IMG/VR virus record: IMGVR_UViG_3300020172_001601 | Location: 62,001-126,000 of that record | DNA length: 64,000 bases | Direction: 5' to 3' (one strand) | Shown: one piece after another, positions 1 to 64,000 of the stretch | Numbering within the stretch: position 1 is the stretch's first letter | Layout: every line of letters starts with the position of its first letter | Translations under genes and position numbers: made by a program | The notes under the pieces: model-generated | Database searches by the model: none | Told to the model about the DNA's origin: nothing | The model's input: the letters and a program-made list of their open reading frames with translations, nothing else

Positions 1-330
1 ACCCAGCTTTCAAAACCTGGGATGCGTGGGAAAAAGCCAGTGAAGAAAACCCACTTTTTGTTCTCAATCTGAAGTGGCCGGAGTTGGGATACACATTGGC
101 CGGATACCTGGGCGATGCTGCCAAGGAACAACCGCCAGCGCCGCCAGCAGGCTTCCAGGACTTGTCCTCGAAGTTCATCCGGGCAGCATCAAACATTCTG
201 TCTTTCAAGGAAATTCCCAAACCCCAGCCTGTGGTCCAAATGACTGATGGCGATGTTCAAAATAAGGTCAAGCAGGCTCTTGATGCCTGCCTTAGAAGGT
301 TACGGGAAGAACGGGAAGACGAAGATATTT
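1..330 (+). CDS. 3' part of a putative prokaryotic E2-like protein (begins before window)
   Basis: Open frame from position 3 reads PAFKTWDAWEKASEENPLFVLNLKW, resembling the C-terminal W..K...NP motif of the E2-like ORFs at 1527, 2639 and 45999. Confidence 0.5.
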
Positions 331-374
331 AATCTGCTTTACAGCCAGACCTATATGGGGTATAATCGGTCATT

Positions 375-1073
375 GTGATCGCACGATATACTCCTGGCAA
401 AGCAAAAGCCATGTTGCTCGAATTAGTGACAATTGAAACACCAGCCGCCTTCAAGGTGGTTAGCAGGGAGGCTATTGATCCGACGAAGTATATTTTCTTG
501 GTCGAAGCGATTGCGCACAAGTTTCGGAAAAGGTTCCGGGGTAAATTCGAGAAGATCGAGGATACCGAGCCATATTCCATTGCTTCAATGGAGTTGGTCA
601 AGGCCGCTGCCGGATACGATCCTGAAGTGAATGAAGACTTTAGCCGGTACGCATTTCGTGCGATGCGAAATGGAATTATCGAAGCCATTCGTCATCGTAA
701 TCGTCAAAAGCGAACTGCTGAATTTGCCAAGTTGACCACTCTTGAGTGGCAAGAATTGCCAGAGAAAGAACAAGTTCTGTCTGCCGATATTCCCTCGGAT
801 GTATATCAGACCTTGATGGCGAATCACCCGGACGATACCGAACAAGATCGTGCTGATAAGGCACTCTTGACGGAAATCTATATCCAGGGCAAAAAGATTC
901 CATTCATTGCGGAGAAGTATGGAATCAGCAGAATGACGGTATACAACCGTCTTCGTCGCATCATTGGAAAAATCCGTCAGCGTCACAGCGACCTGATTGA
1001 GTCACACGGGGGAATACTCGATGAATGTCCTGAAAGAGAGCCTTGTCGTCTTCACCGAAGGGGCGAGGGTTAA
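375..1073 (+). CDS. RNA polymerase sigma-70 family factor
   Basis: Region 2 (LVKAAAGYDPE..FSRYAFRAMRNGIIEAIR) and region 4 HTH (IAEKYGISRMTVYNRLRR). Confidence 0.85.
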   Translation: MIARYTPGKAKAMLLELVTIETPAAFKVVSREAIDPTKYIFLVEAIAHKFRKRFRGKFEKIEDTEPYSIASMELVKAAAGYDPEVNEDFSRYAFRAMRNGIIEAIRHRNRQKRTAEFAKLTTLEWQELPEKEQVLSADIPSDVYQTLMANHPDDTEQDRADKALLTEIYIQGKKIPFIAEKYGISRMTVYNRLRRIIGKIRQRHSDLIESHGGILDECPEREPCRLHRRGEG

Positions 1074-1527
1074 TTTCAAGGTATACGGCCATTTGGTTCC
1101 AGTGTTTGCAGGCTTGCTGGATGGTGAGCCTCAGATATTCGGAGTTGTGTGGGAAGATGCCGCTCAGAAAGAGGCGTTTGCCCGTCAGGTTCGTGATTGG
1201 ATCGCCGCAGATCGTCTCAAGGAATATATCATGGTGGTCGAAGCATGGACCGCCAATATTCCAGAGGGCGACCAGTATAAAGTCCGGGATTGGCTCAAAT
1301 CTCACGGAACCCTGCAAAATTGGCCCGACCGCAGCGAAGTGGTCATGGTCCTATATTGTTCGCCAACCGAAGAAATTGAGTATACAGCAGACATTATTCG
1401 TGGTAGAATCCCGGCACCAATGATCGGGGAATGGAAAATCAGCCAGCGTAAAGTGAAGTTCAACCACGAAGACTTCACTACTCGATTTCAAGGTTTGTTC
1501 CTTAAAAGCAAAGCGGGGCAAAACTAA
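1021..1527 (+). CDS. hypothetical protein
   Basis: ORF with RBS, coupled to next gene. Confidence 0.6.
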   Translation: MNVLKESLVVFTEGARVNFKVYGHLVPVFAGLLDGEPQIFGVVWEDAAQKEAFARQVRDWIAADRLKEYIMVVEAWTANIPEGDQYKVRDWLKSHGTLQNWPDRSEVVMVLYCSPTEEIEYTADIIRGRIPAPMIGEWKISQRKVKFNHEDFTTRFQGLFLKSKAGQN

Positions 1528-2639
1528 TGCCATCACAACAAGAAATCGTCGATGCAGTCGCTCGCCAGTTGAAGGGCAAAGACCTCAGCCAGCAAGCAGT
1601 CATGGTTCTTCAGAAGGCTACGGCACGGGTGCTTGAGCGAATCAAGCAGAACGTCGATGCCCAAATCAAAGAAGACTCTTCGCCCATCGTTGAGAAGTTC
1701 GTCAAGAATGCCGCCACGAAAATGTCGGCAATGACCCAGCAATGGGCCGATGGCGTCAAGAATGATCTTGTCGTATTCCCGGAAGGAACTCGATATATTT
1801 GGCGTGATGGTCAAATGACAACCATCATCGTTGAGCAGCAGCCGCAGGTTCGCCATATCAACGTCTATGGCAAGATTTACTTGCTGTCGCTGCCATACGT
1901 CCAGTTCATCATGACGTTCAAGAACCACCAGTTGACACAATCTCTTCGGGTGACTTGCACCAAGAAACCAATCACTGATCTCGATCAGGCGGCGAACTTT
2001 CTCCCATTGGGAAATATCGACGCAAGCCACCAAGTTTGCATGGGTAGTTTCCGGTGGCCGACGACCGGCACTATGACCGATATTGTGAACGCTGTTATTG
2101 GTGAATTCTGGCAAGGCCAGTTCAACTACGATAACGGTGGGAATATGTTGGAATTTTTCACCGAAAACTTCGGCGTTAAGACGCATTCACGAGAAGAAGT
2201 GCATCCTGGTTTTGTGGCTTGGGCGAAGAAGACCCAAGAGAACGCTTTGTATGCTACCGAGCGTACAACCAAGTTGAAGCCCGGTGCTACCTTCCGTCGA
2301 TTCTTGGCGACTGATAGCGGCGACAAGAATGGGTCGCAGTCCATTGTCAATAACCTCAAGCAAGAAATCATCACGGCGGTTGGAGCCATCGGTGGCGATA
2401 TTCAATCCCTGTTGACCGCAGTGGACTTGGCTACTGAAAACCGTGAGAAGGCTCATGTTGAAACTCTCCAAGGCGTTCTGAAGGAAATCATTGTTCAGGC
2501 ATATGCTGAACTGTGGGAATACTTGCAGAAGCAACTTCAGGATGAGCGTGCCAAGCTGCAAAAGGAAATGCAGGAAGCCGCCAACAAGCTGAAGAATGAT
2601 TTCGTGTATTACATGGACCAAAAGAAAAAGGTGTGGTAA
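1527..2639 (+). CDS. prokaryotic E2 (Prok-E2_D/PRTRC-B-like) conjugating-enzyme fold with coiled-coil extensions
   Basis: LPYVQF...LPLGNIDASHQVCMG...EFWQGQFN motif with putative catalytic Cys; operon with JAB, E1, Ubl. Confidence 0.7.
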   Translation: MPSQQEIVDAVARQLKGKDLSQQAVMVLQKATARVLERIKQNVDAQIKEDSSPIVEKFVKNAATKMSAMTQQWADGVKNDLVVFPEGTRYIWRDGQMTTIIVEQQPQVRHINVYGKIYLLSLPYVQFIMTFKNHQLTQSLRVTCTKKPITDLDQAANFLPLGNIDASHQVCMGSFRWPTTGTMTDIVNAVIGEFWQGQFNYDNGGNMLEFFTENFGVKTHSREEVHPGFVAWAKKTQENALYATERTTKLKPGATFRRFLATDSGDKNGSQSIVNNLKQEIITAVGAIGGDIQSLLTAVDLATENREKAHVETLQGVLKEIIVQAYAELWEYLQKQLQDERAKLQKEMQEAANKLKNDFVYYMDQKKKVW

Positions 2640-3679
2640 TGGCCAATATCCAGGATACGATCCGTCGTATTCAGGAGGAAGCGAAACGCACGGTCGAGGC
2701 TGCTCGTTTTAGCAAAAGCAAGCCGCCGATTCCCAAGGTCGCTGTTACTCCTGTCGCAAAGGTTCCCACGACTGATGAAGTCGTGGCGAGCCTTCGTGAG
2801 CAGCTTTCTACGGCTATCGCTCAAGCATTGTCCACCAAGGCTGCACGCCGTTATATTGGCGACGTGACGGAAGAATTACAGGATATTGCTGCCGAAGCTA
2901 TTGAGAGCGCTCGGAACACAACCGACTTTGGTGGTGCTGTTAAGACTGGTGATAAAGTCATCATCTATCCCAACAATTGCAAACTTCTTGTGCAGAACGA
3001 GAATGGTCGTGGGTCTTTCATTATTGAGGAAGCCCCTCAATATCGAACAGTATTGACTCATAGTGGGCGAAAGCCACAGACCTATCGTATTCCCATGCCA
3101 TACATGGTTTACCTGATTGGTTTCCAATACCAAGGTGGTGAATATTACCATGCTGGTTCCGGTATTGGTTTTGGGAAAGAGCCGATTGATTCGATTGACA
3201 CTCGGATGCTTATGCCAAAGTTGCCGCACACCCAGGGCAATATGCACATTTGTCAGCCGATGAATAAAACCAATCACAAGACCGTAAAAGAGTTGGGCGA
3301 ATATGTAGTTCAGACGTTTTGGAGTACCATCTTCCATTACTCGTTTGCACACTCACGTTGCCAATTCAAAGTCGATGGCAAGAGCATCAACAGTTTTGCT
3401 GATTGGGCTAAGATCAAAAATCCTCTTGATATTCTCAAGGGCGATTTTGAGCGGGGACAATCCGTTCAAGAAGTTTTGGGCCACTTTGGTCAAGTACAAG
3501 AGACTCGTGGAACCAATACTGCCAATCACAAGATTCAGTCAGCGGTAACTCGTGTTGTAAACGGTGTCAACAGAAGCCTTTCGGCTGAAGAATTGTCGGA
3601 TGTTATTCGCAGGACGGCAGAAGAAATCGTCAATGTTGCACTTCAAAATGCCATTGGCGATTCTGCTTTACAGCATTGA
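2639..3679 (+). CDS. second prokaryotic E2 family D-like protein
   Basis: MPYMVY...PKLPHTQGNMHICQP...TFWSTIFH parallels preceding ORF. Confidence 0.6.
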   Translation: MANIQDTIRRIQEEAKRTVEAARFSKSKPPIPKVAVTPVAKVPTTDEVVASLREQLSTAIAQALSTKAARRYIGDVTEELQDIAAEAIESARNTTDFGGAVKTGDKVIIYPNNCKLLVQNENGRGSFIIEEAPQYRTVLTHSGRKPQTYRIPMPYMVYLIGFQYQGGEYYHAGSGIGFGKEPIDSIDTRMLMPKLPHTQGNMHICQPMNKTNHKTVKELGEYVVQTFWSTIFHYSFAHSRCQFKVDGKSINSFADWAKIKNPLDILKGDFERGQSVQEVLGHFGQVQETRGTNTANHKIQSAVTRVVNGVNRSLSAEELSDVIRRTAEEIVNVALQNAIGDSALQH

Positions 3680-3754
3680 AAATCAGTGGTATAATCTTCC
3701 CACTCGATACGTTGTCGGTTTCAAGTTCAACAAGTTCTTTCACTGGAGTACCAA

Positions 3755-4678
3755 ATGGCAGACCAACCTCCTGTTCCCCTCGCACTGTTTCCGGTGTATT
3801 TGTTCGATCATGAATTCGAGCCGCCGAAGACGGGAACGTATTATCTCGTCACCAAGACGGGCATCTATCTGCACAAAGAAACCAAGGCGGGCAATGCACT
3901 CGTCAAGGTCGAAGGTATTCCTTGGTTGCAAGAGCCGACCATTGAATTCCGTCTCAAGCTGCCGAAGATTCCGGGGAGCATCATCGGTCAGGCCCTTACC
4001 TTCTTTCGGAAGGTGTTTCAACAGTACAAGTCCGAAGCGTATGTGACGCTTTTGTACAGTGCCAAGTTGAATCAATATCGTCTCTGGTGTCCGGCACAGA
4101 AGGTGTCCGCTGCCAGCGTCAACTACGACCGCACCGACCAGCCTTCGTTCGAGGATCGTCAGTCCAACGATTGGCAGATGTGTGGCACGATTCACTCGCA
4201 CTGTGACTTCAGCGCCTATCACTCCGGCACGGATATTGGCGACGAAGCCAGCTTCGACGGTATCCACATTACCCTGGGCCACGTCAATCGGGCGCAGTTC
4301 AGTATGGAAGCCAGTGTCGCCATCAACGACAAGCGTGAGAAGTTGGAACCAGAAAACTGCTGCTCCGGCGTTATCCGGGTTTCCAACAAGGAAGTTGTTT
4401 CTCGCCCATACATGACCTGGGGTGAAAGTTGCTTCTTCGATCTCGAATTGTCGGAAGAAGACGCACAACAGCTTGTTGCTGATACGGCCATCATCAACGC
4501 CGAGTGGATGCCCAAGGTCGAACACAATGGCTGGCAGGGCAACCAGATGGGCTTCTACGGTGGTGGAGGCAACTGGAAGGGCAAGGGGTCAAAAAAAAAC
4601 GGAAACGATGATCTCTTCGACCAAGGCCCCGATGAAGGTACTGCCGACTGGTGGCGAAATCAGAATTTCATCGACTAA
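3755..4678 (+). CDS. JAB/MPN (Prok-JAB) metalloprotease, deubiquitinase-like
   Basis: SEA upstream Glu and GTIHSHCDFSAYHSGTDIGDE (HSH..S..D) JAMM motif. Confidence 0.9.
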   Translation: MADQPPVPLALFPVYLFDHEFEPPKTGTYYLVTKTGIYLHKETKAGNALVKVEGIPWLQEPTIEFRLKLPKIPGSIIGQALTFFRKVFQQYKSEAYVTLLYSAKLNQYRLWCPAQKVSAASVNYDRTDQPSFEDRQSNDWQMCGTIHSHCDFSAYHSGTDIGDEASFDGIHITLGHVNRAQFSMEASVAINDKREKLEPENCCSGVIRVSNKEVVSRPYMTWGESCFFDLELSEEDAQQLVADTAIINAEWMPKVEHNGWQGNQMGFYGGGGNWKGKGSKKNGNDDLFDQGPDEGTADWWRNQNFID

Positions 4679-4767
4679 TTGAACCTGATCGTCTTGAACC
4701 TGATCGCCCTTTGGCTCTCTAGGTGTTTAGCAAAAACTCAATCTCCAATAACGAAGGGAATAGCCTC

Positions 4768-5538
4768 ATGGCAACAAAGAAGGCGGCGAAGGACGAATCA
4801 CCCGTCGCCAAGAAGCCGCTCAAGATTAAGGTGATTGGAACGGGCGGCATCGGCCTTTGCCTGCTTCCTTCGCTCTGTCGATACCTCAACTATAACGGCG
4901 AGAAATATCCCGCCGTGGAAGTGAGCCTGATCGACGGCGATACGTTCGAGGAACGCAATCGTGAGCGACAGGACTTTGTTGAGACGGGGCCGAAGGCGTC
5001 CATGACCGCTGCCGAATATCGGGGCAAATTCCCACGACTGATGTTTTGGGACCATCCGGTATACGTCGCCGATCACAACGTCATTCAGTTGATTCGGGAG
5101 AACGATATTGTTCTTCTCTGTGTGGATAATCACAAGACCCGCAAGCTGATTAGCGACCGGGCCGAAGAACTGAAGAATGTTACCGTCATCAGTGGCGGCA
5201 ACGATTGGACTGATGGAAACGTGTTGCTTCATATTCGACGGGATGAGAAGAACCTGACGCCACCTTTGGCGAGCAAGTTTCACCCGGAGATTTTGAATCC
5301 GACCGACGAGAACCCTGCCGACGTGGAACAGAAGGCAGAAGGTTGTGCAGAGTTGGCTGTTGCTGCACCGCAACTGCTGATTACGAACAACTACATTGCC
5401 GCCAACATGCTGGCGGGACTGTACAACGTGATTGACGAAGGGCGATACGAGAAGGTTCTCGCCGCTCCGCACAATTTCGCAGAGGTCTACTGTGATCTCT
5501 CCGTGATGAAGTCCATCCCACGAGAACGCAAGGTGTAA
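4768..5538 (+). CDS. ThiF/E1-like ubiquitin-activating enzyme
   Basis: VIGTGGIG, IDGDTFEERNRERQ, CVDN, GGND, putative catalytic GCAE, PQLLITN. Confidence 0.9.
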   Translation: MATKKAAKDESPVAKKPLKIKVIGTGGIGLCLLPSLCRYLNYNGEKYPAVEVSLIDGDTFEERNRERQDFVETGPKASMTAAEYRGKFPRLMFWDHPVYVADHNVIQLIRENDIVLLCVDNHKTRKLISDRAEELKNVTVISGGNDWTDGNVLLHIRRDEKNLTPPLASKFHPEILNPTDENPADVEQKAEGCAELAVAAPQLLITNNYIAANMLAGLYNVIDEGRYEKVLAAPHNFAEVYCDLSVMKSIPRERKV

Positions 5539-5603
5539 TCCTTCGTTCGGTTCCACAAAACATACAGAAGTTTCTTTCTCAACCGTGACAGGAGTAATTA
5601 GCA

Positions 5604-5936
5604 ATGGCTCAAGAGCAGAAAAAGCCGGGTGGTGGGTTTTCCAACAAGAAGGCGTCGAGCGAGACGCAGTTACCACAAGGTCAGACCAGCGCCCCAAGCG
5701 CTCAGGATGCCTTGGCAAAGCTGGACGCAGCCGTGAAGGTCATTCACGGTGCCAACGACGGGTCGTTCAATCTGGCTGGATCGAAGGTTTCGACCGTTCG
5801 AGCCTCGCTGGTGGACGCCTTCAATATTCCCGGTGACGCTCAAACCTTCGTCAACGGCGAACAGGTCGATGCCAACTACACGCTCCAGAGCAACGACACT
5901 CTGGAATTCGTGAAGCAGGCTGGAGTCAAGGGTTAA
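5604..5936 (+). CDS. prokaryotic ubiquitin-like (beta-grasp) protein
   Basis: VNGEQVDANYTLQSNDTLEFVKQAGVKG C-terminus ending in Gly; disordered N-terminal ~40 aa. Confidence 0.85.
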   Translation: MAQEQKKPGGGFSNKKASSETQLPQGQTSAPSAQDALAKLDAAVKVIHGANDGSFNLAGSKVSTVRASLVDAFNIPGDAQTFVNGEQVDANYTLQSNDTLEFVKQAGVKG

Positions 5937-6053
5937 GGACTCAGAATGAGCGCATAACTAAGGTGGTTATGCAGTGTTTCGATGGTTAACCACAGGCTCA
6001 CAAGCCTGTGGTTACAACCATAGGTATGAGCCTATGTAGAAAGGGTATCTCAG

Positions 6054-6557
6054 ATGAGATTTATTGTAAGTTGTTTTGCTTTGATGGCTGTCATTCCAAG
6101 TGTATGTTTTGCTCAAACGTCATGTGTGAATGGCATTTGCAATACATCAAGGGTTGTTTCTAAACATGATCTTGGTGGATTTAATTTGGCCCCTGGAGAA
6201 ACTTTGGTTTCTGTCAATGGAGTTCCAGTTTCTCAATTGCAAGGGCCTTTGGTTTCGGCGGCGCAAATTGTCAAAGGTTTTGTCGGTGCAGTTGATGCAA
6301 TTAGTAGCCGCATAGTCAATCGTGACTCTGCTGCTTACAACCACGCATTACGAGAAGCGCAAATTCTGGCAAACAACAGGTGGAAAGGCCACCCGTTAGG
6401 AGTAGCCCCTGGTTGCTCTTACTCAGGAACGGGGACAAGTTCTCATCCTGAAGCCCCGAATCACTGTTACGCCGGAAGTTCAGAAAGTCGATTGGTGGCT
6501 AGAGCATGTGTGCTTGGATCAGATGGAAAGTATTATTGGTCTGCTCACTATCGTTAA
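6054..6557 (+). CDS. secreted hypothetical protein
   Basis: N-terminal signal peptide, Cys-containing C-terminal domain. Confidence 0.6.
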   Translation: MRFIVSCFALMAVIPSVCFAQTSCVNGICNTSRVVSKHDLGGFNLAPGETLVSVNGVPVSQLQGPLVSAAQIVKGFVGAVDAISSRIVNRDSAAYNHALREAQILANNRWKGHPLGVAPGCSYSGTGTSSHPEAPNHCYAGSSESRLVARACVLGSDGKYYWSAHYR

Positions 6558-6594
6558 TTGGAAGTCACAGTGGAAGCCAATAAAATAAATGCAC

Positions 6595-6629
6595 AAGGCG
6601 GGCGTGCCATCAGTACGCCCGCCTTGTTT
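6595..6629 (+). terminator. intrinsic terminator-like hairpin
   Basis: AAGGCGGGCGTG/TACGCCCGCCTT stem followed by GTTT. Confidence 0.6.
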
Positions 6630-6694
6630 CGTTACAATTTCTTGTAGTTCATTGAAAGAGCATTGTATACAAATCTACTATTCCGTGGTAAGAT

Positions 6695-7387
6695 ATGTCC
6701 ATGAAAACCACAGCACGCTTGATTTGCATAGGTGACATACATGGTTGTGCCAATACTCTTCGAGTAATATTGAAGGATATTGACCCACAACCAGAAGACT
6801 CTTTCGTATTTCTCGGCGACTATATCAACCGTGGTCCTGACAGCAAGGGCGTGATCGACCAGATCATTGCTCTCGGCGAAAAGTGCCACGTCGATACGAT
6901 ATTGGGAAATCACGAAGAAATGCTCTTGGGTGCATACCAAGGTGGCAAATCCGATCATGCGTTTTGGTGCAAGTTCGGCGGGGACCAAACGCTGGCATCC
7001 TACGGAGTGAATAACGTCAAAGATATTCCCGGCCAGCATTTGTTGTTCATTGCTCATTGCAAAGAATATCTGGAAACAGATGACTTTATTTTCGTTCACG
7101 CTGGTTGCGATCCTGATCTTCCGCTGGACAAGAATGACGGTGCCGCTTTGCGATGGAATAAATTGGATACCAAGCAGACCAAGAAGCACATGACAGGCAA
7201 GACTGTTGTGTGTGGTCACACAGTTCAGCGACAGATATTTGACTTGGGCTATATCTGTTGTATTGATACAGGGTGTGGCGTTTGGCCCGGTGGCCGATTA
7301 ACTGCGATTGACCTTCGCTCCGGCAAGATTTGGCAAGCCGGTGGAAGAAGCAAGAAGGCCACAATCAAGCAGAGGGAAAACACATGA
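6695..7387 (+). CDS. Ser/Thr protein phosphatase (PPP metallophosphoesterase)
   Basis: GDIHG, GDYINRG, GNHEE, FVHAG, CGHT, IDTG motifs. Confidence 0.92.
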   Translation: MSMKTTARLICIGDIHGCANTLRVILKDIDPQPEDSFVFLGDYINRGPDSKGVIDQIIALGEKCHVDTILGNHEEMLLGAYQGGKSDHAFWCKFGGDQTLASYGVNNVKDIPGQHLLFIAHCKEYLETDDFIFVHAGCDPDLPLDKNDGAALRWNKLDTKQTKKHMTGKTVVCGHTVQRQIFDLGYICCIDTGCGVWPGGRLTAIDLRSGKIWQAGGRSKKATIKQRENT

Positions 7388-7821
7388 GCGGATTCAAGCC
7401 AGCAGGAGCCTTCGCATATAAAACCAAGGATGGTCAAGAAACCGTTGCAGCTACGGCGAGTATGGGTTTGGTGCATTGGTATATGAGATCGTTGCCTAAG
7501 TTGGGCGATGTTCCTGATCCTTTGCCGGTCCTCGAAGTGACACCGATGGCGAGGGAGTTTCCTGGGCCATATGAACCGAACTTTTTTACGGTCGTAATCG
7601 GCTGCATCGAGAGAACTTATGGAACAGCGCCGGAAATCGCTTCTGAGTTTTTGAGTCGAGAATGGTACAATAATCTACCAGAACGCCTTAACGACCATAA
7701 GATTGTTGTTCAGGCTCGTCGTGATGCCGACCCTAAAGTGGTCGCTTACGAGGAAGTTTGCCTGGGCATCCTCAAGTGGTTGGCAAAGTATGGAGACATT
7801 ATTGACCTGGAGGAACCTTGA
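7384..7821 (+). CDS. hypothetical protein
   Basis: ATGA overlap with phosphatase stop. Confidence 0.55.
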   Translation: MSGFKPAGAFAYKTKDGQETVAATASMGLVHWYMRSLPKLGDVPDPLPVLEVTPMAREFPGPYEPNFFTVVIGCIERTYGTAPEIASEFLSREWYNNLPERLNDHKIVVQARRDADPKVVAYEEVCLGILKWLAKYGDIIDLEEP

Positions 7822-8067
7822 GCGATTTGGTGATGTGGATATGTATCGGCACGATGCTGATCGTACTCACTGAGATTTTTGGTCCGCTTTATGTAAAGTA
7901 TTTCTGGCATGATCCAGAACGCCGCCTCAAAGAAATTGAGCGGCAAAATGCTTTGCTTGACAGAATCGAAAACTTCTGATATTCTCTGAGCAGTGAAATA
8001 AACCGGGGCAGCGATGCCCTGGTTCTTTTGAAAAACAAAAAGAAAGTCGCCAGAAACCCAAATCGAC

Positions 8068-8194
8068 TTTACAAGCCTTGAAGACCGTGGTAGAATGATT
8101 GCACAACGCTGATGAAACCGACGACGGAATCAAAAAAGAAAAGTTGTCGGAAACCTGAAGTGGACTTTACAAGGATGGAAAGCTGTGGTAGAAT
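8068..8194 (+). promoter_or_regulatory. tandem sigma70-type promoters upstream of ncRNA/tRNA array
   Basis: TTTACA-N17-TAGAAT at 8068-8096 and 8166-8194 within an imperfect ~98-bp duplication. Confidence 0.75.
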
Positions 8195-8324
8195 GATGAC
8201 ACAACGGAAATGATCCAGCAACCTTGCAGCGATGGTTGATGGGTAACAAGGGTGTGTGAGGGAGGCGCTGTGACCTCCGCACTTAATGTAAACCTGTAAA
8301 ATGGTTTCGCCCTTAAAACGATAT

Positions 8325-8415
8325 GGCGAGGTAGCTCAGTCTGTTAGAGCATTGTGAATAGGGGCCGAAAGGTCTACTAACGCAAGGGTCGGTGGTTAAA
8401 ATCCATCCCTCGCCA
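8325..8415 (+). ncRNA. tRNA-like RNA with extended GAAA-capped hairpin in place of anticodon loop
   Basis: Acceptor GGCGAGG/CCTCGCC, D arm, T arm (GGTTAAAATCC); no 7-nt anticodon loop. Confidence 0.7.
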
Positions 8416-8418
8416 CTT

Positions 8419-8487
8419 TGTAAGTCAAATGCCGTCAGGACTACATTTGCAAAACGTAACGTCTTGGCAACCATTTGTTGACTTACA
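8419..8487 (+). ncRNA. Y-RNA-like small RNA
   Basis: Terminal stem TGTAAGTC/GACTTACA, 5' GTCAAATGC, GGACTACATT, 3' ATTTGTTGAC. Confidence 0.6.
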
Positions 8488-8492
8488 TTTAT

Positions 8493-8617
8493 GGACTGTT
8501 AGCTCAGTGGCCTGTTTACAGGGAAGCCGGTTGTATTAGCCGAGAAATCGGATGATACAAACACTTCAGAGCGTCGTAGCAATACGAAGGTCGATGGTTC
8601 GATTCCATCACGGTCCA
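8493..8617 (+). ncRNA. tRNA-like RNA, GCAA tetraloop instead of anticodon, D-loop insertion
   Basis: GGACTGT/ACGGTCC acceptor; TCGTA-GCAA-TACGA; GATGG-TTCGATT-CCATC. Confidence 0.75.
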
Positions 8618-8621
8618 CTAT

Positions 8622-8799
8622 GGGGAAGTAGTAGAATCCAACTCAGAGCAGTTGGAGTGGAAAAGCAGTTTAGGCTCACGGAGCAATCCGCATGTTGATG
8701 GGGAAACCCATAAACATGAACCAAGAGGGGCGACCCTCGAACAACTGCCGAGAATACCGGGGTAACTCGGTGATGCTGGTTCGAGTCCAGCCTTCCCCA
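8622..8799 (+). ncRNA. tRNA-like RNA, GTAA tetraloop, ~110-nt multi-hairpin D-loop insertion
   Basis: GGGGAAG/CTTCCCC; CCGGG-GTAA-CTCGG; GCTGG-TTCGAGT-CCAGC. Confidence 0.75.
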
Positions 8800-8803
8800 C
8801 TAC

Positions 8804-8914
8804 GCAGCGGTAGCTCAAATAGAACCGTTTTACAGGTAGTGGCAACATTACTTGCATTTGGTAGAGCCTTCCGTAAGGAAGAGGTTGAAGGTGAGAGTCC
8901 TTCCCGCTGCACCA
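8804..8914 (+). ncRNA. tRNA-like RNA, GTAA tetraloop, D-loop insertion, encoded CCA
   Basis: GCAGCGG/CCGCTGC-ACCA; CTTCC-GTAA-GGAAG; T arm GAAGG-TGAGAGT-CCTTC. Confidence 0.75.
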
Positions 8915-8915
8915 T

Positions 8916-9047
8916 GCTGGGGTAGTAGAATTGGAATGTATGACTAGGAAGCGACATGAGGTTGTAATGACCTTTAATTCGCCCCCATGACCATACAGAG
9001 AACGCTACAGTAATGTGGAAATGCAGGTTCGAGTCCTGCCCCCGGCA
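8916..9047 (+). ncRNA. tRNA-like RNA, GTAA tetraloop, D-loop insertion
   Basis: GCTGGGG/CCCCGGC; CTACA-GTAA-TGTGG; GCAGG-TTCGAGT-CCTGC. Confidence 0.75.
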
Positions 9048-9077
9048 CTTAACATTCAACACACAGGAGATTGCACG

Positions 9078-9548
9078 ATGGCATCAATTTCGCTTGCGAA
9101 GGCCCTGAAGCTGAAGAACCGTCTGGCTGGTCGTCTGAACAAAGTTCAGAATGATATTGTGACGTACAACTCAGTCCTGACCGAACAAGCGGGCAAAGTT
9201 GATGTTCCCGCTCTGTGCAAACTGCGTGATGAGATCGCCGACAACCTCATCGCATTGAAGACGAAGATCATCGTCTCCAATGCTGAGATTCAGGGCGACC
9301 TGATTCGTCAGGGAGAATTGAAGTCCAAGTTGACGTGGCTTGCCACGCTCGACACCCGTGACGGCAAGGAACGTCATGGCTACCAAAACACCGAAGTAAC
9401 CTGGACGGCCACGCTCAAGAAGAAAGACGTGGACGACGAAACCAGGAAGCTGGAAACCGAGATCGACGCCATCCAGGATAAGCTGGACAGCTTCAACCAC
9501 ACGAAGAAAGTGGAAGTTGCTGATCGTTCGCTCGAACTCGCCAGCTAA
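9078..9548 (+). CDS. DIP1984-like coiled-coil protein
   Basis: ISLAKALKLKNRL...LETEIDAIQDKLDSFNHT pattern; strong RBS (CAGGAG). Confidence 0.6.
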   Translation: MASISLAKALKLKNRLAGRLNKVQNDIVTYNSVLTEQAGKVDVPALCKLRDEIADNLIALKTKIIVSNAEIQGDLIRQGELKSKLTWLATLDTRDGKERHGYQNTEVTWTATLKKKDVDDETRKLETEIDAIQDKLDSFNHTKKVEVADRSLELAS

Positions 9549-9555
9549 CGAGCCA

Positions 9556-9756
9556 CCACGATCCGGGAGAGTAAGAGGGTCTGTGAGGAAACTATCGGGG
9601 GCTTCGGCCACCGATGGTCGTTTCTCCGAAAGGAGAGACATTACATATTGTTCACGGTCAAGGTGACGCCTTATAGTTGAAACCTGATCGACTCAAAATG
9701 TAAGCCTCAAGCTACAAAACTTTTCCCCTCCTGGCTTTCCCTTTTCCGGGTCGTGG
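9556..9756 (+). ncRNA. structured ~200-nt RNA candidate
   Basis: Closing stem CCACGATCCGG/CCGGGTCGTGG with internal UUCG and GAAA hairpins. Confidence 0.55.
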
Positions 9757-9811
9757 CCTTTTCATGAACGGTAACTTCAGACGCTTAGTACGCAACCTTC
9801 GGAGGCAATCC

Positions 9812-10033
9812 ATGAAGACTTACATCTTCACTCTCACAGATGAAGCGCAGGCAGAACCAGCACGGTTCTTGCCGTTCATCGAGAGCGAACTTGCTGCCCA
9901 GGGTTGTAGGAATTTCCAATACCTCACAGAAGTTGGTTGCATCACAGCCGACTTCCCAGGTGAACGGACTTTCGGCCCGATCAACGGTATCGGATCAGCG
10001 GAAGAAAGCGTCGATTGCACGACGCAAGCGTAA
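9812..10033 (+). CDS. small hypothetical protein
   Basis: GGAGG RBS, 73 aa. Confidence 0.6.
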   Translation: MKTYIFTLTDEAQAEPARFLPFIESELAAQGCRNFQYLTEVGCITADFPGERTFGPINGIGSAEESVDCTTQA

Positions 10034-10035
10034 CA

Positions 10036-10202
10036 TGCCTTGGAAGGGGACCAGCATCCTCCCCAAAGTTGACTATATGTTGGTGATAGGTAGCATCTTC
10101 GGATGCCAACCCGCTTTAAGAACAAGCCAAACGTCTAGTGCCGAGTAGCTTGTTCTCCAACATGACTTCTACCTAAAAGGTGGAAGCGGCCCCTTCCAGG
10201 CA
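10036..10202 (+). ncRNA. long-hairpin RNA with central bubble (6S-like architecture?)
   Basis: TGCCTTGGAAGGGG/CCCCTTCCAGGCA closing stem, ATGTTGG/CCAACAT inner stem, hairpin in 3' bubble. Confidence 0.45.
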
Positions 10203-10208
10203 CCTTAT

Positions 10209-10338
10209 AACCCGATGGGCGTGGCGCAGCCCTAGTCAAAACGATATGCTCTACTGATTAGTAGTAGCTGGCGTATACTACGGGACACAATCAGTGGTGT
10301 ATCTACCTTAAACGGTGGGCAGCAGCCCCCATCGGGTT
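10209..10338 (+). ncRNA. structured RNA candidate
   Basis: Perfect 11-bp closing stem AACCCGATGGG/CCCATCGGGTT. Confidence 0.45.
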
Positions 10339-10343
10339 CCTTC

Positions 10344-10649
10344 ATGACACTTGCTGAATTGAAAGACAACTGGCAAAAGTACGGCGTGGATATTCAAGGT
10401 CAGATCAGGCCCTTGAAAGATTGCTTTGTGATTTGTTGGGGACCGATGCCCGATATTCCCGATGCCCTGTTGTTCGATACAGGCGGCGAACAAGGCGCAC
10501 CGGCATATGCGTTGAAGGTGGGAGAGAATGGGGAAGACCTGATTTCGGTCAACCCGGCCAATCCAGCCGAGACGACCGTGCTGGGGAAGTTGGTTCTTTT
10601 GGAAAATTCTGGAAATCGCAGTGAACCTTTTCCAGATTCGACTCTCTAG
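10344..10649 (+). CDS. hypothetical protein
   Basis: ORF 101 aa. Confidence 0.5.
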   Translation: MTLAELKDNWQKYGVDIQGQIRPLKDCFVICWGPMPDIPDALLFDTGGEQGAPAYALKVGENGEDLISVNPANPAETTVLGKLVLLENSGNRSEPFPDSTL

Positions 10650-10799
10650 TAATGTGCGGACGTGGAGGGCCGATATGTGTGGCTTTCTCTCGGCAGTCAC
10701 ATATGGTTAGCGAAGCCGGGAGTTTTTGAAAAAATAGATGACGAAAAAATTTCTTGGAAAAGTGAACCTTTTTTTGAAGTAAGTCGTCTATAATACTGT

Positions 10800-10870
10800 A
10801 GCGGGTTGGAGGAGTGGTTCCTTGCAAGGCTCATAACCTTGAGACACTGGTTCGAGTCCAGTACCCGCCA
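10800..10870 (+). tRNA. tRNA-Met(CAT), initiator-like 1:72 mismatch
   Basis: CAAGG-CTCATAA-CCTTG. Confidence 0.85.
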
Positions 10871-10893
10871 CTAGGTCGAAAGACCTTATATAT

Positions 10894-10967
10894 CGTAGGG
10901 TGGAGCAGTCTGGTAGCTCGCAAGGCTCATAACCTTGAGGCCGCAGGTTCAAATCCTGCCCCTGCCA
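10894..10967 (+). tRNA. tRNA-Met(CAT), initiator-like
   Basis: CAAGG-CTCATAA-CCTTG, C1 mismatch. Confidence 0.9.
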
Positions 10968-11045
10968 CTTTACAAGTCGAAAGACTTGTGGTAGAATCTT
11001 GAAGTTCGATAAACAAACACACGGCTCGTTGCCGTGTCAGGAGAC

Positions 11046-11183
11046 ATGACAATGTTCGTTCAAATTACCAATATCGGTCGCTGGCATAATGGGCAACAAG
11101 CCCAGCCACAGACAACGTGCGCCAAGCCCGCAGTGCGCACCGTCGTCGCCAATAAAGGTAATGAAGATACATTGCCTTCCTGA
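11046..11183 (+). CDS. putative 45-aa leader peptide
   Basis: CAGGAG RBS; MTMFVQITNIGRWH...EDTLPS*; lies between promoter (10969) and terminator. Confidence 0.55.
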   Translation: MTMFVQITNIGRWHNGQQAQPQTTCAKPAVRTVVANKGNEDTLPS

Positions 11184-11245
11184 CCGAACCATACAAGTTC
11201 GGCTCAGGATGCCTGAGCCGGACTGAAACAATATAAAGTTTCAGC

Positions 11246-11287
11246 AAACCCCGCCCAGGCAAGAAAAGCCTGGGCGGGGTTTTTTTG
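11246..11287 (+). terminator. strong intrinsic terminator/attenuator before tRNA array
   Basis: ACCCCGCCCAGGC/GCCTGGGCGGGGT followed by a T run. Confidence 0.85.
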
Positions 11288-11300
11288 TTGGATTTTTTAT

Positions 11301-11375
11301 TGCCGGGGGTTCTGTGCTGGTACGGAAACTTGACTCTGAATCAAGACGACGTAGGTTCGATTCCTACCCCGGCAG
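11301..11375 (+). tRNA. tRNA-Gln(CTG)
   Basis: CTTGA-CTCTGAA-TCAAG. Confidence 0.8.
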
Positions 11376-11439
11376 CTTCAAACTTGGGAGAATGATGATG
11401 ACAATGCACCGATATAAACGTGGAGCCATAACTGCATAT

Positions 11440-11512
11440 GGCTCCGACACCTTTAGTGGATGAGGCCCCGCCTTTTAAGCGGGTCAAGAGGGATCGTTAC
11501 CCTACGGAGCCA
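11440..11512 (+). tRNA. tRNA-Lys(TTT), atypical T loop
   Basis: CCCGC-CTTTTAA-GCGGG; T loop ATCGTTA. Confidence 0.7.
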
Positions 11513-11517
11513 CTTCT

Positions 11518-11602
11518 GCGCTCGACGCTGAATTGGTTGCAGCACCAGACTTTTAATCTGGTTTCCGCAAGGGACGTGTGGGTTCGAGTCCCACCGGGCG
11601 CA
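11518..11602 (+). tRNA. tRNA-Lys(TTT) with long variable arm
   Basis: CCAGA-CTTTTAA-TCTGG; V arm TTCC-GCAA-GGGA. Confidence 0.8.
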
Positions 11603-11627
11603 CTGTAACGAAATGAATGAACACTGA

Positions 11628-12053
11628 ATGAAACTGCAAGAATTGACGGGATTGAGTGACGCTGATCCGATTCATCGTTACTTAGGAATAGTGGATAGAT
11701 TCCTTGGGGAACATGACTGGTTTGAAACTTGTCATAAACTCCAGAAGGACGAAGTGATTGAGGCGATGTGGTTGTGCCTCGGTCATCCAGTTCAATATCC
11801 AATTGTTGAAGATTATTGTCTCGATAACTTCGAGGAATATCTTAAACAAAAAAGTGAACCTGAGATCGCCGATATTGTCTATAAGTTGAGGCGAAGGAAA
11901 GGGGAAGAAGGGATCGACAACCACGGGATTCGGGTAGTTATGATGTGGCTTATTGCCAATATCGACTATCTGAAAGAAAGATACTTGGAGGAAGGATACG
12001 GAAAACGCCATCGGAAAATAACAGCCGGTTGGTATCCAAGTATAGATGATTGA
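11628..12053 (+). CDS. hypothetical protein
   Basis: ORF 141 aa between tRNAs. Confidence 0.6.
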   Translation: MKLQELTGLSDADPIHRYLGIVDRFLGEHDWFETCHKLQKDEVIEAMWLCLGHPVQYPIVEDYCLDNFEEYLKQKSEPEIADIVYKLRRRKGEEGIDNHGIRVVMMWLIANIDYLKERYLEEGYGKRHRKITAGWYPSIDD

Positions 12054-12057
12054 ATAT

Positions 12058-12147
12058 TGTGAGATACGCTAGTTGGTAAGCGGCGAAGCTGTTAACTTCG
12101 TGCAATCCGTCTTGAACGGTACGCAGGTTCGACCCCTGCTCTCACAG
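12058..12147 (+). tRNA. tRNA-Asn(GTT) with long variable arm
   Basis: CGAAG-CTGTTAA-CTTCG; ~22-nt variable region. Confidence 0.75.
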
Positions 12148-12153
12148 CTTTCT

Positions 12154-12240
12154 ATTCCCGAACGGGAATAGAACGATCCCGAACGGGAATAATTTGATGT
12201 TTTTGGCAACAGAATAGTCAAATTATTCCCGAACGGGAAT
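12154..12240. repeat. three copies of palindrome A(T)TCCCGAACGGGAAT
   Basis: Copies at 12154, 12176, 12225. Confidence 0.85.
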
Positions 12241-12244
12241 GAAA

Positions 12245-12318
12245 CGGGGTGTGGGCTAAAGGCGAGCCGCCTGCTTTGGGAGCAGGACAACGAGTGAGTT
12301 CGATTCTCACCACCCCGA
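12245..12318 (+). tRNA. tRNA-Pro(TGG)
   Basis: CCTGC-TTTGGGA-GCAGG. Confidence 0.85.
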
Positions 12319-12325
12319 CTCGGTT

Positions 12326-12344
12326 GGTTCTTTGACAATTTGGT
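12326..12344 (+). promoter_or_regulatory. boxA-like antitermination element
   Basis: GGTTCTTTGACAATTTGGT; near-identical copy at 15556. Confidence 0.55.
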
Positions 12345-12354
12345 GGCAAAAAAT

Positions 12355-12425
12355 GGGGTCGTGGTGAAACGGGATCACGTCTGCTTTGCAAGCAGAAATT
12401 AAGGGTTCGATTCCCTTCGGCTCCA
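12355..12425 (+). tRNA. tRNA-Ala(TGC)
   Basis: TCTGC-TTTGCAA-GCAGA; G3:U70. Confidence 0.9.
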
Positions 12426-12437
12426 CTGGTTGATTGA

Positions 12438-12509
12438 CGGCGTATGTTGTAGTGGACTGCGAACTGCTCTGATAAGGCAGGAGTCCAGGTTCGATTCCTG
12501 GTACGCCGA
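12438..12509 (+). tRNA. tRNA-Ile(GAT)
   Basis: CTGCT-CTGATAA-GGCAG. Confidence 0.8.
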
Positions 12510-12515
12510 CTGAAT

Positions 12516-12583
12516 GGGGTAGCCTACGGGTAGGCTCTGTGCCTTGCAAGCACGGATATGGGGTTCAACTCCCCACTGCTCCA
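12516..12583 (+). tRNA. tRNA-Ala(TGC), reduced D arm
   Basis: CTGTGC-CTTGCAA-GCACGG; G3:U70. Confidence 0.7.
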
Positions 12584-12590
12584 CTGATAT

Positions 12591-12661
12591 AGGTGTGTGG
12601 TGTAGCGGTAGCACGCTGATCTCCAAAATCATCGGTGAGGGTTCGACTCCTTCCACACCTG
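12591..12661 (+). tRNA. tRNA-Trp(CCA)
   Basis: loop CTCCAAA, AGGTGTG/CACACCT. Confidence 0.85.
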
Positions 12662-12714
12662 CTGAGTTTATTGGTTCTCGACAACTCTTCGGAGTATAAA
12701 AACCAATACTGTAT

Positions 12715-12787
12715 TCCCTTGTAGCTCAATTGGTAGAGCGGCACGCTGTTAACGTGAAGGTTCTAGGTTCGAGTCCTAGCGAGGGAG
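12715..12787 (+). tRNA. tRNA-Asn(GTT)
   Basis: canonical cloverleaf, CTGTTAA loop. Confidence 0.92.
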
Positions 12788-12788
12788 C

Positions 12789-12862
12789 TTGGTTGAGAAA
12801 TGTAGGTTCGATTCCTACCCTGAGTAAGAGTAGCATAATATGGCCTAATGCGACTCAACCAA
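12789..12862 (+). ncRNA. circularly permuted tRNA-like RNA
   Basis: Terminal stem TTGGTTGAG/CTCAACCAA enclosing T arm BEFORE D arm. Confidence 0.65.
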
Positions 12863-12866
12863 ATAT

Positions 12867-12942
12867 TGCCGGGTATTCGGTGTTGGTATCCGTTCTCTGC
12901 CTTTGAAGCAGAAGGTCGGTGGTTCGATTCCACCCCCGGCAG
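12867..12942 (+). tRNA. tRNA-Gln(TTG)
   Basis: TCTGC-CTTTGAA-GCAGA. Confidence 0.8.
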
Positions 12943-12945
12943 CTA

Positions 12946-13192
12946 GAGAGTGTAGTGTGAATAGCCGCAGAGGTAAATTCACAAAAGTTGAAGGAAGTGC
13001 AAAGCTAAAACTGCAAGTAACAGTTGCAAAAGCTATAAAAACCGTGAGCGGCTGTAAGGGCCGACAGGCTTGGAGAAAATAACTTTGCATAGAGATCAAT
13101 GAGTAGTGTTTCGAGATAAGCGGTAGGCAGCACAGAGGCTATAGCATTTGCAACCGGAGCCTCCAGTTTAGGTTCGAGTCCTAACGCTCTCA
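12946..13192 (+). ncRNA. 247-nt tRNA-like RNA with very large D-loop insertion
   Basis: GAGAGTG/CGCTCTC acceptor; TTAGG-TTCGAGT-CCTAA; GAGGCT/AGCCTC stem with oversized loop. Confidence 0.65.
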
Positions 13193-13205
13193 CTTGTTAG
13201 TTTAC

Positions 13206-13278
13206 GGTTCCGTGGTGTAGTGGTACTGCATACCTCCCTGTCACGGAGAAGGTACGAGTTCGATCCTCGTCGGAACCG
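13206..13278 (+). tRNA. tRNA-Asp(GTC)
   Basis: CTGTCAC loop. Confidence 0.9.
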
Positions 13279-13280
13279 CT

Positions 13281-13352
13281 GTGATTGAAGCCAAACGGTG
13301 CGGCGTCTCTTTGTGAAAGAGATAATAGTGGGTTCGACTCCCATCAATCACC
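13281..13352 (+). tRNA. tRNA-His(GTG)
   Basis: TCTCT-TTGTGAA-AGAGA. Confidence 0.85.
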
Positions 13353-13364
13353 TGTTAGTTTTTT

Positions 13365-13437
13365 GGGCGTGGAGTTCGGTTGGTAGAACATCCCCCTGTC
13401 ACGGGGAAGGCTGCGGGTTCAACTCCCGTCACGCTCG
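13365..13437 (+). tRNA. tRNA-Asp(GTC)
   Basis: TCCCC-CTGTCAC-GGGGA. Confidence 0.85.
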
Positions 13438-13449
13438 CTAGTTAGTTTC

Positions 13450-13521
13450 GCCTTCGTGGTATAGTGGTATTACGCCTTCTTGGTAAGAAGGAAATCGTGA
13501 GTTCGATTCTCACCGAAGGCT
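13450..13521 (+). tRNA. tRNA-Thr(GGT)
   Basis: CCTTC-TTGGTAA-GAAGG. Confidence 0.9.
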
Positions 13522-13524
13522 CTT

Positions 13525-13597
13525 GATCTTGAAGCTCAAATGGATGAGCGACCACTTGTCTAGTGGAAGGTTGTAGGTTCGACTCCTATTGAGATCG
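13525..13597 (+). tRNA. tRNA-Asp(GTC)
   Basis: CCAC-TTGTCTA-GTGG. Confidence 0.8.
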
Positions 13598-13661
13598 CTA
13601 TGTTCATCAGGTCCGCTAACTTGGTGAACAGAAAGGTTGCGGCGAGTTTAGCGGCTCGTTT

Positions 13662-13738
13662 GAGGTTGTGTTCGTCTAGTGGTCTAGGATGCCGTCGTTG
13701 AAGACGGCGACATGGGTTCAAATCCCATACACAATCTC
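13662..13738 (+). ncRNA. Glu-like tRNA body with 6-nt anticodon loop
   Basis: CCGTC-GTTGAA-GACGG; extended acceptor GAGGTTGTGT/ACACAATCTC. Confidence 0.65.
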
Positions 13739-13753
13739 GCAACTGAATTTTAT

Positions 13754-13832
13754 GGCCGTGGAAACGAAAGCTCCGTGGTGGGGCATCAGACTGCAAATCT
13801 GACGTTAAGAGGTTCGACTCCTCCTGCGGCCT
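13754..13832 (+). tRNA. tRNA-Cys(GCA) with insertion before D arm
   Basis: TCAGA-CTGCAAA-TCTGA; U73. Confidence 0.75.
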
Positions 13833-13835
13833 CTC

Positions 13836-13906
13836 GATTCGGGTTAGTGTAACGGTAGCACGGAGCCGTCAAAGGCTCCAGAGTGGTTCGACTCCACACC
13901 CTTATC
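13836..13906 (+). ncRNA. tRNA-like RNA, short anticodon loop (TAGTGTAACGGTAGCACG family)
   Basis: GGAGCC-GTCAAA-GGCTCC; T arm present. Confidence 0.6.
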
Positions 13907-13913
13907 ACAATAT

Positions 13914-13983
13914 GTTCTGTCCTGCGGATTCAGGCATTGAGTCTACGAAACTCGACTGGAAGGTTCGACTCCTTCACGGAACA
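13914..13983 (+). tRNA. tRNA-Arg(ACG), compact non-canonical fold
   Basis: TTGAGT-CTACGAA-ACTCGA. Confidence 0.75.
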
Positions 13984-13991
13984 CTTGATAT

Positions 13992-14062
13992 GCCCGGTTG
14001 ATGAAATGGTATCGTGTCTGCATTACAAGCAGAATTCGGGGGTTCGATTCCCTCACCGGGTA
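13992..14062 (+). tRNA. tRNA-Val(TAC)
   Basis: TCTGC-ATTACAA-GCAGA. Confidence 0.85.
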
Positions 14063-14075
14063 CTGGATTGAATAT

Positions 14076-14147
14076 GGCCCATTCGTCTACTGGCTAGGAC
14101 CGCTGTTTTTCAGGCAGCAGAAGACGGATCGAAACCGTCATGGGTCA
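14076..14147 (+). tRNA. tRNA-Glu(TTC)
   Basis: GCTGT-TTTTCAG-GCAGC. Confidence 0.85.
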
Positions 14148-14149
14148 CT

Positions 14150-14229
14150 TAGTTGTTGGATAAATTAGTGTAACGGTAGCACGCCTCTCACCAAGGGGAA
14201 GATTGGTTCGATTCCAATACCAACAACTA
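14150..14229 (+). ncRNA. tRNA-like RNA with 5-nt anticodon loop
   Basis: CCTCT-CACCA-AGGGG; terminal stem TAGTTGTTGG/CCAACAACTA. Confidence 0.7.
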
Positions 14230-14301
14230 AATGAGACAAATTAGTGTAACGGTAGCACGCTCCCGTGGAGGGAGAAGATTGGTTCAACTCCAATACTCAT
14301 T
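14230..14301 (+). ncRNA. tRNA-like RNA with 5-nt anticodon loop (paralog)
   Basis: CTCCC-GTGGA-GGGAG; same D and T arms as previous. Confidence 0.7.
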
Positions 14302-14304
14302 TAC

Positions 14305-14377
14305 GCCGCTTTGAGCAGAGTGGGATTGCGCCTGTCTTGTAAACAGGAATGAGTGAGTTCGATTCTCACAGGCGGCT
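14305..14377 (+). tRNA. tRNA-Thr(TGT)
   Basis: CCTGT-CTTGTAA-ACAGG. Confidence 0.8.
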
Positions 14378-14406
14378 CTGAAACATTTAACCTTTGGAGA
14401 AATACT

Positions 14407-15154
14407 ATGGTGCGTCTTTGGCTCGAAACTGTGCGGATTTAGACCAACAGGTAGGTTACACCTGGGGCATTACTTCTCGGTGATTCAACCGGGACAAGCT
14501 GGGTGTACCGTACTGGTGGCAAACTATCATGCACCGGAGGTAAAGAATCTGGAAGTATCCGTGAACGCCTTACGGCAATACGGTGTCCAGACCATAGTGA
14601 TTCAGAAGGACGTGTTTGACGCTGAGTTGTTCTTCCGACTATTGACGCTCGCTAAAATGGGCGACTTGAGCCGGATGACACAATTCAAGTCAACAGAAGA
14701 GGACGATAGGACTGGCCAATTGTTGACCTACCCTGTTCTCATGGCGCATGATGTTGCGGGTTACTCCGAAGTCATTGTGGGCCTGGATCAGAAGCAGCAT
14801 TTGGAATATGCCAGAAAGCTGTTGAGAAAATACAACAGTGTATATGGCACGACATATCCAATCCCGATAGCGAATATCGTGGTGGGACGTGTCAAAGATT
14901 TGCGTGACCCGACGAAGAAAATGTCGAAGTCATCACCACAAGGATGTTTATTCCTTGATGATAAGGTTGATGATATTCAACAAAAGATTCGGAAAGCGAC
15001 CGCAGATGAAGAGGGCCTGAATAACTTGAAGTTTTTGTATGGGGAGTTTGTAAGAGAAACGCCTCCAACAAGTAATCAAGAACTAAAAGAAAAGCTGGCC
15101 GATGGTTTGGTGAAATGCTTTGCAAGCTGTAGTGGCACAGCATCCGGCTCTTAA
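14407..15154 (+). CDS. trpS: tryptophanyl-tRNA synthetase (compact), requiring +1 frameshift at 14416-14421
   Basis: GFRPTGRLHLGHY, YPVLMAHD, VGLDQKQHLE, KMSKS; the SD-associated ATG (14407) is out of frame with the catalytic ORF. Confidence 0.85.
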
Positions 15155-15189
15155 CCGGAAGGTTCAGGGTTCAAGTCCCTGGCGAAGCA
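15117..15189 (+). tRNA. tRNA-Lys(CTT), overlaps trpS 3' end
   Basis: TCCGG-CTCTTAA-CCGGA. Confidence 0.8.
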
Positions 15190-15194
15190 CTCTT

Positions 15195-15276
15195 GCAGGT
15201 ATGGCAGAACGGTTATGCACCTGACTCTTAATCAGGGATCGCAAGATCAACGTAGGTTCGACTCCTACTGCCTGCA
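15195..15276 (+). tRNA. tRNA-Lys(CTT) with long variable arm
   Basis: CCTGA-CTCTTAA-TCAGG; V arm GATC-GCAA-GATC. Confidence 0.85.
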
Positions 15277-15284
15277 CTATTTAC

Positions 15285-15356
15285 GGCGTGTTCGACTTCT
15301 GGTGAGGTCATCTGCCTTTCAAGCAGATTAGATGGGATCGAAACCCATACACGTCA
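15285..15356 (+). tRNA. tRNA-Glu(TTC)
   Basis: TCTGC-CTTTCAA-GCAGA. Confidence 0.85.
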
Positions 15357-15593
15357 CTTGTTGGTGGAAGAGTTCATATACAGTTGCCCAATACTATTTG
15401 CCTTCTAAGCAAATATAGGGCTACCAGGGCCATATGAAGGTCAACTGAAAAAACTGGAATATCGGCCACCCGAAACCAACAAAACAAAAACGGTTAGAGG
15501 GTTTGTACTCGACGCCGTGGATTGCCAATCTTGGGTGGGCGGCATTCCGAAGGCTGGTCTTTGACAATTTGGTAGTTAAATTAAGGCCAAGAA

Positions 15594-15728
15594 GTGCCTG
15601 TGGTGTAAGCTGGTCGGCAGCGTCGTGGAAACACGAAACACTACATTGCACGTTAATCACATTTTCCGGCAAGACCGGCTCTGTGATTAGCGTATAATGC
15701 CAATAGAGGTCGATTCCTCTCAGGCACA
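15594..15728 (+). ncRNA. expanded tRNA-like RNA
   Basis: GTGCCTG/CAGGCAC acceptor, T-like arm AGAGG-TCGATT-CCTCT, long stem GTTAATCAC/GTGATTAGC. Confidence 0.55.
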
Positions 15729-15757
15729 CTTCCCGGTCCAGAAATGGATCGGATTTT

Positions 15758-15901
15758 GGACTTGTCGTTCGTCTAAAATACGCTTCGGCGTATCTCAGGA
15801 CGCCTGCACCGCCAATGCCGTTCGGCGGTTGATGATGTGATTGGTTGGGTTGGAATACTTCTCAAGCCAGGAAGCGCAAGCTGAACTTGCACGACAAGTC
15901 T
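15758..15901 (+). ncRNA. expanded tRNA-like RNA
   Basis: GACTTGTCGT/ACGACAAGTC terminal stem, D-like stem with UUCG hairpin insert, GCAAG-CTGAA-CTTGC arm. Confidence 0.5.
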
Positions 15902-15907
15902 CTTTAT

Positions 15908-15981
15908 GGTGATCGTAGTGTAGCGGCTCTGCACGTCTCCCTGTGAAGGAGAAAGTGGCGGTTCGACCCCGCTCGATCACC
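15908..15981 (+). tRNA. tRNA-His(GTG) with encoded G-1
   Basis: TCTCC-CTGTGAA-GGAGA. Confidence 0.9.
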
Positions 15982-16087
15982 CTTGATATTTTTCAAATTG
16001 GGTCACTCTTTTAAGTCGGCATTGATCGACTACGAGATTTGGATATACTCATCTCGTCCCAAACTTCATTCAGGAAAGAGAGAAATT

Positions 16088-16894
16088 ATGGACCCAAAAT
16101 ATACCGTTGGCCAAAAGGTGCTTTTCGCCAATCAAGAAGCCATCATTCGTAAGCTCGAAGAGAGCGACGGAAAATTCAAGTATTACTGCGAAGTGGGCGG
16201 CGTCCCACTGACCATGTGGATTCCTGAAGATTCCCTTGATGTTGGAAATCCATCCGGCCCGCCATCAGTGTTCTTCAATCGAAGAATGCCACACTTGTTG
16301 ATTGTGGATAACTTCTACAAAGACCCGGATGATGTGCGAGCCTTCGCCCTGGAGCAAGAGTTCAAGCCGAACTTGAGAAACTACAAGGGCGAAAGAACTG
16401 ATGAGCGATTCCTGTGGCCATTCCTCAAAGAAGAATTTGAGCGACTATTGGGCCGTCCGATTGTTGACTGGCTGAATCAGCCTTGCAACGGATGTTTCCA
16501 GATTACTGGTTTCAATGATCCGTTGGTGTGGCACTCCGACTTGCAGAGTTACGCCGCTGCTGTATATTTGACGCCAGATGCCCCGGTAAGTGCTGGGACT
16601 AGCTTCTGGAAAGATACAAATCACGGAAGCCGTCGTCCACCAAATCACCCGCTTGAGTTCGACCGATTTGCTTCAGATGAAGCACGAGCTTTGGCGGCGA
16701 ATGAGATTTACAGCGAATACAATATCCTTCACCCGGATAATTGGGAACTGGTCGATAAAGTTGGAGCCGTATATAACCGGCTTGCAATTTGGGATGCTCA
16801 AATGATCCACTCGGCAAGTTCCTACGAAGGCATGGTAAGTGGCGAGGCTGATAAGGCCCGACTTGTCCAATTGTTCTTCTTTACCGTAAGGTAA
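16088..16894 (+). CDS. 2OG-Fe(II) oxygenase-like (DUF6445-like) protein
   Basis: IVDNFY.DPD, HSD, YAAAVYLTP, GTSF, YNRL, H, RLVQLFF. Confidence 0.75.
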   Translation: MDPKYTVGQKVLFANQEAIIRKLEESDGKFKYYCEVGGVPLTMWIPEDSLDVGNPSGPPSVFFNRRMPHLLIVDNFYKDPDDVRAFALEQEFKPNLRNYKGERTDERFLWPFLKEEFERLLGRPIVDWLNQPCNGCFQITGFNDPLVWHSDLQSYAAAVYLTPDAPVSAGTSFWKDTNHGSRRPPNHPLEFDRFASDEARALAANEIYSEYNILHPDNWELVDKVGAVYNRLAIWDAQMIHSASSYEGMVSGEADKARLVQLFFFTVR

Positions 16895-16899
16895 ACAAA

Positions 16900-17181
16900 A
16901 TGGCTTTCCGGTTGAGCAAAAAAGTCTCTCTCGAAGAGGGCGACAGGATACGAGTTTCAGGTGGTCCATACTTCCTCGCTCAATCTGGAAAAAAGATCAG
17001 CATGGGTGAGCATGGGATTGGAACATTTGCTGGGGCAGAAGAAAATGGCGAAGCGATATACGTCAAGTTTGATCGCATGTCTGCTCCAAGATTTGTCTAT
17101 ATCGGGCCTGAGCGTTTGTCGGCATCAACTGGCACAACGCTCAGGCCCCATAAGATTGTCAAGCTGCGAAAGAAGGTGTGA
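16900..17181 (+). CDS. hypothetical protein
   Basis: ORF 93 aa. Confidence 0.55.
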   Translation: MAFRLSKKVSLEEGDRIRVSGGPYFLAQSGKKISMGEHGIGTFAGAEENGEAIYVKFDRMSAPRFVYIGPERLSASTGTTLRPHKIVKLRKKV

Positions 17182-17513
17182 CCATGTGGTATATTCTTGA
17201 TGAAAATAATGATCCAGTTCCAGCCGACACATTGGTTGCAGCCCAATTCCTGGAAGATGGCAAGCGACGAACTGTTGCTTACGACGACATGCCTGATGGC
17301 AGTTTGTTGTCCACGGTCTTCTTGTGTTTAGATCACGGCATGGGCCGGTCAGACGGTCCTGTGTTGTTTGAGTCGATGTGGTTTGGTGGTCCGCACGATG
17401 GCCATCAGCGTCGGTACAAAACTTGGGACGAAGCCAAAGAAGGTCATGCCGATATGCTGGAGGCATATATGGAATATCAAAGATATAATGCGGAACAATT
17501 GGCGAAGATGTAG
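17178..17513 (+). CDS. phage hypothetical protein
   Basis: STVFLCLDH...LFESMWFGG...RRYKTWDEAKEGH. Confidence 0.65.
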   Translation: MTMWYILDENNDPVPADTLVAAQFLEDGKRRTVAYDDMPDGSLLSTVFLCLDHGMGRSDGPVLFESMWFGGPHDGHQRRYKTWDEAKEGHADMLEAYMEYQRYNAEQLAKM

Positions 17514-17517
17514 TTAT

Positions 17518-17589
17518 GCGACTATGGTGTAGGGGTTGTCACGCTTGCTTGCCATGCAAGAGGACAGGGTTCGAGTCCCTGTAGTCGCT
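17518..17589 (+). tRNA. tRNA-Gly(GCC)
   Basis: CTTGC-TTGCCAT-GCAAG. Confidence 0.85.
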
Positions 17590-17600
17590 CTGGTTTTTAT

Positions 17601-17672
17601 GCGGGTGTAGCTCAGTGGTAGAGCGTCACGTTGCCAACGTGGATGTCGTGGGTTCAAGTCCCATCACCCGCT
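17601..17672 (+). tRNA. tRNA-Gly(GCC)
   Basis: canonical cloverleaf. Confidence 0.93.
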
Positions 17673-17676
17673 CTTT

Positions 17677-17747
17677 GCAGATATGATGTAGTGGTAGCCT
17701 TCGACTTTCCCAAAGTCGCTGTGTGAGTTCGATTCTCACTATCTGCT
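17677..17747 (+). tRNA. tRNA-Gly(CCC)
   Basis: CGACT-TTCCCAA-AGTCG. Confidence 0.75.
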
Positions 17748-17758
17748 CTGTTCGATAT

Positions 17759-17898
17759 GCGTCTTTAGTGTAACTGTTAGAGCCGACCGACCTGAAAGGC
17801 CACCGGGCAACCGAGTTCTTCAGGCACGACAAGCGATAACGGCTGAAGCACGTCGCCTCTGGAGGGCAAGAGACTAGGTGCGAATCCTAGAGGACGCT
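17759..17898 (+). ncRNA. tRNA-like RNA with ~65-nt D-loop insertion and abnormal anticodon arm
   Basis: GCGTCTT/AGGACGC; TAGTGTAAC...AGCACG; CTAGG-TGCGAAT-CCTAG. Confidence 0.65.
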
Positions 17899-17914
17899 CT
17901 TATAATGAAAGTAT

Positions 17915-17986
17915 GGCCCATTCGTCTAGCGGCTAGGACGTAACCCTCTCAAGGTTAAAACAGGAGTTCGATTCTCCTATGGGTCA
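17915..17986 (+). tRNA. tRNA-Glu(CTC)
   Basis: TAACC-CTCTCAA-GGTTA. Confidence 0.9.
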
Positions 17987-17998
17987 CTGTTAATGATT

Positions 17999-18123
17999 GC
18001 CGGGTTAGCTCAATGGTAGAGCGCCAAAAACTACTCTCAGCAATATTTGGGCTTCGGCCATGCTCGTTGGGAATACATTCCACTCGGAGGAGGAGGTCGT
18101 TGGTCCGATTCCAACACCCGGCA
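17999..18123 (+). ncRNA. tRNA/Y-RNA chimera
   Basis: tRNA acceptor, D and T arms with anticodon arm replaced by GCAATATTTGGGC-TTCG-GCCATGC...GGGAATACATT. Confidence 0.7.
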
Positions 18124-18125
18124 CT

Positions 18126-19022
18126 ATGATTTGCGTTTACTTAGTAAATGAAGAACCGGCTTATATTGGGATGTTGTCCCTCAGCCTTAAAATGCTGCGA
18201 CAGCATAACCCTAATGTGCCAGTTATTGTTTACTATGTCCAAGATGGCAAAAGGGATTCACGAAAAATCCCGCTCACTGAAATAACGAGAGCCTTGAATA
18301 AGTTGCCAAACGACTATGCGTCGTTCAGTAATCTCTGCGAAGAACTCAATGTCGAGATTAGAGTTCGCAAGCCAAAACAAGAAGAAGCATATTACTCTCT
18401 GCATCGTTTGCTGTTGCAGGAGATCGAAGAAGAGACAGTGCTTCTGTTAGATGGCGACACCTTTATCTTCGGCAATATTGAGGAATTTCCCAAGATATAT
18501 GCTGGATACGATTTTGTCGCCACACCGAATTCTTGGGGCATGGTTCATCCGGTTCCTGGTTTAGACCCCAGCTTCAAGTCGTTCAACTCCGGCGTGGTGT
18601 TATGTCAGAACGGCATATTCAAGCGTTGGATGAATACAATAGGCGATTACTGTCAGAGATTATATGACGGTCGCCATCCACAGTCAGAATGGTTGTGGAG
18701 TGTAAGTTTAGAGTGTGCTGGCCGAGAAGAGTTGGCGGCGAGTTTGTTTGTTTTAGACAACGGTTTGAAGTACAGATACTTCGAGGATCAGCATGTGCAA
18801 ATGGGGAGTTACGATGGCAACACCCGCATATTGCACACGCTAAGTCCTAGTTGGCATTCGTTGTATAACGAATGCTTCAAACCACAACGGCGAATGCTTT
18901 TTAAGCCACGCTTAAAAAATGATGCAGATGCCAGTCGTGAAGCAGATGATGATCTTGATTATCCACCAGAGGCCGATGGCAATACCGCCAACGCCCAGGC
19001 CGAACAACCAAGTTTTGAATGA
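18126..19022 (+). CDS. GT-A fold glycosyltransferase (GT8-like)
   Basis: LLLDGDT DxD motif, FNSGVV, ILH. Confidence 0.75.
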   Translation: MICVYLVNEEPAYIGMLSLSLKMLRQHNPNVPVIVYYVQDGKRDSRKIPLTEITRALNKLPNDYASFSNLCEELNVEIRVRKPKQEEAYYSLHRLLLQEIEEETVLLLDGDTFIFGNIEEFPKIYAGYDFVATPNSWGMVHPVPGLDPSFKSFNSGVVLCQNGIFKRWMNTIGDYCQRLYDGRHPQSEWLWSVSLECAGREELAASLFVLDNGLKYRYFEDQHVQMGSYDGNTRILHTLSPSWHSLYNECFKPQRRMLFKPRLKNDADASREADDDLDYPPEADGNTANAQAEQPSFE

Positions 19023-19055
19023 TTTAAGTTTAGAAATGAACTTGTCCTTGTCCAT
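18912..19055 (-). CDS. 47-aa membrane protein (not in ORF track)
   Basis: GGAGG RBS; MDKDKFISKLKSFKTWLFGLGVGGIAIGLWWIIKIIICFTTGICIIF*. Confidence 0.6.
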   Translation of the reverse strand: MDKDKFISKLKSFKTWLFGLGVGGIAIGLWWIIKIIICFTTGICIIF

Positions 19056-19106
19056 GTGTACCTCCTTGATACGATAAGGTATATATGCAACAATGATGAT
19101 GATTTT

Positions 19107-19182
19107 CAGGGTGTAGCTCAGTTTGGTAGAGCGCCTGGTTCGGGACCAGGAGGTTTCGGAGGTTCAAGTCCTCTCACCCTGA
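19107..19182 (+). tRNA. tRNA-Pro(CGG)
   Basis: CCTGG-TTCGGGA-CCAGG. Confidence 0.9.
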
Positions 19183-19184
19183 CT

Positions 19185-19290
19185 TGTAGAGACAAATGCT
19201 AGTTGGGTTTACATTGGATGCTAAGGCTCGGACCTAAAAGCTACCGCAAGGTGGCTGCAAAACAACTCAGCGCAATTTGTTGTCTCTATA
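19185..19290 (+). ncRNA. Y-RNA-like small RNA
   Basis: TGTAGAGACAAATGC...GGGTTTACATT...GCAATTTGTTGTCTCTATA. Confidence 0.65.
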
Positions 19291-19291
19291 T

Positions 19292-19366
19292 CAGGGTGTA
19301 GCTCAGTTTGGCTAGAGCGCCCGGTCTGGAACCGGGAGGCCGTAGGTTCAAGTCCTACTACCCTGA
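19292..19366 (+). tRNA. tRNA-Pro(TGG), C at position 33
   Basis: CCCGG-TCTGGAA-CCGGG. Confidence 0.8.
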
Positions 19367-19369
19367 CTT

Positions 19370-19500
19370 TTGTGACAAATGCTCGTTTGGGATTACATTT
19401 GGTTCGACTCCAAGGGGCGGCTCTTTCAAAAACATGCCGCCCAACCAGCACAGGGCAACCTGGGGCTGGGGTCCGATCTCAGCACAATTTGTTGTCACAA
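19370..19500 (+). ncRNA. Y-RNA-like RNA with T-loop
   Basis: TTGTGACAAATGC...GGGATTACATT-TGGTTCGACTCCA...GCACAATTTGTTGTCACAA. Confidence 0.65.
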
Positions 19501-19524
19501 AATACACTTAAAAGAAAGATTGCT

Positions 19525-19896
19525 ATGCCAGAAAAATACAATTCGGTACTTTGGAAGGACTTTCCAACACTCGTTAAAAACGAACTGGAAAGAGCTAGGA
19601 ATAAACACCCCGGCACTCAACATAACCTGCATGAAGGTTATGCGGTCATCCTTGAAGAAGTGGACGAATTTTGGGACATAGTAAAGAGCCAAAGGCCCGA
19701 TCCGGTTCACGCCATTGAGGAATTGGTTCAAATCGCCGCTATGTGCCAAAGGACAGCGGAAGACTTGCTGTTGCGGAAAGAAAAGCGATGCAGTCGTTGC
19801 AATGTCCTATTGTCAGAAAACATTGCTAAGTATTGTGGCGATAGTGAAGAGAAAGAATCTCACAGATGGATGTCTGTTCCAGACGAGAAGACTTAA
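19525..19896 (+). CDS. MazG-like all-alpha NTP pyrophosphatase
   Basis: HEGYAVILEEVDEFWD...EELVQIAAM. Confidence 0.7.
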   Translation: MPEKYNSVLWKDFPTLVKNELERARNKHPGTQHNLHEGYAVILEEVDEFWDIVKSQRPDPVHAIEELVQIAAMCQRTAEDLLLRKEKRCSRCNVLLSENIAKYCGDSEEKESHRWMSVPDEKT

Positions 19897-19898
19897 TT

Positions 19899-19973
19899 CA
19901 GGCTGTAGCTCAGTTTGGCTAGAGCGCTTGCATGGGGTGCAAGAGGTCGGAGGTTCAAGTCCTCTCAGCCTGA
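19899..19973 (+). tRNA. tRNA-Pro(GGG)
   Basis: CTTGC-ATGGGGT-GCAAG. Confidence 0.9.
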
Positions 19974-19998
19974 CTGAATTTCGTATTTTTTTTCTTAT

Positions 19999-20176
19999 TA
20001 CGAATGCGACCATCGAGGCAACAAGAAAGGTGATGTAAGTGCAATGCTTACACTTAGCAAAAATTCTATATTAGCTGAAATGCAAAAATGCGATGTAAGA
20101 TGTGTTCGTTGTCATCGTCTTAAAACAGCGAAAGAATTTGGCTATTACAAAATGATACTTGCTTCCTTGGTATAAC
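19999..20176 (+). pseudogene. 5'-truncated HNH endonuclease remnant
   Basis: ECDHRGNKKGDVSAM...AEMQKCDVRCVRCHRLKT without upstream start. Confidence 0.6.
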
Positions 20177-20231
20177 GGTATTACGCCGCCCTCGTAAAGC
20201 GGAAATGAGTGTTCAATTCACTCAGGAAGCT
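20161..20231 (+). tRNA. tRNA-Thr(CGT)
   Basis: loop CTCGTAA; GCTTCCT/AGGAAGC. Confidence 0.8.
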
Positions 20232-20240
20232 CTGATATAT

Positions 20241-20313
20241 GACAGCGAAGCCAAACGGCTCGGCGACAGTTTCATAAGCTGTTCATTAGTGGGTTCGACT
20301 CCCACCGCTGTCA
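20241..20313 (+). tRNA. tRNA CAT (Met or Ile2)
   Basis: ACAGT-TTCATAA-GCTGT. Confidence 0.8.
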
Positions 20314-20316
20314 CTT

Positions 20317-20415
20317 GGTTCAAATGCAGGCAGGATTACATTTATCGGGCGATGAGCCGAAAGGGTCGCTGGTTCGATTCCAGCCCCAGCAGCTTAGATA
20401 GATTATGTTGAAACC
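20317..20415 (+). ncRNA. Y-RNA-like RNA with T arm
   Basis: GGTTCAAATGC..GGATTACATT...GCTGG-TTCGATT-CCAGC...TGTTGAAACC. Confidence 0.55.
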
Positions 20416-20986
20416 CACACGTTTAATTTGGCAAGACTTGGTTAGTCGGATTGTTCAATTGGGACATGATCGAGATCAAGTTGTGCATGGCTCAATGCCT
20501 GAAAGTACACTGGCTCTTTTGTCAAATGTATTGACAGGGAATGGTTTGCAAATTGGTGGATTTGTTGGCGTGTCTCATTGTTATTTGGCGTGGGCCTTGC
20601 GAGACAAAGGCTCGATATGCACTGTGGACCCCAATTTGAAACATCGTGGTATTGAAAATCCTTTCTTGGTTGCGACCAGGATGGTTTCTGAGTTTGGATT
20701 ATTGAAAAACTCAATGCTGATATGTGGATATGGCCTAAAACAAATGCGGTTGTTTGCGATCTTGGGAGTGAAATTTGATTTCATCATTTTGGATGGCAAT
20801 CATGATTTTCAGATGGTGAATGATGAGATCGAGTGCGCCACACCGATATTGAAAGACGGTGGATATTTGGTCTTGGATGACATCGACCATTGGGACGGTC
20901 CAAAAAAGGTTTACAACAGCGGTCCAGCAGGGTATAATCGGATCGAACTGGATTCGAGGGCTGGACTTTTGCAGAAAATGGGGTAA
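20405..20986 (+). CDS. class I SAM-dependent methyltransferase (Methyltransf_24-like)
   Basis: FDFIILDGNHD...LKDGGYLVLDD. Confidence 0.8.
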   Translation: MLKPTRLIWQDLVSRIVQLGHDRDQVVHGSMPESTLALLSNVLTGNGLQIGGFVGVSHCYLAWALRDKGSICTVDPNLKHRGIENPFLVATRMVSEFGLLKNSMLICGYGLKQMRLFAILGVKFDFIILDGNHDFQMVNDEIECATPILKDGGYLVLDDIDHWDGPKKVYNSGPAGYNRIELDSRAGLLQKMG

Positions 20987-21062
20987 TTCGTCAGAGCATC
21001 CTTTGAGAAGTGAAAAGAGAGTCTGCTGTACTTTTGCAGCACTTTTTTCAAAGGAGATTCAG

Positions 21063-21419
21063 ATGAAGATTTACCAAGTTGGTCCAGACGTTCCTTACGA
21101 TTTGCCTGGGGAGGACAACCAGCAGTTCGAGTGGGTAGTGTTCTGGTATGAGGACGGTGGATACGATGGTTCGGGTGAAGCAGTTGGACTGTGCAAGGAT
21201 GACGGGCTGCTTTACATCAAGGACTTGGGACACTGTTTTTGCTACGGTCCAATGGACGGCGGGTTGGAATCCGGCGACAAGATGACCGTAGAGGATTTTT
21301 TGAAGCACAATGAAAGTGTACTTGCTTATGAACCCAAGGATGAAATCAAAAGCAAGGTAGCAGAACTACTTCAATGGAAGGCTCCGGTCTTCTTTGAAAA
21401 GTTTCACTTCCTTGGCTGA
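21063..21419 (+). CDS. hypothetical protein
   Basis: AGGAG RBS; GYDGSG...LGHCFCYGP. Confidence 0.65.
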   Translation: MKIYQVGPDVPYDLPGEDNQQFEWVVFWYEDGGYDGSGEAVGLCKDDGLLYIKDLGHCFCYGPMDGGLESGDKMTVEDFLKHNESVLAYEPKDEIKSKVAELLQWKAPVFFEKFHFLG

Positions 21420-21481
21420 AATGTGATCGTGAATCCTAAATATTGTGGACTGCTTCGGTGGTCCATATTGTTTAGGAAAAT

Positions 21482-21556
21482 CGGGGTGTAGCTCAGTTTG
21501 GCTAGAGCGCCTGCTTTGGGAGCAGGAAGTCGCAGGTTCGAGTCCTGTCACCCCGA
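21482..21556 (+). tRNA. tRNA-Pro(TGG)
   Basis: canonical cloverleaf. Confidence 0.93.
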
Positions 21557-21659
21557 CTTTCGCCTAAGACAACCAGTGCTGGTCTTGGATGACGTAAAAT
21601 GCTGAAATTCTGCGGGGACTGATAAGGAAAACTAAAGAAGCTGGTCGAGGCGATCTATC

Positions 21660-21929
21660 ATGAAATTCAAACGTCGCAAAACTGACAAGGGATTCCTGTA
21701 CATATTCTGGTGTCCAGGTTGTCGAGCAAACCACACATTTGATGTGCGGGATGGCGAATGGGAATTCGATGGTGATTGGGAAAATCCAACTTTCTCTCCA
21801 TCACTGAATCTCATTCCTCAAGGCGGTCGATGCCACTTGTTTGTCAAGAACGGCATCATTGAGTTCTTAGGTGATTGCAAACATCATTTGTGTGGGCAAC
21901 ATATTCCAATGGTGGAATTGCCTGAATAA
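21660..21929 (+). CDS. DUF6527-like Cys/His metal-binding protein
   Basis: FWCPGC..H..WEFDGD..PTFSPS..CHLFVKNG..DCKH. Confidence 0.65.
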   Translation: MKFKRRKTDKGFLYIFWCPGCRANHTFDVRDGEWEFDGDWENPTFSPSLNLIPQGGRCHLFVKNGIIEFLGDCKHHLCGQHIPMVELPE

Positions 21930-21930
21930 T

Positions 21931-22003
<73 letters not shown>

Positions 22004-22227
22004 CTACCTCTGGTTGTTTTACGACCGGAAGGCTGAATCAACAGTGTATCGGTCGTATTACGACTGATGGGGTTTCGGATCAGACCGGCTTTGGATTAAG
22101 CTAACCCGCAGGGCGTAGCCTCGTGCAACATCTGTCCCGGCAAAACCGTTCTTCGGGTGCCTAGCGAGGGCTGTAGTGAGTGTCAGTCACCCACCCTGGG
22201 GAATCAACGAGTTGTTCCGAATTTTAT

Positions 22228-22298
22228 GGTCGATTGGTGAAACGGTATCACGCTACTATGACACGGTAGACTCAGAGGTTCGACTCCTCTATCGACCA
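22228..22298 (+). tRNA. tRNA-Val(GAC)
   Basis: CTACT-ATGACAC-GGTAG. Confidence 0.85.
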
Positions 22299-22303
22299 CT
22301 ATC

Positions 22304-22642
22304 TTGAATACGACATGGCTACTCACAATTCCAGCATTCATCGTCTTCTGTGCCGGTGCTTATTGCACATATACTAAAGGCATCCGGGAGTCGTGGGTAT
22401 ATTTGCCTGCGTATATTGGCCTGTCTCTCATTTCTTCGTTTATTTGGGTTGTCGTCGCTCGCCGACTTGACACGACAAATAACCTTCTCTTGTTCTCTTT
22501 GGTTTGGGATGTATTGATGGTCTTGGCGTATTACGCCGGGCCTCTCATCTTCAAAGGCGAGAACCTAAGTTGGCAGGCATATGCTGCTGCCGCCCTCACT
22601 GTGACCGGCATATGTTGGTTCAAAATCGCCACGGGCGATTAG
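22304..22642 (+). CDS. small 4-TM membrane protein (DMT/SMR-like)
   Basis: four hydrophobic segments, 112 aa. Confidence 0.6.
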   Translation: MNTTWLLTIPAFIVFCAGAYCTYTKGIRESWVYLPAYIGLSLISSFIWVVVARRLDTTNNLLLFSLVWDVLMVLAYYAGPLIFKGENLSWQAYAAAALTVTGICWFKIATGD

Positions 22643-22953
22643 TTTGTAATTGTCACCATCAAAGGATTCTGGTATGAATACCGCTGACAAATGCGAAGCC
22701 ATCATTCGACGTATCGTTGAACTGGCGAATGCAGGGAAGCCTGTTACATTTGAAGAAGATTGGGGAGGCAATTCGTTGACCATTAACGTGGGATCAGGAC
22801 ATACCCATGTCGGTTACGATGATGCTCCATTTGATCTTCTTGTTGATAATCTTTACAACACGCTTCATGGTGGTCCAGGTTTGTCTTGGGCCGGTCCTGG
22901 CCCTGACGATGAAGTTGATCCAAGCCCCGGCCAATTAGTCTCGTAGGTGATAA

Positions 22954-23286
22954 ATGCTTCCTAGTGATATTGGTATTCAAAGAATGATCCGCAGGGAAGC
23001 GGCAAATGGAATGGCGGTAGCTGAGTTGGAATATCTCGGTCTATCTTTGCGAGTCATCAATACACTTGAAGAAAAGGTTGGCATTGTCTATATCAAGCAA
23101 TTGATCGAAAAATCAAAAGAAGACCTGCTCGATATTCGCCAACTCGGATCAGGCGCAGTCAAACAAATCATTGCAGCCTTGGAACGCTTTCCAGAGCTTG
23201 AAAGCGAGCGACAACGCTGGCACCAAGGCTCAGAAAGAACTGAGTATTACAAGACCCGAATCAATATCAGAGCCATTCTTGCGTGA
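22954..23286 (+). CDS. stand-alone RNA polymerase alpha-CTD domain protein
   Basis: LGLSLRVINTLE..GIVYIKQL..KEDLLDIRQLGSGAVKQI. Confidence 0.8.
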   Translation: MLPSDIGIQRMIRREAANGMAVAELEYLGLSLRVINTLEEKVGIVYIKQLIEKSKEDLLDIRQLGSGAVKQIIAALERFPELESERQRWHQGSERTEYYKTRINIRAILA

Positions 23287-23296
23287 AGGGTAAATC

Positions 23297-24124
23297 ATGG
23301 CAGTCAATCTTGGTCCCCTCGGTCCTTCTGGTCCTCCAGGTTTACTTGGTCCTGTTGGAGTTGATCCAACATGGTATCAACCTTGTCGTGGGGCCGAAGA
23401 TGGCGGCTATACAATTCGCATCTGCCCGCCATTGAAGGGCAGAAAGTTTTGCTTGCGAACTCGCAATCATCGAGTTGGCAGCAAGACGTTTCAATGTCAC
23501 AAAGAGGTCGTTGACAATAAATGGCAAGGCGAATGTGCCATTTGCGATCAATATAGCAAGTTGTGGAAAGAGTATTTGGGCGATGGCTTTGAAATGCTGT
23601 CTTCTACTCCTATGTCCAAGCCAAGATTCTTCCCAGGAAGTCTCGAAGACTTTAAGCGTGAACTCACCGCAATTAAACCCAACGAACGATATTACTTCAA
23701 CATTATTGTTCGTGACGAAGAAGAACGTGGCGTTGTTAAATGGTCCTGCGGCAAGACCATATACACCAAAATCCTTGAAGGCATTGTGGGAAACGAAAGC
23801 AACCCAAATGTGCCTCGGCTTGGTGATATAACCGATCCCAAAAAGGGATATGATCTGCATATCCGAAAGATTGCAAAGAATGGCGGTGGCTCTCACGGGT
23901 GGCCAGATTATTCTGCTTCTCAGTTCTTGCCATCTACGCCGCTGGGTAAACCTAAACAAATCAAATTGTGGTTATCGCAATTGCATGATTTGTCTGCGTT
24001 GCGTATATTGTCTTCTAAGGAGAGCATGGAATCTGCTCTCGAAGACGTGTTTGGGCATCTCGGTGCTGTGAACCCAAAACAAAAATATCGCTCTCTGACC
24101 GACCCATTTGAACCAGCGTGGTAA
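23297..24124 (+). CDS. T4 gp32-like single-stranded DNA-binding protein
   Basis: IRICPP, H/C/CAIC Zn site, RYYFNI, GKTIY, DPKKGYDL, PDYSAS. Confidence 0.75.
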   Translation: MAVNLGPLGPSGPPGLLGPVGVDPTWYQPCRGAEDGGYTIRICPPLKGRKFCLRTRNHRVGSKTFQCHKEVVDNKWQGECAICDQYSKLWKEYLGDGFEMLSSTPMSKPRFFPGSLEDFKRELTAIKPNERYYFNIIVRDEEERGVVKWSCGKTIYTKILEGIVGNESNPNVPRLGDITDPKKGYDLHIRKIAKNGGGSHGWPDYSASQFLPSTPLGKPKQIKLWLSQLHDLSALRILSSKESMESALEDVFGHLGAVNPKQKYRSLTDPFEPAW

Positions 24125-24134
24125 TAGATAACAT

Positions 24135-24548
24135 ATGCTCCCTAGCAAGCTAAAACTCTTTTTTGATGGGTCATGCGAGCCAAAAAACCCCGGTGGAATA
24201 GCTGGGTATGGATGGCGTCTAGTTGACATGGATGGCAACGAGGTCGGGACAGACCGTGGTGAGGTCTGCCGGGGTCCGGGAGCAACAAACAATATTGCAG
24301 AATGGGCAGGTGTAACGAATGGATTGCGTTACCTAAAAGAAAAAGAATGGCAAGGCACGCTGGAAATACTCGGCGACTCTCAGCTTGTCATTCGACAATT
24401 GCTTGGTGAATATAAGGTTCGCAAAGATACCTTAATCCCTTATCATCAAGAGTGCATGGGCCTACTGAAAGACCTTCAGTGGAAGGCAACGTGGATTCCA
24501 CGAGAACAAAATGAGGAATGTGACCGGCTTTCTAAGCACGGAGATTGA
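24135..24548 (+). CDS. rnhA: ribonuclease HI family protein
   Basis: FDGSCE..NPG, TNNIAEW, GDSQLVIRQ, WIPREQNEECD. Confidence 0.9.
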   Translation: MLPSKLKLFFDGSCEPKNPGGIAGYGWRLVDMDGNEVGTDRGEVCRGPGATNNIAEWAGVTNGLRYLKEKEWQGTLEILGDSQLVIRQLLGEYKVRKDTLIPYHQECMGLLKDLQWKATWIPREQNEECDRLSKHGD

Positions 24549-24606
24549 TCGAGGTATATCCTTCCCATATAATTGAACATTCCAGCTTCAAATATGGGAG
24601 ATCAAT

Positions 24607-25854
24607 ATGCAGGTCAATTATCGTGTTTCAGCATCGGGCTATCCTGTTTACCATGTTCAAATGAAAGATGCCTCAGTATGTGAGGCGCATATCGTGTCTA
24701 ACTGTGGGTCTGCCCACGAAGACGCTGATTCTTGGGGCGTGGCACACTTCCTGGAGCATATGTGCTTCCAAGGAACTCCCACTAAGAACAAACATCAAGT
24801 AAGCCGTGAACAGTCCTTGATTGGTTCGTACAACGCATACACAAACCAATTCAATACTGTCTATCACTTCGACGCACTTAACGAAGACTTTGAGAAAGGT
24901 TTTGTTCTTCTTAAAGAAGCCGTCTTCGATTCTTGTTATCCTGAAAAGGAATTCGAGAAGGAAAAGAGTGTTATTGTCGAAGAGTGGAGGATGTATGACA
25001 ATTATCCTTCCGAACACTTTTCTGACTATGTGATCGAGAAGTGCTTTGGGGCCGAAGAAGGCCACCCAATCATCGGCACAGAAGAGTCTATTCGGGGCAT
25101 GAATCCCGAAAAGCTGCACAGATTCAGAAACAAGTGGTACGGCAAAAACAATATCTTTGTTGTTATTGTTGGTAACTTGGATTTTGAAAAGGTGATGGAA
25201 GTCGTTGACAAAACACTCCCGCCAGCACCAGAAGTAGAAACCAGCCCTGTATGTTTGAACGGCGTCTTTGCAGATCAACCGAAGTACACTTTCGAGACTG
25301 ATCGCTTTGAACAAGCTGCATTCGGCATGGTTCGCAAGTGGTCATCGCCAAAAGAGGTTTACAAGAACCGCTATATTGCGAGCTTCTTTTCCTCTGCTTT
25401 GTCTAAGTATATGTACGAGTATATTCGAGACGACCTGGGCTTGTGCTATGGTGTCTGGAGCAGTCGCTTCCGTCACTTCGATAATTCCAATTTGATGATC
25501 TCGATGCTCACCAATAATGGATACTTGGAGAAGGCCGAAACTGAACTGGCGAATTTGTTTTCCAAAATTAAATCAGAGGGCTTCCCGAACGAAGTCTTTG
25601 AGATTGCCAAGAAGAGTTTGACTTATAACCAAGTCAAAACGCTTGATAACGTGGGCGGCATCGCTGGCTCAGTGGTTTTTGGTGTGCTTGGCTCGTCTGA
25701 CAAAGACTGGTTCTTGACTGAAGGACAAAAGGGCATGGACCCTGTTTGGCTCAAGTCTGTGGCCGCACAACTGACCCAGGAAGACCTGAAGGAATTTGCT
25801 AACACTTGGCTCGGCGACTTCACGAAGTTCGCTATGGTTTCAACCAAGAAGTAA
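24607..25854 (+). CDS. M16 family zinc peptidase
   Basis: GVAHFLEHMCFQGT HxxEH; NAYT; EKSVIVEE; IRDDLGLCY. Confidence 0.9.
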   Translation: MQVNYRVSASGYPVYHVQMKDASVCEAHIVSNCGSAHEDADSWGVAHFLEHMCFQGTPTKNKHQVSREQSLIGSYNAYTNQFNTVYHFDALNEDFEKGFVLLKEAVFDSCYPEKEFEKEKSVIVEEWRMYDNYPSEHFSDYVIEKCFGAEEGHPIIGTEESIRGMNPEKLHRFRNKWYGKNNIFVVIVGNLDFEKVMEVVDKTLPPAPEVETSPVCLNGVFADQPKYTFETDRFEQAAFGMVRKWSSPKEVYKNRYIASFFSSALSKYMYEYIRDDLGLCYGVWSSRFRHFDNSNLMISMLTNNGYLEKAETELANLFSKIKSEGFPNEVFEIAKKSLTYNQVKTLDNVGGIAGSVVFGVLGSSDKDWFLTEGQKGMDPVWLKSVAAQLTQEDLKEFANTWLGDFTKFAMVSTKK

Positions 25855-25910
25855 GTGCTTTACAGGTCAGTTGATTTGTGGTACTATCAGACGTAAGGAA
25901 CGGAGATACC

Positions 25911-26414
25911 ATGAAGTACGTCGAAGCATTCTCAATGGAACACCCGGCTCAATATCGAGGCGGGCCTCTAGGCAATATCGTCCCAGGCGAAAACAGTTTA
26001 TTCCTGGGCGGTGGCATCACGGGCTGTTTTGATTGGCAGGCCGAAATGTGTCGCCTATTGAAAGATGTGGACGACCTCGTGGTACTCAATCCTCGGCGCA
26101 AGAACTGGCCGATGAACGACCCTAGCGCCACTGACAAGCAAATCAAGTGGGAATACGAACATCTTCAGACAGCGAACATGATTATGTTCTGGTTCGCCCC
26201 TGAGACGCTGTGTCCCATCACTCTGTTTGAATATGGCAAGTGGTTGGTTCGCAACAAACCACTGTTCGTCGGTTGTGATCCGCAATATAAGCGGCTTCTC
26301 GACGTGCAGGTTCAGACTGCTCTGGAGCGACCCTTCCAGAAAGTTCATACGAGTCTTGAAGAAGTGGCAGATAGCATTCTGCTACATATCGACAGATACA
26401 CGGCGACTGAGTGA
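25911..26414 (+). CDS. nucleoside 2-deoxyribosyltransferase-like protein
   Basis: LFLGGGIT..DWQ, LNPRR, QIKWE, PITLFEYG. Confidence 0.85.
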   Translation: MKYVEAFSMEHPAQYRGGPLGNIVPGENSLFLGGGITGCFDWQAEMCRLLKDVDDLVVLNPRRKNWPMNDPSATDKQIKWEYEHLQTANMIMFWFAPETLCPITLFEYGKWLVRNKPLFVGCDPQYKRLLDVQVQTALERPFQKVHTSLEEVADSILLHIDRYTATE

Positions 26415-26624
26415 CCATGCTAGTTACGACTATTGAAGAGTTGTGGCGTGAAGTCATGAAGGACGAAGTGCCGGGTTCAAAAGCCTACTACAAGGCTGAA
26501 TACTATATGGGGCAAGCTGTTGCTTTGTATGGAGCCGAAACGCTCATTAAGGCTCATAATGAGCGAGAATTGGAAGCAAAGGTTTTTGATGATCCTTTTA
26601 ATTTCTTGGTAAATAGATAAATAT

Positions 26625-26693
26625 GTCTCGGCCTGCGGATCAGGCGTTGGGCCTCCGAAGCCCGAATGAAAGGTTCGACTCCTTTCCGGGATA
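26625..26693 (+). tRNA. tRNA-Arg(CCG), compact non-canonical fold
   Basis: TTGGGC-CTCCGAA-GCCCGA. Confidence 0.75.
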
Positions 26694-26696
26694 CTT

Positions 26697-26765
26697 GCCC
26701 CTGGTGATGGACACAGCAGATCGTTCTAAGGTCAGCGTTGAGGGTTCGATTCCTTCCGGGGGCGC
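26697..26765 (+). tRNA. tRNA-Arg(TCT), reduced D arm
   Basis: GATC-GTTCTAA-GGTC; T arm intact. Confidence 0.55.
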
Positions 26766-26766
26766 T

Positions 26767-26836
26767 TGGGTCAAATGCCATGATGGGAGTACATTCTGTT
26801 AAAATGACCCCTCTCATCGAATAATTTGTTGACCCA
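26767..26836 (+). ncRNA. Y-RNA-like small RNA
   Basis: TGGGTCAAATGC...GGGAGTACATT...AATTTGTTGACCCA. Confidence 0.65.
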
Positions 26837-26894
26837 TTTTTTAGAAATTGTGCCTACCATTGGCACTTACTCAAGCTAAGGGTACGGGCGTGTA

Positions 26895-27323
26895 ATGGCA
26901 GTCAAGAAGAGGTTTGTCGAGTGTGAATGCGGCGAGGTATTCATAGAAGGCAAAAATAATCAACTTGAAGGCAATACAGCATTAGGTCCGTGGCGTCTCA
27001 AAGACAATCGCAAGCGTCAAGGCAAGACTACACAGCAGGGCGATATTTTAGCGGCTATATTTGAACGCAGTGTATTCTGCATCAAATGTAAAAATGAACT
27101 AATGCGAGAAAAACGTCAGTACGAACTGACGCCGCCAGTCACACAGTCTGATGAACCAGTTACATCGTATTCGACTCGTGAGTTTGTGTATCGACAGGCT
27201 CCAAAGCCAACTGCGAGTGACTTGAGCGCTGTGAACATCAGTGTTTCGTCAGAAGGATACAATGCTGGTGAGTTGATCGCCGTAGATCAAGTCATAGCTG
27301 GATATGGTAAACATGGCTCGTAA
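26895..27323 (+). CDS. hypothetical Zn-ribbon protein
   Basis: CECG...CIKC. Confidence 0.55.
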   Translation: MAVKKRFVECECGEVFIEGKNNQLEGNTALGPWRLKDNRKRQGKTTQQGDILAAIFERSVFCIKCKNELMREKRQYELTPPVTQSDEPVTSYSTREFVYRQAPKPTASDLSAVNISVSSEGYNAGELIAVDQVIAGYGKHGS

Positions 27324-27385
27324 GTGTACCGGAAACACGCTGGTCTTCGGAACCAGAAAAGCAGGTTCGATTCCTGCACGGGCTA
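27315..27385 (+). tRNA. tRNA-Arg(TCG)
   Basis: CTGGT-CTTCGGA-ACCAG. Confidence 0.8.
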
Positions 27386-27388
27386 CTC

Positions 27389-27727
27389 ATGAAATATGAA
27401 AAGATGGAAAACTTGCGACCCTGGGAAAAGAATCCTAAACAATATCTGTTATGCAGAAAGCATAGCATGGTGTTCTTAGAGGGTTGGGAGTGTCCAGATT
27501 GTGAGCGGTCCCAGGCTCGAAACATATTCGATCCTTGGGAGCCGAGCGTTGAACAAGATCAACAAGAAGAAAACCACGACCCGCTCATTCTGAGTATGGT
27601 CGCAGCGGCAGCAGAAGAAAAGATTCCTATGCCGGGCGTTTACAAACTTGAAGTATGTCCTCTACACAACTTACAATATGTGGCGGGGCTAAATGAATGC
27701 CCGGAATGTAAATGTTGGGCCTCATGA
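27389..27727 (+). CDS. hypothetical protein with two CxxH..CPxC motifs
   Basis: CRKH..CPDC; CPLH..CPEC. Confidence 0.6.
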   Translation: MKYEKMENLRPWEKNPKQYLLCRKHSMVFLEGWECPDCERSQARNIFDPWEPSVEQDQQEENHDPLILSMVAAAAEEKIPMPGVYKLEVCPLHNLQYVAGLNECPECKCWAS

Positions 27728-27798
27728 TTCGGTAACTCAATTGGCAGAGTAGCAGACTCTTAATCTGTTTGTTGTGGGTTCGACTCCCACCCGGATCA
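27726..27798 (+). tRNA. tRNA-Lys(CTT)
   Basis: GCAGA-CTCTTAA-TCTGT. Confidence 0.9.
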
Positions 27799-27800
27799 CT

Positions 27801-28025
27801 ATGGAAAACTTCAAAGGCATATTGGCTGGAGTTGGAATAAACGACCTACAGATGTTAGGCCGAGCCGTCAGGCCCTTGAACAACAAGGACGTTACTTGGA
27901 ATGGCTCTCAATATTCCATCAATGCCTTTTTCGATCAATTTGGATACGAAACGCCGATTCATTTGACGATAAAGAAAAAGAAAAAGTATCGCTCGATTGA
28001 CGAACCGTTCGAGCCGAGTTGGTAA
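27801..28025 (+). CDS. small protein with shared C-terminal motif
   Basis: ends KKKKKYRSIDEPFEPSW. Confidence 0.6.
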   Translation: MENFKGILAGVGINDLQMLGRAVRPLNNKDVTWNGSQYSINAFFDQFGYETPIHLTIKKKKKYRSIDEPFEPSW

Positions 28026-28028
28026 TAT

Positions 28029-28101
28029 AGTCGCATAGCTCAGTTGGCAGAGCATCACCCTGATAAGGTGGGGGTCGGTGGTTCAAGTCCACCTGCGACT
28101 A
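28029..28101 (+). tRNA. tRNA-Ile(GAT)
   Basis: TCACC-CTGATAA-GGTGG. Confidence 0.92.
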
Positions 28102-28161
28102 CTTGATTTACAATGCCACCCATTCGTGGTACAATAAAGCATTCGTAGCTTTAACCATTGA

Positions 28162-28704
28162 GTGAGTTCGATGAATACTCAGTATTTCTTCATCCATGTA
28201 ATCCTGCTTGGGATTTTGACAGTTGTTGCATTCGTTGCCGCAGTGATTCTAGCAATCATTTGGTATAACGAAAAAGAAGAAAATCCAAGTTGGATGATTG
28301 GCTCAAGAACAAAATGGGGCATAGCGTCTGTGCTTTGTTTTCTTTTGTTCGGCGGCGGTCTTGGTTGGTGGATTGCTTCTGGCAACGAGCCGTGGCGTCA
28401 TGAATATACGTCCCTGCACGATATTAAGGACGTGACGTTCCCTGATGGAACGAAAGTGCAGATGTTTACTTGTGACAATACCCATCACAATGTAACGTCC
28501 ATGTTCGGCAAAGTGATTGACGAGAAGGAATGGCAGATTCGCCGAGTTCGGTGGAGTCCGTTATACCTGGGAGTGAGTTGGTCTTGTTGTACAAGGTGTC
28601 AACAAGGCGATCACTATTTTCTTGAACATAAAAAGGGCGAACAACCCTCTATTGAATTGCAGGATAATCTTCCAGCAGAAAAGCTGCCTCCACCGGCTAA
28701 ATAA
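28162..28704 (+). CDS. membrane protein (2 TM)
   Basis: two hydrophobic helices. Confidence 0.6.
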   Translation: MSSMNTQYFFIHVILLGILTVVAFVAAVILAIIWYNEKEENPSWMIGSRTKWGIASVLCFLLFGGGLGWWIASGNEPWRHEYTSLHDIKDVTFPDGTKVQMFTCDNTHHNVTSMFGKVIDEKEWQIRRVRWSPLYLGVSWSCCTRCQQGDHYFLEHKKGEQPSIELQDNLPAEKLPPPAK

Positions 28705-28812
28705 GTTGAACCCGGTCTGCTAGTGGTGGGCGTTTTTGCTGTTTCCTGCTCCGGTATCAGTTTGAATGTCTCCCGAAGATTAACAGCGTCAGGAGCATTA
28801 CGGGTTTAAGAA

Positions 28813-28885
28813 GCGGAATGCGCATAATGGCTGTTGCCCCTGATTTCCAATCAGGTCTGAATGGGTTCGATTCCCATATTCCGCA
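28813..28885 (+). tRNA. tRNA-Gly(TCC)
   Basis: CCTGA-TTTCCAA-TCAGG. Confidence 0.8.
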
Positions 28886-28889
28886 CTAT

Positions 28890-28961
28890 GCGGGTGTAAC
28901 TCAATGGTAGAGTACCTGCCTTCCAAGCAGGTTGTTGTGGGTTCGAGTCCCATCGCCCGCT
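28890..28961 (+). tRNA. tRNA-Gly(TCC)
   Basis: CCTGC-CTTCCAA-GCAGG. Confidence 0.93.
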
Positions 28962-29044
28962 CTAATCACCCTCCATGCCTCTTTTTGTGATTGCAAGTAG
29001 CAACGCTACCGATTACAATTACGCACACTTTGGAGGGTTTTTTC

Positions 29045-29428
29045 ATGAAACAAGAAACTGAAGATAAGATAGTTGCAGAGTTCCCGGAATACTTTCCTGA
29101 TTTCCGTGGCGATCCGACCAAGACTTGCCTTGCGTGGGGCCTAGCTGTTGGCGAAGGCTGGAGTAACTTGTTCCACCAGTTGTGTCGTGATATAAAAGCA
29201 ACCAACCCACCCGAAGGTTTCAAGTTCGAGCAGGTCAAGGAAAAGTTCGGCGGTTTGCGAGTGTACGCTTCTGGCGGCACGAGCGAGATCGGCAAATTGA
29301 TTGATGCCGCCGAAAACGATTCCTATACGATATGCGAAAATTGTGGAACTAAAGACGGCGTGAAGTCCGAGGGTGCTTGGATTACTACCTTGTGTGGCAA
29401 TTGTCGTGGAACGATCAAAGCTGTATGA
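29045..29428 (+). CDS. phage conserved hypothetical protein
   Basis: GEGW..QVKEKFGGLRVY..CENCG..TLCGNC. Confidence 0.75.
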   Translation: MKQETEDKIVAEFPEYFPDFRGDPTKTCLAWGLAVGEGWSNLFHQLCRDIKATNPPEGFKFEQVKEKFGGLRVYASGGTSEIGKLIDAAENDSYTICENCGTKDGVKSEGAWITTLCGNCRGTIKAV

Positions 29429-29434
29429 GTAAAT

Positions 29435-29507
29435 GCCGGTGTAACTCAGTTGGTAGAGTAGCAGTTTTGTAAACTGCCTGTCGTGGGTTCGACTCCCTCC
29501 ACCGGCT
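29435..29507 (+). tRNA. tRNA-Thr(TGT)
   Basis: GCAGT-TTTGTAA-ACTGC. Confidence 0.92.
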
Positions 29508-29556
29508 CTTTTTGACAAGTCTGATTTGTGACCTATGCTTCAAGCAGGAGGCCACA

Positions 29557-29721
29557 ATGAAAGTGATATGTGCTTGGTGCAAAAAAGATATGGGGCAAAA
29601 GGAACCGTTAGAAGATGATTTGATCTCTCACGGTATTTGCCCCATTTGTGCTTCTGCTATTGAGGCAGAAATACATACTCTTCAGGATATTTGCCCTGTG
29701 GGTTATTGCGATCCACAATAG
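29557..29721 (+). CDS. small Zn-finger protein
   Basis: CAWC...SHGICPIC; GGAGG RBS. Confidence 0.65.
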   Translation: MKVICAWCKKDMGQKEPLEDDLISHGICPICASAIEAEIHTLQDICPVGYCDPQ

Positions 29722-30571
29722 GCAGAAATGGTACACCCGACTTTCCAAATATCGTGAAGTCGCCGCTCTTAGCGTGTACTCGACTGCCATAGGAGCCGTT
29801 GATGTTATTCATAAATGCCCTCAGTTCTGTGGCAGCAATCTTTCCATCCCCGTTCGGGTCGATGGCACTACTCTTCTCAGCCATAGCGTTGAATATCTTT
29901 GCCATGATATTTCCTTGAACATATGCAGCGCTTGTCTCGCTTGCCGATGAAGTAGCAAATATGGTTATGAGTTCTTGCTGGCGAGGCGACAAACTTCCAA
30001 TATCAGGAAGCCCGGCACTCGCATAGCAACTCAGTTGCCACCAGAATATCTTCTGATTGTTCTTCTCAGCAATATCGGCGATGACCTTGAGGACATCTGA
30101 TCTGCGTCCCATGTTGTCTAAGCTGCCACCAGGGAAACCGTGTCCAATAGTGAATAGAATCAATGTGTCGCCCGGTGTTGCATCGGTCTTGATATACTGG
30201 TTCAGATATTGTGACAATGTTTCAATGGAGTACATTCTATCGACGGTTTCTGGATCATTATTTTGGAAGCCCATATACCGACCATCTACGAAGTGGTTGC
30301 CGACCACCTTGATGTTCAGGCCCTTTTCAGAAGCCTTCTGAGCGGCTTTAATGGCTAGATTGGCATCGCCGTCAGCCATGTGTTCTCTGGAGTGCTTGAT
30401 GCACAACAAGCGAATCTTGGGGGTTGGTGCTTCGGCACCGTAGTACCGAGTTTGCACCGTGGGCTGTTGAATAGAATTGACATTGCTACAGCCGACAATG
30501 CCGAATATAAACACAAGCGGAAGTATCCACCCGAATAGGCGTCGATCCATCGTATACCTCATTTTGAACAA
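29657..30571 (-). CDS. lipoprotein with putative caspase/legumain-like fold
   Basis: lipobox IVGC; LILFTIGHG and QLSCYAS His/Cys dyad pattern. Confidence 0.55.
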   Translation of the reverse strand: MFKMRYTMDRRLFGWILPLVFIFGIVGCSNVNSIQQPTVQTRYYGAEAPTPKIRLLCIKHSREHMADGDANLAIKAAQKASEKGLNIKVVGNHFVDGRYMGFQNNDPETVDRMYSIETLSQYLNQYIKTDATPGDTLILFTIGHGFPGGSLDNMGRRSDVLKVIADIAEKNNQKIFWWQLSCYASAGLPDIGSLSPRQQELITIFATSSASETSAAYVQGNIMAKIFNAMAEKSSAIDPNGDGKIAATELRAFMNNINGSYGSRVHAKSGDFTIFGKSGVPFLPIVDRNNPQGKYPEEYVFLPQ

Positions 30572-30611
30572 TCCTTGTTGCTACATCTAGTTATGAAAGT
30601 GGGGACGATAA

Positions 30612-31004
30612 ATGGTAATCGTCGGTAGAATATCCTTAGTCGATCATCCTACGGCTGCTCACCTACAAGTTGGCACAATTCAGGGCAAAACCGTTGTTGT
30701 GGGTCGCCACTATGACGAAGGCACCTTTGGATTTTTCATTCCAAATGGGGCGATTGTGCCGGACAAGCTGGCTGATGAGATGTGGGTGAAGGGCAAATTG
30801 TCCGGCAAAAACAAGGATCGGGTCAAAGCCAGGGAGATGCACGGCGTTTTTTCCGAAGGGCTGTTTTACGGCAGTCGGTACTTTGTGGTACAATCTGGAG
30901 AAAAGGTCTACATCGACACGCCAAGCTGGAACCCTGCCTGGGTTGAGGGTCAAGATGTAGCGAATGAAGTGGGCGTTCTTGAAAGTGGCCCACTATCAAC
31001 TTAA
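30612..31004 (+). CDS. stand-alone tRNA-binding OB domain (similar to N-terminus of DRB0094 RNA ligases/PheT)
   Basis: HPTAAHLQV..VVVG..FFIP..DRVKAREMHGVFSEGL. Confidence 0.6.
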   Translation: MVIVGRISLVDHPTAAHLQVGTIQGKTVVVGRHYDEGTFGFFIPNGAIVPDKLADEMWVKGKLSGKNKDRVKAREMHGVFSEGLFYGSRYFVVQSGEKVYIDTPSWNPAWVEGQDVANEVGVLESGPLST

Positions 31005-31047
31005 AATACTGAGTCAGTAGTCCATACATAAGGAGTAGTGCTTCAAT

Positions 31048-31386
31048 ATGAGTGAAACAATAACGCTCCCGGAGCCAAAAGAGAAAGTAGATAACAAGAC
31101 TGATAATAAGACTAAGCGTCAACCGCCATATAACGTCATTCTGATGAATGACGACGATCATACGGTCGAATATGTCGTGACGTTGTGCCAAAAAATATTT
31201 GGCTTTCCAATAGAGAAGGGTCTATTGAAAGCCAAAGAGGTTCACGAACAGGGTCGGTCTATTTTGTGGACTGGCGCTCTCGAATTGGCCGAGTTGAAGC
31301 AAGAACAAATTCACGCTGTTGGCAAAGACCCGCAGATTAAACGCTGCAAGGGTAGTATGACTGCGGTACTGGAACCGGCAGCGTAA
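31048..31386 (+). CDS. clpS: ATP-dependent Clp protease adaptor ClpS
   Basis: PPYNVILMNDDDHTVEYV..EVHEQGRS. Confidence 0.92.
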   Translation: MSETITLPEPKEKVDNKTDNKTKRQPPYNVILMNDDDHTVEYVVTLCQKIFGFPIEKGLLKAKEVHEQGRSILWTGALELAELKQEQIHAVGKDPQIKRCKGSMTAVLEPAA

Positions 31387-31396
31387 CAGGAGAACA

Positions 31397-31858
31397 ATGA
31401 GAGGAATATTGGTTTCGCTGGCCGTTGTATTCGGTTTTATAATCGTGGTCGCTCTCGTGTATCAAAAACCAAGCGAGCCACAACAGATTGCTGTTATATC
31501 AACAGAATCACCCATCCCCGCTCCCACACAAGTTGAGCCTCAAGTAAAAATAGATAATCCTCCGGCTGTTAAAATGCCGGAGCCAATGGTAATCACGTCA
31601 TATAAAGACGTGAATCGCATTCCAGATGCGGGTCTTCGCACCTTTGTTCGCCGCAAGGCAGATTTTCGTCACGATAATGTTCTCTTCTTTGAGTGGAAGG
31701 GCATTTCTGGTGACAAGATGACTGGTGAGGTTAAAGACAAAAAATACACGATCACTTTGCATCCTGCACATACCGTCATGTTTGGACAAGAAGTTGTGCA
31801 TCGCCAGATATTTGTGATTCCAGCTTCGTACCCTTATGTTTGCGAAGTCGCCAAGTGA
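31397..31858 (+). CDS. membrane-anchored hypothetical protein
   Basis: N-terminal TM, Pro-rich linker. Confidence 0.55.
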   Translation: MRGILVSLAVVFGFIIVVALVYQKPSEPQQIAVISTESPIPAPTQVEPQVKIDNPPAVKMPEPMVITSYKDVNRIPDAGLRTFVRRKADFRHDNVLFFEWKGISGDKMTGEVKDKKYTITLHPAHTVMFGQEVVHRQIFVIPASYPYVCEVAK

Positions 31859-32116
31859 GTGAATGTCTATACTGTAGATCATGAACCTTTGGCTTAAACT
31901 CGCCGTCGCAAGAAGGATTGCAGCGGAACTACAAATCAAGTATTGTGGCGTTCCTTACGGCGACGACTCCGAGCCTATCGAAGACGAGATGATCGAACAT
32001 CTCTGGAACCATCCAGAATACGATGAGGATATGTGGCTCAACGTCCATTGGGACGACTTCGATTGTGTTTGCTGGGTCCAGATTGGGGTCGGTCTTGAAC
32101 TCGTTCCGAGATAAAC

Positions 32117-32386
32117 ATGGCAAGAATCAGTAAAATCATTTGGATCGAAGATGATGATGGGACGATTTCTTTGGACACAATTCCTGGCATGACTCGTCAG
32201 GATATATTCCAAGCATCCCTTATCATGACCGATAAAGGCCGCATTCTGAAAAATCGTACTGGTCCGGCCAATCAAATGATTCCGTCATTCGAGCTTGTGA
32301 AGCAAGCGGTCAAGCCGCCCAAGAAAAAAACCAAGACCAAATATCGTTCGATATACGATTCGATGGATGTGAAAGCTGAATTATGA
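32117..32386 (+). CDS. hypothetical protein with C-terminal motif variant
   Basis: KKKTKTKYRSIYDSMD. Confidence 0.55.
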   Translation: MARISKIIWIEDDDGTISLDTIPGMTRQDIFQASLIMTDKGRILKNRTGPANQMIPSFELVKQAVKPPKKKTKTKYRSIYDSMDVKAEL

Positions 32387-32624
32387 GTGATTCAATTTGG
32401 CTGGAAGCATCGGTCAAGTTTCTCAAGACTTCATGGGAAGAAGTCCAAGACGGTGATGTGGTATATTACCAAATCATTCGGCGTCATCACGATAACAATG
32501 CCCACGGGCCATTTATCGTTGTCGATAAAACCCGTGGCAGATTGCGGAATGGAAATGGGGTTGAATTGAATTTCAATTCTGATAATCTGCAACTATTGAA
32601 GTTCGACCTTGTGTCGATATTGAT

Positions 32625-32698
32625 GGGCGATTAGCTCAGTTGGCTAGAGCGCCACGCTTACACCGTGGATGTCGCAGGTTCGAGTCCTGCATCGCCCA
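32625..32698 (+). tRNA. tRNA-Val(TAC)
   Basis: CCACG-CTTACAC-CGTGG. Confidence 0.93.
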
Positions 32699-32742
32699 CT
32701 CGAATTTACAAGTCATCAATTTCGTGGTATAGTTCCATCACT

Positions 32743-33210
32743 ATGGCACAGAAACTTTTTATTCCGAATCTCGGAACGCTGATGATTTTGGCTGAAGATT
32801 GGACCTTCAAGCTCTATTTTGAGGGTCGCAACTCCACCTTGTTAGAGGCGTTCGGCGGCGAAAAGAAGGCATGGTGGTCCCAACATCGTGGGTTGGACCC
32901 CAAATACTTCGTGAACGGTGAAATCCCGTCCTGTGTCGAGTACGAGAAGGCCATGTCGGAAGAAGAGTTGGGTGAAGCCTACCAATCCTTCCGGGCCACG
33001 AATGCCAGGGACAACCCGTTTATCCGGGTCACGTTTCCCAAAGGCACTCAACTCAAGGTTGACCGAATCTATATTCGCCGAGGCGGTGAATCATTCAGTT
33101 CTGTGACGTTTCGTACCACCAAGATTTCTCCTGATAAGCGCTTCGCAAGCAAGCGATTTTGGGTTAAACTTCGTGAAGCTAATGAAATTGTTGCTGACGT
33201 TATTGGGTAG
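32743..33210 (+). CDS. phage hypothetical protein
   Basis: ORF following promoter at 32705; LKVDRIYIR..FWVKL. Confidence 0.65.
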   Translation: MAQKLFIPNLGTLMILAEDWTFKLYFEGRNSTLLEAFGGEKKAWWSQHRGLDPKYFVNGEIPSCVEYEKAMSEEELGEAYQSFRATNARDNPFIRVTFPKGTQLKVDRIYIRRGGESFSSVTFRTTKISPDKRFASKRFWVKLREANEIVADVIG

Positions 33211-33254
33211 TTCGCCCAAGCTATAAGCAACATACTCAAATTTGGAGACAGTTT

Positions 33255-35201
33255 GTGGAACAGCTAGTGTTTTATGCGGTCGCAGCAGGCGTTGTCCTAC
33301 TCAGTGGTTTGTTTTTGTTTTGGCTCGGCTTCCGATATATCCCCAACCCAAAAGTGGGCATCGTCGAAAAGCTATGGTCCCGCAAGGGATCATTGAGTGA
33401 AGGCAACATCGTTGCCCTCAACGGCGAGGCCGGTTTCGAGGCTGATATTCTTCGAGGCGGTTTTCATTTTGGATATTGGCGGTGGCAGTATTCCGTGCAT
33501 AAACGGCCTCTGATTACCATCAAGCAGGGCAAGATGGGTTACGTCTTTGCTCGCACTGGCGAAGCACTAGGCCCTAGCCAAACGCTTGCCAAGGTCGTGG
33601 ATTGCAATCACTTCCAAAACGTGCAAGCGTTCCTAGAACATGGCCAGAAAGGTCGTCAACGAGCCATTCTTCGTGAAGGCGTATACGCCATCAACTTGGC
33701 TGTATTCAGCGTCATTACCGAAGACGGTATTTTCGCTATTGACGCCGACCGTGATCTGGCCGAATGGCAGCAACACTTGGCAGAAATCAACGGCTTCGAT
33801 CCAGTTGTGATTGGCAGTAATGCCGAGAACAAAACTGACAATATCGGCGTCGTAACTACGCATGATGGGCCTTCCTGCCAACAGGGAGAAATCATTGCTC
33901 CTCCTGTCGGCAATGAAGTTGGTGATGAAAACTATCACAACAACTTCCAGGACGTTGAAGCCTTCTTGAAAGCTGGTGGTCGTCGTGGAAAGCAATACGC
34001 CAGCTTGATCGACGGCACATACTTCATCAATCGTTGGTTTGCCACGATTGAGCTTATCCAGAAGGAAACCATCGAGATCGGCGAAGTCGGTGTCGTGGTG
34101 AGTTACTTCGGTAAGCAGGGCGACGATACATCCGGCAAGCAGTTCCGACACGGCGAACGAGTCCATCAGGGCGAGCGTGGTGTGTGGGACAATACGCTGG
34201 GGCCGGGCAAGTATCCGTTCAATACTTATGCTGGCAAGATCATCCGTGTGCCTACGACAAACTTCGTATTGCACTGGATCACCGGCAAGTCCGAAGGTCA
34301 CAAGTATGATGAGAGCCTGAAGTCCATCGACTTGATTACGAAGGATGCCTACGAGCCGATTCTACCGCTTTCCGTGGTGGTGCATATCGACTACCAGAAG
34401 GCTCCGAACGTCATTCAGCGATTTGGCGACGTGAAGAAGTTGATTACGCAGACCATCGACCCGATGTTGTCGGCGTACTTCCGAGACGTGGCGCACAAGA
34501 AGACTATGTTGGAACTTGTCCATAGCCGTGATGAAATCCAGCAGCAGGCTCGGAATGAACTCAAGGCGAAGTTTGAACAGTTCGACATTCAGTGTGTGGA
34601 CGTGCTGATCGGTAAGCCCGAAAGCAAGTCGGACGATGGCAAGATTGAGAATTTGCTCGAACAGCTTCGTCTCCGTCAGTTGTCGTTGGAGCAGATCGAA
34701 ACCTACGGCAAGCAAGAGGCGGCAGCGGCTAAACGTCAGACGTTGAATGAAGCCAACGCTAAGTCTGAAATGCAGGCAGAATTGACTCAATCCTCAATTC
34801 AGATCAGCATTCAGACGAACGAGGCTGAAGCACAACTGGCACGAGCCAGGAAAGACGCCGAGCGTAAGGTCGTTACGGCCAAAGCCGACAGCGAAAGTAT
34901 TTCGCTTGAAGGCAAGGGTCAATCCGACAAGATCAGCTTGGTTGGTACGTCCGAAGCTGACGTGCTTCGCAAGAAGGTCGAATCGTTCGGCGATGGAAAG
35001 TTGTACGCTTTGTCCTTGGTGGCTGATGCACTGTCTCATAGCGAGCAACCGCTTGTGCCTGAGACGGTTCTTGGTGGCTCAGGTGACAATGGCGGCATGA
35101 TGGCAACTTTGATCGGTTTGATTACCGCCGAGAAACTTGGCGTTAAGATCGGGCCGATTCAGAAACCGGAAGTGCAACCTGCCGAGGCCGAAAAGGTCTA
35201 A
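33255..35201 (+). CDS. SPFH/band-7 (flotillin-like) protein
   Basis: N-terminal TM, repeated domain, SPFH core, coiled-coil C-terminus. Confidence 0.85.
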   Translation: MEQLVFYAVAAGVVLLSGLFLFWLGFRYIPNPKVGIVEKLWSRKGSLSEGNIVALNGEAGFEADILRGGFHFGYWRWQYSVHKRPLITIKQGKMGYVFARTGEALGPSQTLAKVVDCNHFQNVQAFLEHGQKGRQRAILREGVYAINLAVFSVITEDGIFAIDADRDLAEWQQHLAEINGFDPVVIGSNAENKTDNIGVVTTHDGPSCQQGEIIAPPVGNEVGDENYHNNFQDVEAFLKAGGRRGKQYASLIDGTYFINRWFATIELIQKETIEIGEVGVVVSYFGKQGDDTSGKQFRHGERVHQGERGVWDNTLGPGKYPFNTYAGKIIRVPTTNFVLHWITGKSEGHKYDESLKSIDLITKDAYEPILPLSVVVHIDYQKAPNVIQRFGDVKKLITQTIDPMLSAYFRDVAHKKTMLELVHSRDEIQQQARNELKAKFEQFDIQCVDVLIGKPESKSDDGKIENLLEQLRLRQLSLEQIETYGKQEAAAAKRQTLNEANAKSEMQAELTQSSIQISIQTNEAEAQLARARKDAERKVVTAKADSESISLEGKGQSDKISLVGTSEADVLRKKVESFGDGKLYALSLVADALSHSEQPLVPETVLGGSGDNGGMMATLIGLITAEKLGVKIGPIQKPEVQPAEAEKV

Positions 35202-35225
35202 GCAACTCTGACAATTGTTGAATTC

Positions 35226-35261
35226 AACCGATCCCGTGGTCAAACTGCGGGATCGGTTTTT
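35226..35261 (+). terminator. intrinsic terminator
   Basis: AACCGATCCCGTGG/CTGCGGGATCGGTT followed by T run. Confidence 0.75.
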
Positions 35262-35558
35262 CGCTGTAAAAAAGACGAAAATTCGTGGTACAATGGAGGA
35301 CATATGAAAGAGCCATTGAGAGGACCGAACCTGGAAGGTTTTTCAGTTGGTGCGTGGTGTCCGACACCAGATGGCACGGGGAAACCTACAGCGGTCGCCA
35401 TCACTTTGCAGGTGAAGGGATTGGGAGATTTGGTTATGCGACTAAAATCTCCAGAACGTGTCGATGAAATGGTGCGATTGCTCCTACAATATAAGCAGGA
35501 GGTTTGGCCGAAACCGACAACGGATGGTCAGCATAGGCACGCAAGCCTCAACTGATAT

Positions 35559-35629
35559 TGCCCGATGGTGTAATGGTAGCACAATTGACTTTGACTCAAT
35601 TAGACCAAGTTCGAGTCTTGGTTGGGCAA
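35559..35629 (+). tRNA. tRNA-Gln(TTG)
   Basis: ATTGA-CTTTGAC-TCAAT. Confidence 0.9.
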
Positions 35630-35818
35630 CTATGGCAAGATCACTACATAAAGATCAAAGCATCACTCAAAAGAATGATGCCAGCAGCATTGGGAACAAG
35701 CGTCGGAAGGCTCGTAAGGCCAAGACGAATTCCAATAAACGTGACCGTCAATTTCTAAACAAAGACCTAAAGGAACAGATCATGAGCTTGTGCTAACTTA
35801 AACGAAGCCCGGTCCTCG

Positions 35819-36289
35819 ATGGACAAGGCGTTTGAATTTTTCCGTGACCAAATGCGAGGCATCAGGCATGGAGAAATCTCCACTGGCCTCATCGACACAA
35901 TCCGGGTGGAAGCATACGAGCAGCGATTGCCGCTCAAGCAACTGGCCTGGACCTCACCAGATAAAAACAACCGAATCCTAGTGTCACCGTATGACACGGC
36001 TTTATTGGGAGCAATTGATCGTGCCATTAAAGCAGAAGGGTTCAACTCCTATGTTTTCTCCAAAACCCAGGTGGTAGTCAATTGTCCGGTTCGTAGTGGT
36101 GAAGATACAGAACGGGTGATCCAACAGATCAATAAGCTGGCCGAAGAAGCCAGAGTTGTGATTAGGAATATCCGAAAGAAGATTCGCCAAAAAGCCGAAG
36201 AGGATATAGACAAACCACTTCAAAAGTTGACGGATGAAAAGATCAAAGAAATCAATGATCTCGTTGACTACAAGGTGAAGTGCTTATGA
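35819..36289 (+). CDS. frr: ribosome recycling factor
   Basis: MDKAFE..IRHG..LIDTIRVEAY..PLKQLA..PYD..AEEARVVIRNIR. Confidence 0.88.
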   Translation: MDKAFEFFRDQMRGIRHGEISTGLIDTIRVEAYEQRLPLKQLAWTSPDKNNRILVSPYDTALLGAIDRAIKAEGFNSYVFSKTQVVVNCPVRSGEDTERVIQQINKLAEEARVVIRNIRKKIRQKAEEDIDKPLQKLTDEKIKEINDLVDYKVKCL

Positions 36290-36773
36290 CGCATCCGAAT
36301 ATGATCCCGGTCAGTTGTGCCAACTTAGACGAAATGCGTATGCTGGCACAGCAGATGCGTGCCTTGTGTCTCGTGGACCCTGATAAAGTCGAAGGATATA
36401 CGGCCTCGACTACTAAGGAAGAATGCGACAAGCGTTCTTTGGATGTTCAGGCAGACATAATCGCAAGTGGTCATTTGCGATTCATTCACTACCCACCAGA
36501 TGGTCGTATTGTGAATGTTGTATGCACGCTATTGGAACCTGAGAGTGGCGAAAAGGAATGGAACCTTTCCATGAGCCATGCCACTCTTGCCGGGCCGAGG
36601 CGAGTTGAAGACGATCTTGCCAAGATGATTTGTGAAGCGTTCTTGGATGACTTTTACCAAGAAGTTGATCCCAAGGCGTATTGGAAAAACGTGAGGCATT
36701 TCATCAAGGCTGCGTGAAAAACACGATGGTTGGTTTTGGTTTGCGTCAATTATATTATGATTGACTGCTAAAC

Positions 36774-37350
36774 CAGGGATAGGAACCGATGATGGACTCT
36801 TTAGTGTAAGCAACACGCCCAGAGATGGCTTCAAAGGGAAATGCTTGGTAAATCCAATAGGCCACCAGTTCGCTGGGTTCTATGGGCTAGTCCGAGAGAG
36901 AGCGAGTCAAAGGGTGGTATTCCCTGTACGCAAATTGACAACGCCTACGGGATTAACGACCGGGGCCGATAGTCTAGCAGTCCTTCGGCAGTGGGTTTGA
37001 CCCCCACAGGGACCAGCCATCGTGCTTTTAAGAAACGTGCCTACCATTGGCACATATGGAAAGGATCAATGGATATTTACAAACCTATTCGTGACGGGCC
37101 AAACAGCATTTTAATGCTCGTTTGGAGCTACGTTGAGAATCTAATGCCAACAATCTCAATGAGATTAGTTTGGATGCTCCCTGGCCACCGGAAAACCGAG
37201 ATCAGGGTCAATGATTTGAGTGGTTCTTGGCACTGGCAGGCTGTCATGAGTGGGGATTCTGTCATAGAATAGCCGAACTAAGGTTCGCTCAAAGGGAGTG
37301 GACTCGAATAAGGCGAATAAAGGCAGAGCGGGACCACAGATTATCTGCTA
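36774..37350 (+). ncRNA. large (~550-nt) structured ncRNA candidate
   Basis: No convincing ORF, many hairpins, T-loop-like GTGGG-TTTGACC-CCCAC, abuts tRNA-Arg. Confidence 0.4.
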
Positions 37351-37355
37351 ACTAT

Positions 37356-37425
37356 GCCCCGTCCGTTGGATAGCGGCGTCGAGTTTCCTAAACTTGATAA
37401 ATTGGTTCGATTCCAATACGGGGTA
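37356..37425 (+). tRNA. tRNA-Arg(CCT), compact non-canonical fold
   Basis: TCGAGT-TTCCTAA-ACTTGA. Confidence 0.75.
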
Positions 37426-38429
37426 CTTTGGTTTGTCGGAAAGGATTGCCATGAAATATTGCACTTACGTTAGATTCCAAGGCATCCTGGGTTGGTTGCA
37501 TGGATGGTTCTTAGTCGGTATTTCCGACGAACAACGAACATCTGGATATGTGACCGAGTTTGCCCACTTTGGAATCAAAGTGTTGCTGCTCGAAATGCAA
37601 CCTCCACTAACGCCAAGATTTCATTTCGTTCCCAAGGGAGCGAAGATCATGGGATCAGGGACCATATCGGTATACAGAATATGAAAACAATTTTCGATTA
37701 CCTCGATCAACATGGCGTCATTGACGATGAGTCGGTGGCTTATGCGAAACCCGGTGACTATCCGTTCTCTCTGGAAGAGTTCAGGGCATTCACGGATAAG
37801 ATATGGGACGATGCAGGCGGCTGGGATTCATCCGACAAGTACGTTGTCGAAGGTGCATGTTTCGAGACGTATTACATTCCATTCGATATGGAAGGCAAAA
37901 AGTATTGTCTTCACATCATGTATGGACAAGGCTCTGCTTGGACCGTCTTTACGGAGGCCGAGCATATCGAAGCCGCCAAGCGACTTGCTGAATTGGACCT
38001 GAAACTGGAGTTGGAAGACGATGAATAAGTGGCTTATATTTGCTCTCTTTTGTTTGTTGTTATTGGGATGCAAACACAAACCAACCAAGGTGACGAATCC
38101 AACTCCTGGCGGCATTATTGTTGTAGACGAAGAAGGCAACGAATCAGAGTTCCTTCCTTTGACTGAAGATGAGTTTAAGAAACTCCAAGACGATTTGCGA
38201 AAGCAAAAACCATGAATCAATATGTGATCTACAAAAAGCCCAAGGACTACCCAACCAAGTTCGTGGTGCGGCTATGGATCATTGGTCCTGGAACGGCACA
38301 AGCAGGACCATTGATCTGTACCGCAGATACAATTGAGGAAGCACGAGCGAGTATGCCAGATGGCGTCGATCAGCTTCCTACGTTTGATTCCGACGATCCG
38401 GTGATCGCCGAAGTTTGGATGTAAGCTAT

Positions 38430-38506
38430 GTCCCCATAGCTCAACTGGATAGAGCAACAGCCTTCTAAGCTGTAGGTTGCAGGTTCGAGTCCTGCTGGGG
38501 ATACCA
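38430..38506 (+). tRNA. tRNA-Arg(TCT), encoded CCA
   Basis: canonical; ACAGC-CTTCTAA-GCTGT. Confidence 0.95.
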
Positions 38507-39018
38507 TAAAGAAAGAAAATAAATATGTCTTGGGAAGGAAAGCCAAAATGGAACGGAGAGTATGCCAGCTTCGGAAAAATAATGGGCAAACTTTTTCCTG
38601 TGATGGGTGTAGAGCCATTCGTGATTGCCATTGAAGGCAGCGACGATATGTTCTTTATGCTTTTCTCCGATGAGGAAAAGCTGCGAGAAACCAGCACGAA
38701 ATTCCTCAAGAAATTGGGCGCACCAGAGAACCTTTTGAGTGTGGGTCGTGTCACAAGTGAAGAGTTTGTCGATGCCATGATTTCAATGGGGATTCGACTC
38801 ATGTGCGATCCGGTGGTGATTGACGACCACCATACAAAATGGTTGGAGATCGTTCGCCAGGGCGACGTTTACAAATATGTCGATGCCCAATCCAATTGAT
38901 GCTGGTTTGCAAATTTCCAAATCATATTTGGAAAGTATTGAGTCTGGGCGAAGGATTCAAAGCAAAACAATAGATAATTACCTGCGGCTGTTTTTCGTAA
39001 GAGAGATAGCTTTTGCAC

Positions 39019-39121
39019 GGTCGGGTAACTCAGCGGCAGAGTCATCAGTGAATCCGGGTGGTTTTATAGTTGCCATTGCGGAAAGCTGATGAGGTCGCAG
39101 GTTCGAGTCCTGCCCCGGCCA
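39019..39121 (+). ncRNA. tRNA-like RNA with extended hairpin in anticodon arm
   Basis: GGTCGGG/CCCGGCC; CATCAGT..GCTGATG enclosing ~33-nt insert. Confidence 0.7.
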
Positions 39122-39140
39122 CTTGTTATAATGGAGTGAT

Positions 39141-39232
39141 GGGGGTGAACCCAAATGGTTGCGGGAACCGCCTTATAAGCGGCTTACAGTCAGATAAACT
39201 GAGTATACAAGGTTCGATTCCTTGCACCCCTA
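39141..39232 (+). tRNA. tRNA with TAT anticodon (Ile) and long variable arm
   Basis: CCGC-CTTATAA-GCGG; ~24-nt variable region. Confidence 0.75.
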
Positions 39233-39528
39233 CTCAAAGTTGCAATGGGCAAGAACAACAAATACCATAAATTCCCTCCCCGCAAGCAGGTTCCTGTCGG
39301 CGGGGTTTGTCTTTTGTGTCAATGCAATAGACAAGTGCGAATGGCAGCACGACCCTTCGTTAAGGGCAAGTCGATTTCTCATGCCCTTGGTTTTCCGGCT
39401 GCGATGCCTTTGCTTTCTCCCGGAATGATATTCAAAGGCGTCAATAACTTGACAGGTGAAGAAGAATCATTCAAAGTACAATGTGTATTGATTTTGAATC
39501 CAGAACGTAGTTCAGTAGAAAGAATAAA

Positions 39529-40437
39529 ATGAACATCACACGCATTGCTCCGTCGCCGACCGGCGATATGCACATTGGCACTGCCAGAACCGCATATTTC
39601 AACTGGCTCGCAGCACGGGCCAGCGGTGGTAAGTTCATTCTTCGGGTGGACGACACCGATCAGAAGCGAAACGATCCAGCCTATACAGAAGTCATTCTGT
39701 CCACAATGAAGTGGCTAGGTTTGGACTACGATGAGATCGTCTTCCAGAGTTCCAGATTCGACGTATACAAGGCCGCAGCGGGCTTGTTGATCCATGAAGG
39801 CTGGGCCGTTCCAAAAGATGGAGCCACGGTTTTTAACTTGAAGAAGGACCATGTTTTTCCTTCTCATTGGAAGGACGAAATCAAGGGCGACATCAAGATC
39901 AGCGATGATGACATATCCCATATGGATGGGATGGTTCTCATTAAGTCTGATGGGAGTCCATCTTATAACTTTTGTTCGATTGTTGATGATTTGCACATGG
40001 GGGTCAACCTAATCATCCGTGGAGTGGATCATATAACAAACACAGCAAAGCAGGTGATGCTTTGGGATGTCCTCAATAGCGGACAGACGATACCAAGGTT
40101 TGCCCACCTGGGTCTTATTTGCATTGATGGAAAGCCTATGTCCAAAAGAGACGGGGCATCGAGCATGTTGAATTACATGAACGCCGGATATGATTCCGAC
40201 GCCATGTTGAATTTTCTTGCACGCCTTGGTTGGGGGCCAACAAAGGACGACAAGTCCACAACCCTATTGCCGAGAGACAAGATGCTTGAAATGTTTCTAA
40301 CTTCGGGTAAGATGAGGAGTCAGCCAGCTAGTTTCGATTCTGGCAAATTGGAGTCGTTCGACCGCAAGTACAAGGCCCGTAAGGGGACTTGGCGAACGGG
40401 CGACAAGTTGATTTCTGACACTAACAAAGAGGCATAG
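39529..40437 (+). CDS. glutamyl-tRNA synthetase family protein lacking anticodon-binding domain
   Basis: RIAPSPTGDMHIG, LRVDDTD, IIRGVDH, KPMSKRDG; only 302 aa. Confidence 0.85.
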   Translation: MNITRIAPSPTGDMHIGTARTAYFNWLAARASGGKFILRVDDTDQKRNDPAYTEVILSTMKWLGLDYDEIVFQSSRFDVYKAAAGLLIHEGWAVPKDGATVFNLKKDHVFPSHWKDEIKGDIKISDDDISHMDGMVLIKSDGSPSYNFCSIVDDLHMGVNLIIRGVDHITNTAKQVMLWDVLNSGQTIPRFAHLGLICIDGKPMSKRDGASSMLNYMNAGYDSDAMLNFLARLGWGPTKDDKSTTLLPRDKMLEMFLTSGKMRSQPASFDSGKLESFDRKYKARKGTWRTGDKLISDTNKEA

Positions 40438-41086
40438 GCATGAACGAGGGAACTAAACCTGACATTGAACTGGCAAAGGATAAGGCGTGCGAGCAATTCG
40501 TTCGTCGTTGTCGGTATGCCATTTGTATCGAGAAGATCGACAACGCCGGTCTACATGCTGGTGCGCCGATGTACTTCTACTGCAAGGACTGTGGCATTCC
40601 TACAGAAGTTTTGCCCGAAGACTATCTGTTTACGCCATTGCGTCAGTGTAGCCAATGCCAAGGTCTTCACCAACAAGGCTGGCTGGACCATGCCAAGTCT
40701 ATGGCGAAGGATGACGACCTGTAGTATCGAATGAATATCTCAGGGATATGTTATACCCCGGACATACTTTCGGTGCTTGACCGATAGTTAGTCCGGGGTA
40801 TAATTATTTACTATGGATAATGAACAAGTCGTAGAGACAGAAAAGAAACCTCTGACACTCAGAGATGTATGCTTGGGAGTGTTGGGCGTATTCGTGATTC
40901 TGGCGATATTTGCCTTGCCTATTATGTTTCTGATGAATTTCCTGTTACCAGTTTTCGGTGTAGAGCGGCAGATTGACTACCAGCACTCGTTGGCGTTTGC
41001 GGTTCTTCTGTTTTGCATGGGGCGTTGCTTCAGCCCAGCCAAGTGATTTTACAACTGAAGCAAATCAGGGTATAATCCGGGCTGTC

Positions 41087-41455
41087 ATGAAAAAAACCGA
41101 TGCCTACAAATTCTTGAATTCGTTGGTGGAAAAGTATCCGAGCGATGCGGCTCCGATGCTGATTGACATCATTGTGGACTATTTGCTGTTCCCAAAAGGT
41201 GACGGCACCAGTCCCCAACTTACTGGCATTGACCAAAAAGTTGCTGAAATGATGGTTGATTCGAGTCGCAAGATTGAGGCTGTGAAATACGTTCGGGAGC
41301 AACTGCAATGTGGTCTTAAAGAAGCCAAGGACTATGTTGAGCAACGAGTGTGGCCTGCTGGCGTCGGTCCTCAAAGTGAAAAGGCTTTAGAACTACAATC
41401 CCGATATGTACAATCGGTTTTGGACAAAATTCGTGTTGATTATAACGTAGGGTGA
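41087..41455 (+). CDS. ribosomal protein L7/L12 C-terminal-like domain protein
   Basis: KIEAVKYVRE..CGLKEAKDYVE. Confidence 0.7.
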   Translation: MKKTDAYKFLNSLVEKYPSDAAPMLIDIIVDYLLFPKGDGTSPQLTGIDQKVAEMMVDSSRKIEAVKYVREQLQCGLKEAKDYVEQRVWPAGVGPQSEKALELQSRYVQSVLDKIRVDYNVG

Positions 41456-41461
41456 TATTGC

Positions 41462-42034
41462 ATGGCTGGATCGTTAGAAAGATTCGACTTCCAAGGTCGA
41501 AGTCTTGTGCGTGATGTATTCATTGAAACTGGCACTTACCTGGGCCAGACTTCGGAGAATGCGGCTCGTGCGGGGTTCAAGCATGTCCATACCATCGAAG
41601 TCTCCGACAGGATATTTGCACTGGCTCAAGAGCGATTTGCAGGCCGAACAGACGTGACGCCACATCACGGCTCCAGCCCTAATGTGCTGCCAAGCCTTTG
41701 CGATCCTAAATTGTCAACTGTGTTTTATCTGGACGGCCATTACCAAGGTGGGCCGCTTGATGAAAATGATCCGTTGGTTGGGGAATGTCCTCTGATATTG
41801 GAGTTGGATATTATTCGAGCGGTGGCTTGGGAAAAGTTGCCAGTCATCATAATTGATGACTCGAAGATATTCACTATTGCGGCTGAAAGTCGTGATGACT
41901 ATTTGAAAAACTGTCATCTTGATCCGGTCTTTTGGCCAAGTTATCAACAGGTGATTGATGCGTTGGGACCGGCCTATACGGTCTACGAAGAAGATGATAG
42001 GCTGTACTGCATACCTGGGGATGACAATGAGTGA
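41462..42034 (+). CDS. SAM-dependent methyltransferase-like protein
   Basis: FIETGTYLG, HTIE, FYLDGH, IIIDD. Confidence 0.7.
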   Translation: MAGSLERFDFQGRSLVRDVFIETGTYLGQTSENAARAGFKHVHTIEVSDRIFALAQERFAGRTDVTPHHGSSPNVLPSLCDPKLSTVFYLDGHYQGGPLDENDPLVGECPLILELDIIRAVAWEKLPVIIIDDSKIFTIAAESRDDYLKNCHLDPVFWPSYQQVIDALGPAYTVYEEDDRLYCIPGDDNE

Positions 42035-42370
42035 CATGCCAAGGGCGTCTTGGATTCATCGTGTTGATGCCCGCCGATTTCATTCGGCGGCAAGAATGAT
42101 GGAAGACGATTTGGAAGGTGCCTACTTGACCTGTAGGGAAAAGTACGGTGCAGAAGTGGCTGGAGTAGTGTTGGTCACAATACTCCGACAAAAATTGAAC
42201 AACAATCAAGACCAATGGCCTCCACCGGAAGACCTTATTCGCAAGGTGAACAACTTTCTCGTGGAACACGGCTTAATGATTGATTGAATTTGTTGACTGG
42301 ATGTGGGGTGCGAACCTCACCATGACATAGTGTGTCTGGTCAAATAACTCGAAAGGCAATGGTGATTACG

Positions 42371-44077
42371 ATGGCTAACAAGAATCTATTCAAGTCTGAG
42401 CGTGGCTCAATTGTTCCAGCAACGGACGTTCTCAACGAAGCTGGTGGTGTTGCATACAAGATGAGTGCAAAGCAGGCCCTTGCGCAGTACGTCTGCACTG
42501 GCTGCTTGAACGGCACCTACTACACGTCTGCCAAGACGCAACTGGACACTGTTCGTCAGTTGCTTACTGAAGTCGAGCCTGAGTTCCTTGGTCAGTTGGC
42601 TGTGTACTCGCACGAAAAGTCCTTCATGAAGGACTTGCCTGCTCTGTTGGTCGCATTCCTCGCATCCGACAAGGGTGCTGGTGGTGGTCCAACTACGGCT
42701 ACGCAGGAGCGAAAGCTGAAGACGCTCCGTAAGGTTTTCCATCGTGTCATCGACAGCGGCAACATGCTGCGCAACTTTGTGCAGATGATCCGTTCGGCAG
42801 CATTCGGTCGCAAGTCATTCGGTGAAGTGCCTCGCAAGCTGATTCGTGACTGGTTCGAGAATAAGTCTCCGGCTGGTATTTTCTTCCAGAGCATTGGCAA
42901 TAGCCCATCCCTGGCAGATATTATCAAGCTGACCAAGCCGAAGCCGAACACGCCTGAAAAGGCGGCTGTATTGGCGTATCTGCTTGGTGCAGAAACCGTT
43001 GACGGCGAAGATGGCAAGTTGCTTGTTCGCAAGTATCTTGACCGTGCCGACAAGCAGGTGAAGGTTGCGTACTCGCAGCCTTACGACAACCTGCCGGAAA
43101 TCATTCGTGAATACGAAGCGTGGAAGAAGGACAAGAGCCTCCCGGTTCCTGCCATCAACTTCCGCTTCCTGGACAACGAGAAGCTGTCAACTGCTCAGTG
43201 GGCAGATATTGCTTCCAAGGCAAACTGGCTTACGACCCTGAAGAACCTCAACGCATATGCCGACCACGGCGTATTCGGCGTTGAAGGCATGACTGACATG
43301 ATCGCCGCACGTCTCAGCAATGCTGATGAAGTGCGTAAGGTTCGGGTATTCCCATACCAGATCATGATGGCCTACCTCGCAACCGATACGGAAGCGAAAG
43401 TACCGCCCAAGGTCCGTAACGCCATTCAGGATGCTATGGAAGTGGCATGTGAAAACGTACCAGCGTTGGGAAAGGTTAAGTTCTTCCCGGACGTGTCTGG
43501 TTCGATGAGGAGCGCTGCTATTACGGGCGACCGTGGTTCGGCGACTTCTAAGGTTCGGTGTGTTGACGTGGCTGCTCTGTTCGCAGTGGCAATGCTTCGT
43601 CGCAACCCGGAAGCGGAAGTAATTCCGTTCGAGCAGACGGTTCGTGAACTTACACTGAACCCTCGTGACAGCATCATGACCAACGCTACTCGCCTCGCAG
43701 CGATTGGCGGTGGTGGAACCAACTGTTCGGCCCCACTTGCTTTGCTCAACGCAAAGAAGGATTGGTCGGCAGACGTGTTGGTGTATATTTCGGACTATGA
43801 GTCCTGGGTGGATAGCACTGGCTACCACGCTGGTAATGGCAACGGTACAGCACTGCTCAATGAGTGGGTGAAGTACAAGAGCCATAACAAGAATGCCAAG
43901 CTGATTTGCATCGACTTGACCCCTCGTGCAAACCATCAGGTCAAGGAACGTGATGATATTCTCCAGGTCGGTGGATTCTCGGACAACGTATTCAACGTGA
44001 TCGCAAGGTTCGTTGAAGGCGGCTGGTCGAAGGATTTTTGGGTCAAGGAGATTGAAAGCGTTCAACTGGATACTTAA
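42371..44077 (+). CDS. rsr: Ro60/TROVE domain RNA-binding protein with vWA domain
   Basis: NEAGGVAY, TGCLNGTYY, LKNL, VFPYQ, MIDAS DVSGSM, GGGTNCSAPL, ISDYESW. Confidence 0.9.
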   Translation: MANKNLFKSERGSIVPATDVLNEAGGVAYKMSAKQALAQYVCTGCLNGTYYTSAKTQLDTVRQLLTEVEPEFLGQLAVYSHEKSFMKDLPALLVAFLASDKGAGGGPTTATQERKLKTLRKVFHRVIDSGNMLRNFVQMIRSAAFGRKSFGEVPRKLIRDWFENKSPAGIFFQSIGNSPSLADIIKLTKPKPNTPEKAAVLAYLLGAETVDGEDGKLLVRKYLDRADKQVKVAYSQPYDNLPEIIREYEAWKKDKSLPVPAINFRFLDNEKLSTAQWADIASKANWLTTLKNLNAYADHGVFGVEGMTDMIAARLSNADEVRKVRVFPYQIMMAYLATDTEAKVPPKVRNAIQDAMEVACENVPALGKVKFFPDVSGSMRSAAITGDRGSATSKVRCVDVAALFAVAMLRRNPEAEVIPFEQTVRELTLNPRDSIMTNATRLAAIGGGGTNCSAPLALLNAKKDWSADVLVYISDYESWVDSTGYHAGNGNGTALLNEWVKYKSHNKNAKLICIDLTPRANHQVKERDDILQVGGFSDNVFNVIARFVEGGWSKDFWVKEIESVQLDT

Positions 44078-44132
44078 AATATATCCAGCTAGGTTTGGCT
44101 GGGGACCGGGTTGCCGGTCCTCGGCCTGCTTT

Positions 44133-44255
44133 TTGGCGGTAGCTCAATGGTAGAGCAAAAGTAAAAACAAATCTAAGCGATATTTGGGCTTCGGCCATGC
44201 AGTTTGGATTACATTATCCAACTTTAGGTTGTGTGTTCGATTCACACCCCGCCAG
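44133..44255 (+). ncRNA. tRNA/Y-RNA chimera directly downstream of Ro60
   Basis: D arm TAGCTCAATGGTAGAGC, T arm GTGTG-TTCGATT-CACAC, insert GCGATATTTGGGC-TTCG-GCCATGC..GGATTACATT as in 17999. Confidence 0.75.
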
Positions 44256-44631
44256 CTTCCAGCAGACTTTTATTTTCAGGTGATATATGGCTAAAGGCAA
44301 TAACTCTCAGAAGAATGACAAGAAAGACAAAAAGCAACCCAAGAACGCTAAGAAGGCAGCAGCAAATCAGCCCGCTGTTATTGGCAAGTCTAAGGGTAAG
44401 TAATGCCGAAAAGGACAAAACATCCTGACGGCTCTTTGTGTCTTGAAGGAATTCGCAGCATTCGTCGCAACAAGCAAGTCTGTTGCGACGAATTTTACTT
44501 CCGCACTGCAACTTGTGTTTACGACATTAGGTATCAGTGGTATAATCGCCACAAGACTTGGGGCATTCCTGTTTGCGATGGCGGGAGTAGCTTCATTGCC
44601 ATAACCTTCTGTCCACACTGCGGAGCGAAAT

Positions 44632-45486
44632 GTGATCCCCGTCAAAGAAGACAAACTCCGACCAGTCCTGGCCACAATGACAGGGACCAGAGCCGAAGGC
44701 TTGCTTAGGTTCCACGACGATCACATCAGCGAAATCTTATCTGCCAAAGGCTCATCGGGCGGCAATCATCAAGCCTGGAGCGGCGGTCTTCACGACCATC
44801 TTGTGCATTGCTTTGTATTAGCACAAGACCTCTATAAGCTCTTTCATGAGCGTATCGGCCCTGGTCCTCATGCCGGGCAACTCATCAATGGCGTGTACGA
44901 TCCACGTCCAATCCCGTTTTCTCTTGAAAGCGCAATCATTGTGCTTTATTTTCATGACATAGAGAAAATCTTCAAATACGGAAACAAGCCAGAGCGTTAT
45001 CCTCAGCGGCTCATTGAAGCTAAGGACGCATGGTATCTTGGTATTTTGCCAACCAAATACGGTATTGTATTTGACGATCAAGAATATAACGCATTGAAGT
45101 ACGCCCACGGCGAAGGCGATGACCATCGTAAAGATCAAAGAGTTGCCAGTCCCTTGGCGGGCTTCATTCATGCCATAGATTATCTATCGGCACGAGTTCT
45201 GTGGCAGATCAAAGATTTTGATTATGGTCTGGTCCCCAGGGAGCCAGTCTTGCCAGAAGCCGTTCAGAGCCTTCATTCCACTTGCTGTAAGGCAGTGGGC
45301 AAGCGTGTTAGGTACACCGGCACCAATGGCGATGAATACGACAAAATCAGGCATGGCCTCTTTGTCGAGGGCGAAGGGTTGTGTACAGAGCAACATGACA
45401 GTCATGGACTGTGCATTATTGTTCAGCACGATGATCGCACTACCATTTGTGTTGATCCCATTACCGTCGAAATTCTCGGTGACTAA
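44632..45486 (+). CDS. HD-domain phosphohydrolase
   Basis: HQAWSGGLHDH, YFHDIEK, YAHGE, IHAIDYLS. Confidence 0.75.
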   Translation: MIPVKEDKLRPVLATMTGTRAEGLLRFHDDHISEILSAKGSSGGNHQAWSGGLHDHLVHCFVLAQDLYKLFHERIGPGPHAGQLINGVYDPRPIPFSLESAIIVLYFHDIEKIFKYGNKPERYPQRLIEAKDAWYLGILPTKYGIVFDDQEYNALKYAHGEGDDHRKDQRVASPLAGFIHAIDYLSARVLWQIKDFDYGLVPREPVLPEAVQSLHSTCCKAVGKRVRYTGTNGDEYDKIRHGLFVEGEGLCTEQHDSHGLCIIVQHDDRTTICVDPITVEILGD

Positions 45487-45998
45487 TGTTTAAGATCAAG
45501 CATGATTCTTTTGTCTATATTGACGACGCAAAGCGTATTGGCGAATGTCGCTATGACGTTATTGCAACTATTGATTCACGATGGATTGTGGTGTTCACGG
45601 AATTGTTGAAGAATCCAGGGCCGAGCGTCACAAACGCTATTGAGTCTATTGTTCCACAATTTTGCCGATGCACTAGCCTCAAGCCAGAGGAAGTGATGTT
45701 TATTGAGCGATACCAAACACATCCAGATGATCTTGATGTGATAAACTATCAGCCCGATGGCACAACGAGTTGGAGTAGGCTTCCAGAAGATCAAGCTCGT
45801 CCAATCTTGGAGTTGCTATGATTCCGTTGCCGGTAATAAAAGTGGACTATCCTTTGTCTGTGGTTCCGGCGTGGTGCCGGATGCCTATTGAATATCACCA
45901 AGATGGCATTGGTGGTTGTTGGGGAATCTATCACGGGGAAGTGGCAAAATATGGCGAAGCGCATTGCCAAACTTGCGAGTATAAAGCCGCAAGTACAA

Positions 45999-46613
45999 AT
46001 GATCGAAAGTAATTTCTCTCCCATGTACAACGAAGGCGTTACTGTTATTTCACAGCCGCCCACTCGTCGTATTGTTCAAATCAATATGGAGTATCGTGGT
46101 GATGATGAAGACGAAGAGGGATACAACGGAAACTTCTTCCTGAGTTTTCCCTTGATGTATTTTCGTATTCAATACAAAAGATACTTTGAGAAAAACAAAG
46201 AACAATTTGTTGCATCGTCGCTTCACGTCATTTTTGCTGTTGCCGACAACAAAAGCAAAGCATTCATTCCACCACTTCCAAATGTTGACGACTCGATGCG
46301 AGTTTGCATCGAGTTGCCAAAGAAGCGATTTTCAAATATTGACGACCTCTACAAAGAGGTTATTGCTTGCTTTTGGTCAACAGACTTCAATGATGGAATG
46401 TACGACGCTTACGAACAATATGATTGGGAATCCTTGTTGGGCGATCACCGTAAATGGCAAAAGAAAACAAAGAAGCAGCCCACCTGGATTCCAAATGGTC
46501 GCAGCTTGAAGCCAATTGAAAATTTCGACAAGAAGTTTTTCTATGGAGCGTCCTTCAAAAAGAACATCCAGCCAGAAGACTGTTCCGATGACTACGACGA
46601 CGATGGTTACTGA
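45999..46613 (+). CDS. orphan prokaryotic E2 family D-like protein
   Basis: LSFPLMYF..PPLPNVDDSMRVC..FWSTDFN..WQKKT. Confidence 0.6.
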   Translation: MIESNFSPMYNEGVTVISQPPTRRIVQINMEYRGDDEDEEGYNGNFFLSFPLMYFRIQYKRYFEKNKEQFVASSLHVIFAVADNKSKAFIPPLPNVDDSMRVCIELPKKRFSNIDDLYKEVIACFWSTDFNDGMYDAYEQYDWESLLGDHRKWQKKTKKQPTWIPNGRSLKPIENFDKKFFYGASFKKNIQPEDCSDDYDDDGY

Positions 46614-46671
46614 TTTACAACCAGACAAGATTGCGGTATAATCCCTCCTACTCTTTACTTGCGAGGGATCA

Positions 46672-49233
46672 ATGGGTTCGTTCAAAGATACGCTGCAACT
46701 CCCGAAAACCGATATGCCCATCGCTGCCAACTTACCGGCCAGCGAACCCGCCGTTTACGCATCCTGGGGCAACGTCTATTCCCGCTTGAAGCGAGACGGG
46801 AAGAACCCTTTCATTCTTCATGATGGCCCGCCGTATGCTAACGGCGATATTCATATCGGCCATGCTCTCAATAAAATCCTCAAAGACTTCGTTGTGAAGT
46901 TCCAATACTTCAACGGGCGAGCCGTCGAGTTTGTCCCCGGCTGGGACTGTCACGGACTTCCGATTGAATCGAAGGTTTATTCCATCATCCGAGTTGGCGG
47001 CGGCAATCCCAGCAAAGAGCCGTTGGAATTAGTCCAACGCATGTGTCGGAAATATGCCGGTGAGCAAATTGCTAAACAAAAAGAGCAATTTCAAACCCTG
47101 GGCGTAATCGCCGATTGGGAAAACCACTACGAGACGATGAGTCCGTGGTTTGAAAACATGATCTCTCAGCGACTTGCTGAATTGCGGGATCATGGATATT
47201 TGGTTCGCCGCAAGAAGCCTGTCTATTGGTCTTGGTCTTATGGCACTGCACTGGCTGAGGCAGAAGTCGAATATCGTGACCGAGTAGATAATTCGGTGTA
47301 TGTCGTATTCAAAACTGATAAGTTCCCTTGGGGGCTTTTGGTTTGGACCACAACGCCGTGGACACTTCCGGCCAACGTCGCCGTGGCATTGAACCCCAAG
47401 ATGAAATATCTTGCTGTTCGTGTGCGAGATTACAATCTCCCCGTGCTAGTAGCTGCCGATCTTGTCAAGACCTTGACAGATAAAGGAATCATTGAGCATG
47501 TCTTTGACCTTTATAGTGCGCAAGGCGACGAGTTCAATGGTTGGCAATTTCAACATCCTGTTTATCCCGACCAAACCGTGCCGTGCGTAATGGCCGACTT
47601 TGTGTCCGCTGATAGCGGCACTGGTTGTGTACATATCGCCCCTGGTCATGGAGAAGAAGACTATCGAGTAGGGTTGGCGAATAATCTTCCGGTCGTCATG
47701 CCTGTTGACGGAACGGGCAGATACACCGAGGGCAAATACGAAGGTCAATGGATTTTTGATGAAACTGACGGTTCGTATAAAGAATACAACTCGAATCCCA
47801 ATATCCTTGCTGATTTAAGGGAGCGTGGTCTATTGGTTCATACTGAGAAGATCACTCACAGCTATCCCTATTGCAGCCGATCTGGAACGCCGGTCATCTT
47901 CCGTGCTACTGAACAGTGGTTCTTGGACTTGGACAAGATTCGCAATCTGATCTTGGGGCCGATGACTGCTATTGAGAATGTGCAGTTCTATCCAGAGCAT
48001 TCCAAGAACCGTATGGTTCCGATGCTGGAGAACCGCCCTGACTGGTGCATCAGTCGCCAGCGAGTATGGGGCGTGCCGATCTTTGAAGGACCGGACATTC
48101 TTGACGTATGGTTTGATTCAGGATTGACGTGGAACATCCTGGGAGATCGTCAGGCTGACGTTTATCTGGAAGGCAACGATCAGCACCGTGGATGGTTCCA
48201 GAGCAGCCTATGGCTGTCTGTGGCCCTTCAGGGCGTTGCGCCATACAAGAAGGTCATCACGCATGGCTTTGTTGTCGATCAAGACGGCAAAAAGATGGCT
48301 AAGTCCAAGGGCAATGTCGTGTCGCCATTGGAAGTGACTCAAAAGCAGGGAGCAGAAGTGCTTCGCTATTGGGTTGCGAGCATTGACTATACGAAGGATG
48401 CGCAGTGCAGCCCGGAGATCATGAAGCGTGCTGCCGAGGGCCACAAGAAACTTCGTAATACTTTCAGATTCCTAGTGGCAAATATGCCCAAGGAATCTCC
48501 GTATAAGAACGACCAGAATATGGTTTTCCTGCCGGTCAATCGTTGGATTTACGAAAAGACTCAGAAGGTCTTTTCTGAAGTCCATCAGTTGTTTGCCGAC
48601 AACCTGTTCCATGCTGGTCTGCAAAAGTTGACGGAGTATATCAATACTGATTTGAGCGGTATTTACATGAACGCCGTCAAAGACTGCTTGTATTGTGATG
48701 CTGTCGATAGTGTGTCCCGAAAGAATGTTGTTCACGTCATGAGTAAAATCCTCAAGGCGATGATGACGCTTGTGGCTCCGTTGTTTACCTACACGGCGCA
48801 GGAAGTGTTCAATTATTGTCCTGAATGGGTGAAGGGTGACGCCAAGGATATTTTCGATCTTCAATACGAAGCATTGCCAGACTTGCCGCCACACTTGGCT
48901 CGGATGGACGAAGCGTATTGGAAAGAGGCGTTGTCCGCATTCCATACTGAGTTCGACAAGATCAAGACCGCAGGCAAGGCTCGTGATACTTTGGAAGTCG
49001 TTATTGAATCGACTTCTGGTGATACGTTCTTTGTCGGGGCTGAAGATTGGTTTGTCGTAAGTCATTGGGCATCACATCCTTCAACCTGTGAGGCCCTGGG
49101 GGAATTCTCGGTGGGCGACAAGGTTTATCGGATTGTCAAGAGTCAGAAGAATAAGTGCGAACGATGCTGGAAACGCAATGCAGAACAGGAGTTATGTCCT
49201 CGCTGTCTCGGTGTGGTGAATCCGCAGGTTTGA
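46672..49233 (+). CDS. ileS: isoleucyl-tRNA synthetase
   Basis: HDGPPYANGDIHIGH, WTTTPWTLP, DWCISRQR, KMAKS, C-terminal CERC Zn finger. Confidence 0.97.
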   Translation: MGSFKDTLQLPKTDMPIAANLPASEPAVYASWGNVYSRLKRDGKNPFILHDGPPYANGDIHIGHALNKILKDFVVKFQYFNGRAVEFVPGWDCHGLPIESKVYSIIRVGGGNPSKEPLELVQRMCRKYAGEQIAKQKEQFQTLGVIADWENHYETMSPWFENMISQRLAELRDHGYLVRRKKPVYWSWSYGTALAEAEVEYRDRVDNSVYVVFKTDKFPWGLLVWTTTPWTLPANVAVALNPKMKYLAVRVRDYNLPVLVAADLVKTLTDKGIIEHVFDLYSAQGDEFNGWQFQHPVYPDQTVPCVMADFVSADSGTGCVHIAPGHGEEDYRVGLANNLPVVMPVDGTGRYTEGKYEGQWIFDETDGSYKEYNSNPNILADLRERGLLVHTEKITHSYPYCSRSGTPVIFRATEQWFLDLDKIRNLILGPMTAIENVQFYPEHSKNRMVPMLENRPDWCISRQRVWGVPIFEGPDILDVWFDSGLTWNILGDRQADVYLEGNDQHRGWFQSSLWLSVALQGVAPYKKVITHGFVVDQDGKKMAKSKGNVVSPLEVTQKQGAEVLRYWVASIDYTKDAQCSPEIMKRAAEGHKKLRNTFRFLVANMPKESPYKNDQNMVFLPVNRWIYEKTQKVFSEVHQLFADNLFHAGLQKLTEYINTDLSGIYMNAVKDCLYCDAVDSVSRKNVVHVMSKILKAMMTLVAPLFTYTAQEVFNYCPEWVKGDAKDIFDLQYEALPDLPPHLARMDEAYWKEALSAFHTEFDKIKTAGKARDTLEVVIESTSGDTFFVGAEDWFVVSHWASHPSTCEALGEFSVGDKVYRIVKSQKNKCERCWKRNAEQELCPRCLGVVNPQV

Positions 49234-49285
49234 TTTACAACCATCAAAAATCGTGGTAGAATCCCTGTAGGAAGGGAATAGAAAA

Positions 49286-49813
49286 ATGCAAAAGCACAAT
49301 GATCCAGAAGGTTGCAGGTGCGCTCGGTGTGAGGCTATTGCCGGGGGCATGACACCTGATGAAGCTGCCGCTGCTCAAACTGAGTGGGAGAACAAGGCGT
49401 TGGCCGAACGTGGATTTTATGTTCACTACGTCGGTGCCGATTCTTCTTCTCCGACAAACTTTAATGCCCATACTCATGGTATGCAGGCATTTGACAATCA
49501 TCTGGATTTTCAGCTTATTGTCCCTCTGCCGCCAGAATCCGCTCACAATATCATTTGCACACTTGCCGAACGAGTAAAGGCTGGTGAGCGGTTTGTGTCT
49601 GGTCAGAGGTTGGACAAGATTATTCGAGGATTTGAAATCAAGCTGGTCGAGGCTCCTGAAGACGACCGCAAGGTTCTTCGGATTGTATTGCCAGACCCGG
49701 ATGGTAAATTGGAGCCTGAAGAAATCAACGAACAATACGCCGTCCAATACAAGGACGTTGAAGGGGTGAAGCTCCCGAAGCGTCCTTGGATGGCCTACAA
49801 GCCAAGGCGATAA
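49286..49813 (+). CDS. DUF4262-like hypothetical protein
   Basis: NAHTHGM..H.DFQL..VLRIVLPD.DG. Confidence 0.5.
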   Translation: MQKHNDPEGCRCARCEAIAGGMTPDEAAAAQTEWENKALAERGFYVHYVGADSSSPTNFNAHTHGMQAFDNHLDFQLIVPLPPESAHNIICTLAERVKAGERFVSGQRLDKIIRGFEIKLVEAPEDDRKVLRIVLPDPDGKLEPEEINEQYAVQYKDVEGVKLPKRPWMAYKPRR

Positions 49814-50117
49814 AGTTATGACAGAAGACCCTCGTAATGTTGGCTGGTTGTGTCCCGACCACTCACCCAAGCCTGACCCGCAGTATTTCGACAAGCCCTT
49901 TGAATGGTTTGTCGGAAAGAATTGCAAATTGGGTTTTCCAACGGGTCGCACTGAGGCTCCGTTCACTGAGTTCATGTGGGTTTATGTCACTGGTCAAGAG
50001 AAAGACTTCCTGGTTGGCAGGTTGAATAACGATCCTTTATTCGTCGAAGAATATAAGGATGGTGATGGAGTTGCCTTCGAGCGTCATGAAATCTGTGCCG
50101 TTGAATAGGAAGTTTTT

Positions 50118-50708
50118 ATGACCGTAATACTTGACTTTTACCGTGATGAGGCGGCTTGGGATAAAACCAAGACTCCGAACCCTAGCGGCTACACACATTT
50201 TGACATTGTGAGGAATTGGTCAGACGACCAATGGGAAGGCGTACACGATTTCATTCAGTGGGTCTTTCCACTCAAGGAAGAATCAGCATTCAATCCAGAT
50301 GCTCCATTGTTGACTGACGAAGACATAGCGATTTTTCGGGCCGATGACGAATTGAAGCAAGCCTTGTTTCTTTCGTTTCATCGGTTCCTTCGTTTTTTGG
50401 GTCTTCGTTGTCGATACGATCAACCAACCAACAAATGGATCACAACTCCTGTCGCAGCCAATGAACACGGTATTGGCGACGAGTTTTTGACCAAAGCGGA
50501 AATTGAAGAAAAACAAAAGGTGTGGGCATATCCGAACCATAATTGGTTGAGGATCACACGCTGCCTGCACAGCTTGCGTCTCCTGGGATTGGAGTATGCT
50601 GCTGATTCCTTTTTTGATTCACTGTGTAAGTTGTATGACGAGAACCGAGGCATTACGCCAGATACATTCAAGTATTGGCAAGACGCCGCACAAGGAGGAT
50701 TAGAATGA
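50118..50708 (+). CDS. opioid growth factor receptor (OGFr) N-terminal-like protein
   Basis: HDFIQWVFPL, NHNWLRITRCLHSL. Confidence 0.85.
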   Translation: MTVILDFYRDEAAWDKTKTPNPSGYTHFDIVRNWSDDQWEGVHDFIQWVFPLKEESAFNPDAPLLTDEDIAIFRADDELKQALFLSFHRFLRFLGLRCRYDQPTNKWITTPVAANEHGIGDEFLTKAEIEEKQKVWAYPNHNWLRITRCLHSLRLLGLEYAADSFFDSLCKLYDENRGITPDTFKYWQDAAQGGLE

Positions 50709-51790
50709 ACCTATTGCGTGATGTTGTGACCGAGTACGATGAGATACCGATCCAAGAGATCGGCAACGAGTTGAAGCCGGGCATGACTAAAGTGTTTTTC
50801 CCCGCTGAGACAAGGCGGTATGTTCACGTTAGCCGCTCGGCTATTATCCACAATACAAAGAATGGTCGCAATCATCCGACCATTCTGGTTGTGGACGAAA
50901 AAGGCAATAAACTCGCCTTTCATGCTGTGGTCCTGCGAGGGCCAGCAGCCTTGAAGTTTTCGCTGAATGAACCGGGTGTTGATGCCAATGCTTTCCTTGT
51001 TACCAAGGCTGGCATTGAAGCATACACCGACCCTTTTGGGGATGCTCCTGTCAAAGAAGTTCCCTTGTCTGGCGAATTGCCTACTGACAAGGAACCTTTC
51101 TCAATAGGGCGACTTCTTGTAAGGTCTGCCCGGCGAACTAAGCTGGGTGTCTGGAGATTCTTCTCCAGAATTCCTGTTGCATCCTGTTTGTTGCCAGACC
51201 CACCGAGGGACTAAACGTGCGAAGGCTAAATGACAGTCTGAAGTTCAATGAGGGTGAAGAACCTGAAAACGACATGCCGCATATTCACTACGCCACTGAC
51301 GGCAAGGGCCGTTGGTGGAAGACTGAGTACAAGCGGCAATGTCCTGAAGGCGTCTTCTTGCGTGGTCGTTGTCAAGGCGTCGAAGGTCATTTAGGGGTTC
51401 ACTGGAGCTATGATGCTCACGGTAGCTTCTGTTATGACGACAACGACAATGATCCAAGTGAAGGTGGCTGTTCTGGCAGTATCCCGCCAGACCATAAGAG
51501 CTATCGAACGCCATTAGAAATGTCGAGCCATTATTACATGAGTCATAGCACTCATGTTGAAGTGGTTGATCCCGCTGAGATTGCTCGGTTGGAAGCCGAC
51601 GACGTTACTGAAGGTGAATCAGTAAGTCGTCCGGTCGATATGTCGAAACTTTCTCCTGAATATGCTGCCGAGTTACGGCAGCGTTCGGAAGAATACAAAG
51701 AAAACAAACCCAAGCGTCAGAATCCTTGGTGGGCATTCTGGCGTGCTGAAAAACCAAAGATCAACTAACCTTTCTCAGAGAAAGAACACG

Positions 51791-53167
51791 ATGTTTGACT
51801 TCCTCAAGAATACGTTCTTGAACCGTGGCCGATACAAGACGCACTCCGAGGCAGTCGTTGTATCGTGTTTTTACAATCCTCAGAACAGCCCATACCGACT
51901 TCTGGCCTTCCAGAAGTGGTATCACAGCATCAAGCACTTGAACTATCGCATCATCGAGTGCTTGATCGGTGATGCTAAGTCTCAACTCCCGGATGATCCC
52001 AATATCATCCAGGTGCAAACCGACTCTGTTCTATGGCACAAAGAGTCGCTGTTGAACAAGGTCATTGCAGAGCTTCCCGAAAAGTTCAAGTATGTTTTTT
52101 GGGTGGACGCCGACGTATTGTTCACCAACGATAACTGGCTGGTCGATTCCGTGAAGGAACTCGAACGTGGTGCCAATATCGTTCAGCCCTTTGAGTATTG
52201 TGTTCACTTGGAACGCAATCAACTCAAGCCTGGGTTTGATGTGGAAATGGCCAAGAAGACTGCTGGCATGACCAACAAGGAATTGGACAAGAAGAAGCGT
52301 CTCTGGCGTAGCTTCTGTGCCAACATTGTTGATATGCCTCAGCGTGGCAACGACAAAGACTATGACCGCCACGGTCACGTTGGGTTCGCCTGGGGCGCAC
52401 GACGAGAAGTGCTGGAAGCGTGTCCTTTGTTCGACCGTGCCTTAATTGGCGGGGCCGACCATATTATTGCTCACGCAGCAGCCGGTCAAGTTCCTCATAC
52501 CTGCATCACCAACGGCTTTGCCGACAATATTGATGAAGTATTGGAATGGTCCAAGAACTTCTATCGTGTTGTTCAGGGCCAAATCGGATATGCTCCTGGT
52601 GATCTGTATCATATTTGGCACGGCGATATTGCCGCTCGCCAATATCTGAAGCGGATTCAGGATTTCACCGATCAGACGACGAAGATCAAAACTCGTGACA
52701 AGAACGGTCTGCATGTGTCTGGTGGTCGGGATGGTTATGTCCGTCGATACTACCAAGATCGAGAAGTGGCCTATGTAGACGGCTATGACTACGAGGGCTT
52801 CGACGCAGGCTTCTACGAAGACATGGGGTATATGATTGCCGACATTGTTTATATGTTCGGCCAGCCCCAATATTATGACGAAGCAGCGGCTCCAGACTAT
52901 CAGCCCAACGACTTCTTGCCTTTCGATCAGGGTGGTGTTCCTGATTTTCAACAGAACGATCAGGTGCCTTTCGATCAGGGCGGCGCAGGCATCCCGGATG
53001 ATGGGCGTCATATCATCACTGATGAAATGCTTCAGGAAGCAACGATTTCTGGCGATGACGCTGAGTTGGAGACTGCCATCCATCACGCCAGTCAGCCGGA
53101 CGATCAGCCAGACTTCACGCCAGCCGATGCTCTCGATCCTGCTGATGATGGTGGTAATTTCTCATGA
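51791..53167 (+). CDS. glycosyltransferase-like protein with acidic tail
   Basis: LWHKESLLN, WVDADVLF, GFAWG, HIWHG. Confidence 0.65.
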   Translation: MFDFLKNTFLNRGRYKTHSEAVVVSCFYNPQNSPYRLLAFQKWYHSIKHLNYRIIECLIGDAKSQLPDDPNIIQVQTDSVLWHKESLLNKVIAELPEKFKYVFWVDADVLFTNDNWLVDSVKELERGANIVQPFEYCVHLERNQLKPGFDVEMAKKTAGMTNKELDKKKRLWRSFCANIVDMPQRGNDKDYDRHGHVGFAWGARREVLEACPLFDRALIGGADHIIAHAAAGQVPHTCITNGFADNIDEVLEWSKNFYRVVQGQIGYAPGDLYHIWHGDIAARQYLKRIQDFTDQTTKIKTRDKNGLHVSGGRDGYVRRYYQDREVAYVDGYDYEGFDAGFYEDMGYMIADIVYMFGQPQYYDEAAAPDYQPNDFLPFDQGGVPDFQQNDQVPFDQGGAGIPDDGRHIITDEMLQEATISGDDAELETAIHHASQPDDQPDFTPADALDPADDGGNFS

Positions 53168-54139
53168 GATTCCGCAAAGGTCGAGGCAAGGTCAAAGACA
53201 AAGTATCTCTTACTGAAGGCGAAATCGTGCAAGCCTGTCACGATTTCCTTGAGAAGAAGGGATACCGTCTTTCCAATGTCAGTTATTTGAAAATTCCCAT
53301 CAGGGATAACGTGGATTCTTTAGGCCGCAAGAAACGACGAGGGATCGAATTCCAAGTCGATATTGAGGGTCACGAAGAACCAGAAAGATAGGCCATGACT
53401 TCAATTTATGAAAAACATAAACTTGAAGAGAAAGAGCTAGAGTCTCGTCACCAAAAAGAGCGAGAACAACTTAGGCTCTCTCTGAAAGCAAAACAAGCCT
53501 TATGTCCGCATCCATCATGGACACGATATGAGGAACTATTTTATGCTTTGGGCGAAACGTGTCCCGGTGAAATGTGTGACGAATGTGGGCAACAAAGACA
53601 CATTGGCTAAAAGCACCAACTGGTCGTGGATTACAAGCCACGACCAGTTGGCGACCAACAAACCAGCAGGAGTTACTGGCAGATCACAGGTTTGATGTAG
53701 CTTTGAGTATTGAACATGCTGACAACTGCGTTGTCACGAGTTTCAGCGACCCAATACGGAAGCGACGTGTTGGGCTTCCAAAGGGCAAACTTTGTTTCAT
53801 GGTCTTCGACCGATGGAACTTCAGTTCGCCCTTTGTTCGCATTGCGGAACTGGTAGTTGTGCATAAGTTCGTCAATGTACTTAGCACAAATACTGGTTGG
53901 GCTTAGACGATGACCGATGGCATCATGCTCGATAGGCACATTCAACTTGAGGTCGATCCTCTTGAAGTGTTTACAGTCTGCCACATCAGAATACTTGTTC
54001 TCGGTGAAGCGTGTTGTTCGTACAATGTCGCTATGAACAACGACTCCAGGTTGAATGGTGTCGATCCATTCTTTCACAGAGGTTACGTTGCCCTGAAGAT
54101 TCAGGGTGAGATTGATAATCATTCTATCCATATTACTTC

Positions 54140-54919
54140 CTAATTTTTGATGTTAAAGGACTTTGAAACCGTGGTTAAACCATCTGCTGAATCAATTGCG
54201 ATTCGTACTTTGCCAAGCACGGCATCTTGGCTAAGTGTCAGATTCACTCGTTCCAGAGGATCAAAACTCTGTACGAATTCCTGCACCATCTGAATCAGAA
54301 AGGAAGGGGTTATGCCCGGCAGCAATAACTCCTGTTGGTGCATTTGTTTTTTACGAATCTCCAACACCTGAGAGCGTGTATATCTTCGGTGGCCTTTTGT
54401 GGTATACTGTGGTTCAATCTTGCCCTGTTCTTCCCAATTTCTGAGAGTTTGTGACGAGATGCCAAGCAACCTAGCCGCCGAGTCAATACTCATGAGTTCT
54501 TCTGGTTCATCGCTCACCGGCAGGTTATTTGCGATTTTGATCCAGTTGTGGCATTCTTTGCCTTCACTCGTAGCGTCCTTACCCTTGAACTCCTTGATGG
54601 CACGTCTCAGGTTAATTGGAGTATTCGCTTCCTTACTAACCCGCCCGATGAAATCGAGCAGTTCGGGTTCGGACTTATACCATTCCCCTTTGATGCGAAG
54701 ACCGCTGAAGCGTTGGTGTAGCTTCATTTCTTCTGATATATCACCGGGAACAGCGCCCAATACTCTAAAGTTTGTGTCGTTGATTTTCACCGAATTGAAG
54801 CCGATCTGTATTGCTCCGGCCTCGATCTTAGTTGAGTTTTCACCACACCCGCAACAGAACTCGCTTAGGGCCTGGATGAAATAAATTGTCTTCTTCATTG
54901 GTGAATTTCCTTCTTTCAT
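54140..54919 (-). CDS. T5orf172/GIY-YIG-like domain fused to MerR-type HTH
   Basis: LHQRFSGLRIKGEWY; AARLLGISSQTLRNWE..GHRRY. Confidence 0.7.
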   Translation of the reverse strand: MKEGNSPMKKTIYFIQALSEFCCGCGENSTKIEAGAIQIGFNSVKINDTNFRVLGAVPGDISEEMKLHQRFSGLRIKGEWYKSEPELLDFIGRVSKEANTPINLRRAIKEFKGKDATSEGKECHNWIKIANNLPVSDEPEELMSIDSAARLLGISSQTLRNWEEQGKIEPQYTTKGHRRYTRSQVLEIRKKQMHQQELLLPGITPSFLIQMVQEFVQSFDPLERVNLTLSQDAVLGKVRIAIDSADGLTTVSKSFNIKN

Positions 54920-54989
54920 TTGAGGTATCTATACATCACTTGAGAAAAATTCTCAATATTGTGTAGATTTTATCTAAAAGGATTAGAGT

Positions 54990-55430
54990 ATGAACGTAAT
55001 CAATTTCTACAGCACCAAGGGCGAATATGGGTGCTTCTCCAATTTCTCCCGACATTCGGTGAAATTGGACGGCGAAGAATGGCCGACCACGGAGCATTAT
55101 TTCCAGGCGAAGAAGTTCGAGGGAACTCATCACGAGACAGAGCTTCGCAAGGCGTCGTCTGCAATGGAAGTGGCCAAGATGGGACGTGATCGCAAGCGTC
55201 CATTGCGGGCCGATTGGGAGCAAGTTAAGGACGACGTAATGCGAACGGCTGTGCGTGCCAAGTTTACTCAGCATAAGTCGCTTCAGGAAACCTTATTGTC
55301 CACTGGTGATGCCATATTGGTTGAGCATACGGTGAACGATTCGTATTGGGGCGATGGTGGTGATGGAACTGGCAAGAATATGCTGGGGAAGATTTTGGTG
55401 GAGATCAGGGAGGAATTGAAAAAGAAATAG
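54990..55430 (+). CDS. NADAR family protein
   Basis: FSNF, WPTTEHYFQAKKF, AKFTQH, DSYWG, GKNMLG. Confidence 0.92.
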   Translation: MNVINFYSTKGEYGCFSNFSRHSVKLDGEEWPTTEHYFQAKKFEGTHHETELRKASSAMEVAKMGRDRKRPLRADWEQVKDDVMRTAVRAKFTQHKSLQETLLSTGDAILVEHTVNDSYWGDGGDGTGKNMLGKILVEIREELKKK

Positions 55431-56703
55431 CTCGTATATCTTCATCCCTAATCAGAGAGGTTTGCGTGAAGAATTATCATGACCAATATATGAGGACCGA
55501 AGAACTTGATTGGCAATGGAGTTTTGACTCCAAGTCCAAGACTCATACACTGAAGTTGACATATTTGCCCACCAATCAGTCTGTGAGTGGATCAATCGCT
55601 GAAGCGAGAGGGCGAAACCCTCTGTATCAGCGCAAGCGGGAACTACACGATTCGTTAAACGAACAATTGGAAAAACTGGTTTTTGGAGAATGAAATGAGC
55701 GAACCAAATGGGGTTTTCAAGGTCCAGGTTATTCCGTATCCTAACAACGGCGGTCCTGCTCCAGATGGTCCTGCTCCGAGAGTAGAATCAGGGGCCATTC
55801 AGTTTGGCAATGATTGGCCGGGGATGTTTCTTCGTGGCGACAATGCTTTTGCAATCGCCATGACGATTGATGAGATTGGCGCATTTTTGAATGCGATCCC
55901 GGACAAGCTGAAGGTTGAATGTGGTGGTGTTGGTTTGGCGATGGCATTCATGCGACTGAAGAGTTTGCGTGATACCATCATGACTGATGTTGTAAAAATG
56001 GAACCGAAAAATGAAGACGGTAATTGAACAACTGGCCGATTTCATTAAGTCCTCCGAGGACAGCCACACGAACAACCTGTGGTTGCAGGACGATATAATG
56101 AAGGTGTACGTCCGCAAAGGTCGGCACATGGTATATCCAGGCAAGCTCTCTACGACTCTGGATATTGCCGCCGTCGAAGTGGATGAAGACAAGCAAAGTC
56201 AGGGACATTGGACGGCTTTTCTCGATAAGGCCCACGAAATGAATCCGTGGGAGGCAACCTATGTCGAGAATACGTTGAACCCTATTCTTGCTACATCCCT
56301 CATTCGACATGGGTGGATGCCGGTTCCGGGTGCGTATCCAGAATCCTTCTTCATGCCGAAAGATTCGGCAAAGTATTTCGAGCAACAGTTTTTACAACAA
56401 AAGTTTTCTAAGAGAAATGTCTACTGAAACACCAGTTTGCATGGGTTGCTTTGTGAGCAACCCAAATTCTTGGCATCCGTATATGTCGCCGCCAATCTTT
56501 GGTGCAACCGAGCGACCCGGTTTGACCGCCGACGAGAAATTATGTCTCAAGCATTTAGCTGATGCTTGGAGTGTGTTCGTCGATATGGCCGCAAAGCATC
56601 CAGACGACAACAGCGAATTCCATACAGCAATACATGACGCACAAAAAATGATTGCTCTGCGGGTTGCCCGTCGAGTGGACACAGACGTATGGAAGCAGCC
56701 AGA

Positions 56704-57198
56704 ATGATGAAAGTAATATCCGGTGGACAAAACGGTGCGGACCAAGCCGGTATTCGAGCGGCGAAGGCGTGCGGTTTTGAAACTGGAGGATGGTTGCCTC
56801 AAGGCTGTAAAACGCTTGATGGGCCACGACCAGACCTATTGACAGAATACGGCATGAAAGAGCATAGTAGTTCTCTCTACCCGCCCAGGACTGAGGCGAA
56901 CGTCAAGGACAGTTGTGGCACCATAAGGTTTGCCAGGACATTCTCTTCAGCCGGGGAAAAGTGTACTCTCCGTGCGATCAAGTGGTTCAATCGTCCGTAT
57001 TTGAACGTGGATATAAATAAGCCGATAGATAAACAAGAAGTATTGTCTTGGCTTAAAGAGCATGATATAAAGACTCTCAACATTGCTGGGAACTCTGAGG
57101 AAACCGCTCCCGGTATTGGTGATTTTGTCTTTAAGTATCTCATGGGTGTCTTTTCCGACTTAAAAAACGGGCTTGACAACATGACCCATACGGAGTAA
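56704..57198 (+). CDS. SLOG/putative molybdenum-carrier family protein
   Basis: ISGGQNGADQAG, RTEANVKDS, LNIAGN. Confidence 0.85.
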   Translation: MMKVISGGQNGADQAGIRAAKACGFETGGWLPQGCKTLDGPRPDLLTEYGMKEHSSSLYPPRTEANVKDSCGTIRFARTFSSAGEKCTLRAIKWFNRPYLNVDINKPIDKQEVLSWLKEHDIKTLNIAGNSEETAPGIGDFVFKYLMGVFSDLKNGLDNMTHTE

Positions 57199-57203
57199 AA
57201 CTG

Positions 57204-57521
57204 ATGTTGGACAAATTGAGAAGTCTGTTTACGACCCCTATCCAAAAGGAAGAACCGATGGCTGTGACTGCAACGACTGCAACGACCCCGACCCAAACTC
57301 AGTCTCAAAAGACTTGCCCCGTTCAAGGAGCAGTTGAGCAATTGAGCGCTACATCCGAAACTTGTGAAAACACCGGATGCTGCGAGAACACTCTTTGCCA
57401 GGAGTCCGTCCGAGAGCGGGCTTATCTGCTGTGGGAGAAGGCTGGCTACCCAATCGGCGATGGCGTGGATTTCTGGATCACCGCCGAGCAAGAACTGTTG
57501 GCCGATGCCACTGCCGAGTAA
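57204..57521 (+). CDS. DUF2934 domain protein
   Basis: VRERAYLLWEKAG.P.G..DFWITAEQEL. Confidence 0.8.
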   Translation: MLDKLRSLFTTPIQKEEPMAVTATTATTPTQTQSQKTCPVQGAVEQLSATSETCENTGCCENTLCQESVRERAYLLWEKAGYPIGDGVDFWITAEQELLADATAE

Positions 57522-57882
57522 ACCGGCCTGCCTTGATTCTTGGGGCGGGGTTTGGCGAGAGCTAAACCCTGCCTTTTTTTTTGATTTTACAGAATGGTAG
57601 GCTCCGTGGTATAATCCACTGAAAATCTATGAAAGGCGTTCATGGAAAATATAGCCTATTTTTTCGCTGATATTGAGGTTCACAATGCTCGAATCATGGC
57701 AATGGCTGTTTTTCTTCAATTTCCCGTGTCTTTTTTTGAATTTACTCGGCATGTACTTGTCGGTGTTTTCAATAAACGACGAGAAATTGGCCAAAAGATG
57801 CTACTGGATAAATTCGGCGTGCATGTGCATGTCCATTGCGAACATACTGTCAAATTCTTTTTCCGTGGTCGCTACATAGGGC

Positions 57883-58230
57883 ATGGGCAAGAATGATACT
57901 TTGGTTGAAGGACTTCACTACTACATTGACGCAAAGGGCAAGTGGGTATTTACCTCTTACTTTTTGCTCAATCGTGGGTATTGCTGTCACAACGGTTGTC
58001 TTAACTGTCCATATGGTGCTAACATGAAAATCGAACCGGGTCAATATATCTGGAGATCGAAAGATACAGACCTTCCAGTAACAGTTGTTGAGTCCATTGG
58101 CAAAGGCTCGGACGGGCGGTCCTATGTAAAAATCGCCGGTAGCACTACAGCCGTTCCAGCCGATGAACTCATAAAGGTTCCGAATGTGGCACAAGAATCA
58201 CGAAGACCCCAACCGAAGAGACTCTTTTGA
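57883..58230 (+). CDS. DUF5522-like protein
   Basis: VFTSYFLLNRGYCCHNGCLNCPY. Confidence 0.7.
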   Translation: MGKNDTLVEGLHYYIDAKGKWVFTSYFLLNRGYCCHNGCLNCPYGANMKIEPGQYIWRSKDTDLPVTVVESIGKGSDGRSYVKIAGSTTAVPADELIKVPNVAQESRRPQPKRLF

Positions 58231-59146
58231 CGACTTGGTGATTGGGGGTTTACTTATTGTTACCCTTATCCTGTTGGGCGTTATGTCTTTTTATATGATG
58301 ATCTCGTTCATGACAATGACTCGTATTCATCCCATGTAGGCTATATACGGTATGAAAAGGATATGCACATTCAACGAATTCATGGTCTTGAAGGAAGATG
58401 ATCGACGAACTGGTGGAAAGACTGGTTTGTATCCTCTTGGATATGGCGGCATTGGTCTATATCCAGATGCGGACATGATGACTCAATCTGCTGATGCTGT
58501 ATTTTATCTGTCTATTGACAATAGATTGTTCAGCAATGGAGATGCAGCGCCTTTTAGCATTGCCCATTTGCCCGGACATAAACAATATGACAATCCAAAT
58601 TCGGGCGAGAGTGAGCCATTTGACATTCGCCATCTCCCTGGTGATGCTGTTCCTCCGAAAGATAGCCCGTTGGCGGGTAAGTCCATACCGTTCAAGAGTT
58701 TTGTCAAGTTGGTAGAAAAACCAAAAGAAATTTCCCCGCCAGATTCCCCGAACCTTCCCAGGTAGTTAGGGTCTTGTCATGAAGCGTAATCCGATTGCCA
58801 ACTACTGTAAGCAACAAGTAGAGGGCTGGGACAAGCTGCCAGAGTTCATGAATTTCGCCCCTCCTGGCGAAGAGAACTTTTGTTGCAGTTTTCTTCGTCG
58901 TGCTGACGGTATTCAAATGTTGGCGTCGGTGAAAGACCTGAATGCCCTTAATACCATCCATGTCTCTTTGGCTCCTATTCGAGATTGCCGCAAAGACTGG
59001 ACAGATGACGAACACAGCGGACACATATTCGATGTGGCCTTTGAAGTGGTTGAATCCTTTTTCCCCGGTCGAAGGTTTGCACGGCAACCTGATGATCCCC
59101 GCAGACCACAAGTGAAGCATTACTTCGCCATCCTGGAGGCCAATGA

Positions 59147-60796
59147 ATGAACGAATTCCATATTTCGGAAAAAGACAACAACACCACGTTCGTCACAACG
59201 GCGATTGATTATCCGAACGCTCTGCCACATATCGGCACAGCATTCGAGAAGATCGGCGCTGACGTATACGCCCGGTTCCGTCGTTTCCAGGGTCGTGATG
59301 TATATTTCACGATGGGCAACGACGAGAACACTGTGAAGGTTCTCAAAGCAGCAAAAGCCGTAGACAAGCATCCTCAGCCATATGTCGATGAAATGGCCGA
59401 TGCGTTTAAGGCTGTGTGGAAAGAACTCAACATTTCCTTTGACGACTTCATTCAGACCAGTGAAGATCGACACCTGTTGGGTGTTCAGAGATTCCTGCGT
59501 GCTGTGAATTCCGCTGGTTATATTGAGAAGCGACCATACAAGGCTTTGTATTGTGAGGGCTGTGAAGAGTTCAAGAGTCCAAATAGCTTGGACTATGCAA
59601 AGCGATGCCCGAACCATACTGGCACACCTTTGGTGGAACGGGAGGAAGAGAATTACTTCTTTCTTCTGTCTGCATTCAAGCAGCGTGTGGCTGATTTGAT
59701 TTATCCCACTCCATTCCTCACTGCCTTCCTGAGTATTGAGCCTGAGTCTCGCTACAACGAAGTCACTAAGTTCATCGACACGGAACTGACGGATATTTCC
59801 ATCAGTCGCCGTAATGAAGGCTGGGGCATTCCAATTCCGTGGGACGACACCCAAGCCACCTATGTCTGGTTCGACGCTTTGTTGAACTATTTGACTGTGA
59901 TTGGTTTTGGGAACGATTGGGAGAAATTCCAAAAGTATTGGCCTGCTGAAGTTCACTTCATTGGCAAGGACATTACTCGGTTCCACTGTGCATTGTTCCC
60001 GGCAATGTGCATGGCCTATAACGAAGGATGTGATAAGCTGGGTGAGCCTCAATACAAGTTGAAGGCTTTTCCTCAGCGTGTATTTGCACACGGCTTCGTC
60101 AATCAAAAGAAGGGAAGTCAGGTTGTCAAGATTTCCAAGAGCGGAGATTCAATCCGACCTGGAGAACTGATTGAGCAGTTCGGGTCGGATGCGTACAGAT
60201 ACTATTTCTTGTCGAAGTTCAACTACGATACGGACGGTGAATATAGCCTGGACCACTTTAGAGAAGTGTATAACGCCGACCTCGCCAACTCCTTGGGCAA
60301 CCTTGTGAGTCGCACCGTAGGAATGTCGTTGCAGTATTTCGACGGGAAGATTCCACCGATGGTCGCAGAAGGCCAGCCTTGGCTTGATGAGAAGACGGCG
60401 TTGGAATACGAGCAATTTATTGTTGATTGTTGTTCGTATCGGCACGCTATTGAATGGACGTGGAAGATCATCTTCAACGCCAACAAGTTGATCGAGAATT
60501 CAAAGCCGTGGGAATTGGTTAAGTTGCCCGGCAACACCTGTGGTCAGGTGTTGGGCCAACTTGTGGGCAGTCTGAGAATCATCAGTCTGTTGATCCGACC
60601 GTTCACGCCAGCGGTGGCCGAGAAGATTTACACGACGTTTCAGTGGGCTGAAGGATGGAATGAAGTTGATTGGGAGTTCGTTAAGAAGTTGGCGACGAAC
60701 AACTTCCTGGGACTCGAAAACGGTATTGCCATCAACAGGAATGTTTTAGATAATGCTGGAAAGTTTCCGGTGCTTTTTCCGAGAGTCAAATCATGA
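59147..60796 (+). CDS. metG: methionyl-tRNA synthetase
   Basis: TTAIDYPNALPHIG, ISISR..WGIP, YVWFDAL, IGKDI, KISKS, LANSLGNL. Confidence 0.96.
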   Translation: MNEFHISEKDNNTTFVTTAIDYPNALPHIGTAFEKIGADVYARFRRFQGRDVYFTMGNDENTVKVLKAAKAVDKHPQPYVDEMADAFKAVWKELNISFDDFIQTSEDRHLLGVQRFLRAVNSAGYIEKRPYKALYCEGCEEFKSPNSLDYAKRCPNHTGTPLVEREEENYFFLLSAFKQRVADLIYPTPFLTAFLSIEPESRYNEVTKFIDTELTDISISRRNEGWGIPIPWDDTQATYVWFDALLNYLTVIGFGNDWEKFQKYWPAEVHFIGKDITRFHCALFPAMCMAYNEGCDKLGEPQYKLKAFPQRVFAHGFVNQKKGSQVVKISKSGDSIRPGELIEQFGSDAYRYYFLSKFNYDTDGEYSLDHFREVYNADLANSLGNLVSRTVGMSLQYFDGKIPPMVAEGQPWLDEKTALEYEQFIVDCCSYRHAIEWTWKIIFNANKLIENSKPWELVKLPGNTCGQVLGQLVGSLRIISLLIRPFTPAVAEKIYTTFQWAEGWNEVDWEFVKKLATNNFLGLENGIAINRNVLDNAGKFPVLFPRVKS

Positions 60797-60995
60797 GTAG
60801 GTTGTCGTTGGTTCTCGGATTAGTCATTGGGTTTTGGGCGGGCCATTGGTTCGCCCGAACTTCATGGCATCAAAGATGGTACGCTCAGTGGTATGAGGGG
60901 TTTCTCAACGGCGCTGTTGTTGCAGCAATACTGGTAGGCATCTACTTTATTGTCATAAGAAGCCGTAATCAATCTTAGTGGTATAATTAAACACT

Positions 60996-61760
60996 ATGAG
61001 AATCGCATCCGAATTCCACGACTACTACGATGTAGGCATGGCTGAGGGCCAGGATCAATCCTTGGTCTATCAGCGATACCCTATCGTAGAGGAACGGGAG
61101 CATTACCCGTTCGGTTCAATGTATTCAGGCTACAGCCTGAATGCTCGATCTCTTTACGTCCGCTCATATACCATTGGGTTCTGTGGCAAAATGTACAAGG
61201 TATTGGAACTCAATACCTTGGAGAACGGTTCACGCAACGACAAGGAAGGTCGATCTACTCGTAAGTGGGCATACAACCTGCGGGATGTTGACACTTACAT
61301 CCGTCACCATTATCCTAAGCAATACGCTGACTATTTAGAAAAGAATTGGCGGCGTGGCAATGGCTGGTCTGGCGAACAGCGTCAGCACGCCTTTGATTCA
61401 TTCTTCAATGGTCGTAATCAGTGGGATCGCAAGCCTACCGAAGAGGAATTGAACAAGAATGAAGAGTGGCGTCGAAGCTGGTTCGAGAAGCATCGCAGTC
61501 CTATATTCGTAGCTGAGTATTCTACTGTCGCCAACAAATACGGCGGTAGGATCACATATAACGCCCAACTGAAGCCATTTGAGTTTTATCGGGTGTTCGA
61601 TCCTTATCAGGCTTATCAGGAAGTCGCCATGTGGCTTTCTAATCAAGCTGTTCCGATCAAGCCGATTCCAGAGCTTGATGATGTGACAATGGCTGAGAGC
61701 AAAGGTTTCAATAAGTTTAGTTTTAGAAAAGACCCCAGCAGCAAAAAGCGAAAGCACTAG
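60996..61760 (+). CDS. phage hypothetical protein
   Basis: FHDYYD..IGFCGK..DPYQAYQEV. Confidence 0.65.
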   Translation: MRIASEFHDYYDVGMAEGQDQSLVYQRYPIVEEREHYPFGSMYSGYSLNARSLYVRSYTIGFCGKMYKVLELNTLENGSRNDKEGRSTRKWAYNLRDVDTYIRHHYPKQYADYLEKNWRRGNGWSGEQRQHAFDSFFNGRNQWDRKPTEEELNKNEEWRRSWFEKHRSPIFVAEYSTVANKYGGRITYNAQLKPFEFYRVFDPYQAYQEVAMWLSNQAVPIKPIPELDDVTMAESKGFNKFSFRKDPSSKKRKH

Positions 61761-61836
61761 GGGTTGAACGGTGAGTCCAATCGGTAAGGCGCAAGTCGCT
61801 CCGATGTAACTGAGGGTTCGATTCCCTCCAACTCCA
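61760..61836 (+). ncRNA. Ala-type tRNA-like domain without D stem or anticodon (mini tmRNA-like)
   Basis: GGGGTTG/CAACTCC-A (G3:U70), GAGGG-TTCGATT-CCCTC, ATCGG/CCGAT stem capped by GCAA hairpin. Confidence 0.65.
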
Positions 61837-62122
61837 CTATGAATGAAAAACCAGCAGATGGCGTCCGAGGCTTTTTTCTTTACAGTCCGTTTTCGCATCG
61901 GCACTTCTTCCGTGTTTACGGAGAAGTCGATCCGACGACGGGCCATAAGACGTTCACTGATTACAAGGTGTGCGCCGAAGATATAGAAGTCACTATTGAA
62001 GCAAATGGGTTGTCCCTGTATGAAGGGGATGAAGATAAAAACCGTCTCGATTGGTCCAGTCGTGTCTTAGGAAGAGATGGCAAAGACCACCTGGATGTGC
62101 GAACACCAAAAAAGGAACAGTA

Positions 62123-62611
62123 ATGGGACTTGCATTGCGTGTAGATGGAAATACTTATGCTGAGTGGGCATATTCTGGATATGGTCAATTCAGGAAGAAG
62201 ATTGCCGCTCAGGTCGGAATTGATCTCCATCAAATGGAAGGATTTCACAATGTTGATAAGTCAATATTGTCCATTCAGGGTTGGGAAGCCTACCGAGAAG
62301 CAATTGAAACCGATCTGTCCCAGGAGAAGATTAGCTGGGACACAGTGAATGATCCCATCAAGATTTTGCTGAATCATTCTGATTGTGAGGGAGAAATCCC
62401 GGCTGAGGATTGCAAAGTCTTGGCTGACCGGCTTGAGCAAATCATTAAGGAATGGCCTGAGCGGGTTAAATTGAAGACCGATCCTTTCTGGCAGGATCGA
62501 GGCTATCCAGCAGAATTAGACCTGGATGCTTACGACACAACACAGGCAAAGGGTCTTATTGCGGGTTTGCGAGAAGCTGCTAAAATTGGCAAGCCCGTAG
62601 AATTTTCCTGA
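62123..62611 (+). CDS. phage hypothetical protein
   Basis: WAYSGY..LLNHSDCEGEI. Confidence 0.65.
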   Translation: MGLALRVDGNTYAEWAYSGYGQFRKKIAAQVGIDLHQMEGFHNVDKSILSIQGWEAYREAIETDLSQEKISWDTVNDPIKILLNHSDCEGEIPAEDCKVLADRLEQIIKEWPERVKLKTDPFWQDRGYPAELDLDAYDTTQAKGLIAGLREAAKIGKPVEFS

Positions 62612-62961
62612 TACGATCACTCCTTTATTATGTCTGAAAGATATAATGAACCAAGGAGTAAATCATGGACAAAGACTACGCAAAAGCTGTTTCCAACTTC
62701 GAGCAAGCGGGAGCGCACCTGGGAAACTTCGCCACATTATTGTTCACATATCATAAATCGCTATGTGAATCCGGCTTCCAGAGAGACGAAGCATTGGAAT
62801 TGGTGAGAGAACTCCAGACGACCTTATTTGCACAGGCTTTTAATTTCGGCCCACAACCGAGTCAAGATGATGACGACTAAAGTAATCATTGTTAAGCCAG
62901 AAAGATTTGCAGGAACGGTCGCTGTTTATAGGCGACCGTTTTTCGTTACCGGAGCAATACA

Positions 62962-63219
62962 ATGAGTGACTGTGAAGTAGCCCAATTCAAAAGAATAAGC
63001 ATTCCTTTGATGAGGAGGATATATCCTCAGCTTATTGCCAACCAGATATGCAGTGTTCAGCCATTGGCTGGCCCAACTGGTTTAGTGCATTATTTGCGAT
63101 ATAAATATTCTGAGAACAAGGGTGGCATCATCAACACTGATGGCTGGACCATCAAACCCAAGAAGAAAAAGATTTGGCGTGACATCAACGATCCGTGGGA
63201 GCCTTCTAGCAATGGCTAA
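62962..63219 (+). CDS. mini-protein homologous to a segment of T4-like major capsid protein gp23
   Basis: IPLMRRIYPQLIANQICSVQPLAGPTGLVHYLRYKY. Confidence 0.75.
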   Translation: MSDCEVAQFKRISIPLMRRIYPQLIANQICSVQPLAGPTGLVHYLRYKYSENKGGIINTDGWTIKPKKKKIWRDINDPWEPSSNG

Positions 63220-63466
63220 GAATATATGGTATCGTATACGCAAGACGCTTGGGATGTTGTCCTATGAGGAACGTCGCCTTGAATCGACTGAGTGGGCAAG
63301 GAACTCGATCAGGGCGCAAATGATACATCCTGATGTTGTTTTGGACGCATCCAAGATTACAAAGGGGGCCGAGAATATTCCCGGTCCTCAACCCGTTCCC
63401 AAAAAAGAGAAAGTGCGGCCCAGGTCAATTCTCGAAGATTGGGAAGTAACCCAAGATTCGGGCTGA
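63212..63466 (+). CDS. hypothetical protein with C-terminal motif variant
   Basis: KKEKVRPRSILEDWE. Confidence 0.55.
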   Translation: MAKNIWYRIRKTLGMLSYEERRLESTEWARNSIRAQMIHPDVVLDASKITKGAENIPGPQPVPKKEKVRPRSILEDWEVTQDSG

Positions 63467-63510
63467 ACCTTTTGGCAGTGGCGCTCTCTAGGAGTGCAAG
63501 GAGAAATATC

Positions 63511-63915
63511 ATGGCAGTAAAGCAAGTTATCGTTTGGCGACACGATTTGGGTTGTCGAGTCGGGAAGAAGATGTCGCAAGCGGGTCATGCTGCTTTGGCC
63601 GACTTGTCGAACACGATTCGTGACAATGTTGATGCCGAAGGTAATGTATCGTTCAAGCTGTCGCCTGCACAGTTTGAGTGGTATTTGACGAACTTCCGCA
63701 AGATCGTTCTCCGTGTTGACAGTGAGGCCGACCTGTTGCTTCTGTACCATCGGGCGCAGGAAGTGGGGTTGCCGACTGAACTCATCATCGACAGCGGTTT
63801 GACGGAATGGGATCAGCCCACAAAGACTTGCATCGCTATCGGGCCAGCAGAAGATGCCGAGATTGACGAGATCACTGGCGAACGTGGCCCTTTGGGAAGA
63901 TTGAAGTTGATGTGA
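63511..63915 (+). CDS. peptidyl-tRNA hydrolase, Pth2 type
   Basis: KQVIVWRHDL..GKKMSQAGHA, RKIVL, IIDSGLTE, TCIAIGP. Confidence 0.9.
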   Translation: MAVKQVIVWRHDLGCRVGKKMSQAGHAALADLSNTIRDNVDAEGNVSFKLSPAQFEWYLTNFRKIVLRVDSEADLLLLYHRAQEVGLPTELIIDSGLTEWDQPTKTCIAIGPAEDAEIDEITGERGPLGRLKLM

Positions 63916-64000
63916 CCTTTACTGAATGGTGATTTTTGTGGTATATAATACAATACCATGATTGCAACCATCATAATTGCCGCAGCGACCTTTTTCGTCC

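What the first reader, a model, noticed from the sequence alone, without database searches (positions are those of the whole stretch)
42371..44255. Ro60 gene plus tRNA/Y-RNA chimeras: the putative Ro-binding module is grafted into the anticodon arm of tRNA scaffolds
Seen: directly after Ro60 (44133-44255), and again at 17999-18123, a tRNA body (acceptor ends, D arm TAGCTCAATGGTAGAGC, T arm) carries GC(A/G)ATATTTGGGC-TTCG-GCCATGC...GGA(T/A)TACATT in place of the anticodon arm. These are the same motifs as in the free Y-like RNAs (CAAATGC, GGATTACATT, GCAATTTGTTG) but in circularly permuted order and closed by a UUCG loop. Known: bacterial YrlA RNAs have a tRNA-like domain whose 5' and 3' ends form the Ro-binding stem and whose acceptor stem is closed by a loop. 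Inference: this is the opposite permutation, with free acceptor ends, so it could be processed by RNase P, given CCA or charged. It might tether Ro60 to translation or RNA-repair machinery.
Basis: partly seen in the sequence, partly recalled or inferred. Interest (0 to 1): 0.88.

Follow-up and report, generated by a model that had tools for sequence, protein, structure and literature searches.

The report
Y RNA built in tRNA order
A 340-kb uncultured phage encodes, right after its Ro60 gene, a tRNA-shaped RNA whose anticodon loop is replaced by the conserved Ro60-partner (YrlA-type Y RNA) module. It is therefore a Y RNA in normal tRNA gene order with free acceptor ends, a new arrangement of a known RNA class.

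Summary
The Ro60 ORF (42371-44077) matches D. radiodurans Rsr over its full length.

Two tRNA-shaped genes, A (44134-44255) and B (17999-18123), have acceptor, D and T arms but no anticodon loop. In its place is a 58-62-nt structured insert.

The insert has the same architecture as the Ro60-side module of YrlA-type Y RNAs: P1, an asymmetric loop (5' AUGCN, 3' N5UUUG), a 7-bp helix P2 (GUNNGGA/UCUNNNC, middle pairs covary), then (N)UACAUU. Here P1 is only 3 bp and is capped by UUCG.

The module recurs in free Y-like RNAs of the window and in circularly permuted YrlA-like RNAs of related Ro60 phages. The latter match Rfam YrlA at E about 1e-4 to 1e-11, below the gathering score.

After in-silico permutation the chimeras align colinearly with those YrlA-likes. 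Copy A lies 3' of Ro60 in five contigs, with compensatory changes.

Copy B looks degenerate and is half-deleted in a close relative.

Best reading: a single-chain YrlA-class Y RNA in unpermuted tRNA order, processed like the phage's tRNAs. Ro60 binding, CCA addition and charging are untested.

This is a new variant of a known kind. M. smegmatis YrlA, cut by RNase P and given CCA, is the nearest precedent.

The parts
42371..44077 (+). Ro60 (Rsr/TROVE + vWA) gene, 568 aa
   Evidence: Pfam vWA_Ro60 7e-16 and weak TROVE. Full-length phmmer match to D. radiodurans Rsr 2NVO at 7e-18, plus Xenopus, human and Thermus-phage Ro60. NCBIfam Rsr 1.5e-27, below the equivalog cutoff. 41% identical to the Myxococcus phage Mx1 TROVE protein.
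44097..44133 (+). Terminator-like hairpin (13 bp, 10 G-C) and T-run between the Ro60 stop codon and chimera A
   Evidence: Also present in the related contig L006, with a G-C to G.U change. Whether it terminates transcription, leaks or serves as a 5' leader is unknown.
44134..44255 (+). Chimera A, a tRNA-shaped Y RNA. Acceptor 5' 44134-44139 (one G missing); D arm 44142-44156; anticodon-stem 5' strand 44158-44162; junction AAAAACAAA 44163-44171.
   Evidence: Coordinates. Rfam tRNA 37.9 bits with a 58-nt insertion. CM R1 146 bits. Orthologs 3' of Ro60 in L006/L257, L256, L246 and L258. Pair statistics.
44172..44220 (+). Y module inside A. P2 3' strand UCUAAGC 44172-44178; loop GAUAUUUG 44179-44186; P1 GGC-UUCG-GCC 44187-44196; loop AUGCA 44197-44201; P2 5' strand GUUUGGA 44202-44208; UUACAUUAUCCA 44209-44220.
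   Evidence: Same architecture in 15 RNAs of three topologies, with a shuffle control. Matches the Rfam YrlA consensus features CgaAUGC / gaaCUAc / AaAaAcUuGucG.
44221..44255 (+). A, 3' part. Anticodon-stem 3' strand ACUUU 44221-44225; variable loop AGGUU 44226-44230; T arm 44231-44247; acceptor 3' strand CCCGCCA 44248-44254; discriminator G 44255, followed by CU.
   Evidence: The compensatory change AAAGU/ACUUU to AAAGA/UCUUU is seen in L258. The CU trailer is shared with 45 of 49 tRNAs.
17999..18123 (+). Chimera B, a paralog in the tRNA array 11 nt after tRNA-Glu(CUC). Same module (P2 UCUCAGC/GUUGGGA, P1 GGC-UUCG-GCC at 18050-18059). Anticodon stem only 2 bp; T loop UCCGAUU.
   Evidence: (124 bits). 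Relative to A: 5 of 7 acceptor pairs and 2 of 5 T-stem pairs changed on both sides, and P2 has A-U to C-G. The ortholog in L260 lacks the 5' 74 nt. The listed ORF start at 18060 lies inside it; the real start is probably ATG 18126.
8416..8492 (+). Free Y-like RNA 1. Terminal stem GUAAGUCAA/UUGACUUAC, loop AUGCC / AACCAUUUG, P2 GUCAGGA/UCUUGGC, then CUACAUU. Lies directly 3' of a tRNA-like gene.
19184..19292 (+). Free Y-like RNA 2, between two tRNA-Pro genes
19366..19505 (+). Free Y-like RNA 3. Contains a T-arm-like hairpin UUGG-UUCGACU-CCAA.
20314..20415 (+). Free Y-like RNA 4. Has the 5' module and a T arm GCUGG-UUCGAUU-CCAGC. The 3' partner of P2 is unclear.
26764..26842 (+). Free Y-like RNA 5. 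P2 GAUGGGA/UCUCAUC. Terminal stem followed by a U-run.
42285..42350 (+). Ro60 5' leader. AAUUUG-UUGAC...GUCAA-AUAAC, that is P1 and both loop flanks of the module in the same capped order as the chimeras. No clear P2.
   Evidence: Conserved in L246 (Ro60 95% identical) but not in L247 (83%).

Best explanation
**What it is.** Chimera A, and less certainly B, is a Y RNA of the YrlA class written in normal tRNA gene order. The body is a tRNA: a 7-bp acceptor stem plus discriminator, a D arm, a variable loop and a T arm.

The anticodon stem does not end in an anticodon loop. It runs on through a conserved junction (AAAAAC... / ...UACAUU) into the YrlA-type module. That module is a 7-bp P2 helix, an asymmetric internal loop (AUGCN / N5UUUG) and a P1 helix. 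In ordinary YrlA the RNA's own 5' and 3' ends form P1. Here P1 is 3 bp and closed by a UUCG tetraloop.

**Inferred mechanism.**
- The RNA is transcribed with, or next to, the tRNA and Ro60 genes.
- RNase P cuts its 5' end. The pathway that trims this phage's CCA-less tRNAs cuts its 3' end, and CCA is probably added.
- The phage Ro60 ring binds the module. The tRNA-shaped part is then presented as the effector or recognition domain, as proposed for YrlA.
- The difference from YrlA is a genuine open acceptor end in a single chain.

**Shown here:** the anatomy, the covariation, the homology of the module, and the synteny with Ro60.

**Inferred:** Ro60 binding, processing, CCA addition and any downstream partner.
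For: **The gene next door is a Ro60.**

**The body is a tRNA.**
- The Rfam tRNA model scores A above its gathering score despite a 58-nt insertion.
- Structure counts on 5 distinct sequences give 99.3% paired cells. Ten pairs changed on both sides, against 2.2 in shuffles (0 of 500 reach it). Slid controls reach at most 48%.
- RNAalifold independently recovers the acceptor, D, T, P1 and P2 helices.
- The Levitt pair covaries: A15:U48 in A, G15:C48 in L258 (sequences).

**The insert is a YrlA-type module.**
- The same P1 / AURCN / P2 (GNNNGGA/UCUNNNC) / NUACAUY / N4-6YUUG layout occurs in 4 chimeras, 7 free Y-like RNAs and 4 YrlA-likes. P2 pairs 6-7 of 7 and covaries in the middle. Per-RNA shuffle controls are mostly 5 or fewer of 2000.
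- The YrlA-likes of related Ro60 phages match Rfam RF02553 at 38-53 bits, E 1e-4 to 4.5e-11. The model consensus shows the same motifs.

**The topology is a circular permutation.** Cutting at the UUCG loop and joining the acceptor ends gives a colinear alignment with those YrlA-likes.

**The module is linked to Ro60 phages.** The 5' module motif occurs 28 times, all on the Ro60 strand, in 621 kb (both strands counted) of Ro60-related loci. It occurs twice in 1.9 Mb (both strands counted) of unrelated viral loci.

**Copy A is conserved next to Ro60.** It lies 3' of Ro60 in five contigs (Ro60 90-100% identical), with a compensatory anticodon-stem change and a G.U to A-U change in P2.

**Its flank looks like a tRNA's.** Both chimeras carry the phage's tRNA 3' trailer: CU follows the discriminator in 45 of 49 tRNAs, against a 5% background.

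**There is experimental precedent.** M. smegmatis YrlA is cut by RNase P and receives CCA while bound to Rsr (PMC4201824).
Against: - No binding or expression data exist; the phage is uncultured.
- P1 is only 3 bp, and the literal YrlA motif GNCGAAN0-1G is absent (GCC|AUGC instead of CGA|AUGC).
- Neither chimera matches Rfam YrlA beyond a 16-bit partial hit.
- A terminator-like hairpin and T-run sit directly upstream of A, so co-transcription with Ro60 is uncertain.
- The window's own copy A has a 1-nt deletion in the acceptor stem. This may be an assembly error or a real defect.
- Copy B has a 2-bp anticodon stem and C55 in the T loop. It is also half-deleted in a 96%-related genome.
- MFE folding alone does not recover the module, and z-scores are modest.
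- The unpermuted form was found in one narrow clade only.
Confidence: 0.7

Rival explanations
1. The tRNA body is only a vehicle. It supplies RNase P and 3'-trimming processing sites and nuclease resistance, so that a short Ro60-binding hairpin is released and stabilised. This is what engineered 'tRNA scaffold' RNAs do. The tRNA part has no effector role of its own.
For: - The window holds at least six other tRNA-shaped genes whose anticodon or D loop is replaced by unrelated structured inserts: 8325-8415, 8493-8617, 8804-8911, 8916-9047, 39019-39121.
- That suggests the phage uses tRNA frames generically.
- The free Y-like RNAs of the same window work without a full tRNA domain.
Against: - In relatives the same module is joined to a complete, conserved tRNA-like domain, as in YrlA.
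- D-stem and T-stem sequences and the Levitt pair are conserved or covary in the chimeras beyond what processing alone needs.
- This rival still makes the RNA a Y RNA. It differs only in what the tRNA part does.
Confidence: 0.15
2. The conserved module binds some other factor, not Ro60. Candidates are another phage or host protein, or an RNA target. Its proximity to Ro60 would then only reflect the shared tRNA-array neighbourhood.
For: - Most module copies lie kilobases from Ro60 inside tRNA arrays.
- The canonical CGAA motif is altered in this clade (CAAA in the free RNAs, absent in the chimeras).
- Several Ro60 loci at 40-47% identity show no module within 10 kb.
Against: - The module is homologous to the part of YrlA assigned as the Rsr-binding site. 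YrlA RNAs co-precipitate with Rsr in two species (PMC4201824).
- Every locus holding the module was retrieved through its Ro60 gene, and the motif is about 40-fold rarer in unrelated viral loci.
- Copy A is fixed immediately 3' of Ro60 in five contigs.
Confidence: 0.08
3. These are pre-tRNAs with an intron. The 51-58-nt insert is removed, leaving a decoding tRNA. ARAGORN proposes Asp, anticodon AUC.
For: - ARAGORN -i models A as tRNA-Asp(AUC) with a 51-nt intron.
- A 5-bp anticodon stem exists in A.
Against: - The proposed splice site (31/32) is not a known intron position.
- The insert is far too short for a group I intron, and no Rfam intron family matches.
- The would-be anticodon changes from AUC to AAC between phages whose Ro60 is 95% identical (L246).
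- Position 37 would be C.
- Copy B has no anticodon stem or loop to regenerate.
- The insert is the most conserved part, with a 21-nt core identical between the paralogs. That is the opposite of what is expected of an intron.
- The phage already has three tRNA-Asp(GUC) genes.
Confidence: 0.03
4. They are decaying relics: tRNA genes disrupted by recombination with a Y RNA gene, no longer functional.
For: - Copy B has a degenerate anticodon stem and C55, and its ortholog in L260 has lost the 5' 74 nt.
- The window's copy A has a 1-nt deletion in the acceptor stem.
Against: - Between the paralogs, 5 of 7 acceptor pairs and 2 of 5 T-stem pairs changed on both sides with pairing kept.
- The L258 ortholog of A has a compensatory anticodon-stem change and a covarying Levitt pair.
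- A is retained at the same site in five contigs from different samples.
Confidence: 0.04

Closest known systems
YrlA (Y RNA-like A; Rfam RF02553; Chen et al. 2014, PMC4201824; Wang et al. 2018, bioRxiv 10.1101/312249)
   Same: - Encoded with Ro60 on the same strand.
- The Ro60-side module has a P1 helix, an AUGC-type 5' loop, an N5UUG-type 3' loop, a 7-bp P2 and then CUAC/UACAU.
- It continues into an anticodon-like stem and a tRNA-like D arm (GCUC...GAGC), variable loop, T arm and acceptor-like stem with tRNA tertiary pairs.
   Different: - The topology is the reverse. In YrlA the ends are at P1 and the acceptor stem is a closed hairpin ('circularly permuted tRNA'). Here the ends are at a 7-bp acceptor stem with a discriminator, and P1 is a 3-bp UUCG-capped hairpin.
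- The literal GNCGAAN0-1G motif is absent.
- The Rfam model does not detect the chimeras.
[quoted passage not shown]
   Same: The Rsr-bound species has an open 7-bp acceptor stem with a CCA end, and the Ro60 module at the anticodon side. The end product has the same shape as predicted here.
   Different: It is made by cutting a permuted precursor into two base-paired pieces of 82 and 65 nt. The phage RNA would be a single chain encoded directly in tRNA order.
Deinococcus radiodurans Yrn1
   Same: A Ro60-bound Y RNA with T-arm and partial D-arm features in unpermuted order.
   Different: In Yrn1 the Ro60-binding stem occupies the acceptor position, and an anticodon-like arm is retained. Here it is the other way round.
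Thermus phage phiLo Ro60 with Yrl1/Yrl2 (PMC12135203); YrlA RNAs of mycobacteriophages, CcrColossus and Bacillus phage G
   Same: Phage-encoded Ro60 with phage-encoded Y-like RNAs near the gene. Binding has been shown for phiLo.
   Different: Those RNAs have terminal-stem (ordinary Y or YrlA) topology. No tRNA-order form is described.
Engineered 'tRNA scaffold' RNAs (Ponchon and Dardel; from my own knowledge, not checked here), and naturally permuted tRNA and two-piece tmRNA genes
   Same: - A structured RNA replaces the anticodon loop of a tRNA frame, so that cellular tRNA enzymes process and stabilise it.
- Circular permutation is a known evolutionary move in tRNA-related genes.
   Different: The scaffolds are artificial. 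Permuted tRNAs and tmRNAs are restored to, or function as, translation RNAs rather than Ro60 partners.

Membership tests
YrlA (RF02553) | Encoded close to, and on the same strand as, a Ro60/Rsr gene | tested here: met
   A starts 56 nt after the Ro60 stop codon, on the same strand, in five contigs. B lies 24 kb upstream on the same strand.
YrlA (RF02553) | Ro60-side module: P1 helix carrying GNCGAAN0-1G, an asymmetric internal loop, and a second helix | tested here: inconclusive
   Loop AUGCN / N5UUUG, the 7-bp P2 and the UACAUU junction match the model consensus and the relatives. However, P1 is 3 bp and the literal GNCGAA is absent (GCC|AUGC).
YrlA (RF02553) | tRNA-like domain: D arm, T arm, acceptor-like stem, tRNA tertiary pairs with a covarying Levitt pair | tested here: met
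   Rfam tRNA 37.9 bits. Helices covary. A15:U48 versus G15:C48. B deviates, with C55 and A15/C48.
YrlA (RF02553) | Topology: 5' and 3' ends form the Ro60-binding stem, and the acceptor stem is closed by a loop | tested here: not met
   The order is acceptor-D-[module]-T-acceptor, with P1 closed by UUCG.
YrlA (RF02553) | Score at or above the Rfam gathering threshold (69 bits) | tested here: not met
   No hit at E<=5 in the window scan. Only a 16-bit partial hit over the D arm in a short-stretch scan.
YrlA (RF02553) | Physical association with Ro60 | not testable with these tools
   Needs EMSA or RIP.
tRNA (RF00005) | Cloverleaf body scoring above the gathering threshold | tested here: met
   A scores 37.9 bits against a threshold of 29, in a short-stretch search only. 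Whole-window scans and default ARAGORN miss both copies.
tRNA (RF00005) | 7-nt anticodon loop with U33 and a stable anticodon | tested here: not met
   A 58-62-nt structured insert takes its place. The only candidate anticodon differs between near-identical phages (AUC versus AAC). There is none in B.
tRNA (RF00005) | CCA end and aminoacylation | not testable with these tools
   CCA is not encoded. The same CU trailer follows the discriminator as in 45 of 49 tRNAs. No G3:U70, long variable arm or G-1 is visible in the sequence.
Intron-containing tRNA (group I or bulge-helix-bulge) | A recognisable intron (group I core, or BHB at 37/38) whose removal leaves a normal anticodon arm | tested here: not met
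   No intron family hit. The insert is 58 nt, and the ARAGORN boundary is at 31/32. B cannot regenerate an anticodon arm. A formal BHB search was not run.
Metazoan Y RNA (RF00019) / D. radiodurans Yrn1 | Terminal stem with a bulged conserved helix, detected by the model | tested here: not met
   No hit at E<=5.

The most novel reading that the evidence does not exclude
The open acceptor end is functional. [quoted passage not shown] Candidates are one of the phage's own aminoacyl-tRNA synthetases, EF-Tu, the CCA enzyme or an RNA ligase; alternatively a host anticodon nuclease takes it as a decoy. Ro60 would thus be physically delivered to translation or tRNA-repair machinery during infection. 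That would be a Ro60-tethered 'tRNA' with a job in phage-host conflict over tRNAs.
Probability: 0.1. Interest if true: 0.85.

Novelty: new variant of a known kind. Interest (0 to 1): 0.6.

Why it matters
**An open question becomes testable.** What the tRNA-like domain of bacterial Y RNAs does is still unknown (PMC4201824; bioRxiv 10.1101/312249). Here nature supplies the same Ro60 module in three wirings within one group of phages:
- free stem-loop RNAs;
- permuted YrlA-type RNAs with a closed acceptor stem;
- a single-chain form with a real, open acceptor stem.

Comparing their Ro60 binding, processing and partners would show whether the acceptor end matters. It would also show which nucleotides Ro60 reads, because P1 is reduced to 3 bp here.

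**It bears on how Y RNAs and tRNAs interconvert.** A concrete intermediate is now available for that evolutionary discussion.

**It shows how much annotation misses.** Huge phages carry many Y-type RNAs inside tRNA arrays, up to 8 within 20 kb in a relative. Standard annotation (Rfam gathering scores, default ARAGORN) finds none of them.

Tried and rejected
- **blastn against cultured phages:** no match for the Ro60 region.
- **Whole-window Rfam scans:** only tRNAs at the gathering score. At E<=5 there was nothing for either chimera, and the single 'YrlA' hit (13298-13419, 22.6 bits) spans two adjacent tRNAs. That is the dimeric-tRNA artefact the YrlA authors warn about.
- **Single-sequence MFE folding:** inconsistent between A and B, with weak z-scores, even when the tRNA helices were constrained. 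The module became clear only by comparison.
- **Two degenerate pattern scans of viral contigs:** A stricter pattern found only the two window copies and one relative.
- **My first pairing scheme for the insert:** I had the GC of 'AGC' pairing with the GC of 'AUGC'. I dropped it once the covarying P2 helix UCUNAGC/GUUNGGA emerged.
- **CM R1 on Ro60 loci at 40-47% identity and on Mx1:** it found ordinary tRNAs only. A topology-aware regex also found no capped-P1 form there.
- **The search for a B ortholog:** it found a half-deleted copy instead. The missing 5' half was not found in any held locus.
- **Literature searches:** no description of a tRNA-order Y RNA turned up. The 2026 tRNA-mimic preprint concerns other families.
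Full report
**Source and context.** The window is part of IMGVR_UViG_3300020172_001601, a 340-kb uncultured phage contig. All large ORFs and all RNA genes lie on the + strand.
- ARAGORN finds 49 tRNAs between 10.8 and 39.2 kb.
- The window also encodes three class I aminoacyl-tRNA synthetase-like proteins.
- The closest cultured relative of the Ro60 protein is Myxococcus phage Mx1, at 41% identity. Its gene also sits among tRNAs.

**The Ro60 gene.** The ORF at 42371-44077 is a Ro60.
- Pfam vWA_Ro60 scores 7e-16, with a weak TROVE hit.
- It aligns end to end with D. radiodurans Rsr (2NVO, 7e-18), and also with Xenopus, human and Thermus-phage Ro60 structures.

**The observation.**
- They align at 81% column identity. 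They share an identical D arm and an identical 21-nt core, AUAUUUGGGCUUCGGCCAUGC.
- The 18-nt core occurs twice in the window, against 0.03 expected.
- Default ARAGORN and whole-window Rfam scans miss both.
- With introns allowed, ARAGORN calls A a tRNA with a 51-nt 'intron'.
- In a short-stretch search the Rfam tRNA model scores A at 37.9 bits (gathering score 29). A 58-nt insertion sits exactly where the 7-nt anticodon loop belongs.

**More copies, and covariation.** A covariance model built from the copies finds A-type orthologs immediately 3' of Ro60 in four further contigs.
- These are L006/L257, L256, L246 (Ro60 95% identical) and L258 (90% identical).
- All four have a perfect 7-bp acceptor stem, UGGCGGG/CCCGCCA. 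The window's copy lacks one G.
- L258 carries a compensatory change in the anticodon stem (AAAGU/ACUUU to AAAGA/UCUUU). It also has G.U to A-U in the insert helix and a covarying Levitt pair (A15:U48 to G15:C48).
- Between paralogs A and B, 5 of 7 acceptor pairs and 2 of 5 T-stem pairs changed on both sides. One pair of the insert helix changed from A-U to C-G.
- Over five distinct sequences, 99.3% of cells pair. Ten pairs have double changes, against 2.2 in shuffles (0 of 500 reach it). Slid controls reach at most 48%.
- One caveat applies: the structure came from these sequences.
- RNAalifold independently predicts the acceptor, D, T, P1 and P2 helices. It does not predict the anticodon stem, because B has only two pairs there.

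**What the insert is.** Related Ro60 phages (Ro60 43-46% identical) carry RNAs in their tRNA arrays that match Rfam YrlA. The scores are below the gathering threshold, but the E-values are significant:

| Locus | Bits | E-value |
|---|---|---|
| L003:4328-4460 | 53.4 | 4.5e-11 |
| L250:4160-4296 | 52.1 | 8e-9 |
| L250:4495-4630 | 46.3 | 3.7e-7 |
| L253:4002-4133 | 37.9 | 1e-4 |

- These RNAs have the permuted order T arm, acceptor hairpin, D arm.
- The YrlA consensus printed reads cggCgaAUGCuuggGgaaCUAc ... guAuGuucCccaaAaAcUuGucGccg.
- That corresponds to P1, a 5-nt loop AUGCu, a 7-bp P2 and then CUA on the 5' side. On the 3' side it is the P2 partner, an 8-nt loop ending in UuG, and then P1.
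- The chimeras carry exactly this, read in the other order: UCUAAGC (P2 3' strand), GAUAUUUG, GGC-UUCG-GCC (P1, capped), AUGCA, GUUUGGA (P2 5' strand), UUACAUU.

**The module across three topologies.** A script extracted these elements from 15 RNAs: chimeras, free Y-like RNAs of the window and of L003, and YrlA-likes.
- All 15 show the same layout. P1 pairs 3 of 3 at the loop. P2 pairs 6-7 of 7.
- The outer P2 pairs are nearly constant (G-C ... G.U, G-C, A-U). The three middle pairs covary freely.
- Shuffling the partner region reaches the observed score in 0-5 of 2000 trials for most RNAs.
- Cutting each chimera in the UUCG loop and joining its acceptor ends gives sequences that MAFFT aligns colinearly with the YrlA-likes over their whole length.

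**Link to Ro60.** I searched for the 5' module motif, AURC-N4-10-GG(A/U)-N-UACA(A/U)(C/U).
- It occurs 28 times, always on the Ro60 strand, in 621 kb (both strands counted) of loci retrieved through Ro60. It occurs twice in 1.9 Mb (both strands counted) of unrelated viral loci.
- Most free copies start about 10-15 nt after a tRNA.
- The capped-P1 (tRNA-order) form occurs only in the window's clade.
- That the module is the Ro60-binding part is inferred from the literature. YrlA and YrlB co-precipitate with Rsr in Salmonella and M. smegmatis, and this region is the assigned Rsr site (PMC4201824). A phage Ro60 binds phage Y-like RNAs (PMC12135203).

**Processing.**
- In 45 of 49 tRNAs of the window the discriminator is followed by CU, against a 5% background. 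CCA is never encoded.
- Both chimeras have the same CU trailer.
- B lies 11 nt after tRNA-Glu, inside the array.
- A is preceded by a 13-bp terminator-like hairpin and a T-run, so its transcription is unresolved.
- M. smegmatis YrlA has a 7-bp acceptor stem. It is cut by RNase P and receives CCA while bound to Rsr.
- The authors of the YrlA structure call most YrlAs 'circularly permuted tRNAs with closed acceptor stems'.
- The phage RNA would reach the M. smegmatis end state as a single chain.
- Aminoacylation is not supported by anything seen. There is no anticodon and no G3:U70, and neither a long variable arm nor a G-1.

**Weak points.**
- P1 is only 3 bp, and the literal GNCGAA motif is missing.
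- B has a 2-bp anticodon stem, C55 in the T loop and a mismatched 15/48 pair.
- In a genome whose neighbouring gene is 96% identical (L260), only the 3' half of B remains. No 5' half is present in any held locus. B may therefore be decaying.
- The window's copy A has a 1-nt acceptor deletion that four relatives lack.
- Nothing is known about expression.

**Rivals.**
- *Intron-containing pre-tRNA:* unlikely. The insert is the most conserved part, and no intron family matches. The would-be anticodon differs between near-identical phages (AUC versus AAC), and B cannot regenerate an anticodon arm.
- *tRNA frame as a processing scaffold only:* compatible with the data. It is encouraged by at least six other tRNA-shaped genes in the window that carry unrelated inserts.
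- *Module binds something other than Ro60:* cannot be excluded without experiments.

**Novelty.** Four full-text searches found no description of a Y RNA in tRNA order.
- Known relatives are YrlA (permuted), M. smegmatis YrlA (a two-piece open form made by cleavage) and Yrn1 (Ro60 stem at the acceptor position).
- I rate this a new variant of a known kind. It is of moderate to high interest to RNA biologists, because it turns the unknown role of the YrlA tRNA domain into a testable comparison.

Noticed in passing
window 8325-9047 and 39019-39121: A run of tRNA-shaped genes without a normal anticodon loop:
- 8325-8415 has a 24-nt loop with a GGCC-GAAA-GGUC hairpin.
- 8493-8617 and 8804-8911 have large D-loop insertions and GNRA-capped anticodon stems (UCGUA-GCAA-UACGA; UUCC-GUAA-GGAA). 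The latter has an encoded CCA.
- About 8624-8800 and 8916-9047 have ~60-130-nt inserts.
- 39019-39121 has a 37-nt loop and is conserved in L006 and L256.

The phage seems to use tRNA frames for several unrelated small RNAs.
   Followed up: partly
window 42285-42350 (Ro60 5' leader): AAUUUG-UUGAC[hairpin]GUCAA-AUAAC reproduces P1 and both loop flanks of the Y module in capped order, just upstream of the Ro60 start codon. It is conserved in L246 (Ro60 95% identical) but not in L247 (83%). This could be an autoregulatory Ro60 site in its own mRNA.
   Followed up: partly
window 8416-8492, 19184-19292, 19366-19505, 20314-20415, 26764-26842: Five free Y-like RNAs, each starting just after a tRNA 3' end. 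None is detected by Rfam. Their 5' strand reads CAAAUGC where YrlA has CGAAUGC, and the 3' strand changes to match (UUGUUGA versus UUGUCGC). Relatives hold up to 8 such modules within 20 kb (L250).
   Followed up: yes
L260:3936-4000 versus window 17988-18123: In a closely related genome, chimera B has lost its 5' 74 nt. The remaining 3' half still shows a compensatory T-stem change (GUUGG/CCAAC versus GCUGG/CCAGC).
   Followed up: partly
window, all tRNA genes: 45 of 49 tRNAs have CU directly after the discriminator, and none encodes CCA. This uniform 3' trailer suggests one dedicated 3' processing route.
   Followed up: partly
window 18060-19022: The listed ORF start (ATG 18060) is the AUG of the conserved CCAUGC inside chimera B. 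The glycosyltransferase-8-like gene more likely starts at the in-frame ATG 18126, right after the RNA.
   Followed up: partly
window 39529-40437, 46672-49233, 59147-60796, 40973-41455: Translation-related genes near Ro60:
- A 302-aa GluRS/GlnRS catalytic domain with no anticodon-binding domain (GluQ-RS-like length).
- A class I Ile/Leu/Val-type synthetase.
- A MetRS-like protein.
- A protein with an L7/L12 C-terminal-like domain.
   Followed up: no
window 13664-13738, 13836-13908: ARAGORN reports two tRNAs with abnormal anticodon loops ('tRNA-???', two-base anticodons) inside the array.
   Followed up: no
window 61760-62033: Sub-threshold Rfam hits to tmRNA (33 bits) and permuted tmRNA (23 bits). 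The relatives L003 and L253 carry clear tmRNA genes (133-136 bits) in their tRNA arrays.
   Followed up: no
window 3755-5538: Adjacent JAB-domain and ThiF/E1-like ORFs, a possible ubiquitin-like conjugation pair.
   Followed up: no

What the first reader, a model, noticed from the sequence alone, without database searches (positions are those of the whole stretch)
45999..46613. E2-like paralog expansion: four E2-like genes for one E1/Ubl
Seen: besides the two operon E2s, ORF 45999 (FPLMYF..PPLPNVD..RVC..FWSTDFN..WQKKT) and the truncated ORF at 1-330 (WDAWEKASEENP) share the same motif series. Inference: a hierarchical cascade where different E2s with distinct helical extensions supply substrate specificity without E3 ligases.
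Basis: inference. Interest (0 to 1): 0.65.

Follow-up and report, generated by a model that had tools for sequence, protein, structure and literature searches.

The report
Expanded E2-like gene family in huge phage
A 340-kb phage carries at least seven diverged copies of a ubiquitin-conjugating-enzyme-like (E2-like) gene, all keeping the catalytic cysteine, but only one activating enzyme (E1), one ubiquitin-like protein (Ubl) and one JAB peptidase; related huge phages carry from 1 to over 40 copies.

Summary
The ORF at 45999-46613 (more likely starting at 45951) shares a significant motif series with the two operon genes E2a (1527-2639) and E2b (2633-3679). It also shares it with the ORF cut by the window start, which is the tail of a 366-aa gene.

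A profile of these four finds three more copies elsewhere in the 340-kb virus record. That makes seven E2-like genes against one ThiF-type E1, one JAB peptidase and one Ubl ending in Gly.

The family is a diverged, mostly phage-borne branch of Prok-E2_D (PRTRC protein B):
- hhalign probability 90.7%, with Cys and Asn aligned;
- ESM Atlas shape match TM 0.61 to a Prok-E2_D cluster;
- PDB fold search topped by UBC/UEV chains, but at low Z.

Cys103 is kept in 163 of 164 family members. Each of the seven copies has its own orthologues.

The cassette E2-like / JAB / E1 / Ubl recurs in other contigs. Complete huge phages with the same E1 carry 1, 9 and at least 41 copies.

That the stand-alone copies are charged by the single E1, and choose targets without an E3, remains inference. 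ORF 45999 itself has no long helical extension.

The parts
45951..46613 (+). E2c: stand-alone E2-like (Prok-E2_D-like) gene. Active-site loop LPN(95)...C(103); acidic C-terminal tail.
   Evidence: ORF and motifs. Start. Eleven orthologues at 40-85% identity. AF2 model pLDDT 85.7. UBC/UEV chains top the PDB fold search at low Z. Atlas TM 0.61 to a Prok-E2_D cluster. hhalign to PRTRC_B.
3..332 (+). C-terminal 109 aa of paralogue UP (366 aa; the gene starts 769 bp upstream of the window, at genome position 61232). Only the last motif and the C-terminal helix lie in the window.
   Evidence: N-terminal DUF2934 hit. Orthologue P0013 at 59% identity, syntenic after an NAD-ligase gene.
1527..2639 (+). 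E2a: long E2-like paralogue (370 aa), core residues about 85-265, with N- and C-terminal helical extensions.
   Evidence: Pfam Prok-E2_D 18 bits, E 0.0025; TIGR03737 PRTRC_B E 0.029. AF2 core confident. Orthologues at 55% identity.
2633..3679 (+). E2b: long E2-like paralogue (348 aa from GTG 2633, or 346 aa from ATG 2639). Its loop reads LPH...C, with His in place of Asn.
3755..4678 (+). JAB/JAMM metallopeptidase (307 aa) with an intact HxH-x7-S-xx-D motif (HSHCDFSAYHSGTD).
   Evidence: Prok-JAB E 2.9e-5. PRTRC_A E 1.5e-7. Only copy in the genome.
4768..5538 (+). ThiF-type E1 (256 aa; the ORF opens at GTG 4723 but homologues start at 4768). It has a GTGGIG loop and a near-invariant Cys193.
   Evidence: ThiF E 1.9e-12. 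PRTRC_ThiF E 1.5e-14. Only ThiF match in the genome. 898 homologues. Conservation.
5604..5936 (+). Ubl (110 aa): low-complexity N-terminus, then a core of about 66 aa ending in ...FVKQAGVKG-stop.
   Evidence: 45% identity, E 2e-18, to the 68-aa gene after ThiF in L016. C-terminal FV[KR]xAGxKG shared with PRTRC protein C; some homologues carry short tails after the Gly. Weak TGS/ThiS hits. Single copy.
997..1527 (+). Conserved gene of unknown function (about 170 aa) directly upstream of E2a. It is present at the same place in orthologous operons.
   Evidence: No family hit. No similarity to PRTRC protein E.
375..1073 (+). Sigma-70/ECF-type sigma factor gene between UP and the cassette.
   Evidence: TIGR02937 E 3e-15, above its cut-off.

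Best explanation
ORF 45951/45999-46613 encodes a stand-alone UBC-fold protein. It belongs to a diverged, mainly phage-borne branch of the Prok-E2_D (PRTRC protein B) family. It is one of at least seven ancient paralogues in this huge phage.

Shown:
- The seven are homologous.
- The LPN...C loop and its Cys are kept in all seven and in nearly the whole family.
- The family's usual genomic partner is a cassette of JAB, ThiF-E1 and a Gly-terminated Ubl.
- This genome has one such cassette.

Inferred:
- The single E1 adenylates the Ubl C-terminal Gly and passes it as a thioester to Cys103 of E2c and the equivalent Cys of the other paralogues.
- Each paralogue, through its own variable surface or extensions, hands the Ubl to a different phage or host target.
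- JAB matures the Ubl or removes it from targets.
For: - Paralogy.
- Family-wide conservation over 165 sequences: Cys103 in 163/164, Arg24 in 163/163, Pro51 in 163/163, Trp126 in 165/165, Asn95 in 142/164.
- Link to Prok-E2_D: hhalign against three annotated PRTRC_B / E2-family-D proteins gives probability 72.7% with 18 sequences and 90.7%, E 1.2e-6, with 165. Cys aligns to Cys and Asn to Asn.
- Pfam: borderline PF14460 hits up to 25.0 bits in family members.
- ESM Atlas: shape match TM 0.61 over 162 residues to a cluster that is 85% PF14460. 29 of 30 named feature hits are PF14460 clusters.
- PDB fold search: UBC/UEV/RWD chains take at least 12 of the top 20 ranks.
- The cassette E2-like / JAB / ThiF / small Ubl recurs in unrelated contigs.
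- One E1, one JAB and one Ubl in this genome. The JAB motif and the E1 Cys are intact.
- Each paralogue has its own orthologues at 53-87% identity and its own clade, so all seven are maintained by selection.
- The N-to-C spacing of eight residues in LPNVDDSMRVC equals that of HPN...C in UbcH5. This rests on my own knowledge of that sequence, not on a test here.
Against: - No biochemical data exist for any PRTRC-type E2.
- ORF 45999 has no Pfam, NCBIfam, PHROG or PADLOC hit of its own.
- PDB fold matches are weak: best Z 5.4, below the tool's usual noise level. Foldseek found nothing.
- The His that Iyer et al. 2006 (PMC1779556) call absolutely conserved after the Cys in this operon class is not conserved here.
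- E2c lies 44 kb from the cassette, so a link to that E1 rests on co-occurrence only.
- The short copies lack the N-terminal helix that canonical E2s use to bind E1 (own knowledge).
Confidence: 0.5

Rival explanations
1. Decoys or inhibitors. Instead they engage host E1/E2-based immune pathways (CBASS Cap2, Bil, Bub), for example by trapping host Ubl or E1 on their Cys, and diversify in an arms race.
For: - Fast-diverging tandem arrays: at least 41 copies at 24-52% nearest-neighbour identity in G003.
- Lineage-specific copy sets: no 1:1 orthologues between G000 and G002 or G003.
- Both patterns fit anti-defence gene families (own knowledge).
- The copies are dispersed away from the cassette.
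Against: - Every phage examined with copies also has the cognate E1 and Ubl. This sample was selected through the E1, so the point is weak.
- The copies are no closer to known defence E2s: no PADLOC hit.
- They share family-specific invariant residues with the operon E2s.
Confidence: 0.15
2. Cys-dependent enzymes with another chemistry. The fold is E2-like, but the family, including PRTRC protein B, does not carry a Ubl thioester. The Cys serves a different reaction or a redox or metal role.
For: - No PRTRC-type E2 has been assayed. The literature searches found only annotation mentions.
- The invariant Arg24 and Trp126 have no counterpart that I know of in canonical E2s.
- PDB similarity is low.
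Against: - The persistent neighbourhood with E1, JAB and a Gly-ended Ubl is the signature of Ubl transfer.
- The LPN...C loop mimics HPN...C.
Confidence: 0.15
3. Non-catalytic UEV-like adaptors that bind the Ubl or its conjugates.
For: Eukaryotic UEV and RWD domains appear among the fold matches.
Against: UEVs have lost the Cys. Here it is kept in 163/164 family members, all 7 local copies and 40/41 G003 copies.
Confidence: 0.08
4. Chance motif resemblance, or a non-coding ORF.
For: None found.
Against: - HMM and BLAST statistics.
- Eleven orthologues with conserved motifs.
- A confident fold.
Confidence: 0.01

Closest known systems
Prok-E2_D (Pfam PF14460) / PRTRC system protein B (TIGR03737); operon class 6d of Iyer, Burroughs & Aravind 2006 (PMC1779556)
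   Same: - Same fold class, with aligned Cys and Asn and the P-x-x-x-R strand motif.
- Same partners: ThiF-type E1, JAB and a small Ubl ending in ...AGxKG.
- Atlas shape and feature matches.
   Different: - Scores are below the curated cut-offs: 0 bits for E2c and 18 bits for E2a, against 25; PRTRC_B 13.7 against 131.
- The conserved His after the Cys is absent. The family has its own invariant Arg24, Pro51, Trp126 and Trp153.
- No ParB or PRTRC E/F genes lie beside the cassette.
- It sits in a phage rather than a plasmid or ICE.
- It is multi-copy (7 to 41 or more), whereas each of the three plasmid cassettes inspected shows a single such gene.
Canonical eukaryotic E2 (UBC fold)
   Same: - Beta-meander, then an xPN loop, then Cys eight residues after the Asn, then a crossover helix.
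- One E1 serving many E2s is the eukaryotic logic.
   Different: - No sequence-level match: the PDB profile search is empty at E 10.
- Best Z is 5.4.
- Leu replaces the His of HPN.
- The strands are longer and more numerous.
- The short copies have no N-terminal helix.
Bacterial Ubl-conjugation defence systems: CBASS type II Cap2/Cap3, Bil, Bub
   Same: E1 + E2 + JAB-type peptidase + Ubl or Ubl-like target logic. CdnG-E2 and BubCD chains appear among the weak fold matches.
   Different: - No PADLOC model matches any component.
- E1 and E2 are separate small proteins.
- The system is encoded by the virus, not the host.
- The E2 is expanded into a multigene family.

Membership tests
Prok-E2_D (PF14460) / PRTRC protein B | Score above the curated family cut-off | tested here: not met
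   E2c has no hit at E<=1. E2a scores 18 bits against a cut-off of 25, and PRTRC_B 13.7 against 131. Some family members reach 24-25 bits. 6 of 18 alignment members hit weakly.
Prok-E2_D (PF14460) / PRTRC protein B | Profile-level homology, with the family's conserved Cys aligned | tested here: met
   hhalign against three annotated PRTRC_B / E2-family-D proteins: probability 72.7% and 90.7%, E 1.2e-6. Cys103 aligns to their Cys and Asn95 to their Asn.
Prok-E2_D (PF14460) / PRTRC protein B | Same three-dimensional fold as family members | tested here: met
   E2c model against an ESM Atlas cluster with PF14460 in 85% of members: TM 0.61, 162 residues, rmsd 3.7. Both sides are predicted models.
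Prok-E2_D (PF14460) / PRTRC protein B | Absolutely conserved His C-terminal to the Cys (Iyer et al. 2006, class 6d) | tested here: not met
   The invariant His192 of the PRTRC_B alignment falls on Tyr135 of E2c when the hhalign register is extended. No His column exceeds 60% in the 165-sequence alignment.
Prok-E2_D (PF14460) / PRTRC protein B | Gene neighbourhood with ThiF-E1, JAB and Ubl | tested here: inconclusive
   Met for E2a and E2b (adjacent) and for family members elsewhere. E2c itself lies 44 kb away, between a gene with no family hit and IleRS.
PRTRC system (ParB-related, ThiF-related cassette) | Full set: ParB-family protein, proteins A, B, C, E and F, and ThiF | tested here: not met
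   A, B and ThiF are recognised only below cut-off. C is recognised only through its C-terminal motif. No E-like protein is found. ParB and F were not found beside the cassette and were not searched for genome-wide.
Canonical UBC/E2 superfamily | UBC fold with a catalytic Cys after an HPN-type loop | tested here: inconclusive
   UBC/UEV/RWD chains fill at least 12 of the top 20 PDB matches, but at Z 4.1-5.4. Foldseek finds none and the sequence profile finds none. The LPN-x7-C spacing equals HPN-x7-C (own knowledge). No residue-level structural alignment was available.
Canonical UBC/E2 superfamily | Forms a Ubl~Cys thioester when given E1, Ubl and ATP | not testable with these tools
   This needs biochemistry. 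The one complex prediction gave no verdict.
Known anti-phage Ubl systems (CBASS-Cap2/3, Bil, Bub) | Match to the system's protein models | tested here: not met
   No PADLOC hit for E2c, E2a, E2b, UP, JAB, E1 or Ubl at E<=0.01.

The most novel reading that the evidence does not exclude
Huge phages run their own ubiquitin-like conjugation system. One E1/Ubl/JAB cassette feeds a rapidly diversifying set of virus-encoded E2 enzymes: 7 here, 9 and at least 41 in two complete 0.5-Mb phages. Each E2 tags a different host or phage protein without an E3. This would be a viral, prokaryote-level parallel to the eukaryotic one-E1, many-E2 architecture.
Probability: 0.35. Interest if true: 0.85.

Novelty: new variant of a known kind. 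Interest (0 to 1): 0.62.

Why it matters
The protein family (Prok-E2_D) and its cassette were predicted in 2006 but remain uncharacterised. The known working bacterial Ubl systems (CBASS, Bil, Bub) are host defences with one E2 each.

Here the cassette sits in a virus, and its E2 component is a maintained multigene family. Copy number scales from 1 to over 40 among related huge phages while E1 and Ubl stay single.

If the copies are active, phages would be using protein tagging with a built-in specificity library. That gives a concrete, testable entry into what huge phages do with their large accessory genomes. It also gives an independent example of E2 diversification outside eukaryotes. I found no paper describing this. 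The library searched is not exhaustive.

Tried and rejected
- Foldseek against the PDB with the E2c model: nothing at E<=0.001; the top rows were unrelated.
- PDB sequence-profile search with A2: no hit at E<=10.
- VIA-align search with the full-length E2a model: swamped by long-helix matches, so uninformative for the core.
- Complex prediction of E1 (A6) with E2c (A2): score 0.26, below the mark of 0.32. This is no verdict and is not evidence either way.
- The search for related loci with alignment A2: no stretch conserved enough to search with. Single-protein scans of viral contigs with E1 and E2a found no relatives. The E2c scan found one 78.6-kb fragment with a single copy.
- tblastn of E2c against GenBank phages: no match. 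E1 hit only distant ThiF genes in Bacillus jumbo phages and a few others.
- The 223-kb JGI contig carrying an E2c orthologue could not be searched whole. Only synteny around the gene was seen.
- PHROGs and PADLOC: no family for any E2-like copy, JAB or Ubl.
- The 176-aa operon protein against PRTRC protein E: no similarity.
- Ubl against PRTRC protein C by BLAST: only the nine C-terminal residues match, E 0.029, so that homology is suggestive only.
- Chance resemblance and non-coding ORF were considered and rejected.
- A UEV-like pseudo-enzyme was rejected because the Cys is retained.

The reads tools were not used. No alternative genetic code was needed.

Full report
SETTING. The window is bases 62001-126000 of a single-contig IMG/VR virus record of 340,341 bp. 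The record is linear, and CheckV estimates it about 69% complete. The same E1 protein also occurs on a 390-kb contig. Nearly all genes lie on the + strand. The window holds 49 tRNA genes. It also holds IleRS, MetRS, a GluRS-like gene, a Trp/Tyr-RS-like gene, a T4 gp32-like protein, an SPFH protein, an M16 peptidase and a Ro60-type vWA protein. This is a huge phage of the kind that carries translation genes.

THE OBSERVATION. It aligns with the two operon proteins E2a (1527-2639) and E2b (2633-3679) through four blocks: a strand motif h-x-h-P-Y/L-h-h-F, a loop L-P-N...h-C, a helix ending F-W-x-S/T-x-F, and W-x-K.
- Pairwise BLASTP E-values are 6e-6, 3e-7 and 8e-6.
- The 5'-open ORF at 3-332 is only the tail of a 366-aa gene that begins 769 bp upstream of the window. 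The complete gene (UP, L001:11232-12332) has the whole motif series.
- The focal gene most likely starts at ATG 45951. Orthologues share the MAKRIAKL N-terminus, and a purine-rich GGGGAAG sits 8-14 nt upstream. ATG 45999 has neither.

GENOME-WIDE COUNT. An HMM built from the four proteins and run against all 3,219 stop-to-stop ORFs of at least 50 aa found three more copies.
- They lie at genome positions 230898-231503, 186851-187531 and 180438-181199, with E 4e-14, 5e-12 and 1e-10. The next ORF scores E 0.4.
- A second round with seven seeds found nothing new.
- The genome has one ThiF match, one Prok-JAB match and one copy of the Ubl.
- So the ratio is at least 7 E2-like : 1 E1 : 1 JAB : 1 Ubl.

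WHAT THE PROTEINS ARE.
- Library scans. E2c has no hit of its own in Pfam, NCBIfam, PHROGs or PADLOC. E2a hits Prok-E2_D at 18 bits and PRTRC_B at E 0.029.
- Family size. An exhaustive profile search found a large family: 2,606 cluster representatives at E<=1e-3 and 1,334 at E<=1e-10. Members are about 200 aa, about 350 aa, or 700-880-aa fusion forms. A few of these reach the Pfam Prok-E2_D cut-off (24-25 bits).
- Conservation. In a 165-sequence domain alignment, Cys103 is kept in 163/164, Arg24 in 163/163, Pro51 in 163/163, Trp126 in 165/165, Asn95 in 142/164 and Trp153 in 158/162.
- Profile comparison. I took three annotated PRTRC_B / 'prokaryotic E2 family D' genes from plasmids, found through the E1. 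Profile-profile comparison gave 72.7% probability with 18 sequences. It gave 90.7% and E 1.2e-6 with 165 sequences. In both, Cys103 and Asn95 lie on the PRTRC_B Cys and Asn.
- Structure model. The AF2 model of E2c is confident (pLDDT 85.7, pTM 0.82). It shows a long beta-meander, the loop carrying LPN and Cys103, then a helix at 114-127 and further helices.
- PDB fold searches. Foldseek found nothing in the PDB. An exhaustive alignment to 48,161 PDB representatives put UBC, UEV and RWD-type chains in at least 12 of the top 20 places. These include UBE2W-like, UbcH7, UBC9, UBE2G2, UBE2T, UbcH5c, Ubc13/Mms2, a Leishmania E2, CdnG-E2, the VPS37A UEV domain and the FANCL central domain. They score only Z 4.1-5.4, which on its own is within that tool's noise.
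- ESM Atlas. The shape search matched phage clusters at TM 0.67-0.71. It matched a bacterial cluster in which 85% of members carry PF14460 at TM 0.61 over 162 residues. The feature search returned PF14460-bearing clusters in 29 of 30 named hits.

They fail two formal membership criteria. Their scores fall below the curated cut-offs, and they lack the His that Iyer et al. describe as absolutely conserved after the Cys in this operon class (PMC1779556).

THE CASSETTE.
- Downstream of E2b lie three genes. The first is a JAB peptidase with an intact HxH-x7-S-xx-D motif. The second is a ThiF-type E1, closest to the PRTRC ThiF model, with a near-invariant Cys193. The third is a 110-aa Ubl whose 66-aa core ends in ...FVKQAGVKG.
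- The order unknown / E2a / E2b / JAB / E1 / Ubl is reproduced in orthologous phage contigs. One of them also has UP after an NAD-ligase gene, as here.
- More distant members keep the triplet E2-like / JAB / ThiF, followed by a small ORF. This holds in a phage-like contig and in one that looks cellular.
- Some Ubl homologues carry a few residues after the Gly, which would need trimming. That is a job expected of JAB (inference).

THE PARALOGUES ARE OLD AND MAINTAINED.
- The seven are 16-24% identical to one another.
- Each has its own orthologues in metagenomes: UP 59%, E2a 55%, E2b 53%, E2c 87%, and the other three 74%, 68% and 62%.
- In a FastTree of the 165 domains, UP, E2a, E2b and E2c each sit in a separate clade with 96-97% local support.
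- E2c's neighbourhood (GluRS-like ... Ro60-vWA ... 111-aa gene, then E2c) is syntenic in a 223-kb relative.

BEYOND THIS GENOME. An E1 profile found 93 IMG/VR contigs. I searched the ten largest with the family profile.
- A complete 277-kb phage has one copy, an 835-aa fusion.
- Six incomplete records have 1-2 copies each.
- A complete 527-kb phage has 9.
- A complete 572-kb phage with terminal repeats has 27 by the tool's first look.
- In 12 stretches fetched from that 572-kb genome, my HMM finds 41 ORFs of 140-260 aa. Seventeen of them sit in one 13.5-kb tandem array. Forty of the 41 keep the Cys, and nearly all keep the Arg and Trp.
- Nearest-neighbour identity among those copies is only 24-52%. 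They are not 1:1 orthologues of the copies in the present genome.
- Each of the two 0.5-Mb phages has one cassette-type E1 and one Ubl, plus one unrelated ThiF gene.
- This sample was chosen through the E1, so it cannot show that copies never occur without it.

HOW IT MOST LIKELY WORKS. The steps above are shown. What follows is inference. The E1 adenylates Gly110 of the Ubl and transfers it, possibly through E1 Cys193, to the Cys of each E2-like protein. The divergent surfaces of the short copies, or the helical extensions of the long ones (low confidence outside the core), select different targets. JAB matures the Ubl or reverses the modification.

The conserved Cys across fast-diverging copies argues for catalysis rather than a UEV-like role. 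I put about 0.5 on 'active E2 served by the phage E1'. I put less, about 0.35, on the full picture of E3-free target diversification.

Three rivals remain: decoys aimed at host E1/E2-based immunity, a different Cys chemistry, and non-catalytic adaptors. The single complex prediction allowed (E1 with E2c) gave no verdict and is not used as evidence.

COMPARISON AND NOVELTY. The closest known kind is Prok-E2_D / PRTRC protein B and its cassette, which is predicted but never characterised. It works like an E1-E2-DUB-Ubl system, but it is not a member of CBASS, Bil or Bub. Four things are new:
- the viral location;
- the family-specific signature (Arg24, Pro51, Trp126, no post-Cys His);
- the absence of the family from PHROGs;
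- above all, the expansion of the E2 component to 7-41 copies per single E1/Ubl.

Full-text searches found no description of this. That library lacks most subscription journals.

VERDICT. This is a new variant of a known kind, with interest 0.62.

Noticed in passing
G003 = IMGVR_UViG_3300015615_000629 (572 kb); loci L102-L113, especially L102:669-13414: Tandem arrays of short (140-260 aa) E2-like genes. At least 41 copies lie in the fetched regions, 17 of them in one 13.5-kb stretch. Nearest-neighbour identity is 24-52%, and 40 of 41 keep the Cys. The complete 527-kb phage G002 has 9 copies.
   Followed up: partly
window 10800-39233: 49 tRNA genes called by ARAGORN, all on the + strand. They include duplicated isoacceptors and two calls with odd two-base anticodons (13664-13738 and 13836-13908).
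   Followed up: no
window 14480-15154, 39529-40437, 46672-49233, 59147-60796: Four aminoacyl-tRNA-synthetase genes or fragments: a short class-I W/Y-type (224 aa), a 302-aa GluRS-like catalytic core without an anticodon-binding part, a full IleRS (853 aa) and a MetRS (549 aa).
   Followed up: partly
window 42332-44077: A Ro60/TROVE-type vWA protein (581 aa), conserved in the same position in a related 223-kb contig. Ro60-like proteins bind misfolded non-coding RNAs, and this one sits next to the tRNA and aaRS region.
   Followed up: no
window 45818-46012: A 64-aa Cys-rich ORF whose ATG overlaps the stop of the 111-aa gene at 45486-45821 (ATGA), and which overlaps the 5' end of E2c. In the relative L012 the E2c orthologue instead starts directly at that ATGA junction, so this small ORF may not be a gene.
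   Followed up: partly
L001:11232-12332 (UP), residues 27-61; also L012:18907-19209: A DUF2934 module (28 bits, above its cut-off) at the N-terminus of the UP paralogue. The same domain occurs as a free 100-aa gene in a related phage contig.
   Followed up: no
window 375-1073: An ECF/sigma-70-type sigma factor gene sits between UP and the E2a-E2b-JAB-E1-Ubl cassette. A gene of similar size (219 aa) occupies the same place in relatives L020 and L021. It may drive timed expression of the cassette.
   Followed up: no
L016:8001-12201 (JGI contig Ga0172381_10000052, 121 kb): A 720-aa protein with the E2-like domain at residues about 400-580, followed by JAB, ThiF and a 68-aa Ubl. The surrounding genes look cellular rather than viral. 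The N-terminal 400 residues have no Pfam match.
   Followed up: partly
G002:C1:218386-219120 and G003:C1:280080-280484: Each of the two 0.5-Mb phages carries a second ThiF-family gene away from the cassette, and it scores better against Pfam ThiF than the cassette E1 does. Its role was not examined.
   Followed up: no

What the first reader, a model, noticed from the sequence alone, without database searches (positions are those of the whole stretch)
61760..61836. 77-nt mini-tmRNA-like RNA (Ala acceptor, no D stem, no anticodon, no tag ORF)
Seen: GGGGTTG/CAACTCCA with G3:U70 and A73, an unpaired ~13-nt D region, a canonical T arm and a short GCAA-capped stem. Known: this layout matches the tRNA-like domain of tmRNA bound by SmpB. 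Inference: it could release stalled ribosomes without degradation tagging, or sequester SmpB.
Basis: partly seen in the sequence, partly recalled or inferred. Interest (0 to 1): 0.68.

Follow-up and report, generated by a model that had tools for sequence, protein, structure and literature searches.

The report
Phage tmRNA-like RNA without tag
A 77-base gene in a huge freshwater phage encodes a conserved alanine-type, tRNA-shaped RNA that resembles only the tRNA-like end of tmRNA; such "TLD-only" RNAs were first noted in mycobacteriophage DS6A, are common in phages, and probably interfere with or modify ribosome rescue.

Summary
Window 61760-61836 (+) has a 7-bp acceptor stem with G3:U70 and A73, a perfect T arm, no D stem, no anticodon arm and no tag ORF. 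It fills the gap between two ORFs exactly.

It is not a decayed tRNA-Ala. It belongs to a family of 68-94-nt RNAs in phage contigs that includes the "TLD only" tmRNA of mycobacteriophage DS6A. Twenty-eight family members exceed Rfam's tmRNA threshold. The candidate does not (33.2 bits against 47). It sits in a divergent subfamily found in 133-340-kb phages, including 82 cultured Streptomyces phages where it is unannotated.

Two models built without the candidate score it 56.4 and 53.4 bits, against 33.5 and 29.0 for the best true tRNA in the window. Covariation supports every helix, while G3:U70 never varies.

This phage also encodes SmpB, which none of 54 other carrier records does. It has a CCA-adding-type enzyme gene but no full tmRNA in the 340 kb held (69% complete).

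Most likely the RNA is cut out, alanylated and bound by SmpB, and then competes with tmRNA or gives tag-free rescue. That function is inferred, not shown. It is a new variant of a known but little-studied kind.

The parts
61760..61836 (+). 77-nt TLD-only tmRNA-like RNA gene (whole element, G1 to discriminator A73)
   Evidence: Sequence. Family models score it 56.4 bits (R1) and 53.4 bits (R2). Rfam tmRNA gives 33.2 bits, matching both ends of the model. It is the only copy in the 340-kb record.
61760..61766 (+). Acceptor stem, 5' strand (GGGGUUG). It pairs with 61829-61835 (CAACUCC) and includes G3:U70.
   Evidence: In alignment A6, G1:C72, G2:C71 and G3:U70 are invariant, while pairs 4 and 5 covary.
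61767..61779 (+). D-loop-like region without a D stem (AACGGUGAGUCCA). It contains the GG typical of the tRNA/tmRNA elbow. Positions 15-17 (AGU) can pair with 50-52 (ACU, 61809-61811).
   Evidence: Relatives form a full helix here (columns 15-25 with 42-53). In the window, 3 of the 11 pairs are mismatched.
61780..61805 (+). Central hairpin in place of an anticodon arm. The stem is AUCGG/CCGAU and the apical module is UAAG-GCG-CAAGU-CGC-U.
   Evidence: The stem covaries with relatives (CAGG/CCUG, UGAG/CUCA, UAGG/CCUA, GUUACUG/CGGUAAC). The same module type is seen in DS6A (GAAAA-CCGCACGCGG).
61812..61828 (+). T arm (GAGGG-UUCGAUU-CCCUC)
61829..61836 (+). Acceptor stem, 3' strand, plus discriminator A73
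61837..61839 (+). 3' trailer CUA (CCA is not encoded). Its last base is the A of the next ORF's ATG.
   Evidence: In 57 distinct family members the trailer is CCA in 17, CAA in 13 and CTA in 8. A CCA-adding-type enzyme gene lies elsewhere in the genome.
60996..61760 (+). Upstream ORF P0001 (254 aa, unknown function, weak match to phrog_4243). Its stop codon TAG shares its G with G1 of the RNA.
   Evidence: The gene is absent from the close relative G001, where a 62-aa ORF ends with the same TAG|GGG overlap.
61839..62123 (+). Downstream ORF P0002 (94 aa, unknown function), with no spacer and no obvious ribosome-binding site
   Evidence: The protein is identical in G001 despite about 4% nucleotide differences, so it is a real gene that travels with the RNA.
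59147..60796 (+). Methionyl-tRNA synthetase-like gene, showing a translation-related neighbourhood
   Evidence: Pfam tRNA-synt_1g, 280.7 bits.

Best explanation
Window 61760-61836 is a gene for a small, stable, tRNA-shaped RNA. It is homologous to the tRNA-like domain (TLD) of tmRNA and belongs to the phage "TLD-only tmRNA" family whose first described member is in mycobacteriophage DS6A.

**Shown here**
- Anatomy: an Ala-type acceptor stem with G3:U70 and A73, a T arm, a D loop without a stem, and a hairpin with a conserved apical module instead of an anticodon arm or mRNA-like domain.
- Conservation and covariation in unrelated phages.
- Family membership.
- An smpB gene and a CCA-adding-type enzyme gene in the same genome.

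**Inferred mechanism**
1. The RNA is transcribed with its flanking ORFs. RNase P cuts at G1, and the 3' end is trimmed after A73 and given CCA.
2. Host AlaRS charges it with alanine through G3:U70 and A73.
3. SmpB (the phage's own, the host's, or both) binds its elbow and D-loop side.
4. The complex then either competes with full-length tmRNA for SmpB, EF-Tu and the empty A site of stalled ribosomes, which damps ssrA tagging, or it accepts the nascent chain without adding a degradation tag.

Of the two outcomes I consider competition or inhibition somewhat more likely. That is the only effect reported for a similar molecule.
For: **Anatomy**
-.

**Not a tRNA**
- ARAGORN makes no call.
- Rfam tRNA is below its 29-bit threshold, while 44 other tRNA matches in the window pass.
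- The tmRNA model is the best of the tRNA clan here, matching both ends of the model (33.2 bits).

**Family**
- A pattern scan of viral contigs gave 57 distinct non-tRNA sequences of 68-94 nt.
- 28 of the roughly 80-nt members exceed the tmRNA gathering score, up to 79.5 bits.
- The DS6A element at JN698994:28478-28557 scores 54.1 bits on the family model and has the same architecture.
- The candidate scores 56.4 and 53.4 bits on models built without it, against 33.5 and 29.0 for the best true tRNA in the window.

**Selection**
- 93% of cells are paired, and 12 of 23 pairs have changes on both sides. No shuffle of 500 reached this, and slid controls gave 34-56% paired.
- The wider family gives 95.5% paired.
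- G1:C72, G2:C71, G3:U70 and A73 are invariant even in members found through an internal motif that did not constrain the acceptor stem.
- Trailers are CCA-like in 38 of 57 members.

**Partners encoded by the phage**
- SmpB: 191.7 bits, 146 aa including a C-terminal tail.
- A CCA-adding-type enzyme gene.
- A neighbouring MetRS gene.

**Literature**
[quoted passage not shown] 2009; also PMC11915505).
Against: - This copy is below Rfam's tmRNA threshold. A true tRNA-Ala in the same genome scores higher on that model (39 bits).
- Its D loop reads GGUGAGUCCA instead of GG-UUCGAC, and the junction before the T stem is AACU instead of GGAC. Known SmpB-contact motifs (from my own knowledge of tmRNA) are therefore degraded.
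- 3 of the 11 pairs of the subfamily helix are mismatched.
- SmpB is absent from all 54 other carrier records tested, including at least 12 that are 90% complete or more. Co-encoding is not a family trait.
- Three complete genomes of the same subfamily also carry a normal tmRNA with a tag ORF. That is odd for a pure tmRNA inhibitor.
- No RNA data exist for this phage. Expression, ends, charging and SmpB binding are all untested.
- Model R1's seed contained two subfamily members, and the collecting pattern was derived from the candidate's own T arm and acceptor. Part of the R1 score is therefore circular. R2 and the motif-based scan avoid the pattern's constraint but use few sequences.
Confidence: 0.6

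Rival explanations
1. It is a decayed tRNA-Ala pseudogene that kept its acceptor stem and T arm by chance.
For: - Real tRNA-Ala genes share the acceptor and T-arm features and score similarly on the tmRNA model.
- The window holds 49 tRNA genes, so pseudogenes are plausible.
- This copy has mismatches in the subfamily helix.
Against: - Homologs in unrelated phages keep the same non-tRNA architecture, with compensatory changes.
- The two known alleles differ only at unpaired positions.
- The element is at least as conserved as its flanks between close relatives.
- No trace of a D stem or an anticodon loop remains.
Confidence: 0.04
2. Its main role is as a tRNA-like processing signal. RNase P and 3' processing would cut the polycistronic mRNA here. 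That would clip the upstream stop codon and release a nearly leaderless mRNA for the downstream ORF. The RNA itself would be a by-product.
For: - The element exactly fills the gap between the stop codon and the next ATG. TAG shares its G with G1, and the trailer's A is the A of ATG.
- The same overlap occurs with a different upstream ORF in G001 and L270.
- No ribosome-binding site is visible before P0002, and no promoter or terminator above chance lies nearby.
Against: - Processing needs only an acceptor and T-arm shape. It does not explain invariant G3:U70 and A73, the CCA-like trailers, or the conserved apical module.
- In DS6A and Jay2Jay the element is not wedged between ORFs.
- This role may well coexist with the main explanation.
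Confidence: 0.12
3. It is an alanine-accepting RNA used outside trans-translation. It might donate alanine to a non-ribosomal aminoacyl-transferase, or act as a decoy that soaks up AlaRS, EF-Tu, or a host nuclease that attacks tRNA.
For: - The AlaRS identity set is strictly kept while the tmRNA-typical D-loop and GAC motifs are weak in this subfamily.
- Subfamily members sit inside tRNA arrays and coexist with a normal tmRNA.
Against: - No candidate transferase was looked for or seen next to it.
- The family grades without a break into members that pass the curated tmRNA model.
- The apical module is shared with those members.
- This phage encodes SmpB.
Confidence: 0.12
4. It is a Y-RNA-like partner of the phage's Ro60-type protein.
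For: - A Ro60-like ORF lies in the window at 42332-44077 (vWA_Ro60, 59 bits).
- Streptomyces phage Jay2Jay has a Ro gene 2.8 kb upstream of its copy.
- Bacterial Y RNAs are known to mimic tRNA (own knowledge).
Against: - Ro60 is present in only 2 of 50 other carrier records, and absent from 10 of 12 that are 90% complete or more.
- In bacterial YrlA the RNA ends form the Ro-binding stem and the acceptor-like stem is closed (own knowledge). Here the ends form a free, Ala-type acceptor stem, which is the opposite topology.
- No Rfam Y-RNA match was found.
Confidence: 0.04

Closest known systems
"TLD only" tmRNA of mycobacteriophage DS6A (tmRNA Website ID 11587; Mao et al. 2009 as cited in PMC4131195 and PMC11915505)
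   Same: - About 80 nt, with an Ala-type acceptor stem (G3:U70, A73), a T arm and a D loop without a stem.
- A single hairpin with an A-rich internal loop and a short GC-rich tip.
- No tag ORF, and phage-encoded.
- It scores 54.1 bits on the same family model that gives the candidate 56.4.
   Different: - DS6A keeps the tmRNA-typical GGUGGUCGAC D loop and a CACG junction. The candidate has GGUGAGUCCA and AACU, plus an extra, partly mismatched helix that reaches the T stem.
- DS6A is a 60-kb temperate phage with no annotated smpB (not searched with the SmpB profile). The candidate sits in a genome of more than 340 kb that has smpB, 52 tRNA genes and aminoacyl-tRNA synthetase genes.
Full-length tmRNA (Rfam RF00023) with SmpB
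   Same: - The tRNA-like domain layout and the alanine identity elements.
- The Rfam tmRNA model aligns both of its ends to the element.
- SmpB is encoded by the same phage.
   Different: - No mRNA-like domain, resume codon, tag ORF or pseudoknots.
- 33.2 bits, below the 47-bit threshold.
- 77 nt instead of about 280-400.
Unannotated subfamily copies in cluster BE Streptomyces phages (such as Jay2Jay NC_029098:87505-87584) and in the uncultured 340-kb, 145-kb and 114-kb phage records G014, G051 and G046
   Same: - Closest relatives by structure: the same D-loop start (GAAAGG/GAACGG), the same helix registers, the same type of apical module, and 77-78 nt in length.
- A model built from five of them scores the candidate at 53.4 bits.
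- They occur in large phages with tRNA arrays.
   Different: - Their apical motif is AAAGCCGACAAUGGA. The candidate has UAAGGCGCAAGUCGCU.
- Their long helix is almost fully paired.
- Jay2Jay, G054 and G014 also have a full tmRNA and no smpB. This phage has smpB and no tmRNA in the part held.
CDS-less organellar tmRNAs (jakobid mitochondria, Rfam RF02544; about 65-nt plastid forms, PMC11915505)
   Same: Reduced tmRNAs that keep only the tRNA-like part and are thought to work with SmpB.
   Different: The RF02544 model finds nothing in this genome. They are organellar, with a different sequence and a separate origin.
tRNA-Ala
   Same: Acceptor stem with G3:U70 and A73, a T arm, and GG in the D region.
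   Different: No D stem, no anticodon stem-loop and no Ala anticodon. Rfam tRNA is below threshold and ARAGORN is negative.

Membership tests
Phage TLD-only tmRNA (DS6A type) | A contiguous RNA of about 70-90 nt whose 5' and 3' ends form a 7-bp acceptor stem with G3:U70 and discriminator A73, followed by a canonical T arm | tested here: met
Phage TLD-only tmRNA (DS6A type) | No D stem, no anticodon arm, and no mRNA-like domain or tag ORF. A single hairpin with an A-rich internal loop and a short GC tip lies between the D loop and the T arm. | tested here: met
   The module reads UAAG-GCG-CAAGU-CGC-U.
Phage TLD-only tmRNA (DS6A type) | A significant score on a covariance model built from other members without the candidate, clearly above true tRNA-Ala | tested here: met
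   R1 gives 56.4 bits against 33.5 for the best window tRNA, and against a median near 41 for pattern-matched tRNA-Ala. R2 gives 53.4 against 29.0. Caveat: the R1 seed included two subfamily relatives.
Phage TLD-only tmRNA (DS6A type) | tmRNA-type D loop (GG..UUCGAC) and a GAC junction before the T stem | tested here: inconclusive
   The GG is present, but the candidate has UCCA instead of UCGA and AACU instead of GGAC. Among 41 family members of 74-82 nt, only 13 have UCGAC or UCGAU and 16 have GAC.
Phage TLD-only tmRNA (DS6A type) | Binds SmpB and/or inhibits tmRNA function | not testable with these tools
   Reported for a similar molecule (PMC4131195, PMC11915505). The only evidence here is co-encoded smpB.
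tmRNA (Rfam RF00023) | Score at or above the curated gathering score of 47 bits | tested here: not met
   33.2 bits. By contrast, 28 other family members of about 80 nt pass.
tmRNA (Rfam RF00023) | An mRNA-like domain with a resume codon and a tag reading frame, plus pseudoknots | tested here: not met
   Only 41 nt lie between the two TLD halves. ARAGORN finds no tmRNA.
Two-piece (permuted) tmRNA (RF04321) | Permuted gene order, with the acceptor piece before the coding piece | tested here: not met
   Best match is 22.9 bits against a threshold of 47, with a mismatched pairing partner inside the downstream ORF.
Mitochondrial CDS-less tmRNA (RF02544) | A match to the curated model | tested here: not met
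   No match at E <= 1 in the whole record.
tRNA-Ala | A cloverleaf with a D stem and an anticodon stem-loop carrying an Ala anticodon, and an Rfam tRNA score of at least 29 bits | tested here: not met
   ARAGORN makes a call only at a 50% threshold, and then with a nonsensical 4-nt anticodon.
Bacterial Y RNA (YrlA-type tRNA mimic) with Ro60 | The RNA termini form the Ro60-binding stem, and a Ro60 gene co-occurs | tested here: not met
   Here the termini form a free acceptor stem. Ro60 is present in only 2 of 50 other carrier records, although a Ro60-like ORF does exist in this window.

The most novel reading that the evidence does not exclude
The phage's own SmpB and this tag-less, alanine-charged mini-TLD might form a minimal, phage-run ribosome-rescue device.

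- It would enter stalled ribosomes and add untemplated alanine. With no resume codon, this could possibly happen repeatedly, giving a short Ala tail.
- Alternatively, it would free ribosomes without marking phage proteins for host proteolysis.
- It might be self-coupled. Cutting the RNA out at G1 removes the last base of the upstream stop codon, so maturation itself would create a non-stop mRNA.
- The conserved apical module (A-rich loop plus GC tip) would then be a docking site for a still unknown partner.
Probability: 0.12. Interest if true: 0.8.

Novelty: new variant of a known kind. Interest (0 to 1): 0.6.

Why it matters
**Current state of knowledge**
- In what I could search and read, TLD-only tmRNAs appear as a single phage example (DS6A) plus a few organellar forms.
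- Standard annotation misses them. ARAGORN and the Rfam thresholds fail on this copy.
- GenBank records of 82 cultured Streptomyces phages carry the subfamily with no feature annotated.

**What this analysis adds**
- The kind is widespread.
- It is structurally constrained and keeps the alanine identity set.
- It splits into two forms. Small phages carry a canonical form with no tmRNA or SmpB of their own. Large tRNA-rich phages carry a divergent form, sometimes beside a full tmRNA and, in this phage, beside smpB.

**Why that is useful**
- How phages manipulate ribosome rescue becomes directly testable in culturable systems, namely Streptomyces BE-cluster phages and DS6A.
- Surveys of "translation genes in huge phages" that rely on ARAGORN probably under-count tmRNA-related RNAs.

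Tried and rejected
**Comparisons that turned out not to discriminate, or gave nothing**
- Rfam tmRNA score as proof: rejected, because a true tRNA-Ala in the same genome scores higher.
- Full, permuted and mitochondrial tmRNA models on the whole 340-kb record: nothing above threshold.
- AlaRS gene in the genome: none.
- blastn of the locus and of short RNAs against cultured phages: insensitive. It did find the Streptomyces subfamily copies.

**Relatives and variation**
- Protein-based search for syntenic relatives through P0001 gave one distant locus, where a tRNA-Met follows the homolog. P0001 proved to be an indel, absent from the nearest relative.
- A metagenome scan for candidate-type variants with free stems found only the two known alleles. 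This allele therefore has no covariation data of its own.

**Expression and signals**
- Sequencing runs: no RNA run holds the phage.
- Laying contigs of four DNA runs did not list differences inside the element, because the output was truncated.
- Promoter and terminator scan: nothing above chance.

**Hypotheses set aside**
- Co-occurrence with SmpB across the family: 0 of 54 other records. "Always paired with phage SmpB" is rejected.
- Ro60 / Y-RNA link: rejected as a general rule.
- TAG recoding, suggested by two tRNA(CUA) genes: no sign of it, since code 11 already gives 87.6% ORF coverage.

**Limits of the methods used**
- The MAFFT alignment of the whole family was poor in the hairpin.
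- Per-sequence folding z-scores were modest (mean -1.09).
- Mao et al. 2009 could not be read. Its result is cited second-hand.

Full report
**Source**

The window is bases 62001-126000 of a 340,341-bp IMG/VR virus record that CheckV rates as 69% complete. It is a huge phage seen in freshwater metagenomes from at least nine studies. The genome carries 52 tRNA genes, 49 of them in the window, and a MetRS-like gene just upstream of the finding.

**Observation**

- GGGGUUG pairs with CAACUCC, giving G3:U70, and is followed by A73.
- The T arm is GAGGG-UUCGAUU-CCCUC.
- A hairpin AUCGG/CCGAU carries a small GC-rich tip.
- Positions 8-20 have no D stem.

RNAfold returns this layout at -28.3 kcal/mol, but the z-score is only -2.25. 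ARAGORN calls nothing here even at relaxed settings. Rfam's tRNA model stays below its 29-bit threshold, while 44 tRNA matches in the window pass.

The element fills the intergenic gap exactly. The G of the upstream stop codon TAG is G1. The trailer after A73 is CUA, and its A begins the ATG of the next ORF.

**Why the tmRNA-model hit alone proves little**

Rfam's tmRNA model aligns its two ends to the element at 33.2 bits, against a threshold of 47. The same model gives 39 bits to the ordinary tRNA-Ala(GGC) of this genome. What does discriminate is the contrast between models. True tRNA-Ala genes score about 65 bits on the tRNA model, and the element scores less than 29.

**A family, not a wreck**

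I scanned viral contigs with a pattern that kept only the acceptor and T-arm letters and left 38-68 free bases between them.
- 74 of 120 matches, or 57 distinct sequences of 68-94 nt, are not tRNAs by ARAGORN.
- Most share one design: acceptor stem, an unpaired stretch with GG (often UGGU-UCGAC), one hairpin of 5-9 bp with an A-rich internal loop and a 3-4-bp GC tip, a short linker (often GGAC), then the T arm.
- 28 of these roughly 80-nt RNAs exceed the curated tmRNA threshold, up to 79.5 bits.

The literature already knows one such molecule. [quoted passage not shown] 2009; repeated in PMC11915505, which adds CDS-less plastid forms). I located the DS6A element at JN698994:28478-28557, where it is unannotated. 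It has the same architecture and scores 54.1 bits on the family model.

**Membership of the candidate**

- Model R1 was built from 38 family members without the candidate or its near-identical relative. It scores the candidate at 56.4 bits (E 7e-11) and the window's tRNA-Ala genes at 33.5 and 28.1.
- True tRNA-Ala genes that satisfy the same search pattern mostly score 32-47 bits. Roughly 15 bits of the candidate's score therefore come from parts the pattern did not fix.
- The candidate is nonetheless a divergent member. Its closest structural relatives share an internal motif, AAAGCCGACAAUGGA. They come from large phages: a 340-kb and 99% complete record (G014), a 114-kb and a 145-kb record, and two complete 133-kb genomes. 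One of the 133-kb genomes matches Streptomyces phage Jay2Jay in length (133,531 bp) and in the position of the element.
- blastn finds this subfamily in 82 cultured Streptomyces phages, always with no feature annotated. In Jay2Jay it lies inside the tRNA array, 3 nt upstream of a tRNA-Leu.
- Model R2, built from five of these sequences only, scores the candidate at 53.4 bits (E 4.5e-11). The best true tRNA in the window scores 29.0.

**Covariation**

The subfamily alignment has seven sequences, including the two window-type alleles.
- 93% of cells form standard pairs.
- 12 of 23 pairs show changes on both sides.
- No shuffle of 500 reaches the observed values.
- Sliding the partners by 1-3 columns drops pairing to 34-56%.
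- G1:C72, G2:C71 and G3:U70 never vary, while pairs 4 and 5 switch among GC, CG and UA.

These members were found through the internal motif, so their acceptor stems were not constrained by the search. The wider family gives the same picture: 95.5% of cells paired, against 49-61% for the slid controls. Trailers after A73 are CCA in 17, CAA in 13 and CTA in 8 of 57 sequences. Together these features point to selection for a chargeable, alanine-specific 3' end, not only for a processing shape.

In the candidate itself, 3 of the 11 pairs of the long subfamily helix are mismatched, and the UCGAC and GAC motifs are absent.

**Close relatives**

Two metagenome contigs carry a second allele with two differences, A8C and loss of G47. 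Both changes are at unpaired positions. Their flanks are 88-96% identical to the window.
- The 254-aa upstream ORF of the window is missing from them.
- A 62-aa ORF ends there with the same TAG|GGG overlap.
- The downstream 94-aa ORF encodes an identical protein despite about 4% nucleotide change.

The RNA and the downstream gene therefore stay together while the upstream gene comes and goes.

**Partners**

- The phage encodes a complete SmpB of 146 aa (PF01668, 191.7 bits). Its best solved relative is 5zey, and it has a C-terminal tail.
- It encodes a CCA-adding-type nucleotidyltransferase.
- It has no AlaRS.
- It has no full, permuted or mitochondrial-type tmRNA in the 340 kb held.
- None of 54 other carrier records has SmpB, including at least 12 that are 90% complete or more.
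- G014, Jay2Jay and its sister genome each carry a normal tmRNA with a tag ORF in addition to the mini RNA. The TLD sequence of that tmRNA differs from the mini RNA.
- The canonical minis occur in complete 33-70-kb genomes that have no tmRNA or SmpB of their own.

**Mechanism**

- Shown: anatomy, conservation, family membership and co-encoded partners.
- Inferred: excision by RNase P and 3' trimming, CCA addition, alanylation by host AlaRS, binding by SmpB, and competition with tmRNA or tag-free rescue at stalled ribosomes.
- Inhibition is the only effect reported for a similar molecule. However, coexistence with full phage tmRNAs, and with smpB here, leaves room for a cooperative role.
- Because RNase P would cut between the A and the G of the upstream TAG, maturation should leave the upstream message without a stop codon. 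A comparable overlap of smpB and ssrA was noted in Carsonella (PMC4131195).

**Rivals**

- A decayed tRNA is excluded by the conservation data.
- A pure processing signal fits the tight packing but not the identity elements.
- A non-ribosomal alanine donor or a decoy cannot be excluded.
- A Ro60-linked Y-like RNA is unlikely. Ro60 genes occur only in this phage and the Streptomyces BE-type genomes among the carriers, and the topology is the opposite of known bacterial Y RNAs.

**Verdict**

This is a real, selected small-RNA gene. It is a divergent member of the phage TLD-only tmRNA family, that is, a new variant of a known but barely studied kind. It has an unusual genomic partner (phage smpB), and culturable relatives are available in which the function can be tested.

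Noticed in passing
window 42332-44077 (+): A 581-aa ORF with a Ro60 vWA domain (59 bits) and a weak TROVE match. This is a phage Ro60-like RNA-binding protein. No Y-RNA family was found in the 700 bases downstream.
   Followed up: partly
outside the window: G000:C1:245484-245924 (locus L014:1483-1923): A phage-encoded SmpB of 146 aa with a C-terminal tail. No tmRNA-like RNA lies within 1.5 kb of it.
   Followed up: yes
outside the window: G000:C1:182011-182084 and 182708-182778: Two tRNA genes with anticodon CUA (amber suppressors, labelled Pyl by ARAGORN). ORF coverage under the standard code is already 87.6%, so nothing shows TAG recoding. One 20-kb bin (280-300 kb) rises from 0.65 to 0.92 if TAG is read through.
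   Followed up: partly
window 60996-61757 versus L140: The 254-aa ORF P0001 (weak match to phrog_4243) is present in the window but precisely absent from a 93-96% identical relative. A 29%-identical homolog in another phage (L009) also sits inside a tRNA array, directly before a tRNA-Met. It may be a mobile gene that targets tRNA regions. A second ORF, around 62130-62592, is likewise absent from the relative.
   Followed up: partly
window 61758-61760 and 61837-61841: The upstream stop codon shares its last base with G1 of the RNA, and the RNA's trailer overlaps the downstream start codon. Processing should therefore create a non-stop upstream mRNA and a nearly leaderless downstream mRNA.
   Followed up: partly
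window 13664-13738, 13836-13908, 8916-9047, 12058-12148, 39141-39233: Odd tRNA genes. Two have a 2-nt "anticodon" by ARAGORN, and several are unusually long (91-132 nt), including tRNA-Asn and tRNA-Ile(UAU). These may contain introns or long insertions.
   Followed up: no
NC_029098 (Streptomyces phage Jay2Jay) 87505-87584, and 81 other Streptomyces phage records: The mini-TLD subfamily is present but unannotated in cultured cluster-BE-type phages. These phages also have an annotated tmRNA, a Ro protein and 40 or more tRNAs.
   Followed up: partly
outside the window: G000:C1:307105-307590 (-): An ORF of up to 549 aa with a PolyA_pol head domain. This is a likely CCA-adding enzyme, which fits the many tRNA genes that lack an encoded CCA.
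   Followed up: no
window 59880-59952 (inside the MetRS gene): Contigs from three other freshwater runs skip 71 bases here (GT..AG ends). This appeared only at 80% likeness and with short flanks, so it is probably cross-mapping of other organisms' MetRS genes rather than an intron.
   Followed up: no
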